From the NCBI GenBank assembly GCA_963733035.1, contig CAVTBU010000009.1, positions 192,001-256,000 on the forward strand: a DNA stretch of 64,000 nucleotides, written 5' to 3'. Positions 1 through 64,000 of this stretch are shown here, one piece after another. The stretch's first letter is position 1. Each line of letters begins with the position of its first letter. A program made the translations under genes and the position numbers. Below the pieces are notes generated by a model that was given only the letters and a program-made list of their open reading frames with translations, did not search any database and had not been told where the DNA came from. This DNA is from Pirellulales bacterium (GTDB lineage Bacteria > Planctomycetota > Planctomycetia > Pirellulales > PALSA-1355).

Positions 1-1341
1 ATCCATCCAGGCGGGTGCATTGACCGAGTAGGGGATCAGGCCCGGATCGATTTCATGCCGGGAGGTGTTGAGGAACAGGCCGGTTTCGCTGAGCCGGATG
101 GGAAACGGTGGCCGATTCTCGCCTTGGGGAGAAGGGATCAGGCGATAGATGCCACTGCCGTGGTCGGCGATGAGCAGCCTGCCGTGCTGGTCGACGCAGA
201 AGCCGGAGAGCATGAGGCTCGTGTCGGCCAGCTCGCGATGCCAGAGCGGACGTTCGCCGTCGTGCTTCATCCCCCAGATGCGGCCGCTGGAGTAGTCGCC
301 GTAAATATAAACGCCCGCGAGGTCCGGCAAGACGTCGCCGTGATAGACGACGCCGCCGGTGAGCGAGCGGAATTCGGCATGGGAGTGTTCGATGGTCGGC
401 GGCACAATGGGCGTCGGGCCGCGCTGGCGTTCGAGATAGAACGGATGGCTCCCTTCGTAAACGCTCCAGCCATAGTTTTCGCCGGGACGGACGAGGTGGG
501 CCGTTTCCCACAGGTCCTGCCCGTTGTTCCCGACCCACAGTTGATCGGTGGCGCGGTCGTAGCTCATCCGCCAAGGATTGCGGAGGCCGTAAGCGAAAAT
601 CTCCGGCTTGGCGTCGGCCAACTTGACGAACGGATTGTCCGCCGGCACGCGATACGGCTGCGCGGCTGTTGCGTCGGCGACGTCAATGCGGAGGACGGAA
701 CCGAGCAGATCGTCGAGCGTTTGACCACTGTTCCAGCCGTCGGAGTCGCCAGTGCCATCGCCGGTGGTGAGATACAGAAAGCTATCGCCACCGAACGCCA
801 TGTCGCCGCCGTCGTGCCCGGCGGAGCGCCACGCGATGATGGCAAGCTCGGACTCCGGCACCAACCGCGCCGGCGGACCGGCATCGAACTCGTATCGCGC
901 CACGCGGTCTTGCCGTTCACTCTCCTTCGTCGGACCGTTGGTGAAGACGTATATCAGTCGGTTGATCGCGAAGTTTGGATCGAAGGCGACGGAATAGATG
1001 ATGCGATCGGGCGCCTCGTGGATTGTTTCGAAGCTGGATACGTCGGACTTATTTTCAAACCTTACGATCCGCGACGGCGTGTCGCCGGCCGCGTTCAGGA
1101 CAACCCACAGGTATTCGCTGCCGGGCTCGACGGCAATGTAGATTGGCGTCGGCAGGTCGAGTTGCGTAAAGACCTTCTCAACCGTGTAGGGCAGGGGAGG
1201 CTCGGGTGAACCGACAAGGCGAGTGTTGGCCCAAGGCGTGCGGTGTTCGATACCAAACGGCAGTGTCGTTGCGTTTTCCGCGGCAAGGCGTTGAGCAGAC
1301 GCAAATACCGCCACCAGGGAAATGAGAACTGACAACCGCAT
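1..1341 (-). CDS. PQQ-dependent sugar dehydrogenase (glucose/sorbosone dehydrogenase-type beta-propeller), runs off the left edge
   Basis: Manual translation of the minus strand (not in the ORF track because no stop is in the window): signal-like MRLSVLISLVAVF, then PFGIEHRTPWANTRLVGSPEPP, GLRNPWRMSYD, NYGW and YIYGDYSSGRIW motifs. Confidence 0.8.
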   Translation of the reverse strand, partial: MRLSVLISLVAVFASAQRLAAENATTLPFGIEHRTPWANTRLVGSPEPPLPYTVEKVFTQLDLPTPIYIAVEPGSEYLWVVLNAAGDTPSRIVRFENKSDVSSFETIHEAPDRIIYSVAFDPNFAINRLIYVFTNGPTKESERQDRVARYEFDAGPPARLVPESELAIIAWRSAGHDGGDMAFGGDSFLYLTTGDGTGDSDGWNSGQTLDDLLGSVLRIDVADATAAQPYRVPADNPFVKLADAKPEIFAYGLRNPWRMSYDRATDQLWVGNNGQDLWETAHLVRPGENYGWSVYEGSHPFYLERQRGPTPIVPPTIEHSHAEFRSLTGGVVYHGDVLPDLAGVYIYGDYSSGRIWGMKHDGERPLWHRELADTSLMLSGFCVDQHGRLLIADHGSGIYRLIPSPQGENRPPFPIRLSETGLFLNTSRHEIDPGLIPYSVNAPAWMD

Positions 1342-1556
1342 GAGAATGTTTCAGGCACGCGCCAGGCAAGGAGTGACGGAAGCGGGAGGGCGACTGCTAT
1401 TCTGGCAAACAGAACTTGCATACGCAAGAAAACCGGGTCCGATGGGCACCCTTGTGTTTGGCAAGCCGGCAGCGACACCCGGGGAACGAAGAATCGGCCG
1501 CGCCCCCTCAACTCAGCCGAGCTTGGCAATCGCAATTCAAACCCGACAGCTAGCGG

Positions 1557-3257
1557 TTATTTCGCGCTAAACTCCGCCGCGAAAGCCTTCGCGTTCAAGT
1601 CCTCGCCGGTGGCGTGCTTCGTCAGCTCGTTCCAGCTGAGCGTGGCGCCAGGCCCAAACACGCGGCTCTTCATGTATTCGCCGACGTTTTTGTTGTCGGT
1701 GTAAATCGCACCTGGAATGTCCTTGGCGTGCAGAACTTCTTTGGCGATCGTGGCGTGAACCTGGCAGGCGAAAAGCTGCCCCATCATGTAGTTGTGATAG
1801 TAGGCCGGCGCCGAGACGACGTGGATCTTGGCGGCGAAGTCGGGGGCGTTGCGTCCCTTGGGCCGCTTAATAAGCTGGTACTTCTCGACCAGGTCCCACC
1901 ACAACTTGTTGAGGTCTTGATTTGGATTGGCGTACATCTGCTGCTCGAAGCGAAGCATCACCTGGCACCAGCGCGAGAAGATCAACAATTGGTTGCGGCG
2001 CATCGTGGCGCCGGCCTTGCTGTAGGCCGCCGGGTCGGCAACCGAGACGCCCATCTCCTCGAGCCACTCACCGCTCTTGCTGAACCGCTCGAACATCATC
2101 GCCACCCCTTCGGTGCATAGAATGTGCGCGTCGGTCCGGAGCGTATAGGGGAGACTGCGCGGAATGTTCTTACTGCTGTAAACCGAATGGCCCAATTCGT
2201 GCAGCATCGTGCCCATCCAATATTCGTTGGGAACGATGTTGGCCAGCACGCGAACGTCTCCCTCGCGGTTGATATCCGTGCAGAAGGCGTGTGGGCTCTT
2301 GCCGGGTTTTTCGTACAGGTCGCTGCGGGCGATCACGTCGTCGATCGGCAGGCCGATGCCATCGTAGAACTTTCGGCAGATGGCCAAAATGTCAGCATTG
2401 GCGAACGCCTTGTCGAGGCTCACGTCGCTGATGGCCGGCGCTTCCTGAAAGAACGGGTCCTGGTAGTGCCAGGGATGCAATTCGTCGACCGAAATGCCGA
2501 AGTAATCGGCCAGCGCAACGTCGATTTCGGCCTTCGCCCGGGCGAACGGCTCGCGGGTTAATTCGTCGAGTTGGTCGAACAGCGCCAGGACCTGCTGCTG
2601 GTCTTGCTCGGCCAGGTAGAGCCGCATGGCGTGGAAGTCCTTGAAGCCCAGCTGCTTCGCGGCCTCGTTGCGATAAGCGACGAGTTGCCGCAGGTCGTCG
2701 TTGACAGCGGCGCCGACACCCTTGCTCGATTCCCATACGGCCTGCCGCTCGGCGGAGTTTTTCGATTCCTTGAGGATGCGGCGCACTTCGCTATCGGTGA
2801 TCTCCTTGCCGTTCAGCTTGGCCCGATAAACGTTGAACACCTGCTCGATCTCATTGGCCTTCGAGTTGATTCGCTGCAGCAATTCCGCCGGCACCTGCTT
2901 TTCGAGGTAAATGCGGTAGAGCACGTCAACTTGACGGGCCAGAATCGGATCGTCGAGCTTGGCTCCCTTGAGTTCTTTGAGTTCGGCAAACTGCTCGCGG
3001 TTGGTCAGGGCCGCGTCGTATTTGTTTTGGGCTTCGACCTTGGCGGCAAAGTCCTCATCCTTGCCCGTGGTGTTGGCTTTCCACCAGGCGAGATTGAGCG
3101 CGATTTCCAGCGGACGAACTTGTTTCTCGTAGCGGTCGACGAAGGCCTGTGCCGCCTTGTTTGGATCGGCCGCCTGGTCGGCCCCCCAGGTCTGAGCCGA
3201 ATGGCTCATGACACCCAAGACGATTCCACCGGCAACAAGTCGCAAGAGACCATTCAT
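1557..3257 (-). CDS. Secreted zinc metallopeptidase, M2/M3 (peptidyl-dipeptidase/oligopeptidase-like)
   Basis: HELGH motif, downstream TEGVAM glutamate, KSPHAFCTDI, YYHNYMMG, signal peptide; start chosen at MNGLLRL. Confidence 0.85.
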   Translation of the reverse strand: MNGLLRLVAGGIVLGVMSHSAQTWGADQAADPNKAAQAFVDRYEKQVRPLEIALNLAWWKANTTGKDEDFAAKVEAQNKYDAALTNREQFAELKELKGAKLDDPILARQVDVLYRIYLEKQVPAELLQRINSKANEIEQVFNVYRAKLNGKEITDSEVRRILKESKNSAERQAVWESSKGVGAAVNDDLRQLVAYRNEAAKQLGFKDFHAMRLYLAEQDQQQVLALFDQLDELTREPFARAKAEIDVALADYFGISVDELHPWHYQDPFFQEAPAISDVSLDKAFANADILAICRKFYDGIGLPIDDVIARSDLYEKPGKSPHAFCTDINREGDVRVLANIVPNEYWMGTMLHELGHSVYSSKNIPRSLPYTLRTDAHILCTEGVAMMFERFSKSGEWLEEMGVSVADPAAYSKAGATMRRNQLLIFSRWCQVMLRFEQQMYANPNQDLNKLWWDLVEKYQLIKRPKGRNAPDFAAKIHVVSAPAYYHNYMMGQLFACQVHATIAKEVLHAKDIPGAIYTDNKNVGEYMKSRVFGPGATLSWNELTKHATGEDLNAKAFAAEFSAK

Positions 3258-3452
3258 GTTCGCTAGTCCGCACGGGGTTTGAGGGAATTGCCAGTTTCGA
3301 GCACTCATAACCTTACCTTACGGGGCAGGGGGCTCAAGGCCCGTGACCGTGCGGTTGTCGTCAAAGCACAACAGAAACCACTGCCCAAACGCATCGGCGT
3401 TCGGTTATACTAGGGCCTGGCCTTCCCGCCTAAAGAAATATCAGAGGCCACG

Positions 3453-6400
3453 ATGCGGAAACTTTGCTTCGCGCTGTTTATATCCTTGGCGAGCACGCAG
3501 GCTTTGCTGGCTGCCGAGGACGCCCCGCCGCGGCTGTTGCACGACGTCGTGCCGCTGCTCAAAACACGGTGCGTCAAATGCCACGGCCCGGCCAAGACCG
3601 AGGGAACGCTGAACCTCAGCACGCCGGGTCTGCTCGCGCGTGGGGGAGAAAGCGGACCGGCCGTCGCGGCGGGTAATCTCGACCAGAGCTTGCTCTGGCA
3701 ACGCGTTGTGGCGGACGAAATGCCGCCCGAGGAACCGCTGGGGGACGACGAAAAGGAGGTCCTGCGCCACTGGATTGCCGCGGGAGCAACCGGCCTGCCA
3801 CCACAGGGAAGCGACCATCCGTCAGGCGATCACTGGGCGTTCGTACCGCTAGCAAAAGTCGCGCCGCCCAAGGTAGCGGATGCTTCGCGAGTAGCCGGTG
3901 ACGTCGACCGGTTTCTGCTCGCGGAGTTGGAGCGCGACGGACTTTCGTTCAATCCCGAGGCGGATCGGGCGACGCTGATTCGCCGGGTGGCGCTGGATTT
4001 GATTGGTTTGCCCCCCACGCCGCAGGAGGTCGCGCAGTTTCAAAACGACGCCACGCCGGACGCCTACGCGCAAATGGTCGATCGCTATTTGGCCTCACCA
4101 CACTACGGCGAGCGATGGGGCAAATTCTGGCTCGATGCGGCCGGCTACGCCGACAGCAATGGCTACTTCAACGCCGACACCGACCGGCCACTGGCCTATC
4201 GCTATCGCGACTACGTTATCCGCTCGTTCAACGAAGACAAGCCCTGGGACCAGTTCGTCCGCGAACAAATCGCCGGCGATGAGCTGTCGGGCTTCATTCC
4301 TGGTGGCGACGCGACGCCCGCGATCATTTCGCTACTGGAGGCGACGCATTATCTGCGCAACGGGCAGGACGGTACGGGCGAAAGCGACGGCAATCCGGAT
4401 GAACTCAAGAACGATCGCTACACGGCGCTGGAAACGTGCATGCAGATCGTGGCCTCGTCACTGTTAGGGCTGACCGTGCAATGCGCGAAGTGCCACGACC
4501 ACAAATTCGAGCCCTTTTCGCAGCGCGACTACTATCAATTGCAGTCGGTATTCTATCCGGCGTTCGACATCAAAAATTGGATCAAGCCCAACGATCGCTT
4601 CGTGCGGGCCAATCTGCCGGGCGAACTGGAAGAGTGGCAAGAAAAAGGACGTCGGATCGACGCTGAGATCGCCGCGCTGCGAAGCGATTTTCGCCAGTGG
4701 GTCGAGCAGCACCGCCTGACCGGCCAGGTCCTGTTTCGTGACGAGTTTGTTGAAGGCGGCGCACCCCTGGCCGACGCCTGGAGCGCCACCGCGCCGGGCG
4801 ACGATACGGCAGGCGGCATACCGGTGGTCAACCTCGACGCCGCCACGACACCGGGAGCGCAAATCAGAAACGGCGCACTGTGTGTGTTGGAAAGTGGCTC
4901 CAGCGGAGATCGGTGGCTATCGACACGTCAATCGTTCGACTGGTCGCCCGAGCCGGAAGGTGCCTGGATTCAAGTGACCTTCGATCTGATCGACGACAAG
5001 GCGGAAGAAGGGGGCATGCCGGCGGCGCGCGTTGGATACTTTGTGGCCCTGCATGACTTTGACGACAGCGGCCCAGTCTCCGGGGGCAACGTGCTCATCG
5101 ACGGCAATCCGGCCGGGGGCGCGGGCGTGCACGTCGATTACCCGGGCGCCGACGCGGACACGGCCGGCACGCTTGGCGCGGCGAAGTATCAGCCGGGTCA
5201 CAGCTACGGCCTGCGGATCACGCGTCTGGCCGACGGCAAGTGCCTGGTGGAACATCTCTACGACGGGATTCCCGAACCTCGAACGCTCACTCTTTCGGCC
5301 GAGCAATTGCCGGCCGGCGGCTTCGGCTTCGAGTATTGCTGCGGTCGTAGCTTCGTGGTCGACAATGTAATCATCGAGCAGGGAGACGCGGCCCGGGTCG
5401 AAGAGGACAAGCAGCTCCGCGTAGTGCTTACGGAGCGGCAGGAAAAGTTGACCACGGCGATTGCGGAGAAAGAGAAATCTCGCGGCATCGAGCCGGGAAA
5501 AATCTCCTGGCTGACGGACGGTTCGGCGTCACCGCCCGACGTATTTTTGCTGGAACGCGGCAGCCACGCCACGCCGGGCGAAAAGGTATTTCCGGCACCG
5601 ATCACCGCGTTGGCCGAAACGGACGAATCGCTTGACGTTGACGTGCCATTCAAAGGCGCCGGGTCGACAGGACGCCGGCTGGCCTGGGCCCGCTGGGTCA
5701 CGGCGCCCGGTTCGCGCCCAGCTTCACTCATGGCCCGCGTGCAGGCGAATCGAATTTGGCATCATCATTTTGGCACCGGCATCGTGGCGACGACGGAAAA
5801 CCTGGGCGTGAGCGGTTCGCCACCGTCGCATCCAGGGCTGCTTGAGTACCTGGCTGGCCGGCTGGTGGAAAGCGGCTGGAGCGTGAAAGCGCTGCACCGG
5901 GCGATTTTGAACTCGGCCGCATACCGGCAGTCGAGCGCGCTCAATTCCAAAGCATTCGACGTCGATCCGGAGAATCGCCTGGTGTGGCGGATGCCGGCGC
6001 GGCGGCTCGATGCCGAAGCGCTTCGCGACACGATTCTGGCCACCAGCGGCGCACTCGATTCGGGAATGACCGGGCACTATATTCCCACGACGCGCGACGC
6101 CGCGGGGGAAGTTGTTGTGAAGCACGACACACCAGGTGCCAGCCGCCGCTCGATCTATTTGCAACAGCGCCGTACACAGACGTTGAGTCTATTGGGCGTG
6201 TTCGATTCGCCGAGCATCGTGTTCAATTGCATCCAGCGGCCAGTGTCGACCATGCCTTTGCAATCGTTGAGCCTGTTGAATTCGCCGTTCATGCTGCGCC
6301 AGTCGAGGCAGTTTGCCGAGCGGCTGGCATCCGAGGCGGGGCAGGACGCAAGCGCGCGAATCGAGCGGGCGTTTCTGCTGGCCGTGTCGCGGCCGCCAAC

Positions 6401-6539
6401 GGACGCCGAGCGCCAAGCCGCATTGGAATTCGTCGCATCGCAGCAGGAACTGTACGGCGGTAATGGCGACGACTTGCGACCCTGGAACGACTTTTGCCAG
6501 ATGCTGCTGGCCAGCAACGCGTTTCTCTATGTGGAGTAA
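3453..6539 (+). CDS. Planctomycete cytochrome c / DUF1549 (PSCyt2) / DUF1553 (PSD1) protein
   Basis: CVKCH and CAKCHDHKF heme motifs, HYGERWGKFWLD, PPSHPGLLEYLA, RRLDAEALRD. Confidence 0.92.
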   Translation: MRKLCFALFISLASTQALLAAEDAPPRLLHDVVPLLKTRCVKCHGPAKTEGTLNLSTPGLLARGGESGPAVAAGNLDQSLLWQRVVADEMPPEEPLGDDEKEVLRHWIAAGATGLPPQGSDHPSGDHWAFVPLAKVAPPKVADASRVAGDVDRFLLAELERDGLSFNPEADRATLIRRVALDLIGLPPTPQEVAQFQNDATPDAYAQMVDRYLASPHYGERWGKFWLDAAGYADSNGYFNADTDRPLAYRYRDYVIRSFNEDKPWDQFVREQIAGDELSGFIPGGDATPAIISLLEATHYLRNGQDGTGESDGNPDELKNDRYTALETCMQIVASSLLGLTVQCAKCHDHKFEPFSQRDYYQLQSVFYPAFDIKNWIKPNDRFVRANLPGELEEWQEKGRRIDAEIAALRSDFRQWVEQHRLTGQVLFRDEFVEGGAPLADAWSATAPGDDTAGGIPVVNLDAATTPGAQIRNGALCVLESGSSGDRWLSTRQSFDWSPEPEGAWIQVTFDLIDDKAEEGGMPAARVGYFVALHDFDDSGPVSGGNVLIDGNPAGGAGVHVDYPGADADTAGTLGAAKYQPGHSYGLRITRLADGKCLVEHLYDGIPEPRTLTLSAEQLPAGGFGFEYCCGRSFVVDNVIIEQGDAARVEEDKQLRVVLTERQEKLTTAIAEKEKSRGIEPGKISWLTDGSASPPDVFLLERGSHATPGEKVFPAPITALAETDESLDVDVPFKGAGSTGRRLAWARWVTAPGSRPASLMARVQANRIWHHHFGTGIVATTENLGVSGSPPSHPGLLEYLAGRLVESGWSVKALHRAILNSAAYRQSSALNSKAFDVDPENRLVWRMPARRLDAEALRDTILATSGALDSGMTGHYIPTTRDAAGEVVVKHDTPGASRRSIYLQQRRTQTLSLLGVFDSPSIVFNCIQRPVSTMPLQSLSLLNSPFMLRQSRQFAERLASEAGQDASARIERAFLLAVSRPPTDAERQAALEFVASQQELYGGNGDDLRPWNDFCQMLLASNAFLYVE

Positions 6540-6542
6540 GAC

Positions 6543-7976
6543 GTGACCATGAAGCTTGAAAGTCGTCCGTCGGCAATCGACATCTCGCGTCGGATGTTTC
6601 TGGGGGGATATGCCGGGTCGCTGGGCGGTCTGGCATTGGCGCATCTACTGGCAGGCGGAAAGCCCGCGGCGGGTGCCACGTCGGACCTCAAACCGGCGGC
6701 GGCGCACCTGCCAGCGAAGGCCAAGAGCGTGATCTGCCTGTTCCAGCATGGCGGTCCGAGCCAGATGGATTTGTTCGACCCCAAGCCAGCCCTGACGAAG
6801 TACCACGGCAAACCGTATCCCGGCGGCGACCTGGAGGTGCACTTCACCAATCAGGCGGGCAATGTGCTGGGATCGCCGTTCAAGTTTGCCCCGGCCGGGC
6901 AGTGCGGCATGGAGTTGTGCGAACTGTTGCCGCACACAGCCGGCATCGCCGATGAACTGACACTCGTGCGTTCGATGAACACCGAGAGCGTCGACCACGA
7001 GTCGGCGCTGCGATTGATTCATAGCGGCAAGTTCCTGGCTGGCATGCCGACTTGGGGTTCGTGGGTAACCTATGCCCTGGGAACGGAAAATCAGAACCTG
7101 CCGGCGTACGTGGTGCTGTCCGATCCGGGTGGATTGCCCGTCGATGGCACGCGGAATTGGACGGCCGGATGGTTGCCCGCGCTTTACCAGGGGACACCGT
7201 TCGGCGCTGGCAAGTCGCCCGTGCTCAATTTGCAAACCCCTGAAGGAATGTCGCACGAAGCGCGCCGTAATCAACTCGGCTTTCTGGAGCGCCTGAATCG
7301 GGCGCACTTGGAGCGGCATCCAGAGAACACCGAATTGGCCGCGCGGTTGGCGAACTTCGAAACGGCCGCCCGCATGCAAACGGCGGTGCCCGACGTTCTC
7401 GACATTTCTGACGAAACGGCCGAGACTCGGGCGCTGTACGGTCTCGACGATCCGGCCACGCGCGAATACGGCACGCGCTGCCTGGTTGCCCGGCGATTGG
7501 TGGAGCAGGGCGTCCGCTTCGTGCAAATCTTTTTGAGCTCGCAGCCTTGGGACACGCACAGCAAAAACGCCGAGAGCCTCAAGGGGCTGTGTGCCAAGAC
7601 TGATCGGCCTAGCGCGGCACTGGTGCAGGACCTCAAAAGACGCGGGCTGCTCGATTCGACGATCGTATTGTGGACGGGCGAATTCGGCCGTCTGCCTATT
7701 TCGCAAGGGTCTGACGGGCGCGATCACAACCGCCGTGGTTTCTCGCTGTGGCTGGCCGGCGGCGGGTTCAAACGCGGCTATGTGCACGGTGCCACCGATG
7801 ATTTTGGCTACGAGGCCGTCGACAAGGTCGTCACGGTGCACGACTTTCATGCCACGCTGCTGACGGCGCTCGGTCTCGACCATCGTCGCTTAACTTTTCC
7901 GCACGACGGTCGCTTGGCAAGCCTGACGGACGCCGACGTCACGCAAGCCAAGCTGGTGAGCGACCTGCTGGCGTAA
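6543..7976 (+). CDS. DUF1501 domain protein (Tat-like leader)
   Basis: SRRMFL leader, GGPSQMDLFDPKP, WDTH, GEFGRLP, GRDH; usual partner of the upstream PSD1 gene. Confidence 0.92.
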   Translation: MTMKLESRPSAIDISRRMFLGGYAGSLGGLALAHLLAGGKPAAGATSDLKPAAAHLPAKAKSVICLFQHGGPSQMDLFDPKPALTKYHGKPYPGGDLEVHFTNQAGNVLGSPFKFAPAGQCGMELCELLPHTAGIADELTLVRSMNTESVDHESALRLIHSGKFLAGMPTWGSWVTYALGTENQNLPAYVVLSDPGGLPVDGTRNWTAGWLPALYQGTPFGAGKSPVLNLQTPEGMSHEARRNQLGFLERLNRAHLERHPENTELAARLANFETAARMQTAVPDVLDISDETAETRALYGLDDPATREYGTRCLVARRLVEQGVRFVQIFLSSQPWDTHSKNAESLKGLCAKTDRPSAALVQDLKRRGLLDSTIVLWTGEFGRLPISQGSDGRDHNRRGFSLWLAGGGFKRGYVHGATDDFGYEAVDKVVTVHDFHATLLTALGLDHRRLTFPHDGRLASLTDADVTQAKLVSDLLA

Positions 7977-7984
7977 ACGGCACG

Positions 7985-10900
7985 TCAAAGTTCGAGCTCC
8001 AGCGATTCCACATCGCCTAGCAGGACAGAAACGAGTTCGTCTTCGACTTCCTCGCCGCTCAGCACTAGCATTGGCTCAGTCTCGTAAAGTGCAGTTGCCC
8101 GCCCAGTAGCCTGTTCCACCGCCAAAGCGTTCGCTCGTAGAACCACAACGGGCGCAACTACCGGATCGGCCACGTACAAATCGTTCCTTGCAAGGGTGAG
8201 CGCGAACGCCACGGAGTCGATCGTGTCAGCTGATGCAACAACGCTCAACTCATTTGCCACCAGCGCTCCGCCCGGCGGCGGGTTGACCGGCATGTAATAG
8301 GGCCACGGTGTCGTGCTGAATGTGTCGACGACGCTCACCTGCGTGGTGAAAGTCTGATCGGCGCCCGGATACGATCCGGGAAACGTCAATTGGATAAAGA
8401 ACGCCTGAGCGCCGGCACCGGCCAACGTCGACTCGGCACGGTACATACCGTCGGGCGATTGCGGCACCGTCGTGGACGTCCAAGTGACCGACGTATATGC
8501 CTTGCGAAAGTCGCGGGCGGTGGGATTCGTGGCGCGCCATACGACGACACTCGATGGAGTCGTGGTGGCGTCGACGGCAATCTGTCCGTCGGACCGAACG
8601 GTCCACGAGAACTCCGGCAGCGGCGCGTTCTGCACCACGGAATTGAAGAAGGCGACCGTGCTCTGACCGGCAATCGTGGAGGAAATGCCGTGCCCCGAAT
8701 TGGGCACGTAGCGCACATAGTTTTGCGTGCCGGGAATGTCGCTAAAGTAAAACTGTCCCGAATCCGGTACGAAGAATTCATCGCCCGAGGCGTTCAGCAG
8801 CAACTTTGGCATGTCGTCGAAGCGCCCGTTGTTCAAGTAGAAGTACGGGTCGATAACCCGGCCGAGCTCCTGCCCCTCGGGAGTAAAGGAATCCTGCACG
8901 ATGTTGAAGCCCACGTAGTCGTTGATGGCGGATGAAAAGCCGCCGTAGAACTCGTAATGATGCTTCATCTGCTCGTCGATGTTAAGTACGTCGATCACGC
9001 CCGGTATGATGGCCCGCACCCGATCGTCGACCGCGGCGGTGAGCCAGGTAGTCCAGCCGCGTTTGGAATAGCCGGTGACGACAAAGTCGTCGACGTGGCC
9101 CGAGGGAACAACCGTGGGCACGAACGACTGGGTGGCGTCCATGGCGGCCACGGCGCTTTTGACCATCGGCAACAGCGCGGGCCAGGTCTCGTTGCCCGGT
9201 TCGCCGAGGTGGTCCATGTATTGCCGGAAAGTATACGAGAGAATCTCATCTTCCGTGCGGCTGTTGCCGGGGTCGCCGGTGAAGATCAGCGGTTGGTTTG
9301 GAACCGTGGGCAGGTCGATCACAATGCTGCCCGTTTGCTCGGCAATGCTCACCAGTTGGGAGCTGACGGAAGTGGGCGCCGTGGCTTGCGTGGAGCCGCC
9401 GTCGATAAGCAGCAGCGCCGTGTTGGAACTGAGGCTCGCGCCGTTGGGCACGATGATCTGCAGCCAGTGCTGCCAGACCGGCTTATTGACGTCGGCCGTG
9501 CTTCGCCAGGTCTGGCTGGTCAGGTCAAGCACGTAGGCCGTGTAGGTACTGCCGTTGATGGTGCGGGCCAGCGAGTAGCCGTAACTGGGGTCGGGCGTGT
9601 TGACGTAGTCCTCGAGGACCGTGTTGCCGAGCGTGTCGATCTTCAGCGAAAGCGGCGTGCTCGTCCCCTCGTTGCCAGCGGAGTCGCTTGCCCGGGCGCG
9701 AATCTGCACGTAGTAAGCGGCGCCGCCAATGTTGGCCGGCAGTGCCGGCTGCAGTTGGAAATAGCCAAGTCCGTCCCATAGGCTGGCGGTGCCGTAGTTG
9801 AGTTCGCCCGGGTCCGAAAAATCGCCGTCGTAGTTGAGGTCGACGTCGACCGTCACATTGTCAAGCGGCACGCCATCGTCCGAACCCGTGACCGTCAGGT
9901 GAGGCGTGACGTCGTTCGATACCGTGACTGCGCTGGCGGCCGTTACCACCGGCGCCGTCGTGCTGAGCGTGAAATTGAGCATCGAGATGGCGTTTTGACC
10001 GTGCGCGTCCACCAGGTTGATACGCAATTGGTAGTCGCCATCGAGCAGCGGCCCGCCGTTTAGGACTTGGTAGAGCGCGCTATCGACCGTCAACGTGTTG
10101 CCACTCAAATAGCTCGAAACGTCGACGGGCCCGAGCCCGTTCAGCTCGGCAGTGAGGCTGGCAAGGCCCTTGGGCGCGTCGATCGTCGCTACCACGGTGG
10201 GATCGCTGGTCACCCCGTCGTTGTTGGTCGTTCCGCCGGGCGCTGTGTCGTTGGACAATTGTGCGGCAACGGAAGGCAGCTCCGAGGCCACGGAAATCCG
10301 GCTTAGGTAACCACCGTTCGTGCGGGCAATGATTTGATCGGCGGCGTTAACAAACTGGTTGCGATCGAAGTCGAGCGCATTCGTCAGTCCGACGTTGAAC
10401 GCCGGATTCAGTCGGGCAGCAATCTCATCGCCCGCATTCGTGACGAACAGTGTCGGGGGCGAACCGGCAAAATTATCGCCCACGCGGTTGCCAAAGAAAA
10501 ACCGATCGGACACCGCCAGCCCCGTGTCGTCGTTGGCCACGACGATCACCTCCAGCCACTCATTCAGAATCGCGCCCGCATTCCAGGTGACCGTCACCCG
10601 GTCGGCCCCGCCTTCGCCGGCGGCGGCACGCGCTTGCACGCCCGAGGGAGCGGGGGCCGCGGACCAATTATCGAGCGTGTTCGGATCGGTACCCACGCGA
10701 AACACGAAGTCGTCGGCCGAGATGCTCGGGTGCGAGCCGCTGATGTCGACCATGATGCCGTTGATGCCGCGCGAATAGCTGGTCGCGCTGGCCGGGGTGA
10801 CAACGCCCGAACCAGGAATGTAGGCCGACTTGTCGGGGGCGATTGCGGTGTCGTCCGATGGCGACGGCCCGGGCGTCTGCCCGTCGAAGCTCGACTCGTT

Positions 10901-11098
10901 GTAAAAGATGTGCCGCGCCACGACCTCCCCGGTCGCCGCCAACAGGCGCCGCGACTCGAGCTCTTCGACGCGCGGAGAAAACGACGACCACGCGCGGTTT
11001 GCGATGGAACAAAGCGGCGCTGCGCGCGTGCGAAAAACGAAACATTGCCCGGTCTCCTGGCTGGACAAATCGAAGCGGCGGTTCGAAATCGTCAGCAT
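7985..11098 (-). CDS. Large exported protein with PqaA (PhoPQ-activated pathogenicity-related) alpha/beta-hydrolase domain and N-terminal planctomycete extracellular module
   Basis: VEELESRRLLA (LEPR-XLL-like), LTSQTW, WQHWL, GYSKRGWTTWL nucleophile elbow, GDEFF, YVPNSGH; start uncertain (11098 or 11149). Confidence 0.8.
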   Translation of the reverse strand: MLTISNRRFDLSSQETGQCFVFRTRAAPLCSIANRAWSSFSPRVEELESRRLLAATGEVVARHIFYNESSFDGQTPGPSPSDDTAIAPDKSAYIPGSGVVTPASATSYSRGINGIMVDISGSHPSISADDFVFRVGTDPNTLDNWSAAPAPSGVQARAAAGEGGADRVTVTWNAGAILNEWLEVIVVANDDTGLAVSDRFFFGNRVGDNFAGSPPTLFVTNAGDEIAARLNPAFNVGLTNALDFDRNQFVNAADQIIARTNGGYLSRISVASELPSVAAQLSNDTAPGGTTNNDGVTSDPTVVATIDAPKGLASLTAELNGLGPVDVSSYLSGNTLTVDSALYQVLNGGPLLDGDYQLRINLVDAHGQNAISMLNFTLSTTAPVVTAASAVTVSNDVTPHLTVTGSDDGVPLDNVTVDVDLNYDGDFSDPGELNYGTASLWDGLGYFQLQPALPANIGGAAYYVQIRARASDSAGNEGTSTPLSLKIDTLGNTVLEDYVNTPDPSYGYSLARTINGSTYTAYVLDLTSQTWRSTADVNKPVWQHWLQIIVPNGASLSSNTALLLIDGGSTQATAPTSVSSQLVSIAEQTGSIVIDLPTVPNQPLIFTGDPGNSRTEDEILSYTFRQYMDHLGEPGNETWPALLPMVKSAVAAMDATQSFVPTVVPSGHVDDFVVTGYSKRGWTTWLTAAVDDRVRAIIPGVIDVLNIDEQMKHHYEFYGGFSSAINDYVGFNIVQDSFTPEGQELGRVIDPYFYLNNGRFDDMPKLLLNASGDEFFVPDSGQFYFSDIPGTQNYVRYVPNSGHGISSTIAGQSTVAFFNSVVQNAPLPEFSWTVRSDGQIAVDATTTPSSVVVWRATNPTARDFRKAYTSVTWTSTTVPQSPDGMYRAESTLAGAGAQAFFIQLTFPGSYPGADQTFTTQVSVVDTFSTTPWPYYMPVNPPPGGALVANELSVVASADTIDSVAFALTLARNDLYVADPVVAPVVVLRANALAVEQATGRATALYETEPMLVLSGEEVEDELVSVLLGDVESLELEL

Positions 11099-11279
11099 TT
11101 CTATATGACCGCCTGGCCAATTCCTGGCCAGTATAGCAAAATCGCACACAACTTGCGTCGCTTCACCACGGTGCCAACAGGACCACCACCTGCAATGAGA
11201 AACGATCCTCGGCCAGTGCTGCCGAGGATCGTTTTGTGGGGTGAATCGCTTTTTTTGAGCGGACTTGTGCCCGAGCCGA

Positions 11280-14200
11280 CTACGTCAGAGCGTCGCCGAG
11301 AAGTTCGAGCGCCGTTTCGTCGACTTCGTTCGCATCGCCAGTTGAAAACAGCTCGTCGAGACCATCGGCGGCATACGACCAATCGGCCGCCAGGGCCCAG
11401 TCGACCTGGGCGGCGCCCAGCGGAGCGGCTTTCGCCAGGACTACGGCCGGAGCAGGTGACTCCGCGTCGGCGGTCACGCTTTTGGCCGGTACTGTCAGCG
11501 ACGCGGCCACGGCGTTTCGCAGGTCGTCGCTTGGTTTACTGGCCAGCGCGTCGCTTGTGCCTAACGGCCGCGCGAGCGGGGCGGGAGGGGGAGAAATCTG
11601 AATGCGCGGCAGGACGCCGGCATTGGTATGGACGATAAACCGATCGTCGAGCGAGCCGTTCCGGTTGATGTCCAAGTTGCTGGTAATCGGGAGGTTCCTG
11701 TATTGCGTCGCCGTACGCACCGCGATCTCGTCCGCCGCGTTGGTGACAAAATAATTCGCCGGCGTGCCTGCCAGCGTATCGCCAATCCGGTTGCCGAAGA
11801 AGAATTCGTCGGGGGACGAAAGGCCCGTGTGGGCGTCGGCCGCGACGATCACTTCGAGATAGGTGTTCTTGATCGCGCCGTCGGGCCAGACGATTTCCAC
11901 GCGGTCGGATCCGCCGTCTCCCTGGCCCGGCAGCACCACCACGGCCGATGGCGCGGGCGCCGCCGCCCAGGTATCGGGTGCGTTGTTGCTTCCCACGCGG
12001 AAGATGAAGTCGGCGGCCGTGATATCCGGATGCGAACCGGCGATGTCGACCATGATGCCGTTAATACCACGCGAGTAGCTGGTGACGTTTTGCGGCCCAG
12101 CCAGGCTGCCATTGGGGAGCAGGGCTTGTTTGTCGGTGGCGATGGCGAACACATCGAAGGGACCAACGCCGGAAATGTTACCGTTGAAGGTCGAGTTGTC
12201 GTAGAAAACGTGCCGGCCGGCGATGACGGTCTGAAAGGTGGCACCAGATTCAAACGCCCCGATGTCCACATGCCGTCCAACGACGCGACTGTACCCCGCG
12301 CCTCGTTGATCGAAGGGCGTCGGTGGATCGGTTGCGTTGGGATCGAACGCCGGATCGCCGGCGTTGATGGCCGGGCTGTCGTCGACAAGCTTGTGCGTCT
12401 GCGTCGGCCCGCCGTTGTCGGCCAGGTTGGTGTCGAGAATTGCGTGGACATCCAGTGCGTGCCCGCTCCCATCGCCGACTATGTTGCCTCTTGTGCCGTA
12501 CACTAAACCGCCGGCTGTTTCCGGATCGGCAATCAGATTGAACGAACTCGCCAGATCGATCTGCCCGCCATCGAGTTGGATATCGCTGGCGGTTGCTGGC
12601 ATTGCATTTGTGAGTCGATTGCCGGCAATGATCGTGCTAGTTAGCATGGTCGTTCCACCCGCCAGGTCGAGCCCACCTCCGGTACCGAACCCATCTCCGT
12701 CCGCATCCGCTTGGTTAACCGCAACCGTGGTATTTGACAGAGTTAGCTGGGTAGTGGCGCCGCCGGTATAAACCCCGCCGCCCGAGGCACCCGCCGCATT
12801 GCCTGACAGAGTGCTGCTGGCCAAGGTCGCAATGGAGCCAGCCGCGTTATAGAGGCCGCCTCCCTCGACGGCCGCCTGGTTTACCGACAAGGTGCTGTCG
12901 GCGACAGTGACCACTGCCTGGTTGGCATTGAAGATCGCGCCGCCGCTGGCCGATGCCGTATTCTCACTGAGCGTGCTACTCGTGATTTGACACTGCGCCG
13001 CCTGCAGGTTGTTGACACCGCCGCCGTATCCGTTGGTGGCCGCGTTCCCGGAAATCGTACTCAACGCAATCTGCAGCACACTGTTGTTACCCATGTTAAA
13101 AACTCCGCCTCCGCTGGCGGCGGAATTGCCGGTGAGCGTGCTACGCTCAAGCACCGTGACGCTACCGTGGGAAACTCCACCGTTATTGATTCCGCCGCCC
13201 GAATTGTTGGCCGTGTTGCCCGAGAGGATGGTGTCGGTCACGGCGACAGCTGCTATTGCTATTTGGGGAAAAACCGAATAGTTGTCGATGGCGCCGCCAC
13301 GGTTTGTCGCGGTGTTGTCTGACAGGGTACTGGCGTTTATCGTTGTCGTTCCCGCACTGATGGAGATTGCGCCACCGTTTTCCGCGACGTTGGAGGAGAT
13401 GTTGCTAGAGTTGATCGTCAATTCTCCACTGCCAGCGGCGTAGATTCCCCCACCGGACGCTGCGGAGTTGCCCGTGATCGTGCAATCGTTGATGGTCCCC
13501 CCGCCGATTTGGATCGCGCCGCCGTAACTTTCCGCAGAGTTGTTTGAAAGAGTGACGCGTGAGAACGATGCCAGACTAGCGTAAACTGCTCCGCCAAAGC
13601 GGCTCGAATTGCCCGTAAGCGTGCTGTCACTCATGGATAAGAGGCTGTATCGTGTCCCTGTGTCATCGTAGATGGCCCCGCCCTCGTCTTGTGCTGCGTT
13701 GTCGGAAAACGTGGTCTCCTCAATCGTTAGCTCCGGCAAAAGGTGTGGCGCGATTAGGCTGATCGCGCCACCAATGATTGCGCGGTTTCCCACAAATACG
13801 CAATTGTTAACCCTCACTCGGGCATCCACATCGGCTAGTGCGCCACCGCGACCGCTCCAACCGCCAGTAAGTGTGAGCCCCTCGACGTCGAGGGACGCCC
13901 CGCTGTGTGCATCGAGAATCCGGTCGCCGTAGCCGAGGCTGGGGTCAACCAGGCCGGAAGCGTCGATCGTCGTCGTGTCGGCGCCCGCGCCGACGATCGT
14001 GACGCTGCCGCTACTGAGAATGTCCAAGTCGCCCGTGAGCGCGGCATCTTCATTCGCCCCTTGGATTGTCAAGGTATAGGTGCCGGCGGGGAGCACGATC
14101 TGGTAGTCATTCGGCGAGGCGTTTGCTTCGAGCACGGCTTCGCGCAAGGAGACGAGGCCGTCGTTCGGATCGATGACGTCCTGGGTGGTGGTCACTTCGA

Positions 14201-14348
14201 CCACCGTGGCCGTCAGCAGGTGACGCTGTTCGAGGGCTTCGAGTCTGAGGCTGGAAAACCGGCTGGAAGCGAAATTGCGGGAACGTGCAAAACGCTGGGG
14301 GCGCGCAACAGCGCATGGTCCGCGCGGGACCGTTCGATAGGTCGACAT
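11280..14348 (-). CDS. Exported CSLREA / right-handed beta-helix (Pmp-like GGAI repeats) / choice-of-anchor Q protein
   Basis: LEALEQRHLL, VSLREAV, repeated NxAxxGGAI, LADNGGPTQTH…SPAINAG, DQRG…DIGAFE. Confidence 0.85.
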   Translation of the reverse strand: MSTYRTVPRGPCAVARPQRFARSRNFASSRFSSLRLEALEQRHLLTATVVEVTTTQDVIDPNDGLVSLREAVLEANASPNDYQIVLPAGTYTLTIQGANEDAALTGDLDILSSGSVTIVGAGADTTTIDASGLVDPSLGYGDRILDAHSGASLDVEGLTLTGGWSGRGGALADVDARVRVNNCVFVGNRAIIGGAISLIAPHLLPELTIEETTFSDNAAQDEGGAIYDDTGTRYSLLSMSDSTLTGNSSRFGGAVYASLASFSRVTLSNNSAESYGGAIQIGGGTINDCTITGNSAASGGGIYAAGSGELTINSSNISSNVAENGGAISISAGTTTINASTLSDNTATNRGGAIDNYSVFPQIAIAAVAVTDTILSGNTANNSGGGINNGGVSHGSVTVLERSTLTGNSAASGGGVFNMGNNSVLQIALSTISGNAATNGYGGGVNNLQAAQCQITSSTLSENTASASGGAIFNANQAVVTVADSTLSVNQAAVEGGGLYNAAGSIATLASSTLSGNAAGASGGGVYTGGATTQLTLSNTTVAVNQADADGDGFGTGGGLDLAGGTTMLTSTIIAGNRLTNAMPATASDIQLDGGQIDLASSFNLIADPETAGGLVYGTRGNIVGDGSGHALDVHAILDTNLADNGGPTQTHKLVDDSPAINAGDPAFDPNATDPPTPFDQRGAGYSRVVGRHVDIGAFESGATFQTVIAGRHVFYDNSTFNGNISGVGPFDVFAIATDKQALLPNGSLAGPQNVTSYSRGINGIMVDIAGSHPDITAADFIFRVGSNNAPDTWAAAPAPSAVVVLPGQGDGGSDRVEIVWPDGAIKNTYLEVIVAADAHTGLSSPDEFFFGNRIGDTLAGTPANYFVTNAADEIAVRTATQYRNLPITSNLDINRNGSLDDRFIVHTNAGVLPRIQISPPPAPLARPLGTSDALASKPSDDLRNAVAASLTVPAKSVTADAESPAPAVVLAKAAPLGAAQVDWALAADWSYAADGLDELFSTGDANEVDETALELLGDALT

Positions 14349-14614
14349 GGCTCTTCCTCTGTCCGTAGGAACGCGATAACGAAAATAAGACGCACTTCGC
14401 TCGGCCGGACTCTCGCGTTGCCCTCGCGAGCCTCTTCGTCCTGCCAACTGTCGACCCGATTTTCGTCCGCGTGGGCCACGCGAAAAATAAACGATCCAAA
14501 AGGAGGCGGCCCACACGCCACCCGTCAGAGTAAAGGAACCCGCTAGCTTTGTCCAGAGAATTCCGGGCAAAAAGTTCGGTGAGCCAAGCGATAGTGAACG
14601 CGACGATCAGACGC

Positions 14615-15039
14615 CTACGTCCACAGGTTCCGGTCGAGCGTGCGGTAGTTGATCGCCTCGCTGATGTGCTCGGGACGGATCGACTCGCTGGACTCGATGT
14701 CGGCGATGGTACGGGCGAGGCGCAGGATTTTGTCGTGCGCCCGGGCCGAAAGGCCGAGTTCGGTCATCGTGGCGCGAAGGAGATTCATACAGGGGTCGTC
14801 CAAGGGGCAGAACTGCCGAATCTGCCGGTGCGTCATGCGGCCGTTGTGACGGGTGCCAGTTCCGGCGAAGCGAGCTTGTTGCACTTCGCGGGCGGCTTCC
14901 ACGACCTCGCGCATCTGGGCGCTGGAGGTGCCCGGCGTTTTCGCCGAAAGTTCGCGGAAGGGAACGGCCGGCACTTCGATTTGGATGTCGATGCGGTCGA
15001 GCAGGGGGCCGGAAATCTTGGCCATGTAGCGTTCGACTT
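14615..15039 (-). pseudogene. comM: 3' part of comM (YifB family Mg-chelatase-like AAA+ helicase), interrupted by the element
   Basis: VERYMAKISGPLLDRIDIQIEV … LGLSARAHDKILRLARTIAD; joins in frame to 33281-34396. Confidence 0.95.
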
Positions 15040-15057
15040 ACGGAACCTTAGAAAACC
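15009..15057. other. Left attachment junction (comM arm + TT core + element arm ACGGAACCTTAGAAAACC)
   Basis: comM homology ends at 15039; the element arm is the inverted counterpart of 33263-33280. Confidence 0.88.
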
Positions 15058-15231
15058 TTACGCCGGAAATGATCGAAGCTTTAGGGGTCATTGATCGGGT
15101 GTTCGACGGCTCGGCTATCCCCCAGGAGAAGCCACCCAGCCCCATGCCTAAGGCAATCTAACCGTTTCCGCCGCATTCGGGGCCACGGAGGGCGCGGGTG
15201 CACCACCTACGCAACAGGGAGATTGACGACG

Positions 15232-16014
15232 ATGTGTCTAGTTGAATCAATCGACCGGGCAATTGAGTTTGTCCGTGAACATGAGCTGCTAATGACGGAG
15301 GACGATGTGGATGAGCTAATACGGATCGCGGGCAGGGTCGTCGAGTTGGCTTTCCGCAGCGGCCTTCATTATGTTCTGCCGGGCATCGACATGCGTTCGC
15401 TGGTTGAATATCCCAGCGTGTCGGAGCCTCCCGTTGTATTGTCCGCCCTCAACGTGCCGGGCGATTGGAGTCGTGATGTTCTTAACCTGGAGGGTGAAAC
15501 ACTTGAACGTGCGTTTCTGCCGTGCGTGCCGGACCGTTGGTACGAAGCAATGATGATTCTACGATCTCTGGCCTGCCGTGACGCTCCTGCGGAGGAGCCG
15601 AACCAGCCCCAACCCAAGAAGCCCAAGGCAAAGGGCATGGGCCGAGAGGAGGTATTCAAGCGACTGGTGGAGCTGTGGCAGCAGGGAGAGCCGTTCACCA
15701 CTTGTGAGGAAATGGCTGAGCGGTTTGGTTGTTCTGATACCACCGTCCACCGAGCAATCCAGCGCAGTGAGAAGCTAAAGGCTTGGGCTGCGAAAGGGCC
15801 GAAGCGTACCCAACGGCTCGATGACGTAGTGCTAGACCGGACGGCTCAGAGCCGGGAGCCCGCACCGGACGATGACGCCCAATTGCGAGAATTGATTGAA
15901 CAGGCCGAACCGTCTTTGCGAGCATTCTTACACACAGTGCCACCCGAGAAACTGCGGCAGATGTCGGCCGATGATTTGAAGCAGCTAGTAGTCAATCCTG
16001 AGTGCAGAGCCTAG
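15232..16014 (+). CDS. HTH DNA-binding protein (putative element regulator)
   Basis: TCEEMAERFGCSDTTVHRAIQR helix-turn-helix; GGGAG upstream of ATG 15232. Confidence 0.65.
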   Translation: MCLVESIDRAIEFVREHELLMTEDDVDELIRIAGRVVELAFRSGLHYVLPGIDMRSLVEYPSVSEPPVVLSALNVPGDWSRDVLNLEGETLERAFLPCVPDRWYEAMMILRSLACRDAPAEEPNQPQPKKPKAKGMGREEVFKRLVELWQQGEPFTTCEEMAERFGCSDTTVHRAIQRSEKLKAWAAKGPKRTQRLDDVVLDRTAQSREPAPDDDAQLRELIEQAEPSLRAFLHTVPPEKLRQMSADDLKQLVVNPECRA

Positions 16015-16021
16015 GCCCAGC

Positions 16022-16085
16022 AGAAACGTTTCTCAGGCATTTCTCCGCAAAAACACGGCATTTCTAGCAAAAACCGGAAACGTTT
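16022..16085. promoter_or_regulatory. Operator-like array: two AAACGTTT palindromes around two GGCATTTCT-N1-2-GCAAAAAC direct repeats
   Basis: AGAAACGTTTCT 16022-16033; repeats at 16036-16054 and 16057-16074; GAAACGTTT 16077-16085. Confidence 0.55.
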
Positions 16086-16133
16086 ACCACCTATAGAGGC
16101 CCGCGATTTTGGGCTGGAAAGGATTGGTGAACG

Positions 16134-16355
16134 ATGAACGACGGTACTGCTCCCCGGCTGCGTACGCCGGGCATTATCGCTGTGGAGTTAAAGGCTCCAC
16201 TCTCCCGAGTGCTCTACGTCTTACGCACTCGCCCCCACATTCGTCCGGCTGCCTACGCTGGCACGATCCGCCTCTACCGCGAAGACGCTGTGGCGATGGT
16301 CCGCCATGAGCTCAACGCGATTGACTCTAGAAAGGGGGGCCGAAGCGATGCCTAA
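16134..16355 (+). CDS. Small HTH protein, excisionase/AlpA-like
   Basis: 73 aa, TPGIIAVEL…RVLYVL…RLY pattern; overlaps the start of the helicase gene. Confidence 0.55.
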   Translation: MNDGTAPRLRTPGIIAVELKAPLSRVLYVLRTRPHIRPAAYAGTIRLYREDAVAMVRHELNAIDSRKGGRSDA

Positions 16356-17943
16356 GCGTGACGACTGCAGGAGGGAAGACCCTATTGCGAAGCGGCCCGA
16401 GTTCAAAAAACGCCTCAAAGAAGCTGAACTGGCATACCAGGTGCGTGACAAGAGGAGCATAGGTGAAGAGCTTACGCCAGAGGAAGAAGACATCTACCTG
16501 TTGGACGTTGCTCGACGTACGGAGCAAGCCCTATCCAAGAGAGATCCAAACGCCAAGTCACCGGCTCGTGCACCACTCCTCACGAGGCGGACGAAACACG
16601 ACTCAACCGATGAGCAAAAACTAGATCGGCTCCGACGTGAATGTGCGGAGTTTAACGGACCACCGACCCTTGGCCCGCACGGTGACCTGCGCACGATGGC
16701 CCAGGTGTTGGCTTTGCTTCAACATGCCACGCCATTGCGTGACGCGTTCCTGGAGGGAGTTGGTATTCCACCGTCCGCTCTCTCAGTCCGTGTTTGTGAC
16801 CGACTATCCCACGGGATTTTGGAGGATCTTGACCGCACGGAGGCGTCAGGAATCTGGGATATACCCTGGGAGAAGCTAGAGATTGATCGCCAGGAACGTC
16901 GTCCACGCCAAGGCATCAACACCCGTCGATTGTCGGACGTTTTGGCCCATGAAGTCGAATGGCAGTGGCCAGGCGTGACCGCCCTAGGAAAGTTGACCCT
17001 GTTCAGCGGCAATCCAGGCGTGGGTAAGACCTGGCTGGCGTTGGATATCATAGCCCGACTTACAACCGGTCGCCCTTTTCCGCTCCAGGCGAATCCGCCC
17101 AACGTTGACCGTAAATTTCCAAAGGGTGAATTACTTGTCGGCGGGTCAATCCGGCGCAATGCGTTGTTCATAAGTGCGGAAGACGCAGACGAAGATACCG
17201 TCAAGCCACGAATCGAGCTACTTGGTGGCGATTCGACGCGGATTCACACGTTGGACTTCATTTTTGAGAACCGCAATAGAAGAACCCTCTCGCTCGCGGA
17301 CCATATCAACTATTTAGACAAGTGGCTCTTTTCTGAGCCGATGGTTGAACTCGTGGTGATTGACCCGCTAACCGCGTTCCTGGGGAAAACAGACAGTCAC
17401 AAGAACGCGGACGTGCGAGCCGTCTTGGAGCCGTTATCGAAAGTGGCGGAAAAACGACGCGTAGCCATCATCGGCGTCAACCATCTCACCAAGGGAACGG
17501 AAGGATCAGCCGTACATCGCTCGATGGGCTCGATTGGCTTTATGGCTGCTGCCCGAGTCGCATGGCAAGTCACTGCCGATCCTGATGAGCCAGACCGTAG
17601 CCTAATGCTGCCCGTCAAGGTCAACATCGGGAAGACCCCACGGGGCTTAGCGTTTCGGCTCAGCGAAACGACCGGCATCGAGTGGGAACAGGAAAGCATT
17701 GATCTGACCGCTGACGAAGCCCTCAACGGACCACGCGAGAGCAAGCTTGACGACGCTAAGGACTTCTTGCGCAACCTGCTGCGAGAGGGGCCAATGCCTG
17801 CGACGGCGGTGGAGGACGCAGCCGCGAAGGCAAGAATCTTCGGATCGACACTCAAGACCGCCAAACGGCAACTCGGCATCAAGTCCGAAAAGAGCCCGGC
17901 ACCGAACGGCGGTTGGGAGTGGCGGCTACCGGAGCGTCGGTAA
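16348..17943 (+). CDS. AAA (RepA/AAA_25-type) replicative helicase of the element
   Basis: Walker A GNPGVGKT, ISAED, Walker B LVVIDPL, NHLTK, GSIGFMAAAR; RBS AAGGGGG before ATG 16348. Confidence 0.85.
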   Translation: MPKRDDCRREDPIAKRPEFKKRLKEAELAYQVRDKRSIGEELTPEEEDIYLLDVARRTEQALSKRDPNAKSPARAPLLTRRTKHDSTDEQKLDRLRRECAEFNGPPTLGPHGDLRTMAQVLALLQHATPLRDAFLEGVGIPPSALSVRVCDRLSHGILEDLDRTEASGIWDIPWEKLEIDRQERRPRQGINTRRLSDVLAHEVEWQWPGVTALGKLTLFSGNPGVGKTWLALDIIARLTTGRPFPLQANPPNVDRKFPKGELLVGGSIRRNALFISAEDADEDTVKPRIELLGGDSTRIHTLDFIFENRNRRTLSLADHINYLDKWLFSEPMVELVVIDPLTAFLGKTDSHKNADVRAVLEPLSKVAEKRRVAIIGVNHLTKGTEGSAVHRSMGSIGFMAAARVAWQVTADPDEPDRSLMLPVKVNIGKTPRGLAFRLSETTGIEWEQESIDLTADEALNGPRESKLDDAKDFLRNLLREGPMPATAVEDAAAKARIFGSTLKTAKRQLGIKSEKSPAPNGGWEWRLPERR

Positions 17944-17954
17944 TGCTATCCCGC

Positions 17955-18114
17955 GACCCCTTCACCCCCTTCGACTCCTTCGACAAATCTCCCACAAAAT
18001 TTGGGGGTAATCGAAGAAGGTGGTTTCACCCCCTTCGACTCCTTCAACTCACCAATTTTTGAAGGGGGTGAAGAAGGTGAAGGGGACGAAGGGGGTGAAG
18101 AAGACGAAGAAAGT
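17955..18114. repeat. Putative replication origin: convergent arrays of 9-bp iterons (ACCCCCTTC / GAAGGGGGT)
   Basis: Exact 21-bp repeat TTCACCCCCTTCGACTCCTTC at 17961-17981 and 18025-18045; six GAAG-led 9-mers in reverse orientation at 18061-18114; A/T runs between them; immediately after the helicase gene. Confidence 0.7.
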
Positions 18115-18226
18115 TACCCCCATCGCACACCCGGACTGACACCCTTGTTGCCTTCCCCCAGGAAGCAGTCGCTAGACGACGCTTGTGAAGGTTGCGAAGC
18201 AAACTGACCAACGGAGAAACACCGCG

Positions 18227-18445
18227 ATGACTGAACGACTCGCTAGGTACGAAGAGTTGCTGAAACGGGCTCGCCTAAATGTCCTGCTGCTACGGCGGGA
18301 GATTCTGCGAGTGGAGCGGGCGATGGGCAAAGGACTGCCCCCGCTCGACATAGAGCCTTGGCGTGTAGAGGTTTTGGACATGCGACGGATTGAGAAAGTG
18401 ATTCTGGGCCTAATCGAGTTGGAGAAAAACCGCACGCAGACTTGA
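18227..18445 (+). CDS. Small hypothetical coiled-coil protein
   Basis: GGAGA RBS, 72 aa MTERLARYEELL…. Confidence 0.55.
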   Translation: MTERLARYEELLKRARLNVLLLRREILRVERAMGKGLPPLDIEPWRVEVLDMRRIEKVILGLIELEKNRTQT

Positions 18446-18533
18446 CTTCCTGAATGGGGACATACGATTGTTATTAGCGTATAACCCACTTGGGTGGTTA
18501 GATATCCCCTCATTCATAGGAGAGACTAGCGAG

Positions 18534-19139
18534 ATGGCTATAGACTATTCAAAGTTGATTGGGAAGCGTTCAAAGTTGATCCCCATCGTCCCAACTTCGG
18601 ACCTGTACTTAGCGAACCTGGCAAGAGACTGCGCCGACGGGCACCGCTTCGCCAGAATCTTTAGGGATACATGGCGTCAGATTCCATTGGGGGATCGGCG
18701 GCGAATGGTGAAGCATTGGCACACCGATGAAAGAATGGATTCTGGCTGGTCCCACCCGCGTATATCGCGGAGGATGGAGCGGGAAAGATTTCCCATCTCG
18801 CGTTCTGATTACATTGCGAGTATCCAGCTAATTGCGGGCTGGAATAAAGAATATATCTACCCACACTATCTACCGGACGACGCCGAACATTGCGGTGCGT
18901 TTGTCACTGTCGCCGCAATGGGTCATAAGTTATGGTTCCACGCGCCATCGGTTGCACGGATGCCGGACAATGTTGTGGCGAACTTGATAGCCAAGGGGCT
19001 GGCTCATGTGTATCAGTGGGCGACAGAGCCGGAGCTGTTTGACGATCCAGATGACCCAGGCAACACGGAGTACCTTGAAGGGGACGCCAACCAGAAAGTT
19101 GAGAGTTGGGGCTTTGAACTGTACTCGATTGAGGAATAG
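18534..19139 (+). CDS. Hypothetical protein with degenerate zincin-like motif
   Basis: AGGAGA RBS; LIAKGLAHVYQ…EGDAN resembles HExxH…E with the first His and the Glu replaced. Confidence 0.55.
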   Translation: MAIDYSKLIGKRSKLIPIVPTSDLYLANLARDCADGHRFARIFRDTWRQIPLGDRRRMVKHWHTDERMDSGWSHPRISRRMERERFPISRSDYIASIQLIAGWNKEYIYPHYLPDDAEHCGAFVTVAAMGHKLWFHAPSVARMPDNVVANLIAKGLAHVYQWATEPELFDDPDDPGNTEYLEGDANQKVESWGFELYSIEE

Positions 19140-19165
19140 CTGCACTCCCGAGCTGGATGAATCGA

Positions 19166-19206
19166 CCATCTACAGAATCCAACAACCCACTACGCCTACC
19201 CCTAGC
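19166..19206 (+). repeat. 41-bp direct repeat, copy 1 (CCATCTACAGAATCCAACAACCCACTACGCCTACCCCTAGC)
   Basis: Identical to 26873-26913. Confidence 0.95.
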
Positions 19207-19261
19207 ACTCACGGCTGGCGAATCGCTTCGCTTTATCGTGTTGCAGTCAATGAAGTGCCTG

Positions 19262-20449
19262 TCAGTCTGCATCGCCAAACGCGAGCAGCTCACCGCCTTT
19301 GCTTAGAAACAGCAGTTTCCCATTGGTCATCAAACCTTCGATTCGCTCGCTATCGGAAGCACCGATCTTCCATTTCAATTCGCCGTTGGCTGCGTCTAGC
19401 CCGTAGAGCTGGCCGTACAAGGTGGCAACATATACCAACCCGCCACCGAGAAGAGGCGGATCATAAATCGGCGCACCATGACCTGGAACATAATCGCATT
19501 TGAATTTCCAGATCATCTTGCCAGTTTCTGCGTTGAGTCGATAGACGCTCCCGTTGAGGGATCCAAAAAATACAGCGTCGCCTTGCACGGCGGCAGCGGC
19601 TTCCACCTCGAAGCCGCAATGGAAATCCCATTTAACCAGGCCAGTTTCCCTGTCAAGGCAATACAAACGCCTATCCTTTGAACCGATATACACATACTTT
19701 TCAGTGACAACAGGATTGCCGTAAATCCAACCCTTGGTCTGAAAGGACCATTTTACCTGCGCCGTCTCGCAATTAATGGCAACGATTCGCGACTGATCAA
19801 AGATAGGCTGAAACAAGGTCTTTCCATCGGTGGCCGGCATCCTGGGCCTGGCTCCATCAGCGCCAATTCGGCCTCGCCTAGCATCGAAACCGGGCGGCGA
19901 CGGTGGTGCGTCCTTCAGCAAGTCGACAGTCCACTTGCAAACGCCAGACTTTGCATCAAATGCATAGACTAAGCCGTCTTCCGCCATGAAAACCAACAAA
20001 TCGCCGATCATCACCGGCACGAAACCTTGTGAGCCCGTCTCCCGTGTCCAAACCACGTTGCCGTTGGAGGTGTTAATCGCGACCACGTATTTCTCCGTCA
20101 AAAAGTACGCAACGTCGGCCATGACCAAAGATAATTTCAGTGGCGCTGCGTACGCTGGGCAGTTTGCATACCGTAGCAATGTTCCGTCAGAAGCTCGGCA
20201 TGAGCTCAGCTGCTGGCGATCCACCGAATAAAGGAGGTCGCCAGCAGGAATCACGTTCGTTCCATGCTGTCTCCAGACAACCTTTGGTTCGTGTTCCAAT
20301 TTCAGTCTCGAATCGCAATTCGTTCTGGCTTGGTCCACTTGCAAAATCGCATCCGCGCCATAAAGTAGCGCCCTCGCATCGAGAGTAAATGACAAGGCCA
20401 TGGCAAGAGCCACACTTGTGTAACGTGCGGGCCGCTTAGTGTTCAGCAT
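19262..20449 (-). CDS. PQQ-like (BamB-type) beta-propeller repeat protein, exported
   Basis: Repeated xxYAxDxxTGxxxW blades; signal-peptide-like N-terminus. Confidence 0.85.
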   Translation of the reverse strand: MLNTKRPARYTSVALAMALSFTLDARALLYGADAILQVDQARTNCDSRLKLEHEPKVVWRQHGTNVIPAGDLLYSVDRQQLSSCRASDGTLLRYANCPAYAAPLKLSLVMADVAYFLTEKYVVAINTSNGNVVWTRETGSQGFVPVMIGDLLVFMAEDGLVYAFDAKSGVCKWTVDLLKDAPPSPPGFDARRGRIGADGARPRMPATDGKTLFQPIFDQSRIVAINCETAQVKWSFQTKGWIYGNPVVTEKYVYIGSKDRRLYCLDRETGLVKWDFHCGFEVEAAAAVQGDAVFFGSLNGSVYRLNAETGKMIWKFKCDYVPGHGAPIYDPPLLGGGLVYVATLYGQLYGLDAANGELKWKIGASDSERIEGLMTNGKLLFLSKGGELLAFGDAD

Positions 20450-20643
20450 GACGATTTTCCCCAAGGTGATTAACGAGCCAAGCGAAGAGAGCTCAGCGAC
20501 AAAAGATCCTGGCAAAGATCACTATAGCGAAGGTGCGCCGAGCGGTAAGTGGGCTGCCTACCCTTGACCGCCAAGCTGCTCCCGAGCGGCAACACCACGG
20601 AGATCAGAAACAGCATTCCGCGGTCTTGCAAATCTCGGGACTC

Positions 20644-20662
20644 ACAACCCACTACGCCCACC
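20644..20662 (+). repeat. Partial third copy of the 41-bp repeat
   Basis: ACAACCCACTACGCCCACC vs ACAACCCACTACGCCTACC (18/19). Confidence 0.75.
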
Positions 20663-20700
20663 TCAATCCAGCTCCTCTCGCACGTTAGTTATAGGGCTCA

Positions 20701-20733
20701 GTAAGTCGAACGCTACATGGCCAAGATTTCCGG
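20701..20733 (+). repeat. 33-bp perfect inverted copy of the left att junction (comM fragment + TT core)
   Basis: GTAAGTCGAACGCTACATGGCCAAGATTTCCGG is the reverse complement of 15009-15041. Confidence 0.95.
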
Positions 20734-22299
20734 GGCGTTGGTGACAGGTTCCTGGTTTCGCATCCAGACGATGCCGCGCTCCAGTCGGTACTTGGACCGC
20801 TTGCCCCAGGGTCGCTTATCCGTGAAGATGTCCACGCGCGAGATTGACCCGCGGAAGAATTGCCGCAGTAGATGTGGATCGGCTTTCGTGGCAGCCTCCC
20901 TGAAGCGTCCAAACCACTCTAGAGCAGCTTCGACCCTCCTGTCTATGTCATCGCCCTTCGTGCGTGAATTGGACGCACAGGACGCCAGACGGGCTTCTGC
21001 AGCCACACGTTGTCGACGCAATCCTCTGATCTGCTCTTGTACGTCGTCAAGCAGATCGGCGTCGACTTCCACCAGACGTTGCTTGGCCTTGGCCAGCTTC
21101 GCCTCGATGGCATCAAGTTCACGACGCAGTGCCTGCGGCTCGGGTTCCCGTTTCAGTTCCTTCAGTTGGCGTCTCATCGAGGATGCCAACTGCGCCAGGG
21201 TCTCGGGGTTGTAGTACCGTTCCTGCAGGCCATCCAGCACGCCGGCAACGATTTCATTCTGGCGTAGGGTGTTGCGGTCGCAGTACGTCTTCCCGTGCTG
21301 GCGGTATCCGTAGCAGGTGTAGTGGTGCTTGCCGTTCGACAAATCGCCGATCATCTTGTGCCCACACTTGCCACAGCGCAGCACTCCCGAGAGTACGAAA
21401 CCACCGCCGCTTGGGTGCGGTGTGGAGCAGTTCCTGCGCTCGGCCAACTGCTGCTGCACCCGGTCGAACGTATCCCGGTCGATAATCGCCTCATGGTGAT
21501 CCTCGAAGACGATCCAGTCGGCCGCGTTGTTCCGTTGCTCGGGGCGGCCCTTCCGCTTGTATTTCGACATGCAGCGCATGTTCCAGATGTAGTCTCCCAC
21601 GTAGACCCGGTTGCGGAGCATTCCAGCGATTCCGTTCGCTGTCCAGCCCTTCCCCTTGGGTGATGGTCGGCCTGAGTTGTTCAGCTCGTCGGCCAGCCCG
21701 CGCAGGCTCTTGGCCGCTAGGTACTCGGTGAAGAGCCAACGAACGAGCGCGACATCCTCTGTTGGCCCCAGCAAGAGTCGCTTATTGACCGCGACGTACC
21801 CCAACGCCGGCTTGCCGGATGCCCACAGGCCCTGCTCTGCGAGGCTAGTCATGCCGCGCGTGACATTCCTCGACAGATCGGTCAGGTATTGGTTCTTAGC
21901 CTCCTGCTGAATGCCGTACAGTACTCGACCAGCGAAGTCCCCCCAATCGATGAACCCTTGGGCGACGGTCGCGAGATGTACGCCAGCCCTGCGCAGTGGA
22001 AAGATCCAGTACCCAGCCTCGAGGGAATCAAATCGCCCGAACCGATCAATATCCCAACACAGGATCGCTTGGAACTTCCGGTGTTGTCCGTCTCTGACCA
22101 TCGCTTGGAATTCACGCCGCTTGTCGGTCGCATCGCCGCTGATTCCCTCGTCGATGTATTCACGAACGATGTGATAGCCGTTGGCCTTGGCGTACTTCTC
22201 GACTGCCGTCCGTTGGTCAGGAATCGAGGTTTCCTGTCGGTCGGTGCTCATGCGGTAGTAGGCCACCGCAGGGATGTAGTTTTCATTCGTCGCAATCAC
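20713..22299 (-). CDS. Large serine recombinase #1 (catalytic + recombinase + zinc-ribbon domains)
   Basis: YYRMSTDRQ (catalytic Ser), DEGISG, DRFGR, LSGVLRCGKCG, YTC…C, coiled coil; GGAGG RBS with GTG start. Confidence 0.93.
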   Translation of the reverse strand: MIATNENYIPAVAYYRMSTDRQETSIPDQRTAVEKYAKANGYHIVREYIDEGISGDATDKRREFQAMVRDGQHRKFQAILCWDIDRFGRFDSLEAGYWIFPLRRAGVHLATVAQGFIDWGDFAGRVLYGIQQEAKNQYLTDLSRNVTRGMTSLAEQGLWASGKPALGYVAVNKRLLLGPTEDVALVRWLFTEYLAAKSLRGLADELNNSGRPSPKGKGWTANGIAGMLRNRVYVGDYIWNMRCMSKYKRKGRPEQRNNAADWIVFEDHHEAIIDRDTFDRVQQQLAERRNCSTPHPSGGGFVLSGVLRCGKCGHKMIGDLSNGKHHYTCYGYRQHGKTYCDRNTLRQNEIVAGVLDGLQERYYNPETLAQLASSMRRQLKELKREPEPQALRRELDAIEAKLAKAKQRLVEVDADLLDDVQEQIRGLRRQRVAAEARLASCASNSRTKGDDIDRRVEAALEWFGRFREAATKADPHLLRQFFRGSISRVDIFTDKRPWGKRSKYRLERGIVWMRNQEPVTNAPEILAM

Positions 22300-22381
22300 A
22301 ATCCCGAGCCTCCATGGTTGAGATCAACAGTTGACATTGAGAAAACCAGATCGGCGACAATTCGTCAAGGAAACGCCACCG

Positions 22382-23047
22382 CTAGACCTCTCCCAATCTG
22401 TGGATTGAGTAATCCTCGACCTTATCCCAAAGGATGGTCACTACGCCGTTTTGCGTCATCACCGCAATGCCCGGATCGTTGTAGAGCACGTACCCGGTCG
22501 GCCCCGCGTCGTTATGACCGATGATAACCTTCCACTGCTGGGGAATCGGAACTTTGATGCCTTCAATGCGATGGAGTTCAATAAACCGTCCACTGTTTCG
22601 CAATTCGATGCACGCCTCAGAGAATTCCTCGAGTTGCGATACAGCCGACTTGGAGAGTTGCTGGTTCACAACTGTTTCTACTAGTCCAAGCGTTAATGCG
22701 CGACTCACGACGGACGTGAACGATCCAATAAAGAAGAGCCCGCTGCTGAAACCCTTGAACTTGGCTTCGATTTGCCGCTGGATGCGTTCAGCGGCACGTA
22801 CAAAGCCAACATCGAACATGAGGATTGCAGAACAGACGTGCTCACGACCGGAAACCATTCGTATTCTGGCCACGATGGGGTCCGGTGGGACGGGCTCAGC
22901 GAGTGGTGGCTCCATGCTACCGCCGACCATTTCGTCGGTAAGGCGGACAGGCTGTTTGCACGACGGACATGACACGACCCGGCCGACTAGTCTCTGGTCA
23001 TACTTAATGCGTCGGCCACACATGGGACAATTCGTTGTGGCACTCAT
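22382..23047 (-). CDS. Hypothetical protein with N-terminal zinc ribbon
   Basis: CPMC…CPSC, Pro-rich linker, hydrophobic segment. Confidence 0.6.
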   Translation of the reverse strand: MSATTNCPMCGRRIKYDQRLVGRVVSCPSCKQPVRLTDEMVGGSMEPPLAEPVPPDPIVARIRMVSGREHVCSAILMFDVGFVRAAERIQRQIEAKFKGFSSGLFFIGSFTSVVSRALTLGLVETVVNQQLSKSAVSQLEEFSEACIELRNSGRFIELHRIEGIKVPIPQQWKVIIGHNDAGPTGYVLYNDPGIAVMTQNGVVTILWDKVEDYSIHRLGEV

Positions 23048-23123
23048 GCACGGCAGCCCTCGCGGCTTGGATTTGGAAATATATCCCCGCCCCCAGTTCG
23101 CCCAGGGGCGGGGTCAGGGACGC

Positions 23124-23384
23124 TCAAGTCTCGTATCCGCCTATCTCCTGCCCAAGACCATGTCCTGCAGGATCGGCCATGATGTCCGCAAGGGTTGCGG
23201 CCCAGCCGCCGTCATCACCGCAACCGCGATTGTAGCCTTCGATGTACGCTTGGGCTTCGAGCGCGTTGTCCGCGATGTGGAGCAACGTCGGGGCAACATC
23301 CGGCCAGCACACAAAGATGGGCACGGGTGCCTCGCGACGGTTCGGGTCACCAAGGGTCAGATCGTCATCGTTCCAACGGACCAT
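23124..23384 (-). CDS. Small hypothetical protein
   Basis: Strong AAGGAGGT RBS before ATG 23384; 86 aa. Confidence 0.55.
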   Translation of the reverse strand: MVRWNDDDLTLGDPNRREAPVPIFVCWPDVAPTLLHIADNALEAQAYIEGYNRGCGDDGGWAATLADIMADPAGHGLGQEIGGYET

Positions 23385-23649
23385 GGCAGCACCTCCTTGC
23401 GCCGCGAGGAGCGCAGCAAAACAGCCACAGGCCCGTTGATCGTTGTCTGGGTGCCGAGACACCCTGCGCAGCCTCACGGTATGCGCACCGGTCAACGGGC
23501 TTGCGGCCATTCTGTCGACTTGACGGCATGGTATTCGACTCTCGGGTTTAGACGCCCACGAATCTAACAATCTGGTCAGCGCGAGACAAGTTAACATAAA
23601 ATGCCGCGAACGTTGTTGGAACCATCCATCGAAGTAGGATAATCCCAAA

Positions 23650-24264
23650 ATGGTGCTTTCGACTGTCGATTGGCTATCCAGTGAATGGGTAATGGTGGCG
23701 ATTGCCCTAATTCAGTTGGCCGCAACTTATTTTGCTTACAAGGTCGCGGGCGAGGCCGCATCCGCAGCCAAGGACTCAGTTACGATCGGCCACCTCACAG
23801 TGGAACAGATGCAACTCGAACGGCGTGCTTGGCTGACTTGCGAAACACCTCAAATCGAGCCATTTGAAATTGGTAAGTCGGTGCGATCCACGGTCAGCAT
23901 CAAAAATGACGGAAACACCCCCGCAGTTGTCAATCGGCAAATCGCTCAGGTGCTGGTGACGGATGCTGGTGGTGATGCGCTCGCAGAAATGGTCAAGACG
24001 GTTGAGCGTGAAATAGAACAATCAATGGCGCGAGAAGATGTCGTGGCACCCAATGCTAAGGTGGTTTTCAAAGGTGATCACGGCCTCCATTTAACGAAGG
24101 AACAGATCGATGCCATTTCTGTCGGCCAATGCGCCGTATACATACTTGTCCGCGTCAAGTACTGCGACATGTTCGGTGTTCGCCATATCACCCAGGGTTG
24201 TTATGTGTACACCCCTAGTGTGAAGCAGGTGTGGGGTTACCATGAGTTCAATTTCATGACTTAG
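23650..24264 (+). CDS. Hypothetical membrane-anchored cargo protein
   Basis: N-terminal TM helix then ERRAWL…IKNDGNTPA, beta-rich domain. Confidence 0.65.
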   Translation: MVLSTVDWLSSEWVMVAIALIQLAATYFAYKVAGEAASAAKDSVTIGHLTVEQMQLERRAWLTCETPQIEPFEIGKSVRSTVSIKNDGNTPAVVNRQIAQVLVTDAGGDALAEMVKTVEREIEQSMAREDVVAPNAKVVFKGDHGLHLTKEQIDAISVGQCAVYILVRVKYCDMFGVRHITQGCYVYTPSVKQVWGYHEFNFMT

Positions 24265-24305
24265 CGTCGGTCACGGCAAGCAACCTCAATTGCATTTGGA
24301 GCGAT

Positions 24306-24908
24306 ATGGTGCCACTACCCGATGCGGAATTCTGGCTGAAGACCCTGACTCCTTGGGCTGCGATTGTCGGCGCCGTTACAGGCGCCATAGGCCTAGGGCT
24401 CGGTATCTACAACCTGGTCCTGGCGCGAAAGTCACACAGAGTTAAGGTAGTGATTGAATGCAGTCTAGGCGGGAGCAATGTAGGGAAGGCGGAAGGAGGG
24501 GAGCCGATTCCGCAAGACCGCTGGCTCACGATCAAGATTATCAACTGCAGCTACTTTCCGATTACAGTGGACCGCGTAGGCCTCTCCATTCGGAAGCGGC
24601 GCTTGGCTAGGAGTAAGTTGTTTACGGTTCCACTCCGCAAGGATGTCTTTACCAAGCAATTGCGAATCGAATCTCGAGACGCAACTGAAGTCAAGTTATA
24701 CCTGGGCCGCCGAAGTCGGTTTGAGAAGTCGCGGTCTTTCGAGTATCTCAGCCAGCACACCGAAGAGCAAATTGTCGGTGCATTCGCGCACTTACCCACA
24801 GGTCAGACTTTCGTCGGTGGACGTGAGGATGCGCGAGCGGCATTGCGAGAGATGCGTCAAGTGTTCGAGTATTTCACCGAACATCAACTTCACCACACGA
24901 AGCAGTAG
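24306..24908 (+). CDS. Hypothetical membrane-anchored cargo protein
   Basis: GGAG RBS; N-terminal TM helix WAAIVGAVTGAIGLGLGIYNL; IKIINCSYFPITV. Confidence 0.65.
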   Translation: MVPLPDAEFWLKTLTPWAAIVGAVTGAIGLGLGIYNLVLARKSHRVKVVIECSLGGSNVGKAEGGEPIPQDRWLTIKIINCSYFPITVDRVGLSIRKRRLARSKLFTVPLRKDVFTKQLRIESRDATEVKLYLGRRSRFEKSRSFEYLSQHTEEQIVGAFAHLPTGQTFVGGREDARAALREMRQVFEYFTEHQLHHTKQ

Positions 24909-24912
24909 TCCA

Positions 24913-25830
24913 TCACGAGAACGGCCCCGGGTTCAGCTGGTTCAAGTCCGCGTATGCGAACCGGTTGAACGCCAAGTAGATCGCTGGCTGGCCCTCAGGC
25001 AGGATGGTGCCATCCTCATCGAGGTTGACCGTCATCGGCTCGCCCGTCTTCCGGTCGATGACGCGCTCTGCAGGCAGGCCGGGAAACGGCCGTGCGTAGT
25101 TGCCGTAGTTCAGCGCGGTACCCTTCCAGGTGTTCTCTGCAAACTGCCCCGGGTTGTCCGGGTCTTCCCTCAGCCGGAACCGAATCCGATAGGTGACGTG
25201 CTCGTAGATATCGCCGTTCACGTCCTCCTCGTCGGTTTCGATGTCATACAGCCACGCAGTACCGACCGGTGCGCCGTAGAACTCGGTCGCGCTGATCCGG
25301 TTGTGGAACCCAAGGAACACCGTAGGGTCGAAGGGAAACAGCTCGTAGCGGGTGACCTCGCGAATGTAGTCCCCTGAGGGCCCAGTCACCACAAGCGGCT
25401 CGCCGGCCGCAGTAGCGATGGAGTCTCCGGTCAAGACATCACGGGGCAGCGCCTCGTCGACCGTCTCACACCGCCACTTGCATATCGGCCGCCGGTAGAG
25501 TGGGTTCTCATCCTCGTTCGCGTTGGTGTAGCTGATGTCGTTCGTCAGCTTGGCGGTAACATCCCACAGCAGGCCTGGCAACCCGGTAATCGGGTTGCGG
25601 ATGGGACTCACCTCGCGGGCATCGTGATCCATCACCACCATGCCACGGTACAGCGTGCCGATCTGGGGAACACCGACTGCCCCGCAGATCTGATCGTAGT
25701 CCTCGGTGAGGCTCGAGACGACCTGAAAGGTGCGTGAGGCTTCGCGCTGCTTGTACCACAGCTTGTCCTTCTTCACCAACGCGATCTTGGCCGATTCGGT
25801 TTCGGCTTTCTCGCCAAGGCTAACCGCCAT
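24913..25830 (-). CDS. Hypothetical phage protein (possibly structural or tail-associated)
   Basis: 305 aa, host-like codon usage, TGATG-coupled to the upstream CSD gene and downstream of the capsid fragment; function inferred from context only. Confidence 0.5.
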   Translation of the reverse strand: MAVSLGEKAETESAKIALVKKDKLWYKQREASRTFQVVSSLTEDYDQICGAVGVPQIGTLYRGMVVMDHDAREVSPIRNPITGLPGLLWDVTAKLTNDISYTNANEDENPLYRRPICKWRCETVDEALPRDVLTGDSIATAAGEPLVVTGPSGDYIREVTRYELFPFDPTVFLGFHNRISATEFYGAPVGTAWLYDIETDEEDVNGDIYEHVTYRIRFRLREDPDNPGQFAENTWKGTALNYGNYARPFPGLPAERVIDRKTGEPMTVNLDEDGTILPEGQPAIYLAFNRFAYADLNQLNPGPFS

Positions 25831-26036
25831 CAGTCGAGCACCTCCACTCGCTCAGCACGCGGGCCACGGCCGGTGTCCTTGCCCAGCTCGAACTCGACGC
25901 GCTTACCGACGAGGTCGCTATTGAGTCTGCACCGGACGAGCGCGGAATGATGAAAGAATACGTCCTTGCTGATGTCCGCGCAGACGATGAAACCGAAACC
26001 GTACAGGTCTTTCACTGCCGAAACCAAACCCGTCAC
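25830..26036 (-). CDS. Cold-shock domain (OB-fold) protein
   Basis: YGFGFI (RNP1), DVFFHHSAL (RNP2), VEFE…GPRA; GGAGG RBS with GTG at 26036. Confidence 0.8.
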   Translation of the reverse strand: MTGLVSAVKDLYGFGFIVCADISKDVFFHHSALVRCRLNSDLVGKRVEFELGKDTGRGPRAERVEVLD

Positions 26037-26154
26037 CGCGATGGCCCTCCGATAGTGTTTCGTGGCGGGCCGCAGTCGCCGAACTACGGACCCGCCGCAC
26101 GGCCGAGGCAACTCAATCAAGCCGTGATTTCCTTGTTAGTTTGCTACGCCTGGT

Positions 26155-26866
26155 TCAGCTGGCGTCACCGCTCGACATGATGGCGAACTGCTCATCGCCC
26201 TGTGCCACGCCGAAGTCGTGGTAGCCACGCCATTGCATGCCCAGGGTGTTGAAGTCGGTCTGGCTGGACTCGATGGTCGGAACCGCGCGGCCGTTCAGGA
26301 GGGCGACCACGATTGCAGAACCAATTGAAGGTTCGGACATCAGGAACCACACAGTGCTGCTCTGGTTGCTGATTCCGCTGCCGTCCGGCTTCTTGATGCC
26401 GGTCACGTCCAGGTACTTGCTCTTCACGGGACGGTAGCGGCCTTGGTAGATGTTCTCGGTGCCGATCTGCGATCCGTTCGCGTCGACCGACAGTAGGGTC
26501 GTCTGTCGATACAGATTCGTCGCGGTGACGATCTGGGCAGTGCCCGTGAGCAGGATGGCTGGATCGGCCATAATCGGCTTTCCTCCTGCACCGGTGAACT
26601 TGCCGAAGGCGATTTCCCCGGCCTCCAGGCCCCCGATCGACAGCACATCATCGATCAGGTTGTTGTTGCCGACCGAGAAGAAACTGCCCGTGTTCGACAG
26701 TAGGGTGTCGTACACCTCCGATTCGATGGCCCAAACAGCACCATCAGCCAGACCGTTGAGCACCTGACGGAAGGCGTCCAGGTCGTCGTTGATGATGTGC
26801 CGGCGGTCGAGCGAAAGCATCCGCCCGCGGGTCTCCGCCTGCACGGTACGCTTCGAGTCCGACAGC
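26155..26866 (-). pseudogene. C-terminal fragment of a phage major capsid protein (Mu gpT-like), 5' truncated
   Basis: TRGRMLSLDRRHIINDDLDAF…LNGRAVPTIE…LGMQWRGYHDFGV; the frame is closed by TAG just upstream, next to the 41-bp repeat. Confidence 0.75.
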
Positions 26867-26872
26867 TATTCT

Positions 26873-26913
26873 CCATCTACAGAATCCAACAACCCACTAC
26901 GCCTACCCCTAGC
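26873..26913 (+). repeat. 41-bp direct repeat, copy 2
   Basis: Identical to 19166-19206; about 200 bp upstream of the resolvase. Confidence 0.95.
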
Positions 26914-27039
26914 CGAAACCGCAGCTGATCCTCGCCCGGATCGTAAAGCGTCAATGTCGCTGCGCTAGCCCCGTCGATTCCCGAGCGTTCTGCCCCTAGC
27001 TGCCCCCTCTGACCGTAACGTTTCGGCTCTAGTCGATAA

Positions 27040-27070
27040 TTTACTACGTGTGTGGTAGAGCGTAGACTAA
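27040..27070 (+). promoter_or_regulatory. Putative sigma70 promoter (TTTACT-N17-TAGACT) with operator-like spacer
   Basis: 24/31 identical to 27770-27800. Confidence 0.6.
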
Positions 27071-27114
27071 GGGTAACGGTACGTATGTTCACTACGATAC
27101 AGGAGGGGCGAACC

Positions 27115-27714
27115 ATGAAGCATATTGCGATCTACTTGCGGGTATCCACGACCGGACAGGACACGAAAAGCCAGCTACCCGACCTGGAACGATGGGCTGC
27201 GGCTCAATCCGATCCGGTCAAGTTCTACAGCGACAAGGCGAGCGGTAAGACGATGGACCGGCCGGGCTGGGCGAAGCTAGAGGCAGCGATTCGACAGGGC
27301 CGCGTTAAGGCTGTCGTAGTGTGGAGGATTGATCGACTCGGCCGCACCGCCAAAGGGCTTACTGCGCTGTTCGACGAACTACGCGAGCGGAAGATCAACC
27401 TAGTCTCGCTACGCGATGGCCTGGACCTATCGACCCCGGCCGGGCGGTTGATGGCGAACGTGCTTGCGTCTGTGGCTCAGTATGAAACCGAAGTGCGGGG
27501 CGAGCGAGTAGCAGCCGGGCAAGCCAAAGCACGGTCGCAGGGCAAGCGTTGGGGCGGCTCGCAACCGGGAGTGCGGAAGAAGGTCACCGATACGCAGCTC
27601 AAGGCTATCCACTCGATGCGTGCGAACGGCGAGCGTATCACCCATATCGCCACCGCTCTGGGGCTCTCTCGGCCCACGATCTATGCCGTCCTACGCGAGC
27701 CCGCAGCAGCGTAA
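27115..27714 (+). CDS. Small serine recombinase (resolvase/invertase family) with C-terminal HTH
   Basis: YLRVST, DKASG, RPG, DRLGR, DLSTPAGRLM, AQYE, LGLSRPTIY; AGGAGG RBS. Confidence 0.93.
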   Translation: MKHIAIYLRVSTTGQDTKSQLPDLERWAAAQSDPVKFYSDKASGKTMDRPGWAKLEAAIRQGRVKAVVVWRIDRLGRTAKGLTALFDELRERKINLVSLRDGLDLSTPAGRLMANVLASVAQYETEVRGERVAAGQAKARSQGKRWGGSQPGVRKKVTDTQLKAIHSMRANGERITHIATALGLSRPTIYAVLREPAAA

Positions 27715-27769
27715 AGTGAGGGCCGAGTGGAGCCTACGAAATACCCCGCAGATACTGGGCAGATAACGG

Positions 27770-27800
27770 TTTACTACAAGTGTGGTAGTAGCTAGGCTAA
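27770..27800 (+). promoter_or_regulatory. Putative sigma70 promoter (TTTACT-N17-TAGGCT) for the terminase operon
   Basis: Near-duplicate of 27040-27070. Confidence 0.6.
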
Positions 27801-27824
27801 TAGTAAGCGATGGGGGTATAAGCA

Positions 27825-28220
27825 ATGCCCAGAGTCAGCAGGGGCACCCGAACCAACCAAAGCCATAAGGGCCGAGTCTTGCCTCCCAAGTACACAGCCG
27901 GGTTTCTCACAACGCTGGACGGCCGCACTGAGTTGGCCCGTGGTCTACGCGAGCGGTTTGACTCGATTGTGGCCGATCTGGGCGGACCCGGAGAGCTATC
28001 GCAAATCAAGGCATCGCTGGTTGAACGGTTTGTCTGGCTGGAAGCATCGTTGATGAGCATCGAAGCAGCGATGGCCGAGACGACCGACCCGAAGCAGTAT
28101 GCCGACCTAGTTGCCCGCTGGACTCAGGCTTGCAACACGCTGCTAGGCATCGGTAAGTCGCTCGGCATTGACCGCAAGCTTGGCTCGGCGCCTTGGCTGG
28201 CGGAGGCTAAGCAAACATGA
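27825..28220 (+). CDS. Putative terminase small subunit
   Basis: 131 aa helical protein (DGRT…DLGG…LGIDR), ATGA-coupled to the terminase large subunit; call rests mainly on position. Confidence 0.55.
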   Translation: MPRVSRGTRTNQSHKGRVLPPKYTAGFLTTLDGRTELARGLRERFDSIVADLGGPGELSQIKASLVERFVWLEASLMSIEAAMAETTDPKQYADLVARWTQACNTLLGIGKSLGIDRKLGSAPWLAEAKQT

Positions 28221-29845
28221 TCGACGCCCAACAGTACCAGCTCTATGCCTCCAATCCGGCTGCCTTCCGCGATGATCTCAACGTAGAGGTAAGCGGCTCG
28301 GTCTGTCGCTTCGGTGATATCCAGGACGACTGGCAGCGTCGTGACTTTGAATCCCTAGACCCGGCTTGGCTGCGCTGTACAGGCAGGGACCACGGCGACA
28401 ACGCAATACGGACACGCGGCTACCTGGAACGCGGACGCGGACACTCCAAGACAACCGACCTAGCGATGATGGCCATCTGGGCCTTGGCGTTCGCCACTCG
28501 CTCACTGCGGGGCTACTGCTTCGCTGCCGACAAGGATCAAGCCGCGTTGCTCCACGATGCGATGCGTACGCTCGTGCGCTTGAATCCCTGGCTGGCTGAG
28601 ATCCTAGAAGTTCAGCGGGAACAGGTTGTAAACGTCGCACAAGACCATCGGGGCAACGGGAGCCGATTAACGATCTTCACCAGTGACGTCGGATCGTCCT
28701 ACGGTATCCTCCCGGACTTCATCATTGCCGACGAACTAACGCACTGGGCTGGTGATGGCTCGCTCTGGTACTCGATCATCAGCTCTGCCGCCAAGCAGAC
28801 GAATTGCGTGCTGGTCGTTATCTCCAACGCGGGTTTCGTCGACTCATGGCAGTGGAACGTCCGGGAAGCGGCTCGCAACGATCCTAGCTGGATCTTCTCT
28901 CGGCTCGATGGGCCAAGGGCTTCTTGGCTGACCAAAGATCGACTAGCCGAACAACGGCGCATGCTTCCGCCCATAGCGTATGACCGGCTGTGGGGAAACC
29001 GTTGGAGTTCAGGCGGTGGCGATGCCTTAACGGAGGAGGATATCCAGGCCGCATTCGACAACAACCTGCGGCCGATGACCGGTCGTGAATCAGATTGGGT
29101 ATTCGTAGCGGGACTGGATTTAGGGCTCAAGCGTGACGGCTCGGCCGTGGTTGTACTGGCGGCACCGGTCAACGGTCGCAACGGCGGTAGGATTCGCCTA
29201 GCTCATCATCAACTCTGGCGTCCTCAGGATTCAGGCGGCAAGGTCAAGCTGACGGAAATCGAAGACCATATCAAAAAGTTGGATCGGCGGTTTAACCTGC
29301 GATGCGTTGGCTTCGATCCATGGCAAGCCGAACACATGGCCCAACGCCTGGAAGTCCATTCCCGGCACCGTAGCCGCAGCTCTCGCTTTCGCTCGATAGA
29401 TGGGCCCTGGATGCGGGAGGTACCGCCCACAGGCGGCAACCTTCGCACAATCGCCAACCTAACCATCGAGACGTTCACGGATCGTCGGTTAATGCTCTTC
29501 GACTGTCCGCCGTTGGAGCGTGACCTACGCAAGCTGCGAGCGGAAGAGAAGAGCTACGGCGTTCGCCTTACCAGCCCACGCGATGAACATGGCCACGGCG
29601 ATAGCTTCACAGCCCTTGCCAATGCCTTGCTGCTGGCCCATGAGATAGCCGGTGAAAAGGTAATCACGCTCCAGGCTTGGGGCAGCGGGATGCCGTACGA
29701 CGATGGCGATGAGGAAGACGACCGGCACGCGATTGACGACTACCTGGAAGAAATGGAGTACCTGGAGAGCTTGCCTGATGGACCAGAGCGAGTGATTCGA
29801 GGCATCGAACACTGGGAGAACAACACGAATGACCCACTACTTTGA
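28217..29845 (+). CDS. Terminase large subunit
   Basis: Walker A RGRGHSKTT, AADKDQA, Walker B FIIADE, ISNAG coupling motif, nuclease AGLDLG…FDPW…HGD. Confidence 0.85.
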   Translation: MIDAQQYQLYASNPAAFRDDLNVEVSGSVCRFGDIQDDWQRRDFESLDPAWLRCTGRDHGDNAIRTRGYLERGRGHSKTTDLAMMAIWALAFATRSLRGYCFAADKDQAALLHDAMRTLVRLNPWLAEILEVQREQVVNVAQDHRGNGSRLTIFTSDVGSSYGILPDFIIADELTHWAGDGSLWYSIISSAAKQTNCVLVVISNAGFVDSWQWNVREAARNDPSWIFSRLDGPRASWLTKDRLAEQRRMLPPIAYDRLWGNRWSSGGGDALTEEDIQAAFDNNLRPMTGRESDWVFVAGLDLGLKRDGSAVVVLAAPVNGRNGGRIRLAHHQLWRPQDSGGKVKLTEIEDHIKKLDRRFNLRCVGFDPWQAEHMAQRLEVHSRHRSRSSRFRSIDGPWMREVPPTGGNLRTIANLTIETFTDRRLMLFDCPPLERDLRKLRAEEKSYGVRLTSPRDEHGHGDSFTALANALLLAHEIAGEKVITLQAWGSGMPYDDGDEEDDRHAIDDYLEEMEYLESLPDGPERVIRGIEHWENNTNDPLL

Positions 29846-30311
29846 ACGTATGGCTAAAGAGGCCGAACACTTCTATGCATTTACAGACCGCATGGGTTCT
29901 GAGCCGGTGTTTGCCGGGGGATGGTGGTACTTCAAGAACGGGGCTGTAAGCGATGGTTTCCGGTCGCATCACGAACCGCCAGAAGACCCTAACGAATTGC
30001 TCAAGAACCGATACCGCTATGCCGTCACAAGACTCGACGAGCTGCTAGACCTATACATCCACAACAAAAAAGTGATCGCCGAGCAAATTGACATCCATCG
30101 CATGGGGGCAGGACCAATGCCCGCGTCGGGCTGGGACGACGGGATGAAATCGCTCCGATCAAAAGTCCAGGTCGCTAGGGCCGTCGTCCGCTTGCTGTTG
30201 AAGAGACACCTACCGGACGAACAACCTGATGACGATTACGACAAGAACGAAGCACGGCGAGAGCTGACAGACAGCGCCCGTCGCACACTCGTCAAACTAG
30301 AGCGAGAGTAG
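29829..30311 (+). CDS. Hypothetical protein
   Basis: 160 aa, overlaps the terL end, inside the operon. Confidence 0.6.
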   Translation: MTHYFERMAKEAEHFYAFTDRMGSEPVFAGGWWYFKNGAVSDGFRSHHEPPEDPNELLKNRYRYAVTRLDELLDLYIHNKKVIAEQIDIHRMGAGPMPASGWDDGMKSLRSKVQVARAVVRLLLKRHLPDEQPDDDYDKNEARRELTDSARRTLVKLERE

Positions 30312-30315
30312 AGGC

Positions 30316-31149
30316 ATGCTGACGCTTACCGTCAACCTGACCGCCGCAGCTCGCAGCGAATCAATCAACGGACGGCCCTACCTGGTCGCTCCAATGACGT
30401 TGATCGTGCCGGGAGTCTTGAACGGCAGCAGGGGCCCGTTGCTCTATCCGCCCGAAGAGATTGAACGGAGCGTAGCGGCCTGGAACGGTGTACCGCTCGT
30501 GTTGGGCCACCCTCGCAACAGCAATGGCGTTCCTATCTCGGCTCGCTCGCTGGAGATTCTGAACCGGATCGGCCTAGGTTTCGTCCAGGGAGCCCGCACG
30601 GAGAACGGCAAGCTGATGGCGGAAGGCTGGTTTGATGTAATCCGCATGAAAGAAGTCCATCCAGCGGCCCTTGCTCGACTTCAAGGCGGACTACCGCTTG
30701 AACTGAGTACGGGGCTCAACACCGACAACTATCGGGCCACGCCTGGATCAACCTACAACGGCCGAGCCTACCATGCCGTGGCTCGCAACTACGAACCCGA
30801 CCACCTAGCAATCCTGCCGGAAGACAAAGGAGCCTGTTCCCTTAACGACGGATGTGGAGTCCTAAACATGCGATATGAAGATTTCAACCAATACCCCCAA
30901 CAGCTTGTTCACAACGGAGTGGTCTACCAGCCGGTAGGTCCAGTAGCCAACGACCTGAATGAAGAGCTGCTGGAAGAGCCGACGATCAACTGGCGGGAGT
31001 GGGCCGGCTGGGAAGATCCCAAGCCCGCAGCTCAGCCTTGCTCGAATCGTGCCGCAACAGAGAACGTCCAAGCTGATCCGAACGACATCAACGCCGAGAA
31101 GCTTGAAGAGGCGGATATCAACTGGGCCGAGTGGGCGAAAGGGAATTGA
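30316..31149 (+). CDS. DUF2213-like phage head protein (prohead protease/scaffold-like)
   Basis: GVLNG, WNGVPLVLGHP, ELSTG, PDHLAILP…GACS…DGCG. Confidence 0.75.
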   Translation: MLTLTVNLTAAARSESINGRPYLVAPMTLIVPGVLNGSRGPLLYPPEEIERSVAAWNGVPLVLGHPRNSNGVPISARSLEILNRIGLGFVQGARTENGKLMAEGWFDVIRMKEVHPAALARLQGGLPLELSTGLNTDNYRATPGSTYNGRAYHAVARNYEPDHLAILPEDKGACSLNDGCGVLNMRYEDFNQYPQQLVHNGVVYQPVGPVANDLNEELLEEPTINWREWAGWEDPKPAAQPCSNRAATENVQADPNDINAEKLEEADINWAEWAKGN

Positions 31150-31207
31150 ACACGAACACAGGCGGCAAGTCAGAGCGGGAGTTGTTCCCTGACTCGCTCC
31201 TTCGCCG

Positions 31208-31518
31208 CTGAGGGGTCGGGTTGGACTTTCCTCATTGGTCTGCCCGGCCCCTCGGAAAACAACTAAGCGGGGCTTTACGTCCGTGGGTTCTGCTTGGGGG
31301 TAACGACCGGGCTGCCGGGAGCGTATCCGGTGGCTCGGTCGTCTAAATCAATTGTGACTTTTACGCCTCCTTTACCGCACATGGGGGCAGGCGAATAATT
31401 CCGAAATGGCGGCACGTGTCGGACTAATTACCCGATGCGGGCTATCTCTCTAGCGACTTCAGATAGCCAGCCGCCTGTTTTTCTCTTACCCGAAGTCGCG
31501 GAAGTCGCGGAAGTCGTA
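31208..31518 (+). ncRNA. Candidate structured RNA or long integrase leader
   Basis: Hairpins 31208-31255 and 31303-31342 whose non-Watson-Crick pairs are G-U on the + strand; hairpin GGCTATCT/AGATAGCC at ~31440-31468; tandem GAAGTCGCG x2 + GAAGTCGTA before the ATG. Confidence 0.4.
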
Positions 31519-31520
31519 CC

Positions 31521-33284
31521 ATGTCCAAGAAGCTGATGCCGGCCGCAGGCTACCTTCGTAAGTCAACGGCTGGAGAAGGTAAGGAAGGTAAAGAGCGTCA
31601 AGAAAAGTCCATCCCTACTCAAAAGGCTGAGATTGAAAAGCTGGCCAAGGCAGAGGGCTACAAGATCGTTCGCTGGTACGCCGATCCCGGCATCAGCGGA
31701 TGGAAGAGGGGCGTCAAGCGTCCAGACTTTACCCGGATGATTGCCGAAGCGCAGCAGCTTCGGGATATCCAAGCCATCGTCTGCGACGACATCGACCGAT
31801 TTAGCCGTGCGGATATGGATGAGGTCCAAGCTGATGTGTTCGCTCTGAAACAGGCGGGAGTTCAGTACATCATTACCGCAGCCCAAGGCGTCTATGACCT
31901 GGGCAGCCACGGCACTGACTTCGGTAAGGTTGTAAAGTTCATGGCCGACGTGTGGGGCTCGAATCAATTCAGTCGCAAACTGTCTCGCCGGATAGCTCGG
32001 GCTCGCCGTGATGCCGCTAGGGAAGGCAAGCGGAGCGGGGGAAGTGCCCCGTACGGCTTGGCCAACGACGGTAAGGGCGGGCTGAAATTTGGTAAGCGTT
32101 CTGAGGTGAAGATCGTTCGCCGTATCTTCGATGAATTCGTCAAGCAGCTTAGCTCGATGAACGCCATCGCCAGCCGACTCAATGCCGACAAGATACCTGC
32201 CCCCAGGGGTGGCGTCTGGCATGTCGCCACGGTGCGTGATTTACTCATGCAGCCAGCCTACGCGGGAGAGTTCACCTACAACCGCAAGCAATCCGGCCAG
32301 TTTCATATTCTTAACGAGTCGGGGGAAGTGGTTGAGGCAACTCCCGAGACTCGTAAGAACCACTGGAAACTGAACGACGCAGCGGTTATCTCCAAGCCAA
32401 AAGCCCACAAGCCTCTCGTTGATCGGACGGTGTTCAACGCGGCGCAGAAGCGGCTCGCCAGCTTCAGCCTCAAGGGAAATCGACGCCCACGTGAGAATGG
32501 CTACCCGCTGGCTGGTATTTTGATCTGCGACCATTGCGGCAAGCCCATGTACGGCTGTCATCAGAAGGGTCGCAATTACCGCGTGTACCGCTGTAGCACC
32601 CCCGGCAAGTCCGGGATGGGAACATGCGGCGCATACGAGATTCGTGAAGAGCGCATTTTGCCCTTTGTACTACAGCTACTCGGGGAGGAACTGGAAAACT
32701 TTGACCCACTAATGGTTAATCCACCGGATGAGCTTCTCCCCTCAAACCGGGATGAAAAGCGGGCAGAACTACAGGAAGAACGTGATGCGTTGGCCAAGCG
32801 AATTGAACAGGCCGAAGAGAACCTGTTGTACGCTACTGATCCTCGCACCCGCAAAAATTTTGACGTACGGGTATGCCGGTTGCGGGCTGAGCTAGACCAA
32901 CTCGATGCACAACTGAATACCCCCACAACGCGGCGTGGCTTTACTGACGATGAAATCGAGGGGCTGAACACATTCTGGAATCGTTTTCATGAGGATGCCC
33001 TTTCAATGCCCATCCCAGACGGCCGAGCAGATCCGTGGTGGATCTGCTTCCAACGCCCAATGCACGATAGTGATGCGTGGGAGCGACACATTGCGGTAAG
33101 GCCACGACAGGTGAACGAGATACTACATATGCTGGGCGCAGAGGTGCGGCTCCGGTGGAATACCCAGCATGTCACCCTAGCCAACGGTAAGACCCAGAAC
33201 CGATACACTCTTTGCCGTGGCCGTTTCCGTTTGAGCCAAAAAGCTGGGAAAATACCACGTCCGGTTTTATCGTGTTCAGCTTGA
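31521..33284 (+). CDS. Large serine integrase #2 (cognate integrase; its 3' end spans the right att junction)
   Basis: [35 protein letters not shown]…C, coiled coil; the stop TGA overlaps comM sequence. Confidence 0.93.
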
Positions 33285-33300
33285 GGTAACGTGCAGTGGC
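33263..33300. other. Right attachment junction (element arm GGTTTTATCGTGTTCAGC + TT + comM arm)
   Basis: comM homology begins at ~33280; the arm is the inverted counterpart of 15040-15057. Confidence 0.88.
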
Positions 33301-34396
33301 AATCGCGGCGCGGGTCGTTGCGATATCCGCAAGGGCAGGGGTTCAGCGCCACCAACAGCATGAACCCGCAGGGAAAGGTGGTGCTCGAAAGCGCGCGGGA
33401 AATGGTGACGGTGCCGTCCTCAAGCGGTTGACGCAGAACTTCGAGCGTGCGGCGGTTGAACTCGGGGAGCTCATCGAGAAACAGCACCCCGTTATGCGAA
33501 AGCGAGATCTCGCCGGGCGTGGGCGTCGAGCCGCCACCGACCAGGCCGGCTTCGCTGATCGTGTGATGGGGTGCTCGGTAGGGACGCGTCGCCAACAGCG
33601 GTTGGCCGGCGCCGAGCAATCCCATCGCGCTGTAGATGCGGGTGGTTTCGATCGATTCGCTAGCGCTGAGCCTGGGCAAAATGGTGGGCACGCGTTTGGC
33701 GAGCATTGTCTTGCCGGAGCCCGGCGGGCCGAGCATCAGGAGATTGTGATTTCCACTGGCGGCGATGGTGACGGCGCGCTTGGCCATCTCCTGCCCGCGG
33801 ACATCAGCAAAGTCGACGTCGTAGGCCGAGTACTCGTCGAACCACTCGTTGAGCCGCGGCGGGGTTGGATCGATCTCGATGGCGCCAGTAAAGAAGGCCA
33901 CGGCTTGCGACAGGCTGGAGACGGCGATCACGTCGATACCCTCGACGACGGCTGCCTCGGCCGCGCTGGCCGTGGGGACAACCAGTCCTTGCAAGCCCGC
34001 CTGTCTGGCCGCGGCCATGGCCATCGACAGCGCGCCGCGGGTCGGGCGGGTGCCACCGTCGAGAGCCAACTCGCCCACCACGGCAAAGCGGTCGAAAAGG
34101 TCGGAGGCAATTTGTCCGCTGCCGGCCAAGATGCCCAGCGTAATCGGCAAGTCGAACGAAGCGGCCTGCTTGGGTAGTTCGGCCGGGGCCAGGTTGATCA
34201 CGATCCGGTCGTCGGGCCGCAGATAGCCCGAGTTGACCATGGCCCGTTCGACCCGATGGGTACTTTCCTTGACGGCGGCCTCGGGCAATCCGACCAGCAC
34301 GGTTTTCGGCAGAGCGCCTGGGGAAACGTCGACTTCGACCTCCACCGGCAAGGCCTCGATCCCCACCAGCGAGAAAGTGCGAAGCTTGGCAAGCAT
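33281..34396 (-). pseudogene. comM: 5' part of comM (Lon-like domain + AAA+ Walker A/B), interrupted
   Basis: [78 protein letters not shown]. Confidence 0.95.
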
Positions 34397-34665
34397 GAAC
34401 GGATCGCCACCTGGTGAGCCAAATCGAAGGGACGCGTCAGCCCCCATTGTCGTGGCATATCACGATCTCCGCAAGAAGGGGGTCGACTGGCCGAGCTCTT
34501 CAAAGAAAAAGAGGAAAAACCTGGAGGAAAGCACTTGTATTTTCCCCCTCTTGGAAGGAATATGGTGGCACGCTGGCGAATCTGCACAGCCACGCAACAC
34601 GCGATGGCAGGACCAACGTCAGACGAAAATCTCTCTCTTAACGCACAACTTTCGAGGAGCCGCTA

Positions 34666-35790
34666 ATGACTCGGATGACAACTCTGCGACCAGCTTTGCT
34701 TGGTCGCGTATCTCAAACGACCGCGCTCTTTGCGGTCTGCCTACTGGCATCGGGAGCCGGCATCGCTCAAGCCACTCCGCTTGATTTCACGGTCATCAAC
34801 GTGAGCTCCGGCAATCAAAGCCGGATCAATATCGCCGCGACGGCAGACCTGGCCGGAACCATGCTGACCGGTAATCCGCAATTTGCGCCCGGTGGTTTAA
34901 ATGGGGACGGAAGCGCTTCGACGCTCTACAACCAGACCGGCTCGAACACGCCCAGCAACATCGTCGCCAACGTTCACACGAATAGCATCGTGTTTCCGGG
35001 CGGTGGAACCGCCATGGCTGCTAATGCCAGCGGATTCTTCGGCAGCCTTGGTATCGCGCCGGGAGTTGGTGGCACGACGGGTACTGCCCCGGCCGATTAC
35101 GGCCTCATCTTCACTTCGGCCCAGAATATCGTGATTCCGCCGATTGATGTCAGTTCGCTGAACATCCCAGGCATCACGACGCTCAATCTGGGCACCCTGA
35201 CCGGCATTAACTTGAACGTCGCCTTGCGCAATTTCACGCTGGACGCAAACAGCGGCACGATTCCGTTGTCGCCAAACAACACTTACCCAACGCAATTCGA
35301 CGCTTCGCAGGTCGACCTGGTTGCGGCGGGCACCGTGGATATGTCGCTGACGGCCACACTTTCGCAGAACAGTCTGACCGACTGGCTCGCGACCGGCGCG
35401 GCTCTCATTGCGTTGAACTCGGCACTGTCCGGTCAAGGCATCAACATTACCGAAACCGGCAGCCTGGCCACGTTGAGCTATCAGGTAGGCATCGGCTACA
35501 CGACGGCGCTGCCGGCCACGAATCTTCCCAATACCGGCGCCGGCCCCGGCACCATCGACCACGTCGGAGGAAATCTCCGCATGACGTTGCCGGTGAATTT
35601 CGACTTACAGAGCGCACTGCCTTCGTCCCTCAGTTCGTTGCTAACGGCCGACTTTTCCATGTCGGGCCAATTGATCGGGCAAACGCCGTACGTCACGGTT
35701 GACGTCCCTGAACCGTCCTCGGTCCTGCTCGGCTTGATGGGTATCGGCGCGTTTGGACTGATGGTGCTGCGGCGAAAGCGTGCGGCCTAG
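34666..35790 (+). CDS. PEP-CTERM sorting domain protein
   Basis: Signal peptide; Thr/Asn/Gly-rich body; VPEPSS + TM helix + RRKR. Confidence 0.92.
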   Translation: MTRMTTLRPALLGRVSQTTALFAVCLLASGAGIAQATPLDFTVINVSSGNQSRINIAATADLAGTMLTGNPQFAPGGLNGDGSASTLYNQTGSNTPSNIVANVHTNSIVFPGGGTAMAANASGFFGSLGIAPGVGGTTGTAPADYGLIFTSAQNIVIPPIDVSSLNIPGITTLNLGTLTGINLNVALRNFTLDANSGTIPLSPNNTYPTQFDASQVDLVAAGTVDMSLTATLSQNSLTDWLATGAALIALNSALSGQGINITETGSLATLSYQVGIGYTTALPATNLPNTGAGPGTIDHVGGNLRMTLPVNFDLQSALPSSLSSLLTADFSMSGQLIGQTPYVTVDVPEPSSVLLGLMGIGAFGLMVLRRKRAA

Positions 35791-35837
35791 CAGCCCAATT
35801 TACGGCTGCTTTGCGGCTTTAATGTTGCCCGACCATA

Positions 35838-35879
35838 AAACAGGCCGCCTCCCTTCGCTGGGAGGCGGCCTGTTTGTTT
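35838..35879. terminator. Intrinsic terminator between convergent genes
   Basis: AAACAGGCCGCCTCCC-loop-GGGAGGCGGCCTGTTT. Confidence 0.85.
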
Positions 35880-35901
35880 CCAAGCTGACAAGTGACCCGG
35901 A

Positions 35902-36624
35902 TTAATTCATCGAAATAACGCGCGTCGAATCGGCCAGACAACGGCGCCAAATGGACGGGGAGACTTGCTGCTTGAGCCAACTGCGTAGCGTGTCGCAACC
36001 CAAGGCGTGCACACAGCGGCGCGGGTCGGTTTCACCGCCGCGATAGCCCCAATGCACGGCGGCAATGCGGCCATTCCAGATCACCGGTCCGCCACTGTCG
36101 CCGGGAATCGTCACCTGCTTGTCTTGGACCCCCTGCGCCGCGATCAACGACTGCGGAACGTCGCCCTCCATCGGAATTGGATGGGCTACCGTGGCCACGA
36201 AGGAACGGAACCGCTTGGGGCCGTAGCCCCAGATCTCGACTAACTCGCCAAGGGCCGGGTTGTGTTCGGCGATCGGAACCGGATCGATTCCCCGCGGCGC
36301 ATGAATCCATAGTGCGGCCACGTCCAGCTTGGGATCGATTGCCAAGATGCGCGCGCCGGAGTCTTGTCCGTCGGTGAACTCAACGGTGATGGGCCCAATC
36401 TCCTCTTCAAAAAGATGGGCGGCGGTCAAAACCAACCCAGCATCCCCATCGACTGCCGTCAGCGTGCCGCTGCCGTTGACCGTTGGGCCGGGTTGGCGGT
36501 AGCCGCTAATCCAATTTTTGACGCGGGCGGCGGCCAGTCGAGAGCCATCTTGTTGATAGGAAACGGGATCCGCCGTGGGGCTCGCAAGCAACAGTCCCAC
36601 TAGCAGCAACGCACATTGCGGCAC
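35902..36624 (-). CDS. Trypsin-like (S1) serine protease
   Basis: TAAH, DVAAL, GDSGGP catalytic triad motifs; signal peptide. Confidence 0.88.
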   Translation of the reverse strand: MPQCALLLVGLLLASPTADPVSYQQDGSRLAAARVKNWISGYRQPGPTVNGSGTLTAVDGDAGLVLTAAHLFEEEIGPITVEFTDGQDSGARILAIDPKLDVAALWIHAPRGIDPVPIAEHNPALGELVEIWGYGPKRFRSFVATVAHPIPMEGDVPQSLIAAQGVQDKQVTIPGDSGGPVIWNGRIAAVHWGYRGGETDPRRCVHALGCDTLRSWLKQQVSPSIWRRCLADSTRVISMN

Positions 36625-36951
36625 AGTTCACCTCCCCTTCGATCGATCTCTTTCGTGACGCCTCGGCGAGAGCGAATCCGCTCACCACCGGTACCGCGAA
36701 CCGCGGTCGATCGCCGCCCCCCGCCTTCCAATAGCCGGAGCGATCAGGCGGTTCTAGGATAATTGGCGAGGCGGCCGAGCAAAAGGGGTCATGCTGTGCG
36801 CGAACACGATAAGCCCATGGAATGGGCCGAAGTGTCCGAGAATTGAGCCAGCCAGCTTACGAACTCGAAAGCTAGACGGGCGTTTCGCAAGCGATCAGCG
36901 CCGCGGCGGCGGATTGGCCGGAATGCAACTCGCGGTCGCGAACGAGGGGGT

Positions 36952-38690
36952 TTAGTAGCCGGCAGCGCAGCCGTCTTTGCGGGGCTCGGTGGCGCCCCGC
37001 AGGACCCCAAATTTCGAATCGATTAGGATGCCCTGGTAACCACCAAAGCCGCCCCCGCGGCCTTGCTCCACATGGTGCCCCTTCTGTTCGAGGGCGCTGA
37101 CGATGCTTTTGGGCACCGTGGCTTCGACCACGACTGTGCCGCCACCCGGCTCGGCAGGGCTGCCGGTGGGCGTGGCGCTTCCCTCGTGTCGAATACGGGC
37201 CTCGTCGCCAGCTTCCTGCACGTTCATGTCGAAGTCGATTAGGTCGACCAAGATTTGCACGTGCCCCTGCGCCTGCATGTCGCCCCCCATCACGCCGAAG
37301 CAAAACCACGGTTTGCCGTCCTTCGTCACCATGGCTGGAATGATCGTGTGGAAGGGACGCTTGTGAGGTTCGAGACGGTTCAGGTGCGTTTCGTCCAAAG
37401 CGAACAGTTCGCCGCGGTTTTGCATGACGAATCCAACGTCGCCGGGCACCACCCACGATCCAAAGGCGCCGAAGTTACTCTGAATGAATGAGCAACAGTT
37501 ACGGTCCTTGTCGACCACGGTGAGGTACACCGTATCGCTTTTCTCGAGCAGGGGATTCCCGGGCGGGACGTCCGTGGCGGCAATCTCCATGTTCAGCCGC
37601 TTGCGCGCTGGGCGGCATACTTTTTCGAGATTAGCTCGTTGGTGGGCAGGCTGCCGAACGCTGGGTCGGCATAGAACCTGGCCCGATCTGCAAACGTCAG
37701 TTTTTTTGCCTCGACGAACAGGTGGAACCACTCCGCGCTGCCGCGGCCCATCTTCCGCACGTCATAGGGCTCGATGAGGTTGAGCATTTGCAAGGCGGCA
37801 ATGCCCTGACCGTTGGGTGGCAATTCCCAAACGTCATAGCCACGATAGTTCGTGGAAACGGGCTCGACCCAATCGGAATGATGATCTGCGAGGTCCTTGA
37901 GCGTCAGGTAGCCGCCATTCGCCGCGCTGTACGAAGCAATTTGCTCGGCGATCGGGCCGCGATAATAGGCGGCTGGACCGTCCTTGGCAATTGCCCGATA
38001 GCTGGCTGCCAGATATGGATTACGGAAAATCTCGCCCTCGGCCGGACCGTGACCGTCAATGAGATAGGTCTTGGCCGTATCCGGGTGCTGCTTCAGTTTG
38101 GGTGTTACATGCTGCCAGAATCCGGCGATGATTTCGGTGACGGGAAATCCCTTTTCGGCATAGTCGATCGCCGGCGCCAGAATCTCTGCCAGCGGCATTG
38201 TGCCGAAGCGGCTGCGCAAATCTTCCCAACCTTGCACGCAGCCTGGAACCGACCAGCACAACAGGCCCTCGCCGGGGATGCTCTTGAGCCCCTGCTGGCG
38301 AAACACATCTCGGGTGAGTTTGTAGGGGCTGCGGCCGCTGCCGTTGAGGCCGTATAGCTTTTGGGTCTTATTGTCCCAATAGATAACGAACACGTCGCCG
38401 CCGATGCCGCAGCTCATCGGCTCTGTGAGCCCCAACATGGCGTTGGTGGCAATGGCCGCGTCGGCAGCGTTACCGCCCGCCTTGAGGATGTCGCGGCCGA
38501 CTTCCGCGGCCAGCGGAATACTCGTGGCCACAATACCATTTTGGGCCACGACAGCGGAACGACTCTGATGAGGATTGCCGAGCGGCCGATCGTATTCGGC
38601 GCCGTGGGCTCGAGGCGGGCCAGCGTCATCGTTTCCGTACATCATCAATCCTGTAAGGATGGCGGTCATCAGTACCATAAGACGTTTCAT
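36952..38690 (-). CDS. ggt: Gamma-glutamyltransferase with an apparent 1-nt frameshift near 37605
   Basis: GGNAADAAIA, GIGGD, ELPPNGQG in one frame; SDTVYLTVVD, KRPFHTIIP, GVMGGDMQAQG in the next frame. Confidence 0.88.
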
Positions 38691-38775
38691 CGATCGGTCC
38701 CTCTCAAGATCGCCCGGCCAACAAGAACTGGGTTGCAGCTCCGCGCACGCCGTTGATTCCAACGTGTCGACGCGG

Positions 38776-40350
38776 TTAACCATCGCAGACCCTGCTGATG
38801 ATACCCAGGTCGCGGGTGGCTGTCGAATTCTGGGGAACGCGAATGACAGAGGAGGACAACCAGCGGCGGTTACGCGCGGTGACCACGTCCTCGAATTTCA
38901 CGTTGCCATCGACATCGTAGAATCGCGCGGTCAGCGCGGGCTTGCCGTCGGGGCGATCGACGGTCATCGCCAAGAATCCTCCCTTGACGCGCAGGAAGCG
39001 ATGTTTTTCGGGGCGATAGTCGTCGGGATTCCAGCCCCCTGCATGCGAGTCGCTGCCTGGGCCCGACGAGTATTCTCGCACCTTGGTCTCGGGGTCGACC
39101 GACATGAACTGCCAATGCCGGTCGCCGCAAATCGTAAGCATCTGGTGCGCGGCAAGGAAGTCGCGAATCTCGCGGCCTTCGTACTGAAACCCGCTGTTCG
39201 CCAGATTGTCGTTCTTGCTTTCGCGATCGGGACCGACCAGAGGTGTCGGGCTGATCAGCACGCGAAACGTAGCATCGGAAGCTTTGACGGAATCCTTGAA
39301 CCAGCGTTTCTGTTCCGTGCCCCAAATCGTTTTCTCTGGGCTGTCAGGTTGCGGGTTGGGGCTGCGAAAGTCGCGCCCCTCGACGAGCCAGACCTGCAGA
39401 TCGCGCCCCCAGCGAAACGTCCGATACGTCTTTTGGCCCATGGGCACCTGTTCGTGAAAGATCTTCTGCCCCTGGCGAAACGTGAAGTCGCCCATGTACT
39501 GCGACGGCATCGTGGGCCAGCAATCGTTGCACCAGGTATCGTGGTCGTCTTTCATGAAATAGCTGGCCACGCCGCGATGAAACTCGACGTTGGTGGGCCA
39601 GCTATACGTTCGCTGCCAGTGCCAACGGGCCAGGTCCACGGACTTGGCCAGCTCGTCGTAGTAGATAATGTCGCCGGTATGCACGAAGAAATCGGGATCC
39701 AGCTTCGCGATGGCGCGGTACACCTTGAAGCCATCGGGCGAGTCCTGATCGTTGTTGCCAAAACAAGTTGCCGCCACGAAAGAGACGGGCCGCGCGTCGT
39801 CGGCCGATGGCGCCGTACGGAAGCAACCTGATTCCGCTGCGCCAGGCCGGCCGTCGATCCCGCGGGATTCGACGCGGACAAGATACCGCGTGGCGGGACT
39901 CAAACCGTTCACTACAAATTGCCGCGTAAAATCTCCAAGCGGTGCGACCGGCTTCCACGCGGTCGACTCCCAAGCCTCGTCGCCCTCGGCTTTCCAGAGC
40001 ACGCGCACATCTCCATCGACGCCCGGGGCTCCTTCGCGAAGGTCGCTGACCGTGCAGCCGTCGGGAAAGGTGATGCTTTTGAACGTCCGCTCGCGGCGGC
40101 CAACTTTTTCGTTCGGCACCTCGTATTCAACTTTTACTTGCGGACCGTCCGACGGATTGCGTCGCGGTCGCTTGGTGAGCCGCGCCCAAACGATCGCCGA
40201 TTGGTCGGTGACTTCGCCGATTTTAAACCCCGTGGCAAAGTAGGGACCGCCGGTCGCGAAGGCGGCCGTTGTGCAACTCGCCACGAGCACGGTGACGACC
40301 GCGAGACATAAAAGGTTCAAGCAAGCTGCACCGGGCACTCGGACCTGCAT
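38776..40350 (-). CDS. Alkaline phosphatase D (PhoD) family protein
   Basis: GEVTDQSAIVWAR, FVHTGDIIYYD, DDHD, EGRDFRS, GDRHW; both start and 3' end uncertain. Confidence 0.85.
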   Translation of the reverse strand: MQVRVPGAACLNLLCLAVVTVLVASCTTAAFATGGPYFATGFKIGEVTDQSAIVWARLTKRPRRNPSDGPQVKVEYEVPNEKVGRRERTFKSITFPDGCTVSDLREGAPGVDGDVRVLWKAEGDEAWESTAWKPVAPLGDFTRQFVVNGLSPATRYLVRVESRGIDGRPGAAESGCFRTAPSADDARPVSFVAATCFGNNDQDSPDGFKVYRAIAKLDPDFFVHTGDIIYYDELAKSVDLARWHWQRTYSWPTNVEFHRGVASYFMKDDHDTWCNDCWPTMPSQYMGDFTFRQGQKIFHEQVPMGQKTYRTFRWGRDLQVWLVEGRDFRSPNPQPDSPEKTIWGTEQKRWFKDSVKASDATFRVLISPTPLVGPDRESKNDNLANSGFQYEGREIRDFLAAHQMLTICGDRHWQFMSVDPETKVREYSSGPGSDSHAGGWNPDDYRPEKHRFLRVKGGFLAMTVDRPDGKPALTARFYDVDGNVKFEDVVTARNRRWLSSSVIRVPQNSTATRDLGIISRVCDG

Positions 40351-40410
40351 GACAAGGACTCTCTCAGGGGAACGGTTGAAATTAGTCTGGCGAGACATGC
40401 AATCCGTCGG

Positions 40411-40950
40411 CTACTCGGGCCATTTGGCCTTCGCGTCAACGTTAATGATGGCCGACGACGGCGGTACGGGAAAGCGCGGCCGCAGATACTCCAAGCCAGC
40501 CACCTTATGGCAGTTGTAGCAGCCTTGCAACAGGGCGCGGTAGGATTCACCGAAGGCGCGGAGATCCTTCTTCTCGATGGCTTCCCCGACTCGCATCGTG
40601 GGCGAACGGTCGATCGCCCGCTGAATCGTCTCCAGGTCGGCACGCCGCGTGCCGCTGGGATCGGCATCGGCGGATGTGTTCATGTGCATTTCGACCTTGT
40701 CCCAGTAGTAACCGGCCAAAGGCCAGTTCTCGGCCCGGCCGGCGAACCACAGATTTGAGGCGTGATAGTCGACCATGAACATCGCCAACTCGGCGTGCAG
40801 TTGCTCCACATTCGATGGGGCATGGGACGCAGGCGCGTCGGCGGCAACCGCCCGAGGGACGGTTCGCTCGGCGATTGCACTCCACAGCGCCCCACCGACG
40901 ATTAACCCGCCCACAAACACGGCACCGAGAATACGCTTCGAACGATTCAT
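40411..40950 (-). CDS. Exported c-type cytochrome (C-terminal CxxCH, cytochrome c'-like)
   Basis: Signal peptide, helical body, CYNCHK. Confidence 0.7.
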   Translation of the reverse strand: MNRSKRILGAVFVGGLIVGGALWSAIAERTVPRAVAADAPASHAPSNVEQLHAELAMFMVDYHASNLWFAGRAENWPLAGYYWDKVEMHMNTSADADPSGTRRADLETIQRAIDRSPTMRVGEAIEKKDLRAFGESYRALLQGCYNCHKVAGLEYLRPRFPVPPSSAIINVDAKAKWPE

Positions 40951-41169
40951 CACAAGACTCCTTAGAATGCACGAAATGGCATTGGTTAGTTGGTGTGCCC
41001 CTTCGATCTTGGACCAACTCGGCCGCAACCGCAAGGTTTTGTGGCCCAGACCTCAACAGCCCAGTTGTGCCCGGTTGGTTTCGCTTGACGCCCGCCGGTC
41101 GAGCACACAGACTCAGGTAAGCTGCAGAATCCCCCGCCACGCCGCTCCAACCGCAATGGGAAACCCACC

Positions 41170-42321
41170 ATGTCTGTCCGTTCGTCTTCCTCTGTAATTT
41201 ACGCTACGTTTCTGGCGGTTGCCGTGCTGTTCTGTCCGCGGTCGCCGGCAGCCGAGAAAGGTGCTGATTCGACCGCGTCCACTGAACGTGGAACCACCGT
41301 CTACGTCTCGAAGCTGGGAGACGATTCGGACGGTTCGTCGTGGGCCAAGGCGTTTCACTCGGTGCAACGAGCCTTGGCAGCGATTCCCAACAATCGCGGT
41401 GGCCACCGTGTCATCGTGCGCCCCGATACTTACCAGGAGGCAAATCTCTATCCAGCGCATCAGGGCGCGGAGGGCGCCTACAACGAATTAGTTGGCGACG
41501 TCGACGGCCGGCTCGGATCGGGCGCTACCGGTTGGGTGATTATCGACTCGGGAGATGCAACGCGCGGTTTCCAGAGTTACGACTGGCACAGCACGATTCG
41601 GGCCTACAAAAAAGGTTGGTCCAAAGAGCACAAGGCTGAAAGTTTTTCGGCCGTCGTGTGGGATCGTTGGTCGCTACGGCATTTGTACTGCACCGGCTCG
41701 GACGGCGGCTGGTTTTTCGACCTGGTCGACCAGGTCGTGCCGTTCTCCGTTGTCGTGGAGGACTGCGTCGGCATCGGCCGGGCGTTTGGCGGTGGCGTCG
41801 CCAATTGTCTGTCGTGCCCAAACGAGCCAGTCGTGTTCCGACGCTGCACGCTATGGTCGCTCGATTTCTGGGGCGACACTTCCGGGGCGTACGTTCGTTT
41901 CGAAAACAAGCAAATGCCGAAGAAGCACGACATCCTATTCGAAGACTGTACGCTGGTGGGTCCACAGTGCGCATTCAAGAGCAGCAATTTCGGCTTCCAT
42001 ACCTACACGCACGCCAGGCTCAGCGGTTGCCGGCTGGTGGCATTGAATTTCTCGCAGCCACACGGCACACCCACTGATGGCGTGATCCAGAGCGTACAGA
42101 ACGGCGAACTCCTGAGCATCGACTTGGAAAACTGCACGATCATGGGATACAAGGTTTTCGGCGTGATCGTGGACAAGGATTCGGTCGACAAGATCGCCTA
42201 CACCTGCCGCGGCGAGGTGAAGGCTTACGTGCAGTTCCAACAGCAGGTGCCCGAGGGAATGCAACGCTTGACGGCCTGGCCGGTCGAAGTGTTTCAACAG
42301 ATCGCGCCGCGGTCGAAGTAG
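41170..42321 (+). CDS. Secreted pectin-lyase-fold (beta-helix) hypothetical protein
   Basis: Signal peptide; YVSKLGDDSDGSSWAKAFHSVQRAL, VRPDTY, repeated FxxCTL. Confidence 0.65.
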   Translation: MSVRSSSSVIYATFLAVAVLFCPRSPAAEKGADSTASTERGTTVYVSKLGDDSDGSSWAKAFHSVQRALAAIPNNRGGHRVIVRPDTYQEANLYPAHQGAEGAYNELVGDVDGRLGSGATGWVIIDSGDATRGFQSYDWHSTIRAYKKGWSKEHKAESFSAVVWDRWSLRHLYCTGSDGGWFFDLVDQVVPFSVVVEDCVGIGRAFGGGVANCLSCPNEPVVFRRCTLWSLDFWGDTSGAYVRFENKQMPKKHDILFEDCTLVGPQCAFKSSNFGFHTYTHARLSGCRLVALNFSQPHGTPTDGVIQSVQNGELLSIDLENCTIMGYKVFGVIVDKDSVDKIAYTCRGEVKAYVQFQQQVPEGMQRLTAWPVEVFQQIAPRSK

Positions 42322-42374
42322 GCGACGCGATTACTACCGCTTTGCATGGGTCTCCAAAAGTTGAGGAAGGTTTG

Positions 42375-43340
42375 ATGATGGTACGCCGGATTGATTGGCG
42401 GAGTTGCCTGGCGATCAGCTGCATTTTGCTCGGCATGTCCGTGGTGGCCAAGGCCGCCGAGCCGGACCGGCCGGAGCTTGTGAAGCTGCCGTTTGCCATT
42501 CCCCACGCCATGGAGAATACGCCGGTGGTGTACCGCGGGCGGCCAATCTTGCTGCTCAACCATCGCGACGACACAAAGCACAACACCGATGGCTACGTCG
42601 ACAGCATGTACCTGTACGCCGTCGACTTACAAACCGGGGAGAGGCTGGCGGAGTTTGGCCAGGGGCACTCGTTCATTTCTGGCTTCGTCGATGGCGAGCG
42701 ATTACATGTTTTTGCCAGCAAAGGCTCGAACTTCGATTGGTTCGGCAGCCTGTATCACTTCTGGACGGATGACTTGAAGAAATGGCAAAGCGAACTGGCC
42801 ATCGAGAGGCCCGCGGGGGCTCACCTGTTCAACTGTTCGGTCTGCCGCGAGCCGGAAGGCGGCTACCTGATGGCCTACGAGTCGAACCAGCCCGTGGCGT
42901 TTTGCTTTCGCTTTGCCCGCTCGCGCGACCTGCACAAGTGGGAGCCTGTGGCCGATTCCCTCTTCACGGGCCAGGGCAACGAGTACAGCGCCTGCCCTGT
43001 GATTCGATACTTCGATCCCTACTATTACGTGATCTACCTGCACGCCCCGCGCGACGGCCACAATGGTTGGATTTCGTACATTGCCCGATCGCGCGACCTG
43101 AAGACCTGGCAACTCAGCCCGATGAACCCGGTGCTCGAAGCCGCGCCCGGCGAGGGTAAGAACAACTCCGACGTCGACCTGTTCGAATACGACGGCCGCA
43201 CTTACCTGGTCTACGCCACCGGCGACCAGGCCACCTGGAGTGCGGCCCGCATGGCAATGTACAACGGTCCGCTCCAGGACTTCTTCACGGGCTGGTTTCC
43301 CGCAGGCACAAAGTTCGAAGAAGTGCGAACCTCGAACTGA
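42375..43340 (+). CDS. Secreted beta-propeller glycoside-hydrolase-like protein
   Basis: Signal peptide; ARSRDLxxW twice, NPVL, NNSDVD. Confidence 0.6.
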   Translation: MMVRRIDWRSCLAISCILLGMSVVAKAAEPDRPELVKLPFAIPHAMENTPVVYRGRPILLLNHRDDTKHNTDGYVDSMYLYAVDLQTGERLAEFGQGHSFISGFVDGERLHVFASKGSNFDWFGSLYHFWTDDLKKWQSELAIERPAGAHLFNCSVCREPEGGYLMAYESNQPVAFCFRFARSRDLHKWEPVADSLFTGQGNEYSACPVIRYFDPYYYVIYLHAPRDGHNGWISYIARSRDLKTWQLSPMNPVLEAAPGEGKNNSDVDLFEYDGRTYLVYATGDQATWSAARMAMYNGPLQDFFTGWFPAGTKFEEVRTSN

Positions 43341-43414
43341 CCGAATCGCATGGCACGTTTTGCCGGCAGAAGCTACAATTCGAAGGTTCACCGGAACCCC
43401 GTTCCGGACCACTT

Positions 43415-43496
43415 GGCCGCTTGGTGAAATTGGCAGACACGCAAGACTTAGGATCTTGTGCCGAAAGGCGTCGGGGTTCGAGTCCCCGAGCGGCCA
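43415..43496 (+). tRNA. tRNA-Leu (anticodon TAG)
   Basis: Acceptor stem GGCCGCT/AGCGGCC+A, D-loop TGGCAGA, anticodon arm CAAGA-CT-TAG-GA-TCTTG, long variable arm, GGTTCGAGTCC; CCA not encoded. Confidence 0.95.
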
Positions 43497-43771
43497 CTCT
43501 TGTCAGCACAGAGGCAACTGGCAAGACTTGCCGGAGTATGGTTCGCCCCCTGGGACAAACGGCCACGACGCCTAGATACCATCCGAATCCGTCGGATGAG
43601 ATGGCCTCGAGGTCTTCGATGACGGCGCGGCGGCAATTGCCGGTGGCACATGGCTTACCGAAAAGCGTGCCCAAGCGTCCCAAGCCGGATGAAAGGTAAC
43701 CACCGCCAGGCGATAATAGGGTTGGCGTGCCCTGCGCGTCGTTGCAATTGCATCCGGGTGACTCGCCTGCT

Positions 43772-44389
43772 ATGACGCCGATCAAAACAACGCCGCCGGC
43801 ACGCTACTGGGCAACGTTCCTCGTCGCCAACTCGCTGAGTCTGGGACGCTTGTTGGCGGGCCTGGCATTTCCCTGGTTCAGCGTGGCGTGGCGGCCGCCG
43901 ATCGTGCTGGCGGCGGCGGCCAGCGACATGGTAGACGGGGCTGTCAGCCGGCGTTTCGGGGGCACGAGTGCCATCGGACAGTTGCTGGATCCGATCGCCG
44001 ACAAAACCTTTCTCTTGATGGTCATCGGCACGTTCTGGATGGAGGGCTCGCTCGCGCTGTGGCAGATCGCCTTGTTGGGGCTACGTGAATGGGTCGTGCT
44101 GTCGATCGCCCTGCTCTTGATACTCATGGGCAAATGGCAGGGCGTGCTGCGAATGGCTCCCCGCTGGTCAGGCAAAGTCGCGACCGCGGCACAGTTTGCT
44201 TATCTGGCTGGACTATTGTTCCTGCAACAGCAACTCAACTTCTTATTTCAGCTCGCGGTTGCCATGAGCGGTCTGGCCGCTGCCGACTATTTGATCAGGG
44301 CCCGTGCGCTGTTTCGGGCGGTTCACGCGAACGCTAAGTCCGTGGACAACTCATGCGACCCCCAGTCCGAACACGCCAGCATCCGCTGA
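43772..44389 (+). CDS. CDP-alcohol phosphatidyltransferase family protein
   Basis: ANSLSLGR, SDMVDGAVSR…GQLLDPIADK. Confidence 0.9.
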   Translation: MTPIKTTPPARYWATFLVANSLSLGRLLAGLAFPWFSVAWRPPIVLAAAASDMVDGAVSRRFGGTSAIGQLLDPIADKTFLLMVIGTFWMEGSLALWQIALLGLREWVVLSIALLLILMGKWQGVLRMAPRWSGKVATAAQFAYLAGLLFLQQQLNFLFQLAVAMSGLAAADYLIRARALFRAVHANAKSVDNSCDPQSEHASIR

Positions 44390-44446
44390 TCAAACGGTCG
44401 CGCGACCTCGGCCACCGGCCTGCCTAGCGCGTTCTATGGCTTAACG

Positions 44447-45014
44447 CTAAACAGCGTGATGAGGTGCGCCGACAAGGTGTACGGAGCTGGCCTGTGGGCC
44501 CTTTTCGCCCAACTCCTCGGTGAAGGCTACCTCGCAGCCGATCGACAGGGCTGCGAACTTTCCGTCGAGCACTCCGTTGGCATGAAAATAGATCTCTCGC
44601 CCGTCGGGCGCATGGATGAAACCGTACTGCGATTCTGAAAACAGCTTCACGACTCGTCCGCGCCGGCCCGGCGTGCTGCTTTACTTGACCGCGCTGGCGT
44701 CGGGTGTAGTCCTGAAGCTTCCGGGCGGCAGCATCGAAAGCGTCGCGGATGGCCACGTTCACATTCTCATAGAAGGGATCGTGTTGAGGCGGCTCGTGCG
44801 TCACGGCAATTTCCTCGCCAGGCACCGTGATGTCGAGCCGAACCTGATAGACGTTTCCCGTCTGGTGATGACGATGCGGCACGTCAATAACGACGCGACA
44901 ACTTGTAATGTGATCGCAGAATTGGTCGAGTTGCATTGCTTCTGCGAGAATTCGGTTTTCAATCGACTCGGACCGCTCGAGGTTGTGGAAGCGGATTTGA
45001 ATTGGAAGTTTCAT
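44447..45014 (-). CDS. HPF/RaiA ribosome-associated protein fused to a cold-shock domain, apparent frameshift near 44660
   Basis: IQIRFHNL…CRVVI…AIRDAFDAAARKL, then in another frame YGFI…EIYFHAN…GEKGPQAS. Confidence 0.82.
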
Positions 45015-45150
45015 GATTGGTTGCCTACAAGAAAAAGGGCACGAATTGCGACTCCAGGGCACGAATTTCAAACACGCCCGCGGGGGCGACCGTCATGATC
45101 TGCCCTCCCTTCCAAACGATCGCCTCGGGTGCTTGGCCGCCGCGCGACTT

Positions 45151-45792
45151 TCACGCGGCTTGCGGCGCAAACGTCCTGAGGATCTTCAACAACTGTTCAT
45201 CCTCGACAGTCGGAAACTCTTCGTAAAATTGGCCGACAGAACAAAAGTGGTGCGAAGGCAACAAGCAGACAACTTGATCACAGTGCATTTCCAGGTCGTG
45301 AAGCCGGTCTTCCGGCGCCACTGGCACGGCGGCAATCAATTCGAGAGGGTTTTGCGCCCGGACGGTTTGTAATGCGGCAATCATCGTCGAGCCCGTCGAG
45401 ATCCCGTCGTCCGTGACGATGACCGAGCGATTCTGGATCGAAGCCTTGGGCCGCACAGAACGGATGGATTGCTTGTGACTTGTCATGGCACGAAGTTGGT
45501 ACTGCGTCTCGCCATGGAAGTACTCGTCGGTGACACCGGACGCTTCCGCGGTATTTTCGTCCACATAGACCGCGCCGTCCTCGGAAATCGCCCCGAACGC
45601 CAAGTCCGGCTGGTCGGGCGAACGCAGTTTGCGAGTTAACACGACGTCCAATTCGGCGCGAATCTCGCCGGCAAGCGCCGCGCCGGTTACGATGCCCCCG
45701 CGAGGAATTGCCAACACTAAGGGTTTCGTTAGCACAAGTCCTCGCAACATGGCCGCCAATTGGCGGGCGGCTCCTTCCCGATCGTGAAACAT
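45151..45792 (-). CDS. Phosphoribosyltransferase family protein
   Basis: FHDREGAARQLA, LAIPRGG, VTDDGISTGST, VGQFYEEF. Confidence 0.88.
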   Translation of the reverse strand: MFHDREGAARQLAAMLRGLVLTKPLVLAIPRGGIVTGAALAGEIRAELDVVLTRKLRSPDQPDLAFGAISEDGAVYVDENTAEASGVTDEYFHGETQYQLRAMTSHKQSIRSVRPKASIQNRSVIVTDDGISTGSTMIAALQTVRAQNPLELIAAVPVAPEDRLHDLEMHCDQVVCLLPSHHFCSVGQFYEEFPTVEDEQLLKILRTFAPQAA

Positions 45793-46120
45793 AGATGACC
45801 CCCTGCGGCGGTGATTTCCACGATCGCAGATAGGAAGCACGCCCCATGCCAATTACTTCTGTTGTTTGCCTCTGGAATGAGAATTGGCCCTGGTGGTCGG
45901 TAGAAAGGCGTTCGAAGTCTACCACGGCGCGCTGCGCAGCATCAGAACTGCTGGCGCGACCGTGCGAATGAGCGCGCAAAACCGCAATTGCTGACGACAA
46001 ATCGGAAGTGTCGAATGCGCAATGTAGCGCGTGCTAATGCATGGCGCCGGCGGTTTCACACATCACCAAGCGGTCAGCCAAGGCCCCGCCTCGATGGCTG
46101 CCGCTGCTGGCCACGGCAGG

Positions 46121-46420
46121 CTACTTTGCACTTGCCGGCGCTCGTCGGCGCGGCTTCGCACGGCTCTTATCGCTCCGCTCAACTTCGGCGGCATCCATTA
46201 GTGCCGTCAAAGTCGATCCCGGCCGGGTGCCGTCCAGCAACCGGTGTGGAACATAGCACTTCTCGATCCACTCGCGCTCCGCCTGCAACCAGAACTCCAG
46301 TCCTCCGCTTTCGGGGCAACCAGCGTCAAGCCAGCGTAAGTAGGCCGACTTCTGAACCGCGTCCCTGCAGCAGGCGAGCTCCTCCGCAGTCATTTCGAGG
46401 GTTTCCAACGTGACGGTCAT
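46121..46420 (-). CDS. DUF2934-like protein
   Basis: AYLRWLDAGCP…FWLQAERE; GGAGAG RBS. Confidence 0.7.
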   Translation of the reverse strand: MTVTLETLEMTAEELACCRDAVQKSAYLRWLDAGCPESGGLEFWLQAEREWIEKCYVPHRLLDGTRPGSTLTALMDAAEVERSDKSRAKPRRRAPASAK

Positions 46421-46795
46421 CGTCGTAGACTCTCCAAATCGAACATGAAACATTCCACCTCTCCGCCCTTAGTCACTGCAGTTGCCGTGCCAACTGGCTC
46501 CGGCTCGAGGTCCCATCGAAGCCCGCATGATCGCGGCCACACGAAATCCACGTCGCAGTCCTACCGGCAGGCGTCGTGTGCCATATCGCTCGGACGTAGG
46601 TCGGTCGCGCGCAAGCTTGACCCACACGTCGGCCGCGATAAGTAGTCGCCGACGCCGGCCATAAAAATAATACGTCATACCAGCACGCGCTGCGGGGCTG
46701 TCGCGGACCCCATCTGACCGGCAGGAAGCACGGTCAATGGCGACCGTTCCGCCTCCACGCGGCAGGAAAAAAATGGCTTTTCGGACGGGACCATC

Positions 46796-47395
46796 CTAGG
46801 AAGCACACTTCCCGACCAGAAACACCGTCAGCGACCGCGGACCATGCGCGCCAATCACGAGCGATTGCTCGATATCTGCCGTTTTCGATGGCCCGGAGAT
46901 GAAGACTCCCAGACTGGAGCTCCCCACGTCGACGCGGGAGTAAGCTTCATGCATGTTGTGCACGATCTGATCGGCGGGCAGCACCAACGCCAGGTGTTGG
47001 GTGAGGAAATAGATAACGCGATGTTTCAAGGACTCGTCAGTGACCCAGACCGCGCCGTTCTCGGCCACGCCAAGCTGCGCCGGTAAGATCGCAAAGTCAA
47101 CGGACGCGAGCTGGTGTGGATCGTTGACGTCCGCCAACTCGACGGTGGATTTCACGTCCGGCAACTCAGAAACGATTTGCTTTGCAGCGGCGAACTCGGG
47201 TAATTGTGCCAGCGCAGTCGGCAGTTCGCTGTCGTTATTCAGTCGCACGACGCGGCCACCGACGGACTCGACGAGCGACCGAAACTGCGTGAGCGGGTCT
47301 TCGTAGCGCAGCCAGTCGCGCTCGAGATTGGGCAGGTCGGCGTGCGGCACCACTGGCCCCCGAATCGCTCGCAGAATGCGTTCTCGACTAGCCAT
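46796..47395 (-). CDS. lutC: Lactate utilization protein C (LUD domain)
   Basis: GVAENGAVW, ISGPSKTADIEQSLVIGAHGP. Confidence 0.9.
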   Translation of the reverse strand: MASRERILRAIRGPVVPHADLPNLERDWLRYEDPLTQFRSLVESVGGRVVRLNNDSELPTALAQLPEFAAAKQIVSELPDVKSTVELADVNDPHQLASVDFAILPAQLGVAENGAVWVTDESLKHRVIYFLTQHLALVLPADQIVHNMHEAYSRVDVGSSSLGVFISGPSKTADIEQSLVIGAHGPRSLTVFLVGKCAS

Positions 47396-48751
47396 CCCGC
47401 CCTCGCTTGAACTGTTCGCGAAAACTCTCCGCCGGAAACTCGGGAAGCTCGCGTTGGCGTCCCCAAGGATTGAACCGGTTGTACAACACGACGCGAGGTA
47501 AATGTGGTCCCACACGCCGTACGAACTTGCCAAGCACGCCATACAGCTTCGGATGGCGAAACAAAAAGCTGCCGGCCCGCATCGCCAGGCGTTTCGGCCA
47601 GGCGATCAGACCCTTGTTTCCCAATTCCCGCCGCCAGGTGAGCAACTGATGGTGTAAATCAATCTTCACCGGGCAAACATCCGTGCAGGAACCGCACAAG
47701 CTGCAGGCCTGCGGCAGGCTGTAAAACTTGTCGGGTTGTCGGGCCGGAGCGAGGATCGATCCGATCGGCCCTGGCACCGAAGTCTGATAGCTATGACCGC
47801 CGCTCCGCCGAAAGACAGGGCAAGTGTTCATACAGGCTCCGCAACGAATGCAATTGAGCGAGCGGCGGAATTCGTCATTGGCCAGAATCTCGCTGCGACC
47901 GTTGTCGACCAACACGATGTGCAATTCGCCGCCGGGCCGCGGACCGTGAAAATGCGACGTGTAGGCCGTGATGGGCTGACCCGTGGCCGAGCGGGCCAAG
48001 AGCCGCAGAAACACGCCCAGGTCCGCCACGCGCGGAATGAGCTTCTCGATGCCCAGCGATGCGATGTGGTACTTCGGCAACGAGACGCCCAGGTCGGCGT
48101 TGCCTTCGTTCGTGCAAACGACCAGCCCGCCTGTTTCGGCGATGGCGAAATTCACTCCGGTCAATCCGGCATCGGCCTCGAGAAACTTCTGCCGAAGATG
48201 GGCCCGGGCAGCCTCGGCCAGGTAATTCGGATCGGTCGCGCCGGCCTCGGTTCCCAGATGTTCGTGGAAGATGCGTCCGACGTCTTCCTTCTTCTTGTGG
48301 ATGGCCGGCAGCACGATGTGGCTGGGCGGCTCTCCGGCCAGCTGCACGATCCGCTCGCCAAGGTCCGTGTCGACCACTTCGATGCCGTTTCGCTCCAGGT
48401 ATGGGTTGAGGTGGCACTCTTCGGTCAACATCGACTTGCTTTTGACGAGCCTGCGAACGCCTCGGTTTCGTAGAATTCCCAGCACAATTTTATTGTGCTC
48501 GGCCGCGTCAGCCGCCCAGTGCACAACGGCGCCGCGGCGGGTAGCCTCGCGTTCGAATTGTTCCAAATAGTCCGCCAGGCGAGAAAGCATGTGCGCTTTG
48601 ATTTGGGCGGCACACTGGCGAAGCTCTTCCCATTCGGGAAGCGACTGCGCGGCTTTGTCGCGCTTGCGCGGACGAACCACAGTGTTTCATCATGCCACGT
48701 CGCGCGAGACCGGTCGCGTATGAATTCGGTGGCCAGCGGTGCGTGGTTCAT
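47388..48751 (-). CDS. lutB: Lactate utilization protein B (Fe-S), apparent frameshift near 48670
   Basis: MNHAPLATEF…HDETLWFVR, then in another frame KRDKAA…KSKSMLTEE, CIRCGACMNTCP, CSLCGSCTDVCP. Confidence 0.88.
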
Positions 48752-49494
48752 AAGGGATATCCCGCCAGGATTTCGGCAATATGCATGACGCGGAGCGGCT
48801 TTCGCTGCCGACGGATCAAGCCGTCCAGATGCATCAGACACGACATGTCGCCGGCCGTGAGCACCTCGGCGCCGGCCGTTTCATGATCGTGAATTCGATC
48901 GTCGCCCATCATGCACGAAACCGCCTCTTCCGCCACGGCAAACGTACCGCCAAAACCGCAGCATTCGTCGGGCCGGGCCAACTGCACGAGTTCAAGCCCA
49001 TCGAGTAGTGAAAGCAATTGTTGACTCTTGCTATATTCGGCGACCACCCGCTCGCTGGAACTTCCCAGTCGCAGCTCGCGCAGGCCGTGGCAGCTTTGAT
49101 GGAGCCCAACGCGATGAGGAAAGCGTCGGTCAATTCGTTCAACCTTCGCAACGTCGACCAGGAACTCGGTCAGCTCATACGTCTTGGCTTTGAGTTCGAC
49201 GAAGCCCGGCTGACCGGCCAGATACTCGTCGTAGTGGCAGCGCACCATGGCAACGCAACTGCCCGAGGGAGCCACCACGTATTCATATTCGCGAAAAATT
49301 TCCAGAAACCGCTGGGCCAGAGGACGGGCCTGTTCGGTGCAACCCGTGTTGGCCATCGGCTGGCCGCAGCAGGTTTGCGCATTGGGAAATTCGACCCGGT
49401 AACCGAATTCCTCAAGCAACGCGACCGTCGCCAGGCCGACGCGAGGGTAGAACTGGTCGACATAGCAAGGAATAAACAAACCGACCGTCGACAT
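48748..49494 (-). CDS. lutA: Lactate utilization protein A (CCG domains)
   Basis: LFIPCYVDQ, QTCCGQP, PSGSC, HQSCHGLR, CCGFGGTF, DMSCLMH. Confidence 0.9.
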   Translation of the reverse strand: MSTVGLFIPCYVDQFYPRVGLATVALLEEFGYRVEFPNAQTCCGQPMANTGCTEQARPLAQRFLEIFREYEYVVAPSGSCVAMVRCHYDEYLAGQPGFVELKAKTYELTEFLVDVAKVERIDRRFPHRVGLHQSCHGLRELRLGSSSERVVAEYSKSQQLLSLLDGLELVQLARPDECCGFGGTFAVAEEAVSCMMGDDRIHDHETAGAEVLTAGDMSCLMHLDGLIRRQRKPLRVMHIAEILAGYPL

Positions 49495-49880
49495 ACAGCA
49501 GGGATCCGGGGGCAAGCGGGCACGAAACCTTGAGTATAGACACTCCCCGCTTCGCTTGCAGGCCAGGGAGCTAAGCACCCCGAGATGGCGACTGTCCAAC
49601 CATCCCGAGGGGCGATGCCCCCAGGACCCACAGGAATTGAACCGCCGGCTAACAAAGTACTAATTCTTGCGGGCTAGCATGCGTGCATCACCCGTCCTGG
49701 ATCGGCGGTCTACTCGATGTGCCACGCAGTTGCTCGGCCGCCGATCCACACATCGCTGCCCGCGCGGGCTACCTGCCCGTTGGCCCGCGCGGGCTTCTTT
49801 CTTTCCCTCCCGCAAAACTTGCGGAACGCTGGATCGACTATATCCACGAGCGATGCCGGAGAAGGGGTCCTTTTAGTTGG

Positions 49881-50396
49881 CTAAGGCCGGTAATTGCCGC
49901 GGAATGCGTCGCGGCGAATTCTGGTCTCGCGTACGCGGTGGCGACCGATCGTGGCCCAGTTTCGTTGCGCTTCACCGGTGAGCATTTGCAACACCAAGCG
50001 GTGCGGATCGCCGAATGGCCCGACGACGTGTCGCAGGACCAGGCGGGCGGAAGGTTTGGCAACGCGGAGGATTTCGCGAAGCGTCGCAGGCCGCAATGGT
50101 GTACGTTCGACGAGCAGCACATCGACACTGCGATCGGCCAATGGAATGGCCTCACCGCGGCCTTGGATCAAGCGGGGAATGGGCTCACCGCGGTGAACCC
50201 CGAAGGTACGCTTGCGGCTTGGATTCAGGTTCCAGGCCTCGGCATGTCGTCCCTCGCCACCCACGTCGAGCACGAAAACTTGCCTGCTTGTCGGATGCTC
50301 GTCGCCACCCCTCACCGCGCAACCCCTTTCCAGAAAGTCAGTTATCCCGCCGTATACAATCACACTATCCGAACGCTTCGCACGAGCGAACCACAA
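49881..50396 (-). CDS. Small SAM-dependent methyltransferase-fold protein (start uncertain)
   Basis: VLDVGGEG, IPLADRSVD, LREILRVAKP. Confidence 0.5.
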   Translation of the reverse strand: MWFARAKRSDSVIVYGGITDFLERGCAVRGGDEHPTSRQVFVLDVGGEGRHAEAWNLNPSRKRTFGVHRGEPIPRLIQGRGEAIPLADRSVDVLLVERTPLRPATLREILRVAKPSARLVLRHVVGPFGDPHRLVLQMLTGEAQRNWATIGRHRVRETRIRRDAFRGNYRP

Positions 50397-50473
50397 TCCG
50401 CCAGATTCCTGTCACACTTTCCATGGCCGAGTCGTCTCTACTATCGCCTGCCGCTCATCCGGAGAACGAACCT

Positions 50474-50911
50474 ATGGAAACGAATCCGATGCCGCGCAAC
50501 CGACCGCTTATCGTATTGACCGCCCTGTTTTTGGTCCGGCTCGTGGTTAACTTCGTGCATGGCCACGCCCATGATGAATTGGCCGTACCTCTGGCTCCTT
50601 GGCAGAATGCGTTTGTGTGGGCCACGATCATAGTCGGGCCGGTTGTGGCGATAATTTGGTTGTGGGTTCGTCCGAGTGTCGCCGTGGCGTGGAGTTTGGC
50701 GGCAATGTTGGCGGCTGGCTGGCTGTTTGGGCTGTATTTCCATTTCGGCCCGGTCAACCCCGATCACGTTTCCATGCAGCCGCATACCTCAGGCCGACAG
50801 CTGTTTATCGGGACCGCGGCCGCGCTGGCGGTGGTTGAACCGTTGACTGTACTGGCAGCAGTCTGGCTGGCGCGCTCGTTGAACCGGGCAGGGGGCCCAA
50901 AGTATGCCTGA
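50474..50911 (+). CDS. Membrane protein (about 4 TM helices)
   Basis: GGAGA RBS; hydrophobic helices; overlaps the sigma factor start. Confidence 0.7.
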   Translation: METNPMPRNRPLIVLTALFLVRLVVNFVHGHAHDELAVPLAPWQNAFVWATIIVGPVVAIIWLWVRPSVAVAWSLAAMLAAGWLFGLYFHFGPVNPDHVSMQPHTSGRQLFIGTAAALAVVEPLTVLAAVWLARSLNRAGGPKYA

Positions 50912-51804
50912 CGCGACGCTCGAACAGGCTTTCCTCGAAGATCGCCCGCGATTGTTCCAAATCGCCTATCGGATGATGGGTACGGTTTCCGACGCGGAAG
51001 ATGCCTTGCAAGACGTTTTCGTCCGACTGCGGACGGGTGAATTGCAAGTAGTTCGGGCTCCGCGTTCGTACCTGACGCGGGCCATCGTACGGCGCTGCCT
51101 CGACCAGTGGAAGTCCGCGCGTCATCGGCGCGAGCAGTACGTCGGCCCCTGGTTGCCCGAGCCACTCACGGCCATTGAGGGTGGCGATCCAAGCCGGCGC
51201 CAGGAGTTGGCCGACTCGGTCTCGGTGGCCTTCTTAATTGTGTTGGAATCGCTCAACCCGGTGGAGCGGGCGGTGTTCCTGTTGCACGAAGTGTTTCAGT
51301 ACTCGTTCGAAGAAATCGCGATCATCGTCGACAAAACAGCGGCCGCCTGTCGTCAGATCGGACACCGCGCGGGAAAAAGTGCGTGAGCGCCGGCCTCGTT
51401 ATGACGCCTCACCAGAGCAACATCGCGAGTTGGTGCGGCGCTTCATGGATGCCTGCCATGCCGGCGACTTGCAGGAGCTGCAAGCTCTATTGGCCGACGA
51501 CGTCACCGTGTATAGCGATGGTGGCGGCTTGACGCCGGCGGCGCGCGTGCCGGTGGTCGGAATCGACCGTGTGACCCGATTCCTGCTTGGCCTGCGAACC
51601 AAGGCCCAGCGGTTCGGCGTATCGGTTGTGCTGAGGCCGTGTGACGTAAACGGCACGGCAGGCCTCATGCAGCTTGTCGACGGCCGGCTGCACGCCGTGA
51701 TTTCGCTGGAAGCGGACGGCGGCCAAATTCGCCGGATGTTTTCTGTCCTCAATCCTCAAAAGCTCGCCGCGATTGCCGCGCAGCATGATCTCAAAGGAGT
51801 TTGA
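50904..51804 (+). CDS. ECF41/SigJ-type sigma factor with C-terminal SnoaL-like domain, apparent frameshift near 51370
   Basis: AYRMMGTVSDAEDALQD, YVGPWLPEP, ERAVFLLHEVF; then SDGGG and NPQKL in another frame. Confidence 0.88.
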
Positions 51805-51807
51805 GCC

Positions 51808-52320
51808 ATGATTCAGGCGATTCTCAATTGGCAGATTGACAAAACGGAACGACAACTGGGCGTGCCGGCCGACGAGGCCCGCTTCATCGCCTCGGTCTCG
51901 CTGTCGGCAACCTGGCGGTTGGCAAAGTTCGTCAAGATATTGCACTCTGGCAAAGGTCCGCGGCATGCGTTGCATGTCGCGTCGCTGGTGGGCTCGATGG
52001 CCGAAGACTGCGGTTCGTGCGTACAAATTGGCGTCAACCTGGCGCGGCAAGCTGGCCTGCCCCGGGAACAAATCGCCGCCATCGTGGAACGTCGGCCGGA
52101 CGACCTGCCCGAGGAGCTTGCAGCCGTGTATCGATTCGCCGAAGCCGTGACCCTTAACTCGGAGGAGCAGGATGCGTTTCGCGAGGCGGTTCGCCGTCAA
52201 TATGGGGATGCGGGTCTCGTCGAAATTTGCATTGCCGTAGCAATGCACCGGGTATTTCCCACGCTCAAACGCGGCCTGGGCTATGCCAAGTCCTGTTCGC
52301 TCGCGCCCGTCAAAGTCTAA
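51808..52320 (+). CDS. Carboxymuconolactone decarboxylase/AhpD-like protein
   Basis: EDCGSCV, FAEAVT, YGDAGLVE; usual ECF41 neighbour. Confidence 0.7.
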   Translation: MIQAILNWQIDKTERQLGVPADEARFIASVSLSATWRLAKFVKILHSGKGPRHALHVASLVGSMAEDCGSCVQIGVNLARQAGLPREQIAAIVERRPDDLPEELAAVYRFAEAVTLNSEEQDAFREAVRRQYGDAGLVEICIAVAMHRVFPTLKRGLGYAKSCSLAPVKV

Positions 52321-52489
52321 CGGCCCGCTCGGGAATTCGGGCGTTTTTTCGCTCACTTATCTTCCCTGAACAAAACAAGTCCGTACTTACGCTTTTTGAC
52401 GGCCGCCAGCGGCACGGCCCCCGTTTTGCGCGATTGTGAAAACCGCGAACTGGAAATTGTACCCGCGGTGTGTTCGAATAGTAGACGAA

Positions 52490-52945
52490 ATGGAAGCTAC
52501 CGCTCCCTTCAACGCCGAATCCTTCGCGCACTCGGTCAGAAGTTCCGGGTGCCTGTCGCTGCGCGAGGTCGCCCGTGCATTGACGCAACTCTACGACGAC
52601 TTGTTGGCGCCGCTCGGACTGCAGGCGACGGAATTGGGGATACTGCGAGTCTGCGCGGCGTCGGGGCCACTTAACATCGCACAGCTTGCCAGCGAGCTCG
52701 AAGCAACACAGTCGCTGATCCAGAGAGCGCTCAAGCCGCTAGTGGCCAAGGGGCTCATTGCCAAGAAACGAGTTGCCGGACACCGCCACCTGTTGCTGGA
52801 ACTGACACCGGACGGTCGGCAAGCGCTCTTGGCCGGCATCGAGCGGTGGGACCAGGCGCAAGAACAGGTCGTCGACGCGCTTGGCCAGGACGGTTGGCAC
52901 CGCATCAGCCAACAATTGGCGACGCTTTGTAACGTGAATGCCTGA
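52490..52945 (+). CDS. MarR family transcriptional regulator
   Basis: CLSLREVARALTQLYD…LVAKGLI…LTPDG. Confidence 0.85.
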   Translation: MEATAPFNAESFAHSVRSSGCLSLREVARALTQLYDDLLAPLGLQATELGILRVCAASGPLNIAQLASELEATQSLIQRALKPLVAKGLIAKKRVAGHRHLLLELTPDGRQALLAGIERWDQAQEQVVDALGQDGWHRISQQLATLCNVNA

Positions 52946-53056
52946 CGTTCGCGCGGCAAATCGACCGCTGCGGTTGTGCTATCCTGGAGACGCCTTGCCG
53001 CAGGCCGTTCGCGCGAACGCACAACGATCTGCTTGCCAACCAACGGATAGCCGCCC

Positions 53057-54918
53057 ATGTTCAACGCCGCTCTCGTCGCATTCTTGGTTCTTGTCGCTGC
53101 GCCGCCCGGCGAAGCTGGAAAATACTTCGCGATCTCCGTCCTCGACGCGAGCAGTGGGCGTGGCGTTCCGCTGGTCGAACTGCGAACCGTCGACGGCACG
53201 TCGCATTGGACCGACTCGCAAGGACTCGTCGCCTTTCGCGAGCCCGGGCTGATGAACCAAAAGGTATTCTTCCACGTGCGGAGCGACGGCTACGAATTCC
53301 CGGCTGATGGCTTTGGCTTTCGCGGCAAGACGTTGATGACGACTCCTGGCGGATCGGCCACGTTGCGGATCGTCCGCCGCAATGTGGCCGAGCGGCTTTA
53401 TCGAGTCACGGGCGCCGGCATCTATCGCGATAGTGTGTTGCTGGCGCGACAGATTCCCATTGAAGCGCCGCTGCTCAATGCCCAGGTCGCCGGCAGCGAT
53501 AGCGTCAATTCGATTCTGTTTCGCGGGGTGGTGCATTGGTTTTGGGGAGATACGAACCGCCTGGCCTATCCCTTGGGAGCGTTTCATGTTCCAGGCGCGG
53601 TCTCGAAATTGCCTCTTAGAGGCGGGATCGATCCACGGTCGGGTGTGAATTTGGAGTATTACACTCGCCCGGATGGTTTCGTCGCCAATACGGCCGAGAT
53701 GCCTGGCGACGGACCCACGTGGATCGATGGTCTGTGCGTCGCCAAAGACGCCGATGGTCACCAGCAGATGTATGCCAAGTACGTCAAAGTTCGAAATGGT
53801 CTAGACGTTTACGAACGTGGACTGGTGGAATTCGACGCGCAGCGGAAGAGGTTCGAGAAAGTCGTGACGTTTGAATTTCGCGCGCCGCTCTATCCGTTTG
53901 GACACGCCTTGCCGAGGCAGGTGGCAGGCGTCGACTACATCTACTTCGGCAATCCCGAACCACTGGTGCGCGTGCCAGCTACCGAGGAAGCCCTGCGCGA
54001 TCCGGCGCGCTACGAGGCGTTCACCTGTTTGGCGCCGGAAGCACGCCGGACAAGCCGACCATCGAGCGCGATGCAAGCGGCGCTGTGCAATTCAGTTGGA
54101 AACGCAACATGCCGAAGCCGACACACGCCGACCAGGTGCAGTGGCGGCGCGACGGCAAGCTGAAACCGGGCGAAGAGCTGTTAGCGCTGTACGACGTCGA
54201 AACGGGAAAGCCCGTCACGACGCATGCTGGCTCGGCAGCGTACAACACCTTCCGAAACCGGTTCATCATGATCGCCGAGGAAAGTGGCGGCACATCGTAT
54301 CTTGGCGAAATCTGGTATGCCGAGGCCAATTCGCCCCTCGGACCTTGGGTCTATGCCCGCAAGATCGTCACGCATGAGAAGTACAGTTTTTACAATCCCA
54401 AGCACCATGTGATGTTCGATCAGGAAGCGGGCCGGCGGATCTTTTTTGAAGGGACGTATTCCACCTTTTTTTCCGGCGTCGAACAGCCTACGCCGCGATA
54501 CGACTACAACCAGATCATGTACTCGCTGGAACTGAACGATCCGCGGTTGAATCTGCCAGTACCGGTGTACGAAAGTCGGAAAGCGAGCGGGCCACCGCTT
54601 GCGCTCGACGGAACGGGAACACCCATCTGCATGGCTTGCGACCGGTTGACGAAGGGACTGGTCGCCGTGGGAGAAGCGGCCAGCCTGCCGGGGCGTCTTG
54701 TGCTGGGAGCGAACCCGGCGGCCTTCTATGCATGGCCTGCCGATGATAGCGACGCCCCCGCGACGACGGTGAATTTGTTCGAGTGGGAAAACACCGACGA
54801 CGGTCAGTATCAGTATGCCATCGAGGGTGAAACGGCGCCGGCAGGATTCCGCCGGGCTGAAAAACCACTGTGCCGGGTGTGGCGGTATCCTCTGCTGTTC
54901 GATTTGCCGCGCGAGTGA
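53057..54918 (+). CDS. Secreted hypothetical protein, apparent frameshift near 54037
   Basis: Two overlapping ORFs (53057-54163 and 54085-54918) join with one added G (…CLAPGSTPDKPTIERD…). Confidence 0.7.
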
Positions 54919-55065
54919 TGACGGCTGAACTGCCCTTCGTCCGGCTTGCTTTTGACCATCGACTGGAACCGCGCGACAAGGGCGTCTACTTTACCCAGTC
55001 GAGCATTGGGTGGAAAATGGGGCCATTGCCCCCTGAAGCCGCATACCCCCACATTGCCGATCCGC

Positions 55066-56112
55066 ATGGCGTTGCAAACGAATTGCCCGCACTGTCAGAC
55101 GCCTCTGTTGTTGCCCGACGGTTGCGGCAGTCAGACAACTCGTTGTCCCAGTTGCATGCAAATGTTCGTGATTCCTGGCGCGGCTCCGCAGGTGGCGGCT
55201 CCGCCGACTTCGGACCTCGCCCCCGTGGGCGACGAGGAGTTGACCGAAGACGACTTGAAGCGCGCCGAGGAGCGACTGGCGGAACTCACTGCCGAAAACG
55301 TGGGTTTGCAATTGGAGCTGGCCCGGCGGTTGCGACTGCGCAACAAGCTGACGATGCAAACTGTCTGGCTGCGGCGCTTTCAGATGGGCCGCCGGACGCT
55401 CGACCACTCGATCGGTCGCATCGGCGGATTCTTCGTGTCGATCGTGTTGGCGGCGGCACTCGCGATCGTGCTGTTCAGCATCATCGGACTGTCGGCGTTT
55501 GGCTACTTCGTGGTGGTCGTGTTGGCGATGATCGTCACTTGCGTGGTCTACATCCCGTTTTCGTTCTATCCGGACGACGTGCAATTGGCCTTGCTGCTTC
55601 CGCGGCAGGAAGAGCGACTGGCCGATACCACGGCGTCGTACAATCAAATGGTGGCTACGGAAGCCGCCCAGCGCGAGCACCTGGTAGCAGCGGAGGACGA
55701 GTTCAAACGGGTTCGCGCGGCCGTGTCGAGCCGGCTGGCCTGGCTGCGTAAGTGCCAGTGGCAAGCGATGAATGCCAAGACACTGGTCCGGTTCTTGGAG
55801 CAAGTCTTTCAGGAACACGGCTACGCGGTCGAGCAAACCGGCAAGATGGGCCAACAGGGGATCGACTTGGTCGTTACGCGGAGCGGCTCGCGTGTCGCGG
55901 TGCAAGTGAAAGGCATTCAGGTGGGCACCGTCGACGCCCAAGTCGTGCAGCAGACCGACGACGCCAAGGGGCGATTTCAGTGTCCGCGCGCGGCCGTGAT
56001 CACCAACGCCCAATTTCTGCCGTCAGCACGACAATTGGCGGATAAGCTGGGCGTGCAATTAATCGACGCCGGTGGAATTCCGGATTTGATCGAAGGGCAA
56101 GTTGCGTTGTAG
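55066..56112 (+). CDS. Membrane-anchored Mrr-like restriction endonuclease domain protein
   Basis: CPHC…CPSC zinc ribbon, coiled coil, two TM helices, GIDLVV…AVQVK, VITNAQF…LIDAG. Confidence 0.8.
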   Translation: MALQTNCPHCQTPLLLPDGCGSQTTRCPSCMQMFVIPGAAPQVAAPPTSDLAPVGDEELTEDDLKRAEERLAELTAENVGLQLELARRLRLRNKLTMQTVWLRRFQMGRRTLDHSIGRIGGFFVSIVLAAALAIVLFSIIGLSAFGYFVVVVLAMIVTCVVYIPFSFYPDDVQLALLLPRQEERLADTTASYNQMVATEAAQREHLVAAEDEFKRVRAAVSSRLAWLRKCQWQAMNAKTLVRFLEQVFQEHGYAVEQTGKMGQQGIDLVVTRSGSRVAVQVKGIQVGTVDAQVVQQTDDAKGRFQCPRAAVITNAQFLPSARQLADKLGVQLIDAGGIPDLIEGQVAL

Positions 56113-56139
56113 CACGGATGGTTGGCGGGACCAAAATGC

Positions 56140-57504
56140 TCAGATCAATTCGCGAATCGGTTCACCGGTCGAAAGGATGTGTTGTGGCCGGCCGCTGAAG
56201 TCGGGGATCGTGGCCTTGTAGTCGATGCCGAGGTGCCGGTAGATCGTGGCCAGCAGGTCTTGCGGCGTAAGGGGACGTTCGACGGGGTACTCCGCCTTGG
56301 AGGTTGTGGCGCCGATGACCTGGCCCATGCGAAGTCCGCCACCGGATACCAGCGCGCTCTGGGCGGCTGGCCAATGGTCGCGGCCGAGCACGCCCTGGGG
56401 GCTGGCCAGCCGCGGCGTGCGGCCGAACTCGCCGACCGCCACGACAAGCACCTGTTTGTCGAGCCCTCGCTCGTAAACTTCTTCAACGAGCGCCGAAAGC
56501 CCCTGATCCATGAACGGTGCGCGCCAGCGCATCGCTCCTTCCAAATTCCAACCGGTGGCCGGATTGGAGTGGTCGTCCCAGCTGAAATAAATCGGGTTGG
56601 TCGGCACCGGCGAAAGTGCGTCGATCGTGATCACGCTGACGCCGGCCTCGGCCAGGCGGCGGGCAAGCAGGCAGCTTTGTCCCCAAAGGTGCCGGCCGTA
56701 GCGCTCGCGGGTACGATCCGGCTCTTGTGTCAGCGCGAAGGCGTCGGACACGGCGGTGCTGGTGAGCAATTGAAACGCCTGCTGGCGAAACGCGTCGGTG
56801 GCCTCCACGGCCCCGTGCAAATCGTGGGCGCGGCGGTAGCGGTCGAGCTGCGCGACCAGGCCGCGGCGGTCGTCGAGCCGCGCGCCGTCGATGTCGGCGT
56901 CAAGCGTGAGGTTTGGCGGTTTGAAGTCCGCAACAGACGGATTGCCGGCCGCGAACCCGGCGTGCGTCATGCCCAGGTAGGTCGGCTGCACCATGAACGG
57001 CACGCGTGGAATACCAACATAGCCGGGCAGGCCGTCGGGCGTGCCGCCGCGGAGATGGCTGGCAATCATACCGAAGTCGGGATGGTCGCTCTTGGCGGTC
57101 GAGGTGGGATCTTCCTTGAGCGGGGTCTTGCCGGTGAGCAGCTCGATCGAACCGTCGTTGTGGCTCGACATGTTGTGATGCAGCGACCGGATGAGCGAAA
57201 TGCAGTGCCCCAGTTTCGCCTGCATCGGAAACACCTCGCAGACATCGAGCCCCGGCACCGTGGTATGGATCGGCCGCAGGGGACCGCGGTATTCGCTGGG
57301 AGCGTCAGGCTTGCAGTCCCAGGTTTCAAGCTGGCTGGGGCCGCCCCACATCCAAAACAGAATGACCGACCTGGTCGACGCGGAACCACCAGATGCGGCG
57401 CGGGCCTTGAGCAGCGCCGGCAGCGTAAGCCCGCCGAGCGCCAGCGAACCGATACGCAGAAATTCACGGCGACGAATCGGTCCGCGGCAATAGATGGGCT
57501 GCAT
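56140..57504 (-). CDS. DUF1501 domain protein
   Basis: RREFLRIG, GGPSQLETWDCKP, WDDH, GEFGRTP, GRDHW. Confidence 0.9.
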   Translation of the reverse strand: MQPIYCRGPIRRREFLRIGSLALGGLTLPALLKARAASGGSASTRSVILFWMWGGPSQLETWDCKPDAPSEYRGPLRPIHTTVPGLDVCEVFPMQAKLGHCISLIRSLHHNMSSHNDGSIELLTGKTPLKEDPTSTAKSDHPDFGMIASHLRGGTPDGLPGYVGIPRVPFMVQPTYLGMTHAGFAAGNPSVADFKPPNLTLDADIDGARLDDRRGLVAQLDRYRRAHDLHGAVEATDAFRQQAFQLLTSTAVSDAFALTQEPDRTRERYGRHLWGQSCLLARRLAEAGVSVITIDALSPVPTNPIYFSWDDHSNPATGWNLEGAMRWRAPFMDQGLSALVEEVYERGLDKQVLVVAVGEFGRTPRLASPQGVLGRDHWPAAQSALVSGGGLRMGQVIGATTSKAEYPVERPLTPQDLLATIYRHLGIDYKATIPDFSGRPQHILSTGEPIRELI

Positions 57505-57560
57505 CCACGAGACTCCCGAAAGGATTGACCCGCGGAAATCAGTGTAGCAAAACCACGCCG

Positions 57561-59012
57561 CTAGTTCACATCCCCCAGCCCGGCGCGATCGGCGGCTTGT
57601 ACGGCCCAGCGCCAGACAGGATAGACGGCGATGCCGGAGCCGACGACAGCCAGCGCGATCGGCAAGAACTTGAATTGAGCCACCAAAACGAACATCCAGC
57701 CCAGAGCGGCAATGATGCTCGGCAGCGGATAGAGCCACATGCGAAACGGTAGTGCCACATCGGGCCGCGTTTTGCGCAAAAGGTGTAAGCCGGCAATCTG
57801 CCCCAAGAACTGCACGACGATCCGCACGACGACGGCGGCGCTAATCACGGCATCAAGCGAAAAGAAGCAGAATACGCCCGTCAGCGCGCCGAGTGAGACG
57901 AGTGCGACCGTGGGGTAACTTCCGCGCGGGTTCAGATGGCCAAACGCGTTAAAGAAGTCGCCATTGCGGGCAGCGGCGTAGAGAATTCGCGAGTAACCCA
58001 ACGTCATCACGAACACGGAGGCCAATGCCGCCCAAATGATAAAAAAGCTGAAGCCGACGGCCACGTTTCGTCCGTAGAGAATCTCCATGAAGTCGGCCGC
58101 GATATTCTTCGATTCCATCACGCGTTCCCACGGCACCACGCCCATGATGGCGATGTTCATGGTCATATAGATCGCCGCCACGACAAGTACTGAGAACATC
58201 ACAGCCCGGGGAATCGTCTTCTCGGGCTCGACGACCTCGTCGCCCATGTGGCAGACGTTGTAGTAGCCGAGGTAATCGTAAATGGCGATCAACATTGCGC
58301 CGCCGAGGCCCACCGCGAACGCCTTGTCGAGCCGGAATGCATCAGGTGGAAAAGTAATCAGTTCGGCATTGAAATTCAGCAGGCCGGCCACAATCACGAT
58401 CAATGTCGTGATCAAGGTACCGGCACAAAGCACCACGGCCAGCCAAGCCAACGAGCGAATGTGACGGCACAGCGAGATACTGATTGCCACCGCGCCCAAA
58501 GCCGCGATAACACTCAACCAGGAGACGCCGCTGGTGACAAGTTCGCCGTCCGCTCCCGTGGTTTGCCATTCGAAGAGTGAAACATCAATCGACGGCACGG
58601 CGTAGGCCAGGTATCCGGCGGCACCAATGTAGCCGGAGGCGAGCTCCAGTGTGCCGCTAATGAGAAACTGCCAGATAAACAAAAACGCGATCAGGCGGCC
58701 GCCGCGATAGCGACCGTAGATTTCGCGGAGGAAGTGATACGTGCCGCCGCTGCCGGGCATGGCTGCACCCAGCTCGCTCCACACCAGACCATCGCACAAC
58801 ACGAGCACGGCGGCGACGATCCAACCAACCAAGGCTTGCGGCCCGCCCATCGAAGCCACAAACAGCGGAATGGTGATGAACGGCCCCACCCCAACCATGT
58901 TGGCCACGTTAAGCGACGTGGCTTGCACCAGACCGATGCCGCGAACGAGATGTTGCGGTTGCTGGTTGGGATCGGCAGGGGAGGGGGCCGGGGCGGACGA
59001 AAGATCGGACAT
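57561..59012 (-). CDS. APC family amino acid permease
   Basis: NMVGVGPFITIP, ELGAAMPGSGG, GDEVVEPEKTIPRA; about 12 TM helices. Confidence 0.9.
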   Translation of the reverse strand: MSDLSSAPAPSPADPNQQPQHLVRGIGLVQATSLNVANMVGVGPFITIPLFVASMGGPQALVGWIVAAVLVLCDGLVWSELGAAMPGSGGTYHFLREIYGRYRGGRLIAFLFIWQFLISGTLELASGYIGAAGYLAYAVPSIDVSLFEWQTTGADGELVTSGVSWLSVIAALGAVAISISLCRHIRSLAWLAVVLCAGTLITTLIVIVAGLLNFNAELITFPPDAFRLDKAFAVGLGGAMLIAIYDYLGYYNVCHMGDEVVEPEKTIPRAVMFSVLVVAAIYMTMNIAIMGVVPWERVMESKNIAADFMEILYGRNVAVGFSFFIIWAALASVFVMTLGYSRILYAAARNGDFFNAFGHLNPRGSYPTVALVSLGALTGVFCFFSLDAVISAAVVVRIVVQFLGQIAGLHLLRKTRPDVALPFRMWLYPLPSIIAALGWMFVLVAQFKFLPIALAVVGSGIAVYPVWRWAVQAADRAGLGDVN

Positions 59013-59097
59013 GCGCGTTCTCAACGGGGCCGAGCGGAAAGGCCCAGTATACGCGCGCGGCGCGGCAGGTTAAATCGCAAACGGCTGACGCCGGCGA

Positions 59098-60108
59098 CTA
59101 GTAATCCAACTCGCCGAACGTCCGCACGGAGACGAATAGCACCACGACCGCGAATGCCAGCGAGCTGAGCACCGAAAGCGTCATTGAGAAGCCGTGGTCG
59201 GCCAACAGGCTTGGGTCAAACAACTCGCCAAAGTGGTCCTGAGCTCCGAGCGCGTCGTAAAACAGCACACCCAGGTCCGCGGGTTTCGGCAGAATCCAAT
59301 AGCCCACGTCGATAACCCAACTCAGCAGCGGCGAACGTATTGCCTCGCCCGCCATGTCAGTGGAGGTAAAGAACGCATGGCGGCCGAAGTTCATGCTCCA
59401 GGCCACGCACCAGAATACCAGCGAACCGAACACGCACACGACGGTGCTGCGAGTGCAAACCGCCAACAGAACCGAGAACACAAAGAACACCGAAAAGTGC
59501 AACAGCAAAAGCGGAATTGAAAGCAGGTAGGTTGCGTCCCAAAATCCGGTCCGCAGACCGATGGCCGTCCAGGTGCCAACGACAAACAGCAGTGCGTAGG
59601 CTCCGACGAAGGCCAACACACCCAGGTACTTGCCCAGCAGCAGAACCCAACGGGGCGCAGGCTTGGCCAACAGCACGCTGATCGAGCGGGCATCAAGAAA
59701 CGTAGGCAGAAAACCGGCCGTCCAAATCAGCGCCAGCATCAACCCCAGGGTGTCGGCAACGCCCCCGGCCAACAGAAGCTCCAGAAAGTGAATGGCTCCC
59801 GGCTTGTCGCGGGCGATCGGCACGCTAATCGCCCCAAATGCCAGCGTGAGCGTGCCGCCGGCCACGGTCACACCCGATTGCTCAAGCTTGCGAGTTTCAC
59901 CGGCTTCGGCATCGATGCGCGGCAAGAAGTCAGGCGGGTCGCCGCCAATCGACAGCGTATCGGGCCCGGTCACCCCAACTGTCGCGCAAACCGCGATTGA
60001 GAGCAGACTGATTGCGACCAGCACCACCAGAATTCCATTGGCTCGCGCTTGGCGAAACGTGTCGACAACGAGCCAAGTGAGCGTGGATCGAACCGGAGAG
60101 TCCTTCAT
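59098..60108 (-). CDS. ABC transporter permease
   Basis: MKDSPVRS…DTFRQA, LLAKPAPRW…GKYLG; fused in frame to the ATPase in this assembly. Confidence 0.8.
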   Translation of the reverse strand: MKDSPVRSTLTWLVVDTFRQARANGILVVLVAISLLSIAVCATVGVTGPDTLSIGGDPPDFLPRIDAEAGETRKLEQSGVTVAGGTLTLAFGAISVPIARDKPGAIHFLELLLAGGVADTLGLMLALIWTAGFLPTFLDARSISVLLAKPAPRWVLLLGKYLGVLAFVGAYALLFVVGTWTAIGLRTGFWDATYLLSIPLLLLHFSVFFVFSVLLAVCTRSTVVCVFGSLVFWCVAWSMNFGRHAFFTSTDMAGEAIRSPLLSWVIDVGYWILPKPADLGVLFYDALGAQDHFGELFDPSLLADHGFSMTLSVLSSLAFAVVVLFVSVRTFGELDY

Positions 60109-60885
60109 CGTTTCGCTCCCGCGTAGAGGGCCTCGACGGCGACTTTCGAGCGGCTCGTCCGAGCCATCGTGAGTATTTTCGTGTCCCGCCAAACCGGTGA
60201 TCGTTCCCAGGTAGGCCAAGCGTCCACCGCGGAGCACGGCAACGCGGTCGCACAACCGTTTGACATCGGCCAGCGCGTGCGACACGAGAATTACGCTGTG
60301 GCCCTGACGGCGCCGCTCGCAGATGACTTCGTCGAGCAAGCGCCGGGCAGGCAGGTCCATGCCTTCGGCTGGTTCGTCGAGCACCAACAATCTCGGGTCG
60401 TTGACCAAGGCCTGTGCCAGCGCCAACCGCTGCAACATTCCTTTGCTAAACGTTTCGATGGTTTCGCGGCTGCGGTCGGCCAGGCCCACCCGGTGCAGCA
60501 GCTCTTCGGCCCGTCGGCTCAGCACCCCACGGTCGACGCCCGACATGCGGCCGTAGCCTTCGACCAGTTGCCGGGCATTCAAATAGCGCGGGAAGGCAGG
60601 GTTCTCATGCACATAGCCAACTTGCGCCAACGTGGTGCGCTGCGCGATGGACTGCTCCAGCCGCATGACACGACCTTCGCTGGCGCGACAAATCGACAGC
60701 AGGACCTTGACCAAGGTCGTTTTACCAGCTCGGTTCGGACCGATCAGGCCCAAGACTTCGCCCCATCCCACCACCAGGCTCACGTCGTCCAGGGCCACGA
60801 CCGATCGCTGGCTCCAGCCAACGCGATAGACCTTGCTGACATTCTTGAAGACTGCCGCGGCGCAAGCGCCGAGCCGAATATCCAT
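60105..60885 (-). CDS. ABC transporter ATP-binding protein
   Basis: GPNRAGKTT, FSKGMLQR, LVLDEP, VSH; probable true end LEVAVEALYAGAKR* with ATGA overlap. Confidence 0.85.
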
Positions 60886-61069
60886 ATCTCGCTCCTTGTT
60901 CGCGGGTCGAAATGCAGTCCGACCCGTGACAAGGTTAGCTTAAAAATGTCGCGAGAATCGGGCGGGAAGCGCGGCCCAACTGGAAAAACCGCTACGATTG
61001 AGCGACCGGCGGCGCGTGGCGTTTCTCAAACGGCACGGCGCCTCGGGTAAGTCGACGGAAACCGAAAAC

Positions 61070-61438
61070 CTAGCGGCCCGCTCGTGCGACCGCCTGCGGC
61101 TCGAGGATGCCCATCAGCGAATCGATGGTCAGAGGCTTTTGGAGGTGCTTGTCAATTGCCGCCTCTTTCCACTTCTGCTCGTCGATCTGGTTGCCGCTGA
61201 CGGACACGAAAGTCGCCTCTTTGAGTCCGGGCACGTCGCGCAACCGGATTGCCAGTTCGTATCCGTTCATGCCGGGCAGATGGATGTCGATGAAGACCGT
61301 TTGCGGCTTGAACTCCCGCACCATGCGCAATGCCGAAGAGCCGTCGTAAGCGACTTGGGTACGATGACCGTACGCTCGAATCAATGCGGCGAACGTCAGA
61401 GCAACGTCGGGGATGTCTTCAACAACCAAAACGTTCAC
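61070..61438 (-). CDS. Single-domain response regulator (receiver)
   Basis: VLVVED, FIDIHLPGMNG, LQKP. Confidence 0.88.
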   Translation of the reverse strand: MNVLVVEDIPDVALTFAALIRAYGHRTQVAYDGSSALRMVREFKPQTVFIDIHLPGMNGYELAIRLRDVPGLKEATFVSVSGNQIDEQKWKEAAIDKHLQKPLTIDSLMGILEPQAVARAGR

Positions 61439-61542
61439 AATGCCCCCCCTCTCTCACCAACTGTATTATACATTGGAGGCGATGGGGCCAATCCCTGATT
61501 TTGTCAGGGCCTGACGCGTTGCGGTCGCAGACAAGCGCGTAT

Positions 61543-63522
61543 TTACTCGCCCGCTTGGGGGGACACTTTCGTTGGCAACTGCCAGCACTCGTCGAAGAAC
61601 CCCGCAGCGACGACACGCCCCGGGTGCTCGGCGTCGGGAGCAAGGCGGACATCAACAATCGCCCAATCTCCCAGCTTCGGATTCTGCAGCGAATTCGTTC
61701 GATCGTGAGCCTCGCGATGCGTGGGCCCGCTGTTCAGGACTAAGTATTTCCGTGGATTGAGCGGGTTTGGATAGATCGCCAGCGGAATGCAGATATCCCG
61801 GTCGCAACGATGCCCGCCCAGCGTGAAGTCGGCATCCACCCAACGGATGGGAAGCCGGCTTGCGACTTCGCGCAAAATGCTGTTCGACCGCGGATCGCCC
61901 CAGCAGATCAGGTGGTATTTCTCACAATCGCTCGGCTTCAGGTCCACGTCACGTACGGTGCGCGGCTCGCCACGGTAGACGTTCTTCCAGCGCTTGCGAA
62001 AGTGCTCGAGTTCGAACGCAACCCAGCGATCAATCTGGGGAGACGAGTCGCCGGTAGGAACGACAACCAAGAACGGCTCGAGAAAGATGTCGTCGATCGG
62101 ACCCTGCAAGCCGGGGCGTTTGCGGAGCTGGCCGCCGCCGAGCGGCCGCGCCGGGACCCACGTTTCCCCGTCTCGCTCGTACACGAGTGGCCCGTCGCTG
62201 ACGAGCACGGCCTGACCATCGATCATGAGTTGTTTGGGCTGCTCGGGGGGCTCCAAGCGCAGTTTGCGAATGTTTCTGGTGACCACGACCAGCCGATCGT
62301 CATCGGTGTAGCGAGTGTCGATACGACTGTCCTGCCAGTGCCGGTCAAGTTCCAGTGCCTCGATCCAATGCATGCGCGGGTAGCGGAGGGTTTGCGTCTG
62401 CAAGGAGAGCTGGCGCAAGGCCGGATTGCGGCCTTCCGCGACGGCCGCGTGCATCCGCTGCATGACCTCGGCCAACACGGCCGGATCGTATTTGTGTCCC
62501 ATGCCCGGCCCGATCAAATGCACCAGCTCGTGTCCCTCCTGACGGAAGGCCTCGGCCATGAAGTCGGCGGCGTCCTTTTGTTTGTCGACTTCGCCGCTGT
62601 AGGCCACAACCGGCAGGTTAAACAAATTGCGCACGTATTTCGGCACGTCGTACACGTTCCACATTTTCTGTTCGTAGGTAGGCGGATATTGCTCAGGCGA
62701 GAGCTTCTGATAGCGTTTCACGTCGACAAATCCAGCCCCCGCGTGCACGGCGGCAAACTGATCGGCGTAGTGGGCGCCAATGTGCCACGCGCCGGCGCCA
62801 CCCATCGAGAAACCCATCAACACAATCCGGTCTCGATCGATCGGATAGCTATCGCAGACCGAGTCGATCGCTTCGAACACGTCGATTTCCGCCGTGCTCT
62901 TCCAGCCGATGCAACTGCGGCCAAATGGGTGCAGCACGATGGCATCGTCCGGTCGAATCTGACCCGGCTTGCTGCTGCGTTCCGCAATAAACTGGAGGTC
63001 GGCCAGTTTGTCGTTGCGGCCGTGCAACCAGACGTATAGCGGCACGGGTTTCGACAAGTCGAGATCCGCGGGAATCACCAGTCCATAGGGTTGAGGCGAG
63101 CCGTCGACCTTCGATCGGTAGCCACGAACAATCGTCCCGCTTTGGGTTGCCCAAGGCGACTGCCCCGCCGCCAAGTCTTCAAGCCTTCGTTGGGCGGTCG
63201 ACAGTAAATCTCCCGCAGTCTCGATGTCCTGTGGTTTGAAGAACTCCGATTCTTCCAAGGCGAAGCGCAGGGCCTTGAGATAAATATCGACGTCGATAAC
63301 GAGCGAAGCCATTGCGTCTGATAGATCGCCCGCCCGCAGCGCGTCACGCTGCTTTTCGAGTCGTTCAAGGTGCTTTGTCAGTCGTTGGCGATCGTCAGCC
63401 GGAACTTCGATCCCCGCCGGGGGCAAATGTCGTTGAATCGGCTGCCAGGGTTCGGCCGCACACCGTGGCGCGGCGACGATCGCGCACACCGTCAGTAACA
63501 GGGCCTTGAGTCGTGCCGTCAT
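61543..63522 (-). CDS. Secreted alpha/beta-hydrolase (esterase/prolyl oligopeptidase-like)
   Basis: VWLHGR, GFSMGGAG, GEVD, GMGH. Confidence 0.82.
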   Translation of the reverse strand: MTARLKALLLTVCAIVAAPRCAAEPWQPIQRHLPPAGIEVPADDRQRLTKHLERLEKQRDALRAGDLSDAMASLVIDVDIYLKALRFALEESEFFKPQDIETAGDLLSTAQRRLEDLAAGQSPWATQSGTIVRGYRSKVDGSPQPYGLVIPADLDLSKPVPLYVWLHGRNDKLADLQFIAERSSKPGQIRPDDAIVLHPFGRSCIGWKSTAEIDVFEAIDSVCDSYPIDRDRIVLMGFSMGGAGAWHIGAHYADQFAAVHAGAGFVDVKRYQKLSPEQYPPTYEQKMWNVYDVPKYVRNLFNLPVVAYSGEVDKQKDAADFMAEAFRQEGHELVHLIGPGMGHKYDPAVLAEVMQRMHAAVAEGRNPALRQLSLQTQTLRYPRMHWIEALELDRHWQDSRIDTRYTDDDRLVVVTRNIRKLRLEPPEQPKQLMIDGQAVLVSDGPLVYERDGETWVPARPLGGGQLRKRPGLQGPIDDIFLEPFLVVVPTGDSSPQIDRWVAFELEHFRKRWKNVYRGEPRTVRDVDLKPSDCEKYHLICWGDPRSNSILREVASRLPIRWVDADFTLGGHRCDRDICIPLAIYPNPLNPRKYLVLNSGPTHREAHDRTNSLQNPKLGDWAIVDVRLAPDAEHPGRVVAAGFFDECWQLPTKVSPQAGE

Positions 63523-63541
63523 GGATAACCTCACCGAATCT

Positions 63542-63582
63542 AAAAAAAGAGGCCGGTTACCGTTTCCAGTAACCGGCCTCTT
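63542..63582 (-). terminator. Intrinsic terminator
   Basis: AAGAGGCCGGTTAC / GTAACCGGCCTCTT stem followed by a U-tract on the minus strand. Confidence 0.85.
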
Positions 63583-63618
63583 GGCATGACAAATCTACGC
63601 TTCGAGACCGCGACCGAC

Positions 63619-64000
63619 TCAGACGACCTTGGTCAGGCCGGGGACTGGAAGCTGATACATTCCATTGGAATCGGGCAGGGACTTCGGCGTGGCGTCGAAG
63701 GAAAATTCTTCCGGCGCCAGGCTGATGTTCGAGGCAAGGGCATCATCCCAACTGATCTCCTTGCCCGAGTAGGTGCACATCCGGCCAAGAATCGCGGTCA
63801 TCGTGCTCTTAGCGCCGTACTCGGCTTCGTTGTACGGCTGACCGTTGCGGATGCTGGCGAACAGGTCGTCGTGCTCGACCTGGTAAGGGTCGGGCCGGTC
63901 GCCACGGTAGCGCCACGAGTCGCTGCCGGTGGGGTTGATCCTAGCGCCGCTGATGTCTGCGGTGCCATTGGTGCCAATGGCGTGCTCCGAAACGCTATTC
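63619..64000 (-). CDS. Gfo/Idh/MocA oxidoreductase, C-terminal part (5' end outside the window)
   Basis: PYQVEHDDLFASIR…NEAEYGAKSTMTAILGRMCTYSGK…W. Confidence 0.8.
   Translation of the reverse strand, partial: NSVSEHAIGTNGTADISGARINPTGSDSWRYRGDRPDPYQVEHDDLFASIRNGQPYNEAEYGAKSTMTAILGRMCTYSGKEISWDDALASNISLAPEEFSFDATPKSLPDSNGMYQLPVPGLTKVV

Follow-up and report, generated by a model that had tools for sequence, protein, structure and literature searches.

We identified, inside an 18.2-kb phage-like island that interrupts the minus-strand comM gene, a site at 20689–20748 that is probably (about 70%) a molecular fossil of comM double occupancy, rather than an attP or another attachment site that is still live. 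The site joins the end of one serine recombinase element to a short piece of comM and to a half-site of a different element family, and it lies inverted relative to the chromosomal gene. All positions refer to the window, the 64,000-nt stretch of DNA that was analysed, and the structure was read from one assembly.

An inverted comM junction inside a phage-like island

The island (15040–33282) carries a large serine recombinase, here called integrase 2, and separates a comM 3′ part (14615–15036, minus strand; C-terminal ~140 aa with start VERYMAKISGPLLDRID; Pfam Mg_chelatase_C, E 2.7e-32) from a comM 5′ part (33283–34447, minus strand; Pfam Mg_chelatase, E 9.2e-80) whose translation ends ...CHCTLPQ. 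The left junction of the island is the outer copy of a 33-nt repeat (15009–15041), composed of 29 nt of comM, the core TT and AC, and it overlaps the left-junction element half-site arm_a (15040–15053, plus strand), the cognate of integrase 2, which is symmetric with the integrase-proximal arm (33263–33280) at 12/18 positions by hand count. Inward from this junction, the left part of the island (15091–19139) encodes an HTH protein, an AAA_25 replication-type ATPase and a 223-aa ORF, all on the plus strand, and contains iteron-like repeats (17950–18110). Farther in lie a PQQ/BamB-like beta-propeller gene (19262–20515, minus strand; Pfam PQQ_2, E 3.7e-36), recombinase 1, a cold-shock-domain gene (25830–26120, minus strand), a small serine recombinase of the resolvase/invertase type (27052–27714, plus strand; Pfam Resolvase 2.6e-40 and HTH_7) with 83% identity to a homolog in a related module of the same-genus genome G487, and a phage-like module (28217–31149, plus strand) of a large terminase, a 160-aa ORF and a DUF2213 protein. 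Within 19262–26844 most genes lie on the minus strand; every other gene of the island is on the plus strand. When the complete island was compared at the DNA level with 32 other genomes of the family, 30 matched, essentially only over comM, and the 32 genomes yielded no relative of the block 19207–26872 or of the internal junction.

A repeat search paired 15009–15053 with 20689–20733 as inverted arms of 45 nt that are 5635 nt apart and 91% complementary, and direct reading together with this search confirmed the 33-bp perfect inverted comM copy (15009–15041 versus 20701–20733) reported in the first-pass annotation, whose other statements on the sequence also hold. The two arms flank the 5635-nt segment as inverted recombination sites flank an invertible DNA segment. 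The 29-nt comM stretch occurs exactly twice in the window, once per strand and with 0 mismatches, two matches arose in 0 of 100 dinucleotide-preserving shuffles with up to 3 mismatches allowed, and a 20-nt piece of the stretch is present at only these two places in the 6.65-Mb genome. The inverted repeat is real and far beyond chance. Translated, the 29-nt stretch gives V E R Y M A K I S (G), the residues with which the 3′ part of the interrupted comM opens.

Read along the plus strand, the internal site begins with a 14-nt arm (arm_b′, 20689–20702) that reads as a half-site from a different member of the integrase-2 family. This arm matches arm_a at 10/14 positions, as had been claimed for the 14 nt past the core, and the integrase-proximal arm of the window also at 10/14, while in the related element of genome G476 it matches the integrase-proximal arm at 12/14 and the distal arm at 8/14 (all hand counts), scores compatible with either an integrase-proximal or a distal half-site; the chance of 12/14 in a single anchored comparison is about 3e-6 by a binomial estimate. 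The arm is followed by an integrase-2-type core region AAG (20703–20705, plus strand) that is common to the internal, left (15037–39) and right (33280–82) junctions, the latter two on the other strand. Next comes a 29-nt comM spacer (20705–20733) with its sense on the plus strand, inverted relative to resident comM. The spacer is 29/29 identical to resident comM and differs from comM of 11 family genomes by 2–9 mismatches of 29 (2 in the same-genus G487), and thus arose locally. The site ends with the integrated-state end of a recombinase-1 element (20730–20748, minus strand), consisting of a crossover zone CCGG in the Ser-Gly codons of KISG and the recombinase-proximal arm. Homology to comM ends at 20733, and the boundary CCGG of recombinase-1 homology (15009–15012 / 20730–20733) lies 26–30 bp from the integrase-2 core (15038–39 / 20703–04), in agreement with an earlier estimate of about 28 bp between the two crossover positions. 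With a shared AAG core, an element-type arm matching at 10–12 of 14 positions and a 29-nt host half-site, the internal site has the composition of a hybrid and is a candidate attL/attR-type site of the integrase-2 lineage.

Two recombinase lineages with neighboring targets in comM

Recombinase 1 (20713–22299, minus strand) is an intact 528-aa protein that is, by its domain make-up, a large serine recombinase. Its translation matches the Pfam domains Resolvase (E 1.5e-25, residues 11–157), Recombinase (1.2e-26, residues 181–288) and Zn_ribbon_recom (4.8e-12, residues 303–358), the latter two above curated cut-offs, and contains the motif YYRMSTDRQ, which we take to hold the catalytic serine. 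The protein ends ...NAPEILAM with a stop at 20713–20715 within the internal comM piece, and its final six codons and stop come from antisense comM, as the first-pass annotation had noted for ...PEILAM. To the nearest recombinase-1 loci with readable flanks (L030, L056, L057 and L058), identities range from 66 to 40%, with 66% for the metagenome locus L030 and 62%, 42% and 40% for genomes G452, G751 and G747. In all four loci, the recombinase gene runs antisense into a comM 5′ part that is uninterrupted through ..PQ(I/V)ERYMxKISG and breaks at that point, the stop codon lies in comM-derived sequence, and past the break the sequence is the comM of the relative's own host for >1 kb. The first-pass annotation had asked whether recombinase-1 homologs sit in comM at the ISG|P position and would have been refuted had none neighbored comM; four of four nearest flanked loci are found at that position.

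The G452 element measures 11.4 kb, and 5 nt within the Ser-Gly codons are common to both of its junctions. The arm at its distal end closely mirrors the recombinase-proximal one and does not resemble comM; besides recombinase 1, the element shares with the island only the cold-shock-domain gene (42% identity). A search of the window for a second recombinase-1-type arm matched only the known site (chance expectation 0.26). At E <= 1e-60, recombinase 1 had no relatives among 400 other genomes of a phylum sample, which made an order-level sample necessary; there, three of 12 relatives have the KISG layout, one (L059) occupies the KISG site with opposite polarity, one (L063) occupies a different comM site, and seven have no comM within their 1.5-kb flanks. 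A genome contig collection yielded only relatives of <=30% identity from other phyla, and a viral contig collection yielded two loci at 24–25% identity.

Integrase 2 (31521–33284, plus strand) is a 587-aa large serine recombinase whose stop codon (33282–33284) straddles the core at the right junction, and in silico excision yields a form of 627 aa. The Resolvase, Recombinase and Zn_ribbon_recom domains identified by Pfam are present in both integrase 2 and recombinase 1, yet the two proteins are only 32% identical and thus represent two lineages. A 54% identical relative of integrase 2 in G476 runs antisense into a comM part that ends ..SGPQ, and the opposite end of its 14.4-kb element adjoins IERYMGKISGPLLDR. 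The relative at locus L081 (54% identity) shows the integrase-2 layout at the Q|V position. Two of four integrase-2 relatives have no comM within 1.5-kb flanks, which together with the seven of 12 for recombinase 1 indicates that the lineages are not exclusively comM-specific; the viral contig collection contained no relatives of integrase 2. The earlier proposal that two integrase lineages target neighboring comM sites and both borrow host stop codons is thus borne out by the KISG break in four of four recombinase-1 loci, the Q|V insertion at L081, the low mutual identity, the comM-derived stops of all four recombinase-1 loci and the core-straddling stop of integrase 2.

Origin of the internal junction

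Elements of the recombinase-1 lineage (E1) cut comM inside the Ser-Gly codons of KISG, and those of the integrase-2 lineage (E2) cut slightly upstream, where a Gln codon meets a Val codon, with the two positions 26–30 bp apart. A crossover at either position leaves the other element a full-length half-site of ~27–29 bp, so both sites of one comM could be filled together. We propose that a back-to-back E1/E2 pair left the internal site between its two members, in the order integrated-state E1 end, ~29-bp comM spacer, E2 core and the half-site of a related E2 element (E2b), distinct from the arm that the island has today. This three-part layout implies that both sites of one comM copy were once occupied simultaneously, and the identity of the spacer to host comM indicates that the pair formed in this lineage or in a conspecific. 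Among the loci analysed here, the internal junction is the only trace of both comM sites filled at once. All six related occupied loci (L030, L056, L057, L058, L081/L085 and L084) have comM continuous across the other site and no extant tandem pair, and at the thresholds used 0 of 400 genomes in the order sample carry both families.

A block carrying the junction would later have been joined into the E2 element now in comM, inverted relative to the chromosomal gene and bounded by breakpoints at 41-nt repeats R; at one of these repeats a capsid gene is cut short. Repeat R is present in three copies, all within the island: copy 1 (19166–19206, plus strand) and copy 2 (26873–26913, plus strand) are identical, and a diverged copy R′ (20628–20668, plus strand; 63% identity with a 19-nt core kept) lies 20 nt from the internal arm, with the beta-propeller gene between copy 1 and R′. 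As a candidate widespread site, R gave only single matches with 1–2 mismatches in 400 order genomes, about equal to the reversed control. The capsid gene (26155–26844, minus strand; Pfam Phage_capsid_4) is 5′-truncated and ends at R copy 2, its 236-aa open frame matching profile positions 74–250 of 262 and comparing with 401 aa in the G546 homolog; as judged from this frame and profile match, the truncation is a rearrangement breakpoint.

The first-pass annotation had suggested that the comM fragment may be a relic of a tandem island array. The anatomy of recombinase-1 end, spacer and integrase-2-type core and arm fits this suggestion, but the fragment is inverted relative to resident comM and is not simply an array in place, and at least one further rearrangement or transfer must have followed; a simple in-place relic is ruled out by this wrong orientation. 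The repeat search found no further comM fragment in the window, and the island contains a single integrase-2-family gene and no E2b integrase, which together with the lone E1 arm indicates a relic and not an intact tandem array. Lacking its other junction, E1 would be unable to excise itself, and any further movement would be as a passenger mobilized by integrase 2. The intact recombinase 1 ORF fits a recent event and equally fits continued function. Two other accounts of the sequence were considered and rejected. An intramolecular attP × attB inversion would explain the internal and right junctions and leaves the 29 nt and better-matching arm of the left junction without a source. An E2b integrase-gene remnant left of the internal arm was sought in 20400–20760, where similarity extends only over the last ~8 codons (SHVSYRAQ versus SVTFYRAR in G476) and corresponds to the half-site itself, and thus not to a gene remnant.

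The internal site could instead be a working attL-type partner, with inversion toggling the gene arrangement or the integrase C-terminus, although we consider such an active switch unlikely. In one version, a directionality factor would let integrase 2 recombine the internal site with the right junction and invert 20703–33281 (12.6 kb); in the other, RecA or integrase would flip 15042–20700 (5.7 kb) between the inverted copies. The internal site is built like the left junction, with an element-type half-site, AAG and a 29-nt comM half-site, and is inverted relative to both outer junctions; both large recombinase ORFs are intact, and the 33 nt of perfect identity lie near the minimum for homologous recombination. 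However, 4 of the 14 half-site positions depart from the cognate arm, and wild-type large serine integrases are known to recombine attL × attR only with a directionality factor and not to recombine attL × attL. Inversion through the right junction would create attP-like and attB-like sites that integrase alone should recombine straight back, and a functional pay-off is not visible. The relic left by double occupancy is read as presently inactive. An equally doubtful proposition, taken as a whole, is that adjacent comM sites let serine-recombinase elements stack and then fuse, such that a one-ended recombinase-1 element and its spacer would travel as cargo of an integrase-2 element, the hybrid site would be recognized by integrase 2 and support a directionality-factor-controlled 12.6-kb inversion, and a clade of recombinases from genomes whose names point to Planctomycetota would use three or more positions of comM, in either polarity, and probably dprA too. 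If true, this would amount to a systematic attack on competence genes in Planctomycetota, a phylum in which we know of no description of natural transformation.

Less probable still is a chimeric join of strain variants, one with a recombinase-1 element in comM and one with the integrase-2 island. The genome may be metagenome-derived (10 contigs, 92% complete, 2.9% contamination), short repeats mislead assemblers, and in the same-genus G487 one contig begins exactly at the E2 core while another traverses the empty site, demonstrating that the comM locus can break assemblies. A join through the shared 33 nt predicts that the exact outer arm or comM 5′ sequence comes next, whereas what follows at the internal site is neither of these and belongs to an E2-family half-site (matching the G476 arm at 12/14 positions and departing from the outer arm at 4/14); the anomaly also persists after flipping the segment between the inverted copies, and the site is internal to a ~344-kb contig. 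We give least weight of all to an attP of a live recombinase-1 element nested in the island, with an arm identical to comM by chance. Recombinase 1 is intact and the site adjoins its 3′ end, the position of attachment sites in this family. Against this stand the distal arm of the G452 element, which mirrors the recombinase-proximal arm and not comM; the more than 1 kb of own host comM after the break in four of four relatives; and the comM-like stretch of the window, which ends exactly at the E2 core and gives way to an E2-type arm. Large serine integrase sites are also not known to have an attP arm that matches its attB counterpart at 29/29 positions.

Relation to known systems

Under the reading favored here, past double occupancy of comM, the internal junction is a scar of two elements side by side and not a new kind of system, and it reveals no new mechanism. 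In lambda dgal-type transducing phages, aberrant excision leaves a hybrid host–core–phage att site inside the element, and the internal site of the island looks exactly like such a junction; lambda uses a tyrosine integrase and the window serine recombinases, and the analogy would concern the route only. A narrow literature search on comM with large serine recombinases or in Planctomycetes returned no description of this system, which may be published elsewhere.

A report on phage WO describes integration by the large serine recombinase sr1WO into a Wolbachia magnesium chelatase gene, and rearranged WO prophages whose fragments each retain part of that gene (PMC9203015). The two cases share a phage-like element with a large serine recombinase, a Mg-chelatase/ComM-type target and gene halves that flank the prophage. 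They differ in host phylum, in the presence here of two lineages cutting about 28 bp apart, and in the kept gene piece, which in the window is a 29-nt spacer between two different elements.

Stepwise accretion in the CIME/ICE/IME elements offers another parallel, with composite islands built by successive site-specific integrations, in which decayed members without mobility of their own ride with a functional neighbor and internal hybrid att sites mark the seams (PMC5704250). The island likewise appears as a stepwise composite with an immobile passenger and an internal att seam. Classical accretion, as described there, uses one shared att site in direct orientation, whereas the window involves two recombinases, two adjacent sites and an inverted seam inside the survivor. 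The junction thus provides a worked example of composite islands retaining internal att scars that record their history.

Mobile elements have repeatedly integrated into comM across bacteria, and divergent integrases have convergently used two distinct sites in comFA, as stated in passages of two studies (PMC4774983, PMC12378983). Common ground with the window is the use of comM as a target and of two sites in one competence gene; the cases named in those passages are not from Planctomycetota, and no fossil of simultaneous two-site occupancy is described in them. At the level of sequence, the window proves that the targets evolved by two distinct lineages of large serine recombinase lie <30 bp apart in one competence gene. 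For two uncharacterized integrase families, attB, core and half-sites are now defined by natural junctions in several genomes, and these junctions are raw material for integrase tool development. Members of the recombinase clade use three or more positions in comM, in either polarity, and probably also dprA, extending the pattern of mobile elements that target competence genes to this bacterial group.

A comM gene interrupted by a phage-like island

In this window the minus-strand comM gene (Pfam Mg_chelatase, ChlI and Mg_chelatase_C) is interrupted: the 5′ part extends from 34447 to 33283, where the fragment's C-terminal end reads ...CHCTLPQ, and the 3′ part, which begins VERYMAKISGPLLDRID, from 15036 to 14615. 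The ~18.2-kb island between the two parts has a lower G+C content and phage-like gene content, encoding an HTH protein, an AAA_25 ATPase adjoining iteron-like repeats, a PQQ beta-propeller, two large serine recombinases, a cold-shock protein, a truncated capsid protein, a small serine recombinase, a large terminase and a DUF2213 protein. The trinucleotide AAG (comM sense) is common to the left junction (15037-39) and the right junction (33280-82), and the terminal TGA of integrase #2, the large serine recombinase at 31521-33284 (plus strand; 587 aa), straddles this core. In an in silico excised circle the integrase #2 open reading frame crosses the core into the left arm (15040-15161) and gains 40 codons, stopping at 15159-15161 (627 aa vs 587 aa when integrated), so integration would swap the integrase C terminus. 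A cluster of 22-33-nt direct and inverted repeats just 3′ of the AAA_25 ATPase gene (17950-18110) resembles an iteron-type origin of replication for the island. Outside the island, directly downstream of the comM 3′ part, lies a 1096-aa open reading frame with Chlamydia-PMP-type repeats (11280-14570, minus strand).

A repeat search of the window returned inverted-repeat arms at 15009-15053 and 20689-20733 that are 91% complementary over 45 nt, with a perfect portion of 33 nt corresponding to the inverted comM copy claimed in the first-pass annotation. The 29-nt comM portion has exactly two copies in the window (two matches were reached in 0/100 shuffles), a 20-nt piece taken from it has just two occurrences in the 6.65-Mb genome, and the repeat search of the window found no further comM fragment. 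The internal copy adjoins recombinase #1 (20713-22299, minus strand; 528 aa), which has three large-serine-recombinase domains above Pfam cut-offs and 32% identity to integrase #2. Translation confirmed that its final residues, PEILAM, and its stop are encoded by the antisense of the comM piece, and all features described at the internal site are present.

Neighbouring comM sites of two recombinase lineages

Relatives of recombinase #1 were present in 12 of 400 sampled genomes of the same order (E ≤ 1e-70), and we searched their loci for comM by tblastn with both comM halves in 1.5-kb flanks. Three relatives (L056 in G452, 62% identity; L057 in G751, 42%; L058 in G747, 40%) have the recombinase-#1 layout antisense into comM, with comM interrupted after KISG or KISGP at every junction. 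On a metagenome contig (L030, 66%), the homologue ends ...NAPDILAM and runs directly into antisense comM, which is unbroken through ...CHCTLPQIERYMAKISG and interrupted there. The stop codon falls within comM-derived DNA in all 4 of these same-layout loci. The two junctions of the 11.4-kb G452 element have 5 nt in common, inside the Ser-Gly codons, and its distal arm, which does not resemble comM, comes close to mirroring the recombinase-proximal one. Judging from these break positions and the G452 junctions, the recombinase #1 lineage has its integration point within the Ser-Gly codons of KISG, and the four breaks bear out the comM position predicted for its homologues. At another locus (L059 in G723) the recombinase reads in sense into ...GPLMDRID, at the same comM site with opposite polarity; comM was not found in the 1.5-kb flanks of 7 loci among the 12 order-level relatives.

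Integrase #2 has relatives in 4 of the 400 order genomes at E ≤ 1e-60. One (G476, 54%) has the layout of the window, with the integrase antisense into comM ending ...SGPQ and the other arm, 14.4 kb away, adjoining IERYMGKISGPLLDR. In a second (L084 in G546, 50%; with an apparent frameshift close to its end), the integrase-proximal arm is joined via AAG to VERYMSKISGPLLDR in sense, an insertion at the same comM position as integrase #2 with opposite polarity. The flanks of the other two relatives yielded no comM match. Core polarity appears to have flipped during the evolution of each recombinase lineage, as seen at L059 and L084. These independent loci support the main earlier inference, that two lineages target neighbouring comM sites, and the ~28-bp offset proposed for them agrees with crossovers 26-30 bp apart, a spacing at which each would leave the other a complete half-site. 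In the same-genus genome G487, contig C5 (of the L089/L090 pair with C24) begins exactly at the integrase-#2-type comM core and contig C24 runs through an intact comM site and ends 116 nt later, a pattern that a mixture of occupied and empty comM alleles in the sample would be expected to give.

The internal site as a probable seam between two elements

From 20689, along the plus strand, the internal site comprises a 14-nt arm, the AAG core and 29 nt of comM in sense, with the end of recombinase #1 entering from the right from 20734 onward. By core-anchored counts the arm matches the G476 integrase-proximal arm at 12/14 positions, each of the window's own arms at 10/14 and the G476 distal arm at 8/14, and on this likeness it is a putative integrase-#2-family half-site. 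Because it mismatches the island's outer arm at 4/14 positions, the partner would have been a different member of the family, a second element that we term E2b. Arm, core, comM piece and recombinase-#1 end together identify the internal site as the seam that an integrase-#2-type element would form with a recombinase-#1 element when both occupy one comM copy. The spacer is identical to resident comM (29/29), and the same stretch has 2 differences in same-genus G487 and 5-9 in ten other family genomes; this identity argues that the double-occupancy pair arose within this lineage or in a conspecific, barring later homogenisation of the copy. The plus strand carries the spacer in comM sense, opposite to resident comM on the minus strand, and the seam is thus inverted.

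A chimeric assembly join would run past the shared 33 nt into the exact outer arm or comM; instead the sequence enters a third, family-typical half-site, making an assembly artefact very improbable. That the site is the attP of the recombinase-#1 element is hardly credible, contradicted both by the G452 arms and by the host-specific sequence beyond the break in every relative. The internal site has the same composition as the left junction, as an active inversion site might, and we regard this reading as unlikely.

The seam between two elements lies within a block of mostly minus-strand genes (19207-26872) that lies between two identical direct repeats of 41 nt, R (19166-19206 and 26873-26913); a third copy in the same orientation (20628-20668; 63%, with a conserved 19-nt core) is 20 nt from the internal arm. 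The R copies flank the PQQ gene and a 6.2-kb block that contains the seam, one of them is ~140 nt upstream of the small serine recombinase gene, and the capsid gene ends at one copy (236 aa vs 401 aa in G546). Elsewhere in the island, over 10.5 kb, all genes are on the plus strand. This strand pattern, the R boundaries and the capsid cut at R suggest that the block inserted into, or recombined with, an integrase-#2 element at R. R has 3 matches in the genome, all within the island, and gave nothing above control level in the 400 order genomes; R may serve as a site of recombination or mark where a cassette-like insertion took place. The inverted seam is probably a relic, with the other junction of its recombinase-#1 element missing: a second arm of that type was not found in the window, and the cold-shock gene is the only gene besides the recombinase common to the island and the G452 element. 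As each of the two recombinase lineages occurs in both polarities relative to comM (L059, L084), the seam could be collinear with an integrase-#2-type backbone yet inverted relative to comM. An internal hybrid site of exactly this kind would result if flanking DNA were captured in the manner of specialised transduction. Every route that we wrote down for its history requires at least two unobserved steps.

Known systems and other comM positions

We see the case as a well-documented variation on familiar island biology. PMC4774983 and PMC12378983 present comM as a well-known mobile-element target, PMC9203015 describes a phage WO large serine recombinase that integrates into the Wolbachia Mg-chelatase gene and rearranged prophage fragments that retain attached pieces of that gene, and PMC5704250 treats tandem accretion of ICEs and IMEs with decayed, cis-mobilised members as established. 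New here are two recombinase lineages with comM sites <30 bp apart and a seam between two elements that is preserved, internalised and inverted. Homologous proteins carry source names that assign the group to Planctomycetota.

A third comM insertion position lies at residue ~230 (equivalent to window ~33739), where the ...TIAA(S/A)G region immediately precedes the Walker A motif. This position holds ~12.8-kb insertions in two family genomes, G457 (C87) and G673 (C1); comM of G473 is split there across two contigs (C24/C30), and at L063 in G507, one of the 12 order-level loci, a recombinase-#1-related gene faces comM at this different site. Three further recombinase #1 homologues (P0087, P0090 and P0098; 39-41%) are annotated as fusions to a DprA domain (PF02481) or Mg_chelatase_C, which suggests open reading frames that continue into dprA or, in sense, into comM, and thus other competence-gene targets or polarities in the recombinase #1 clade.
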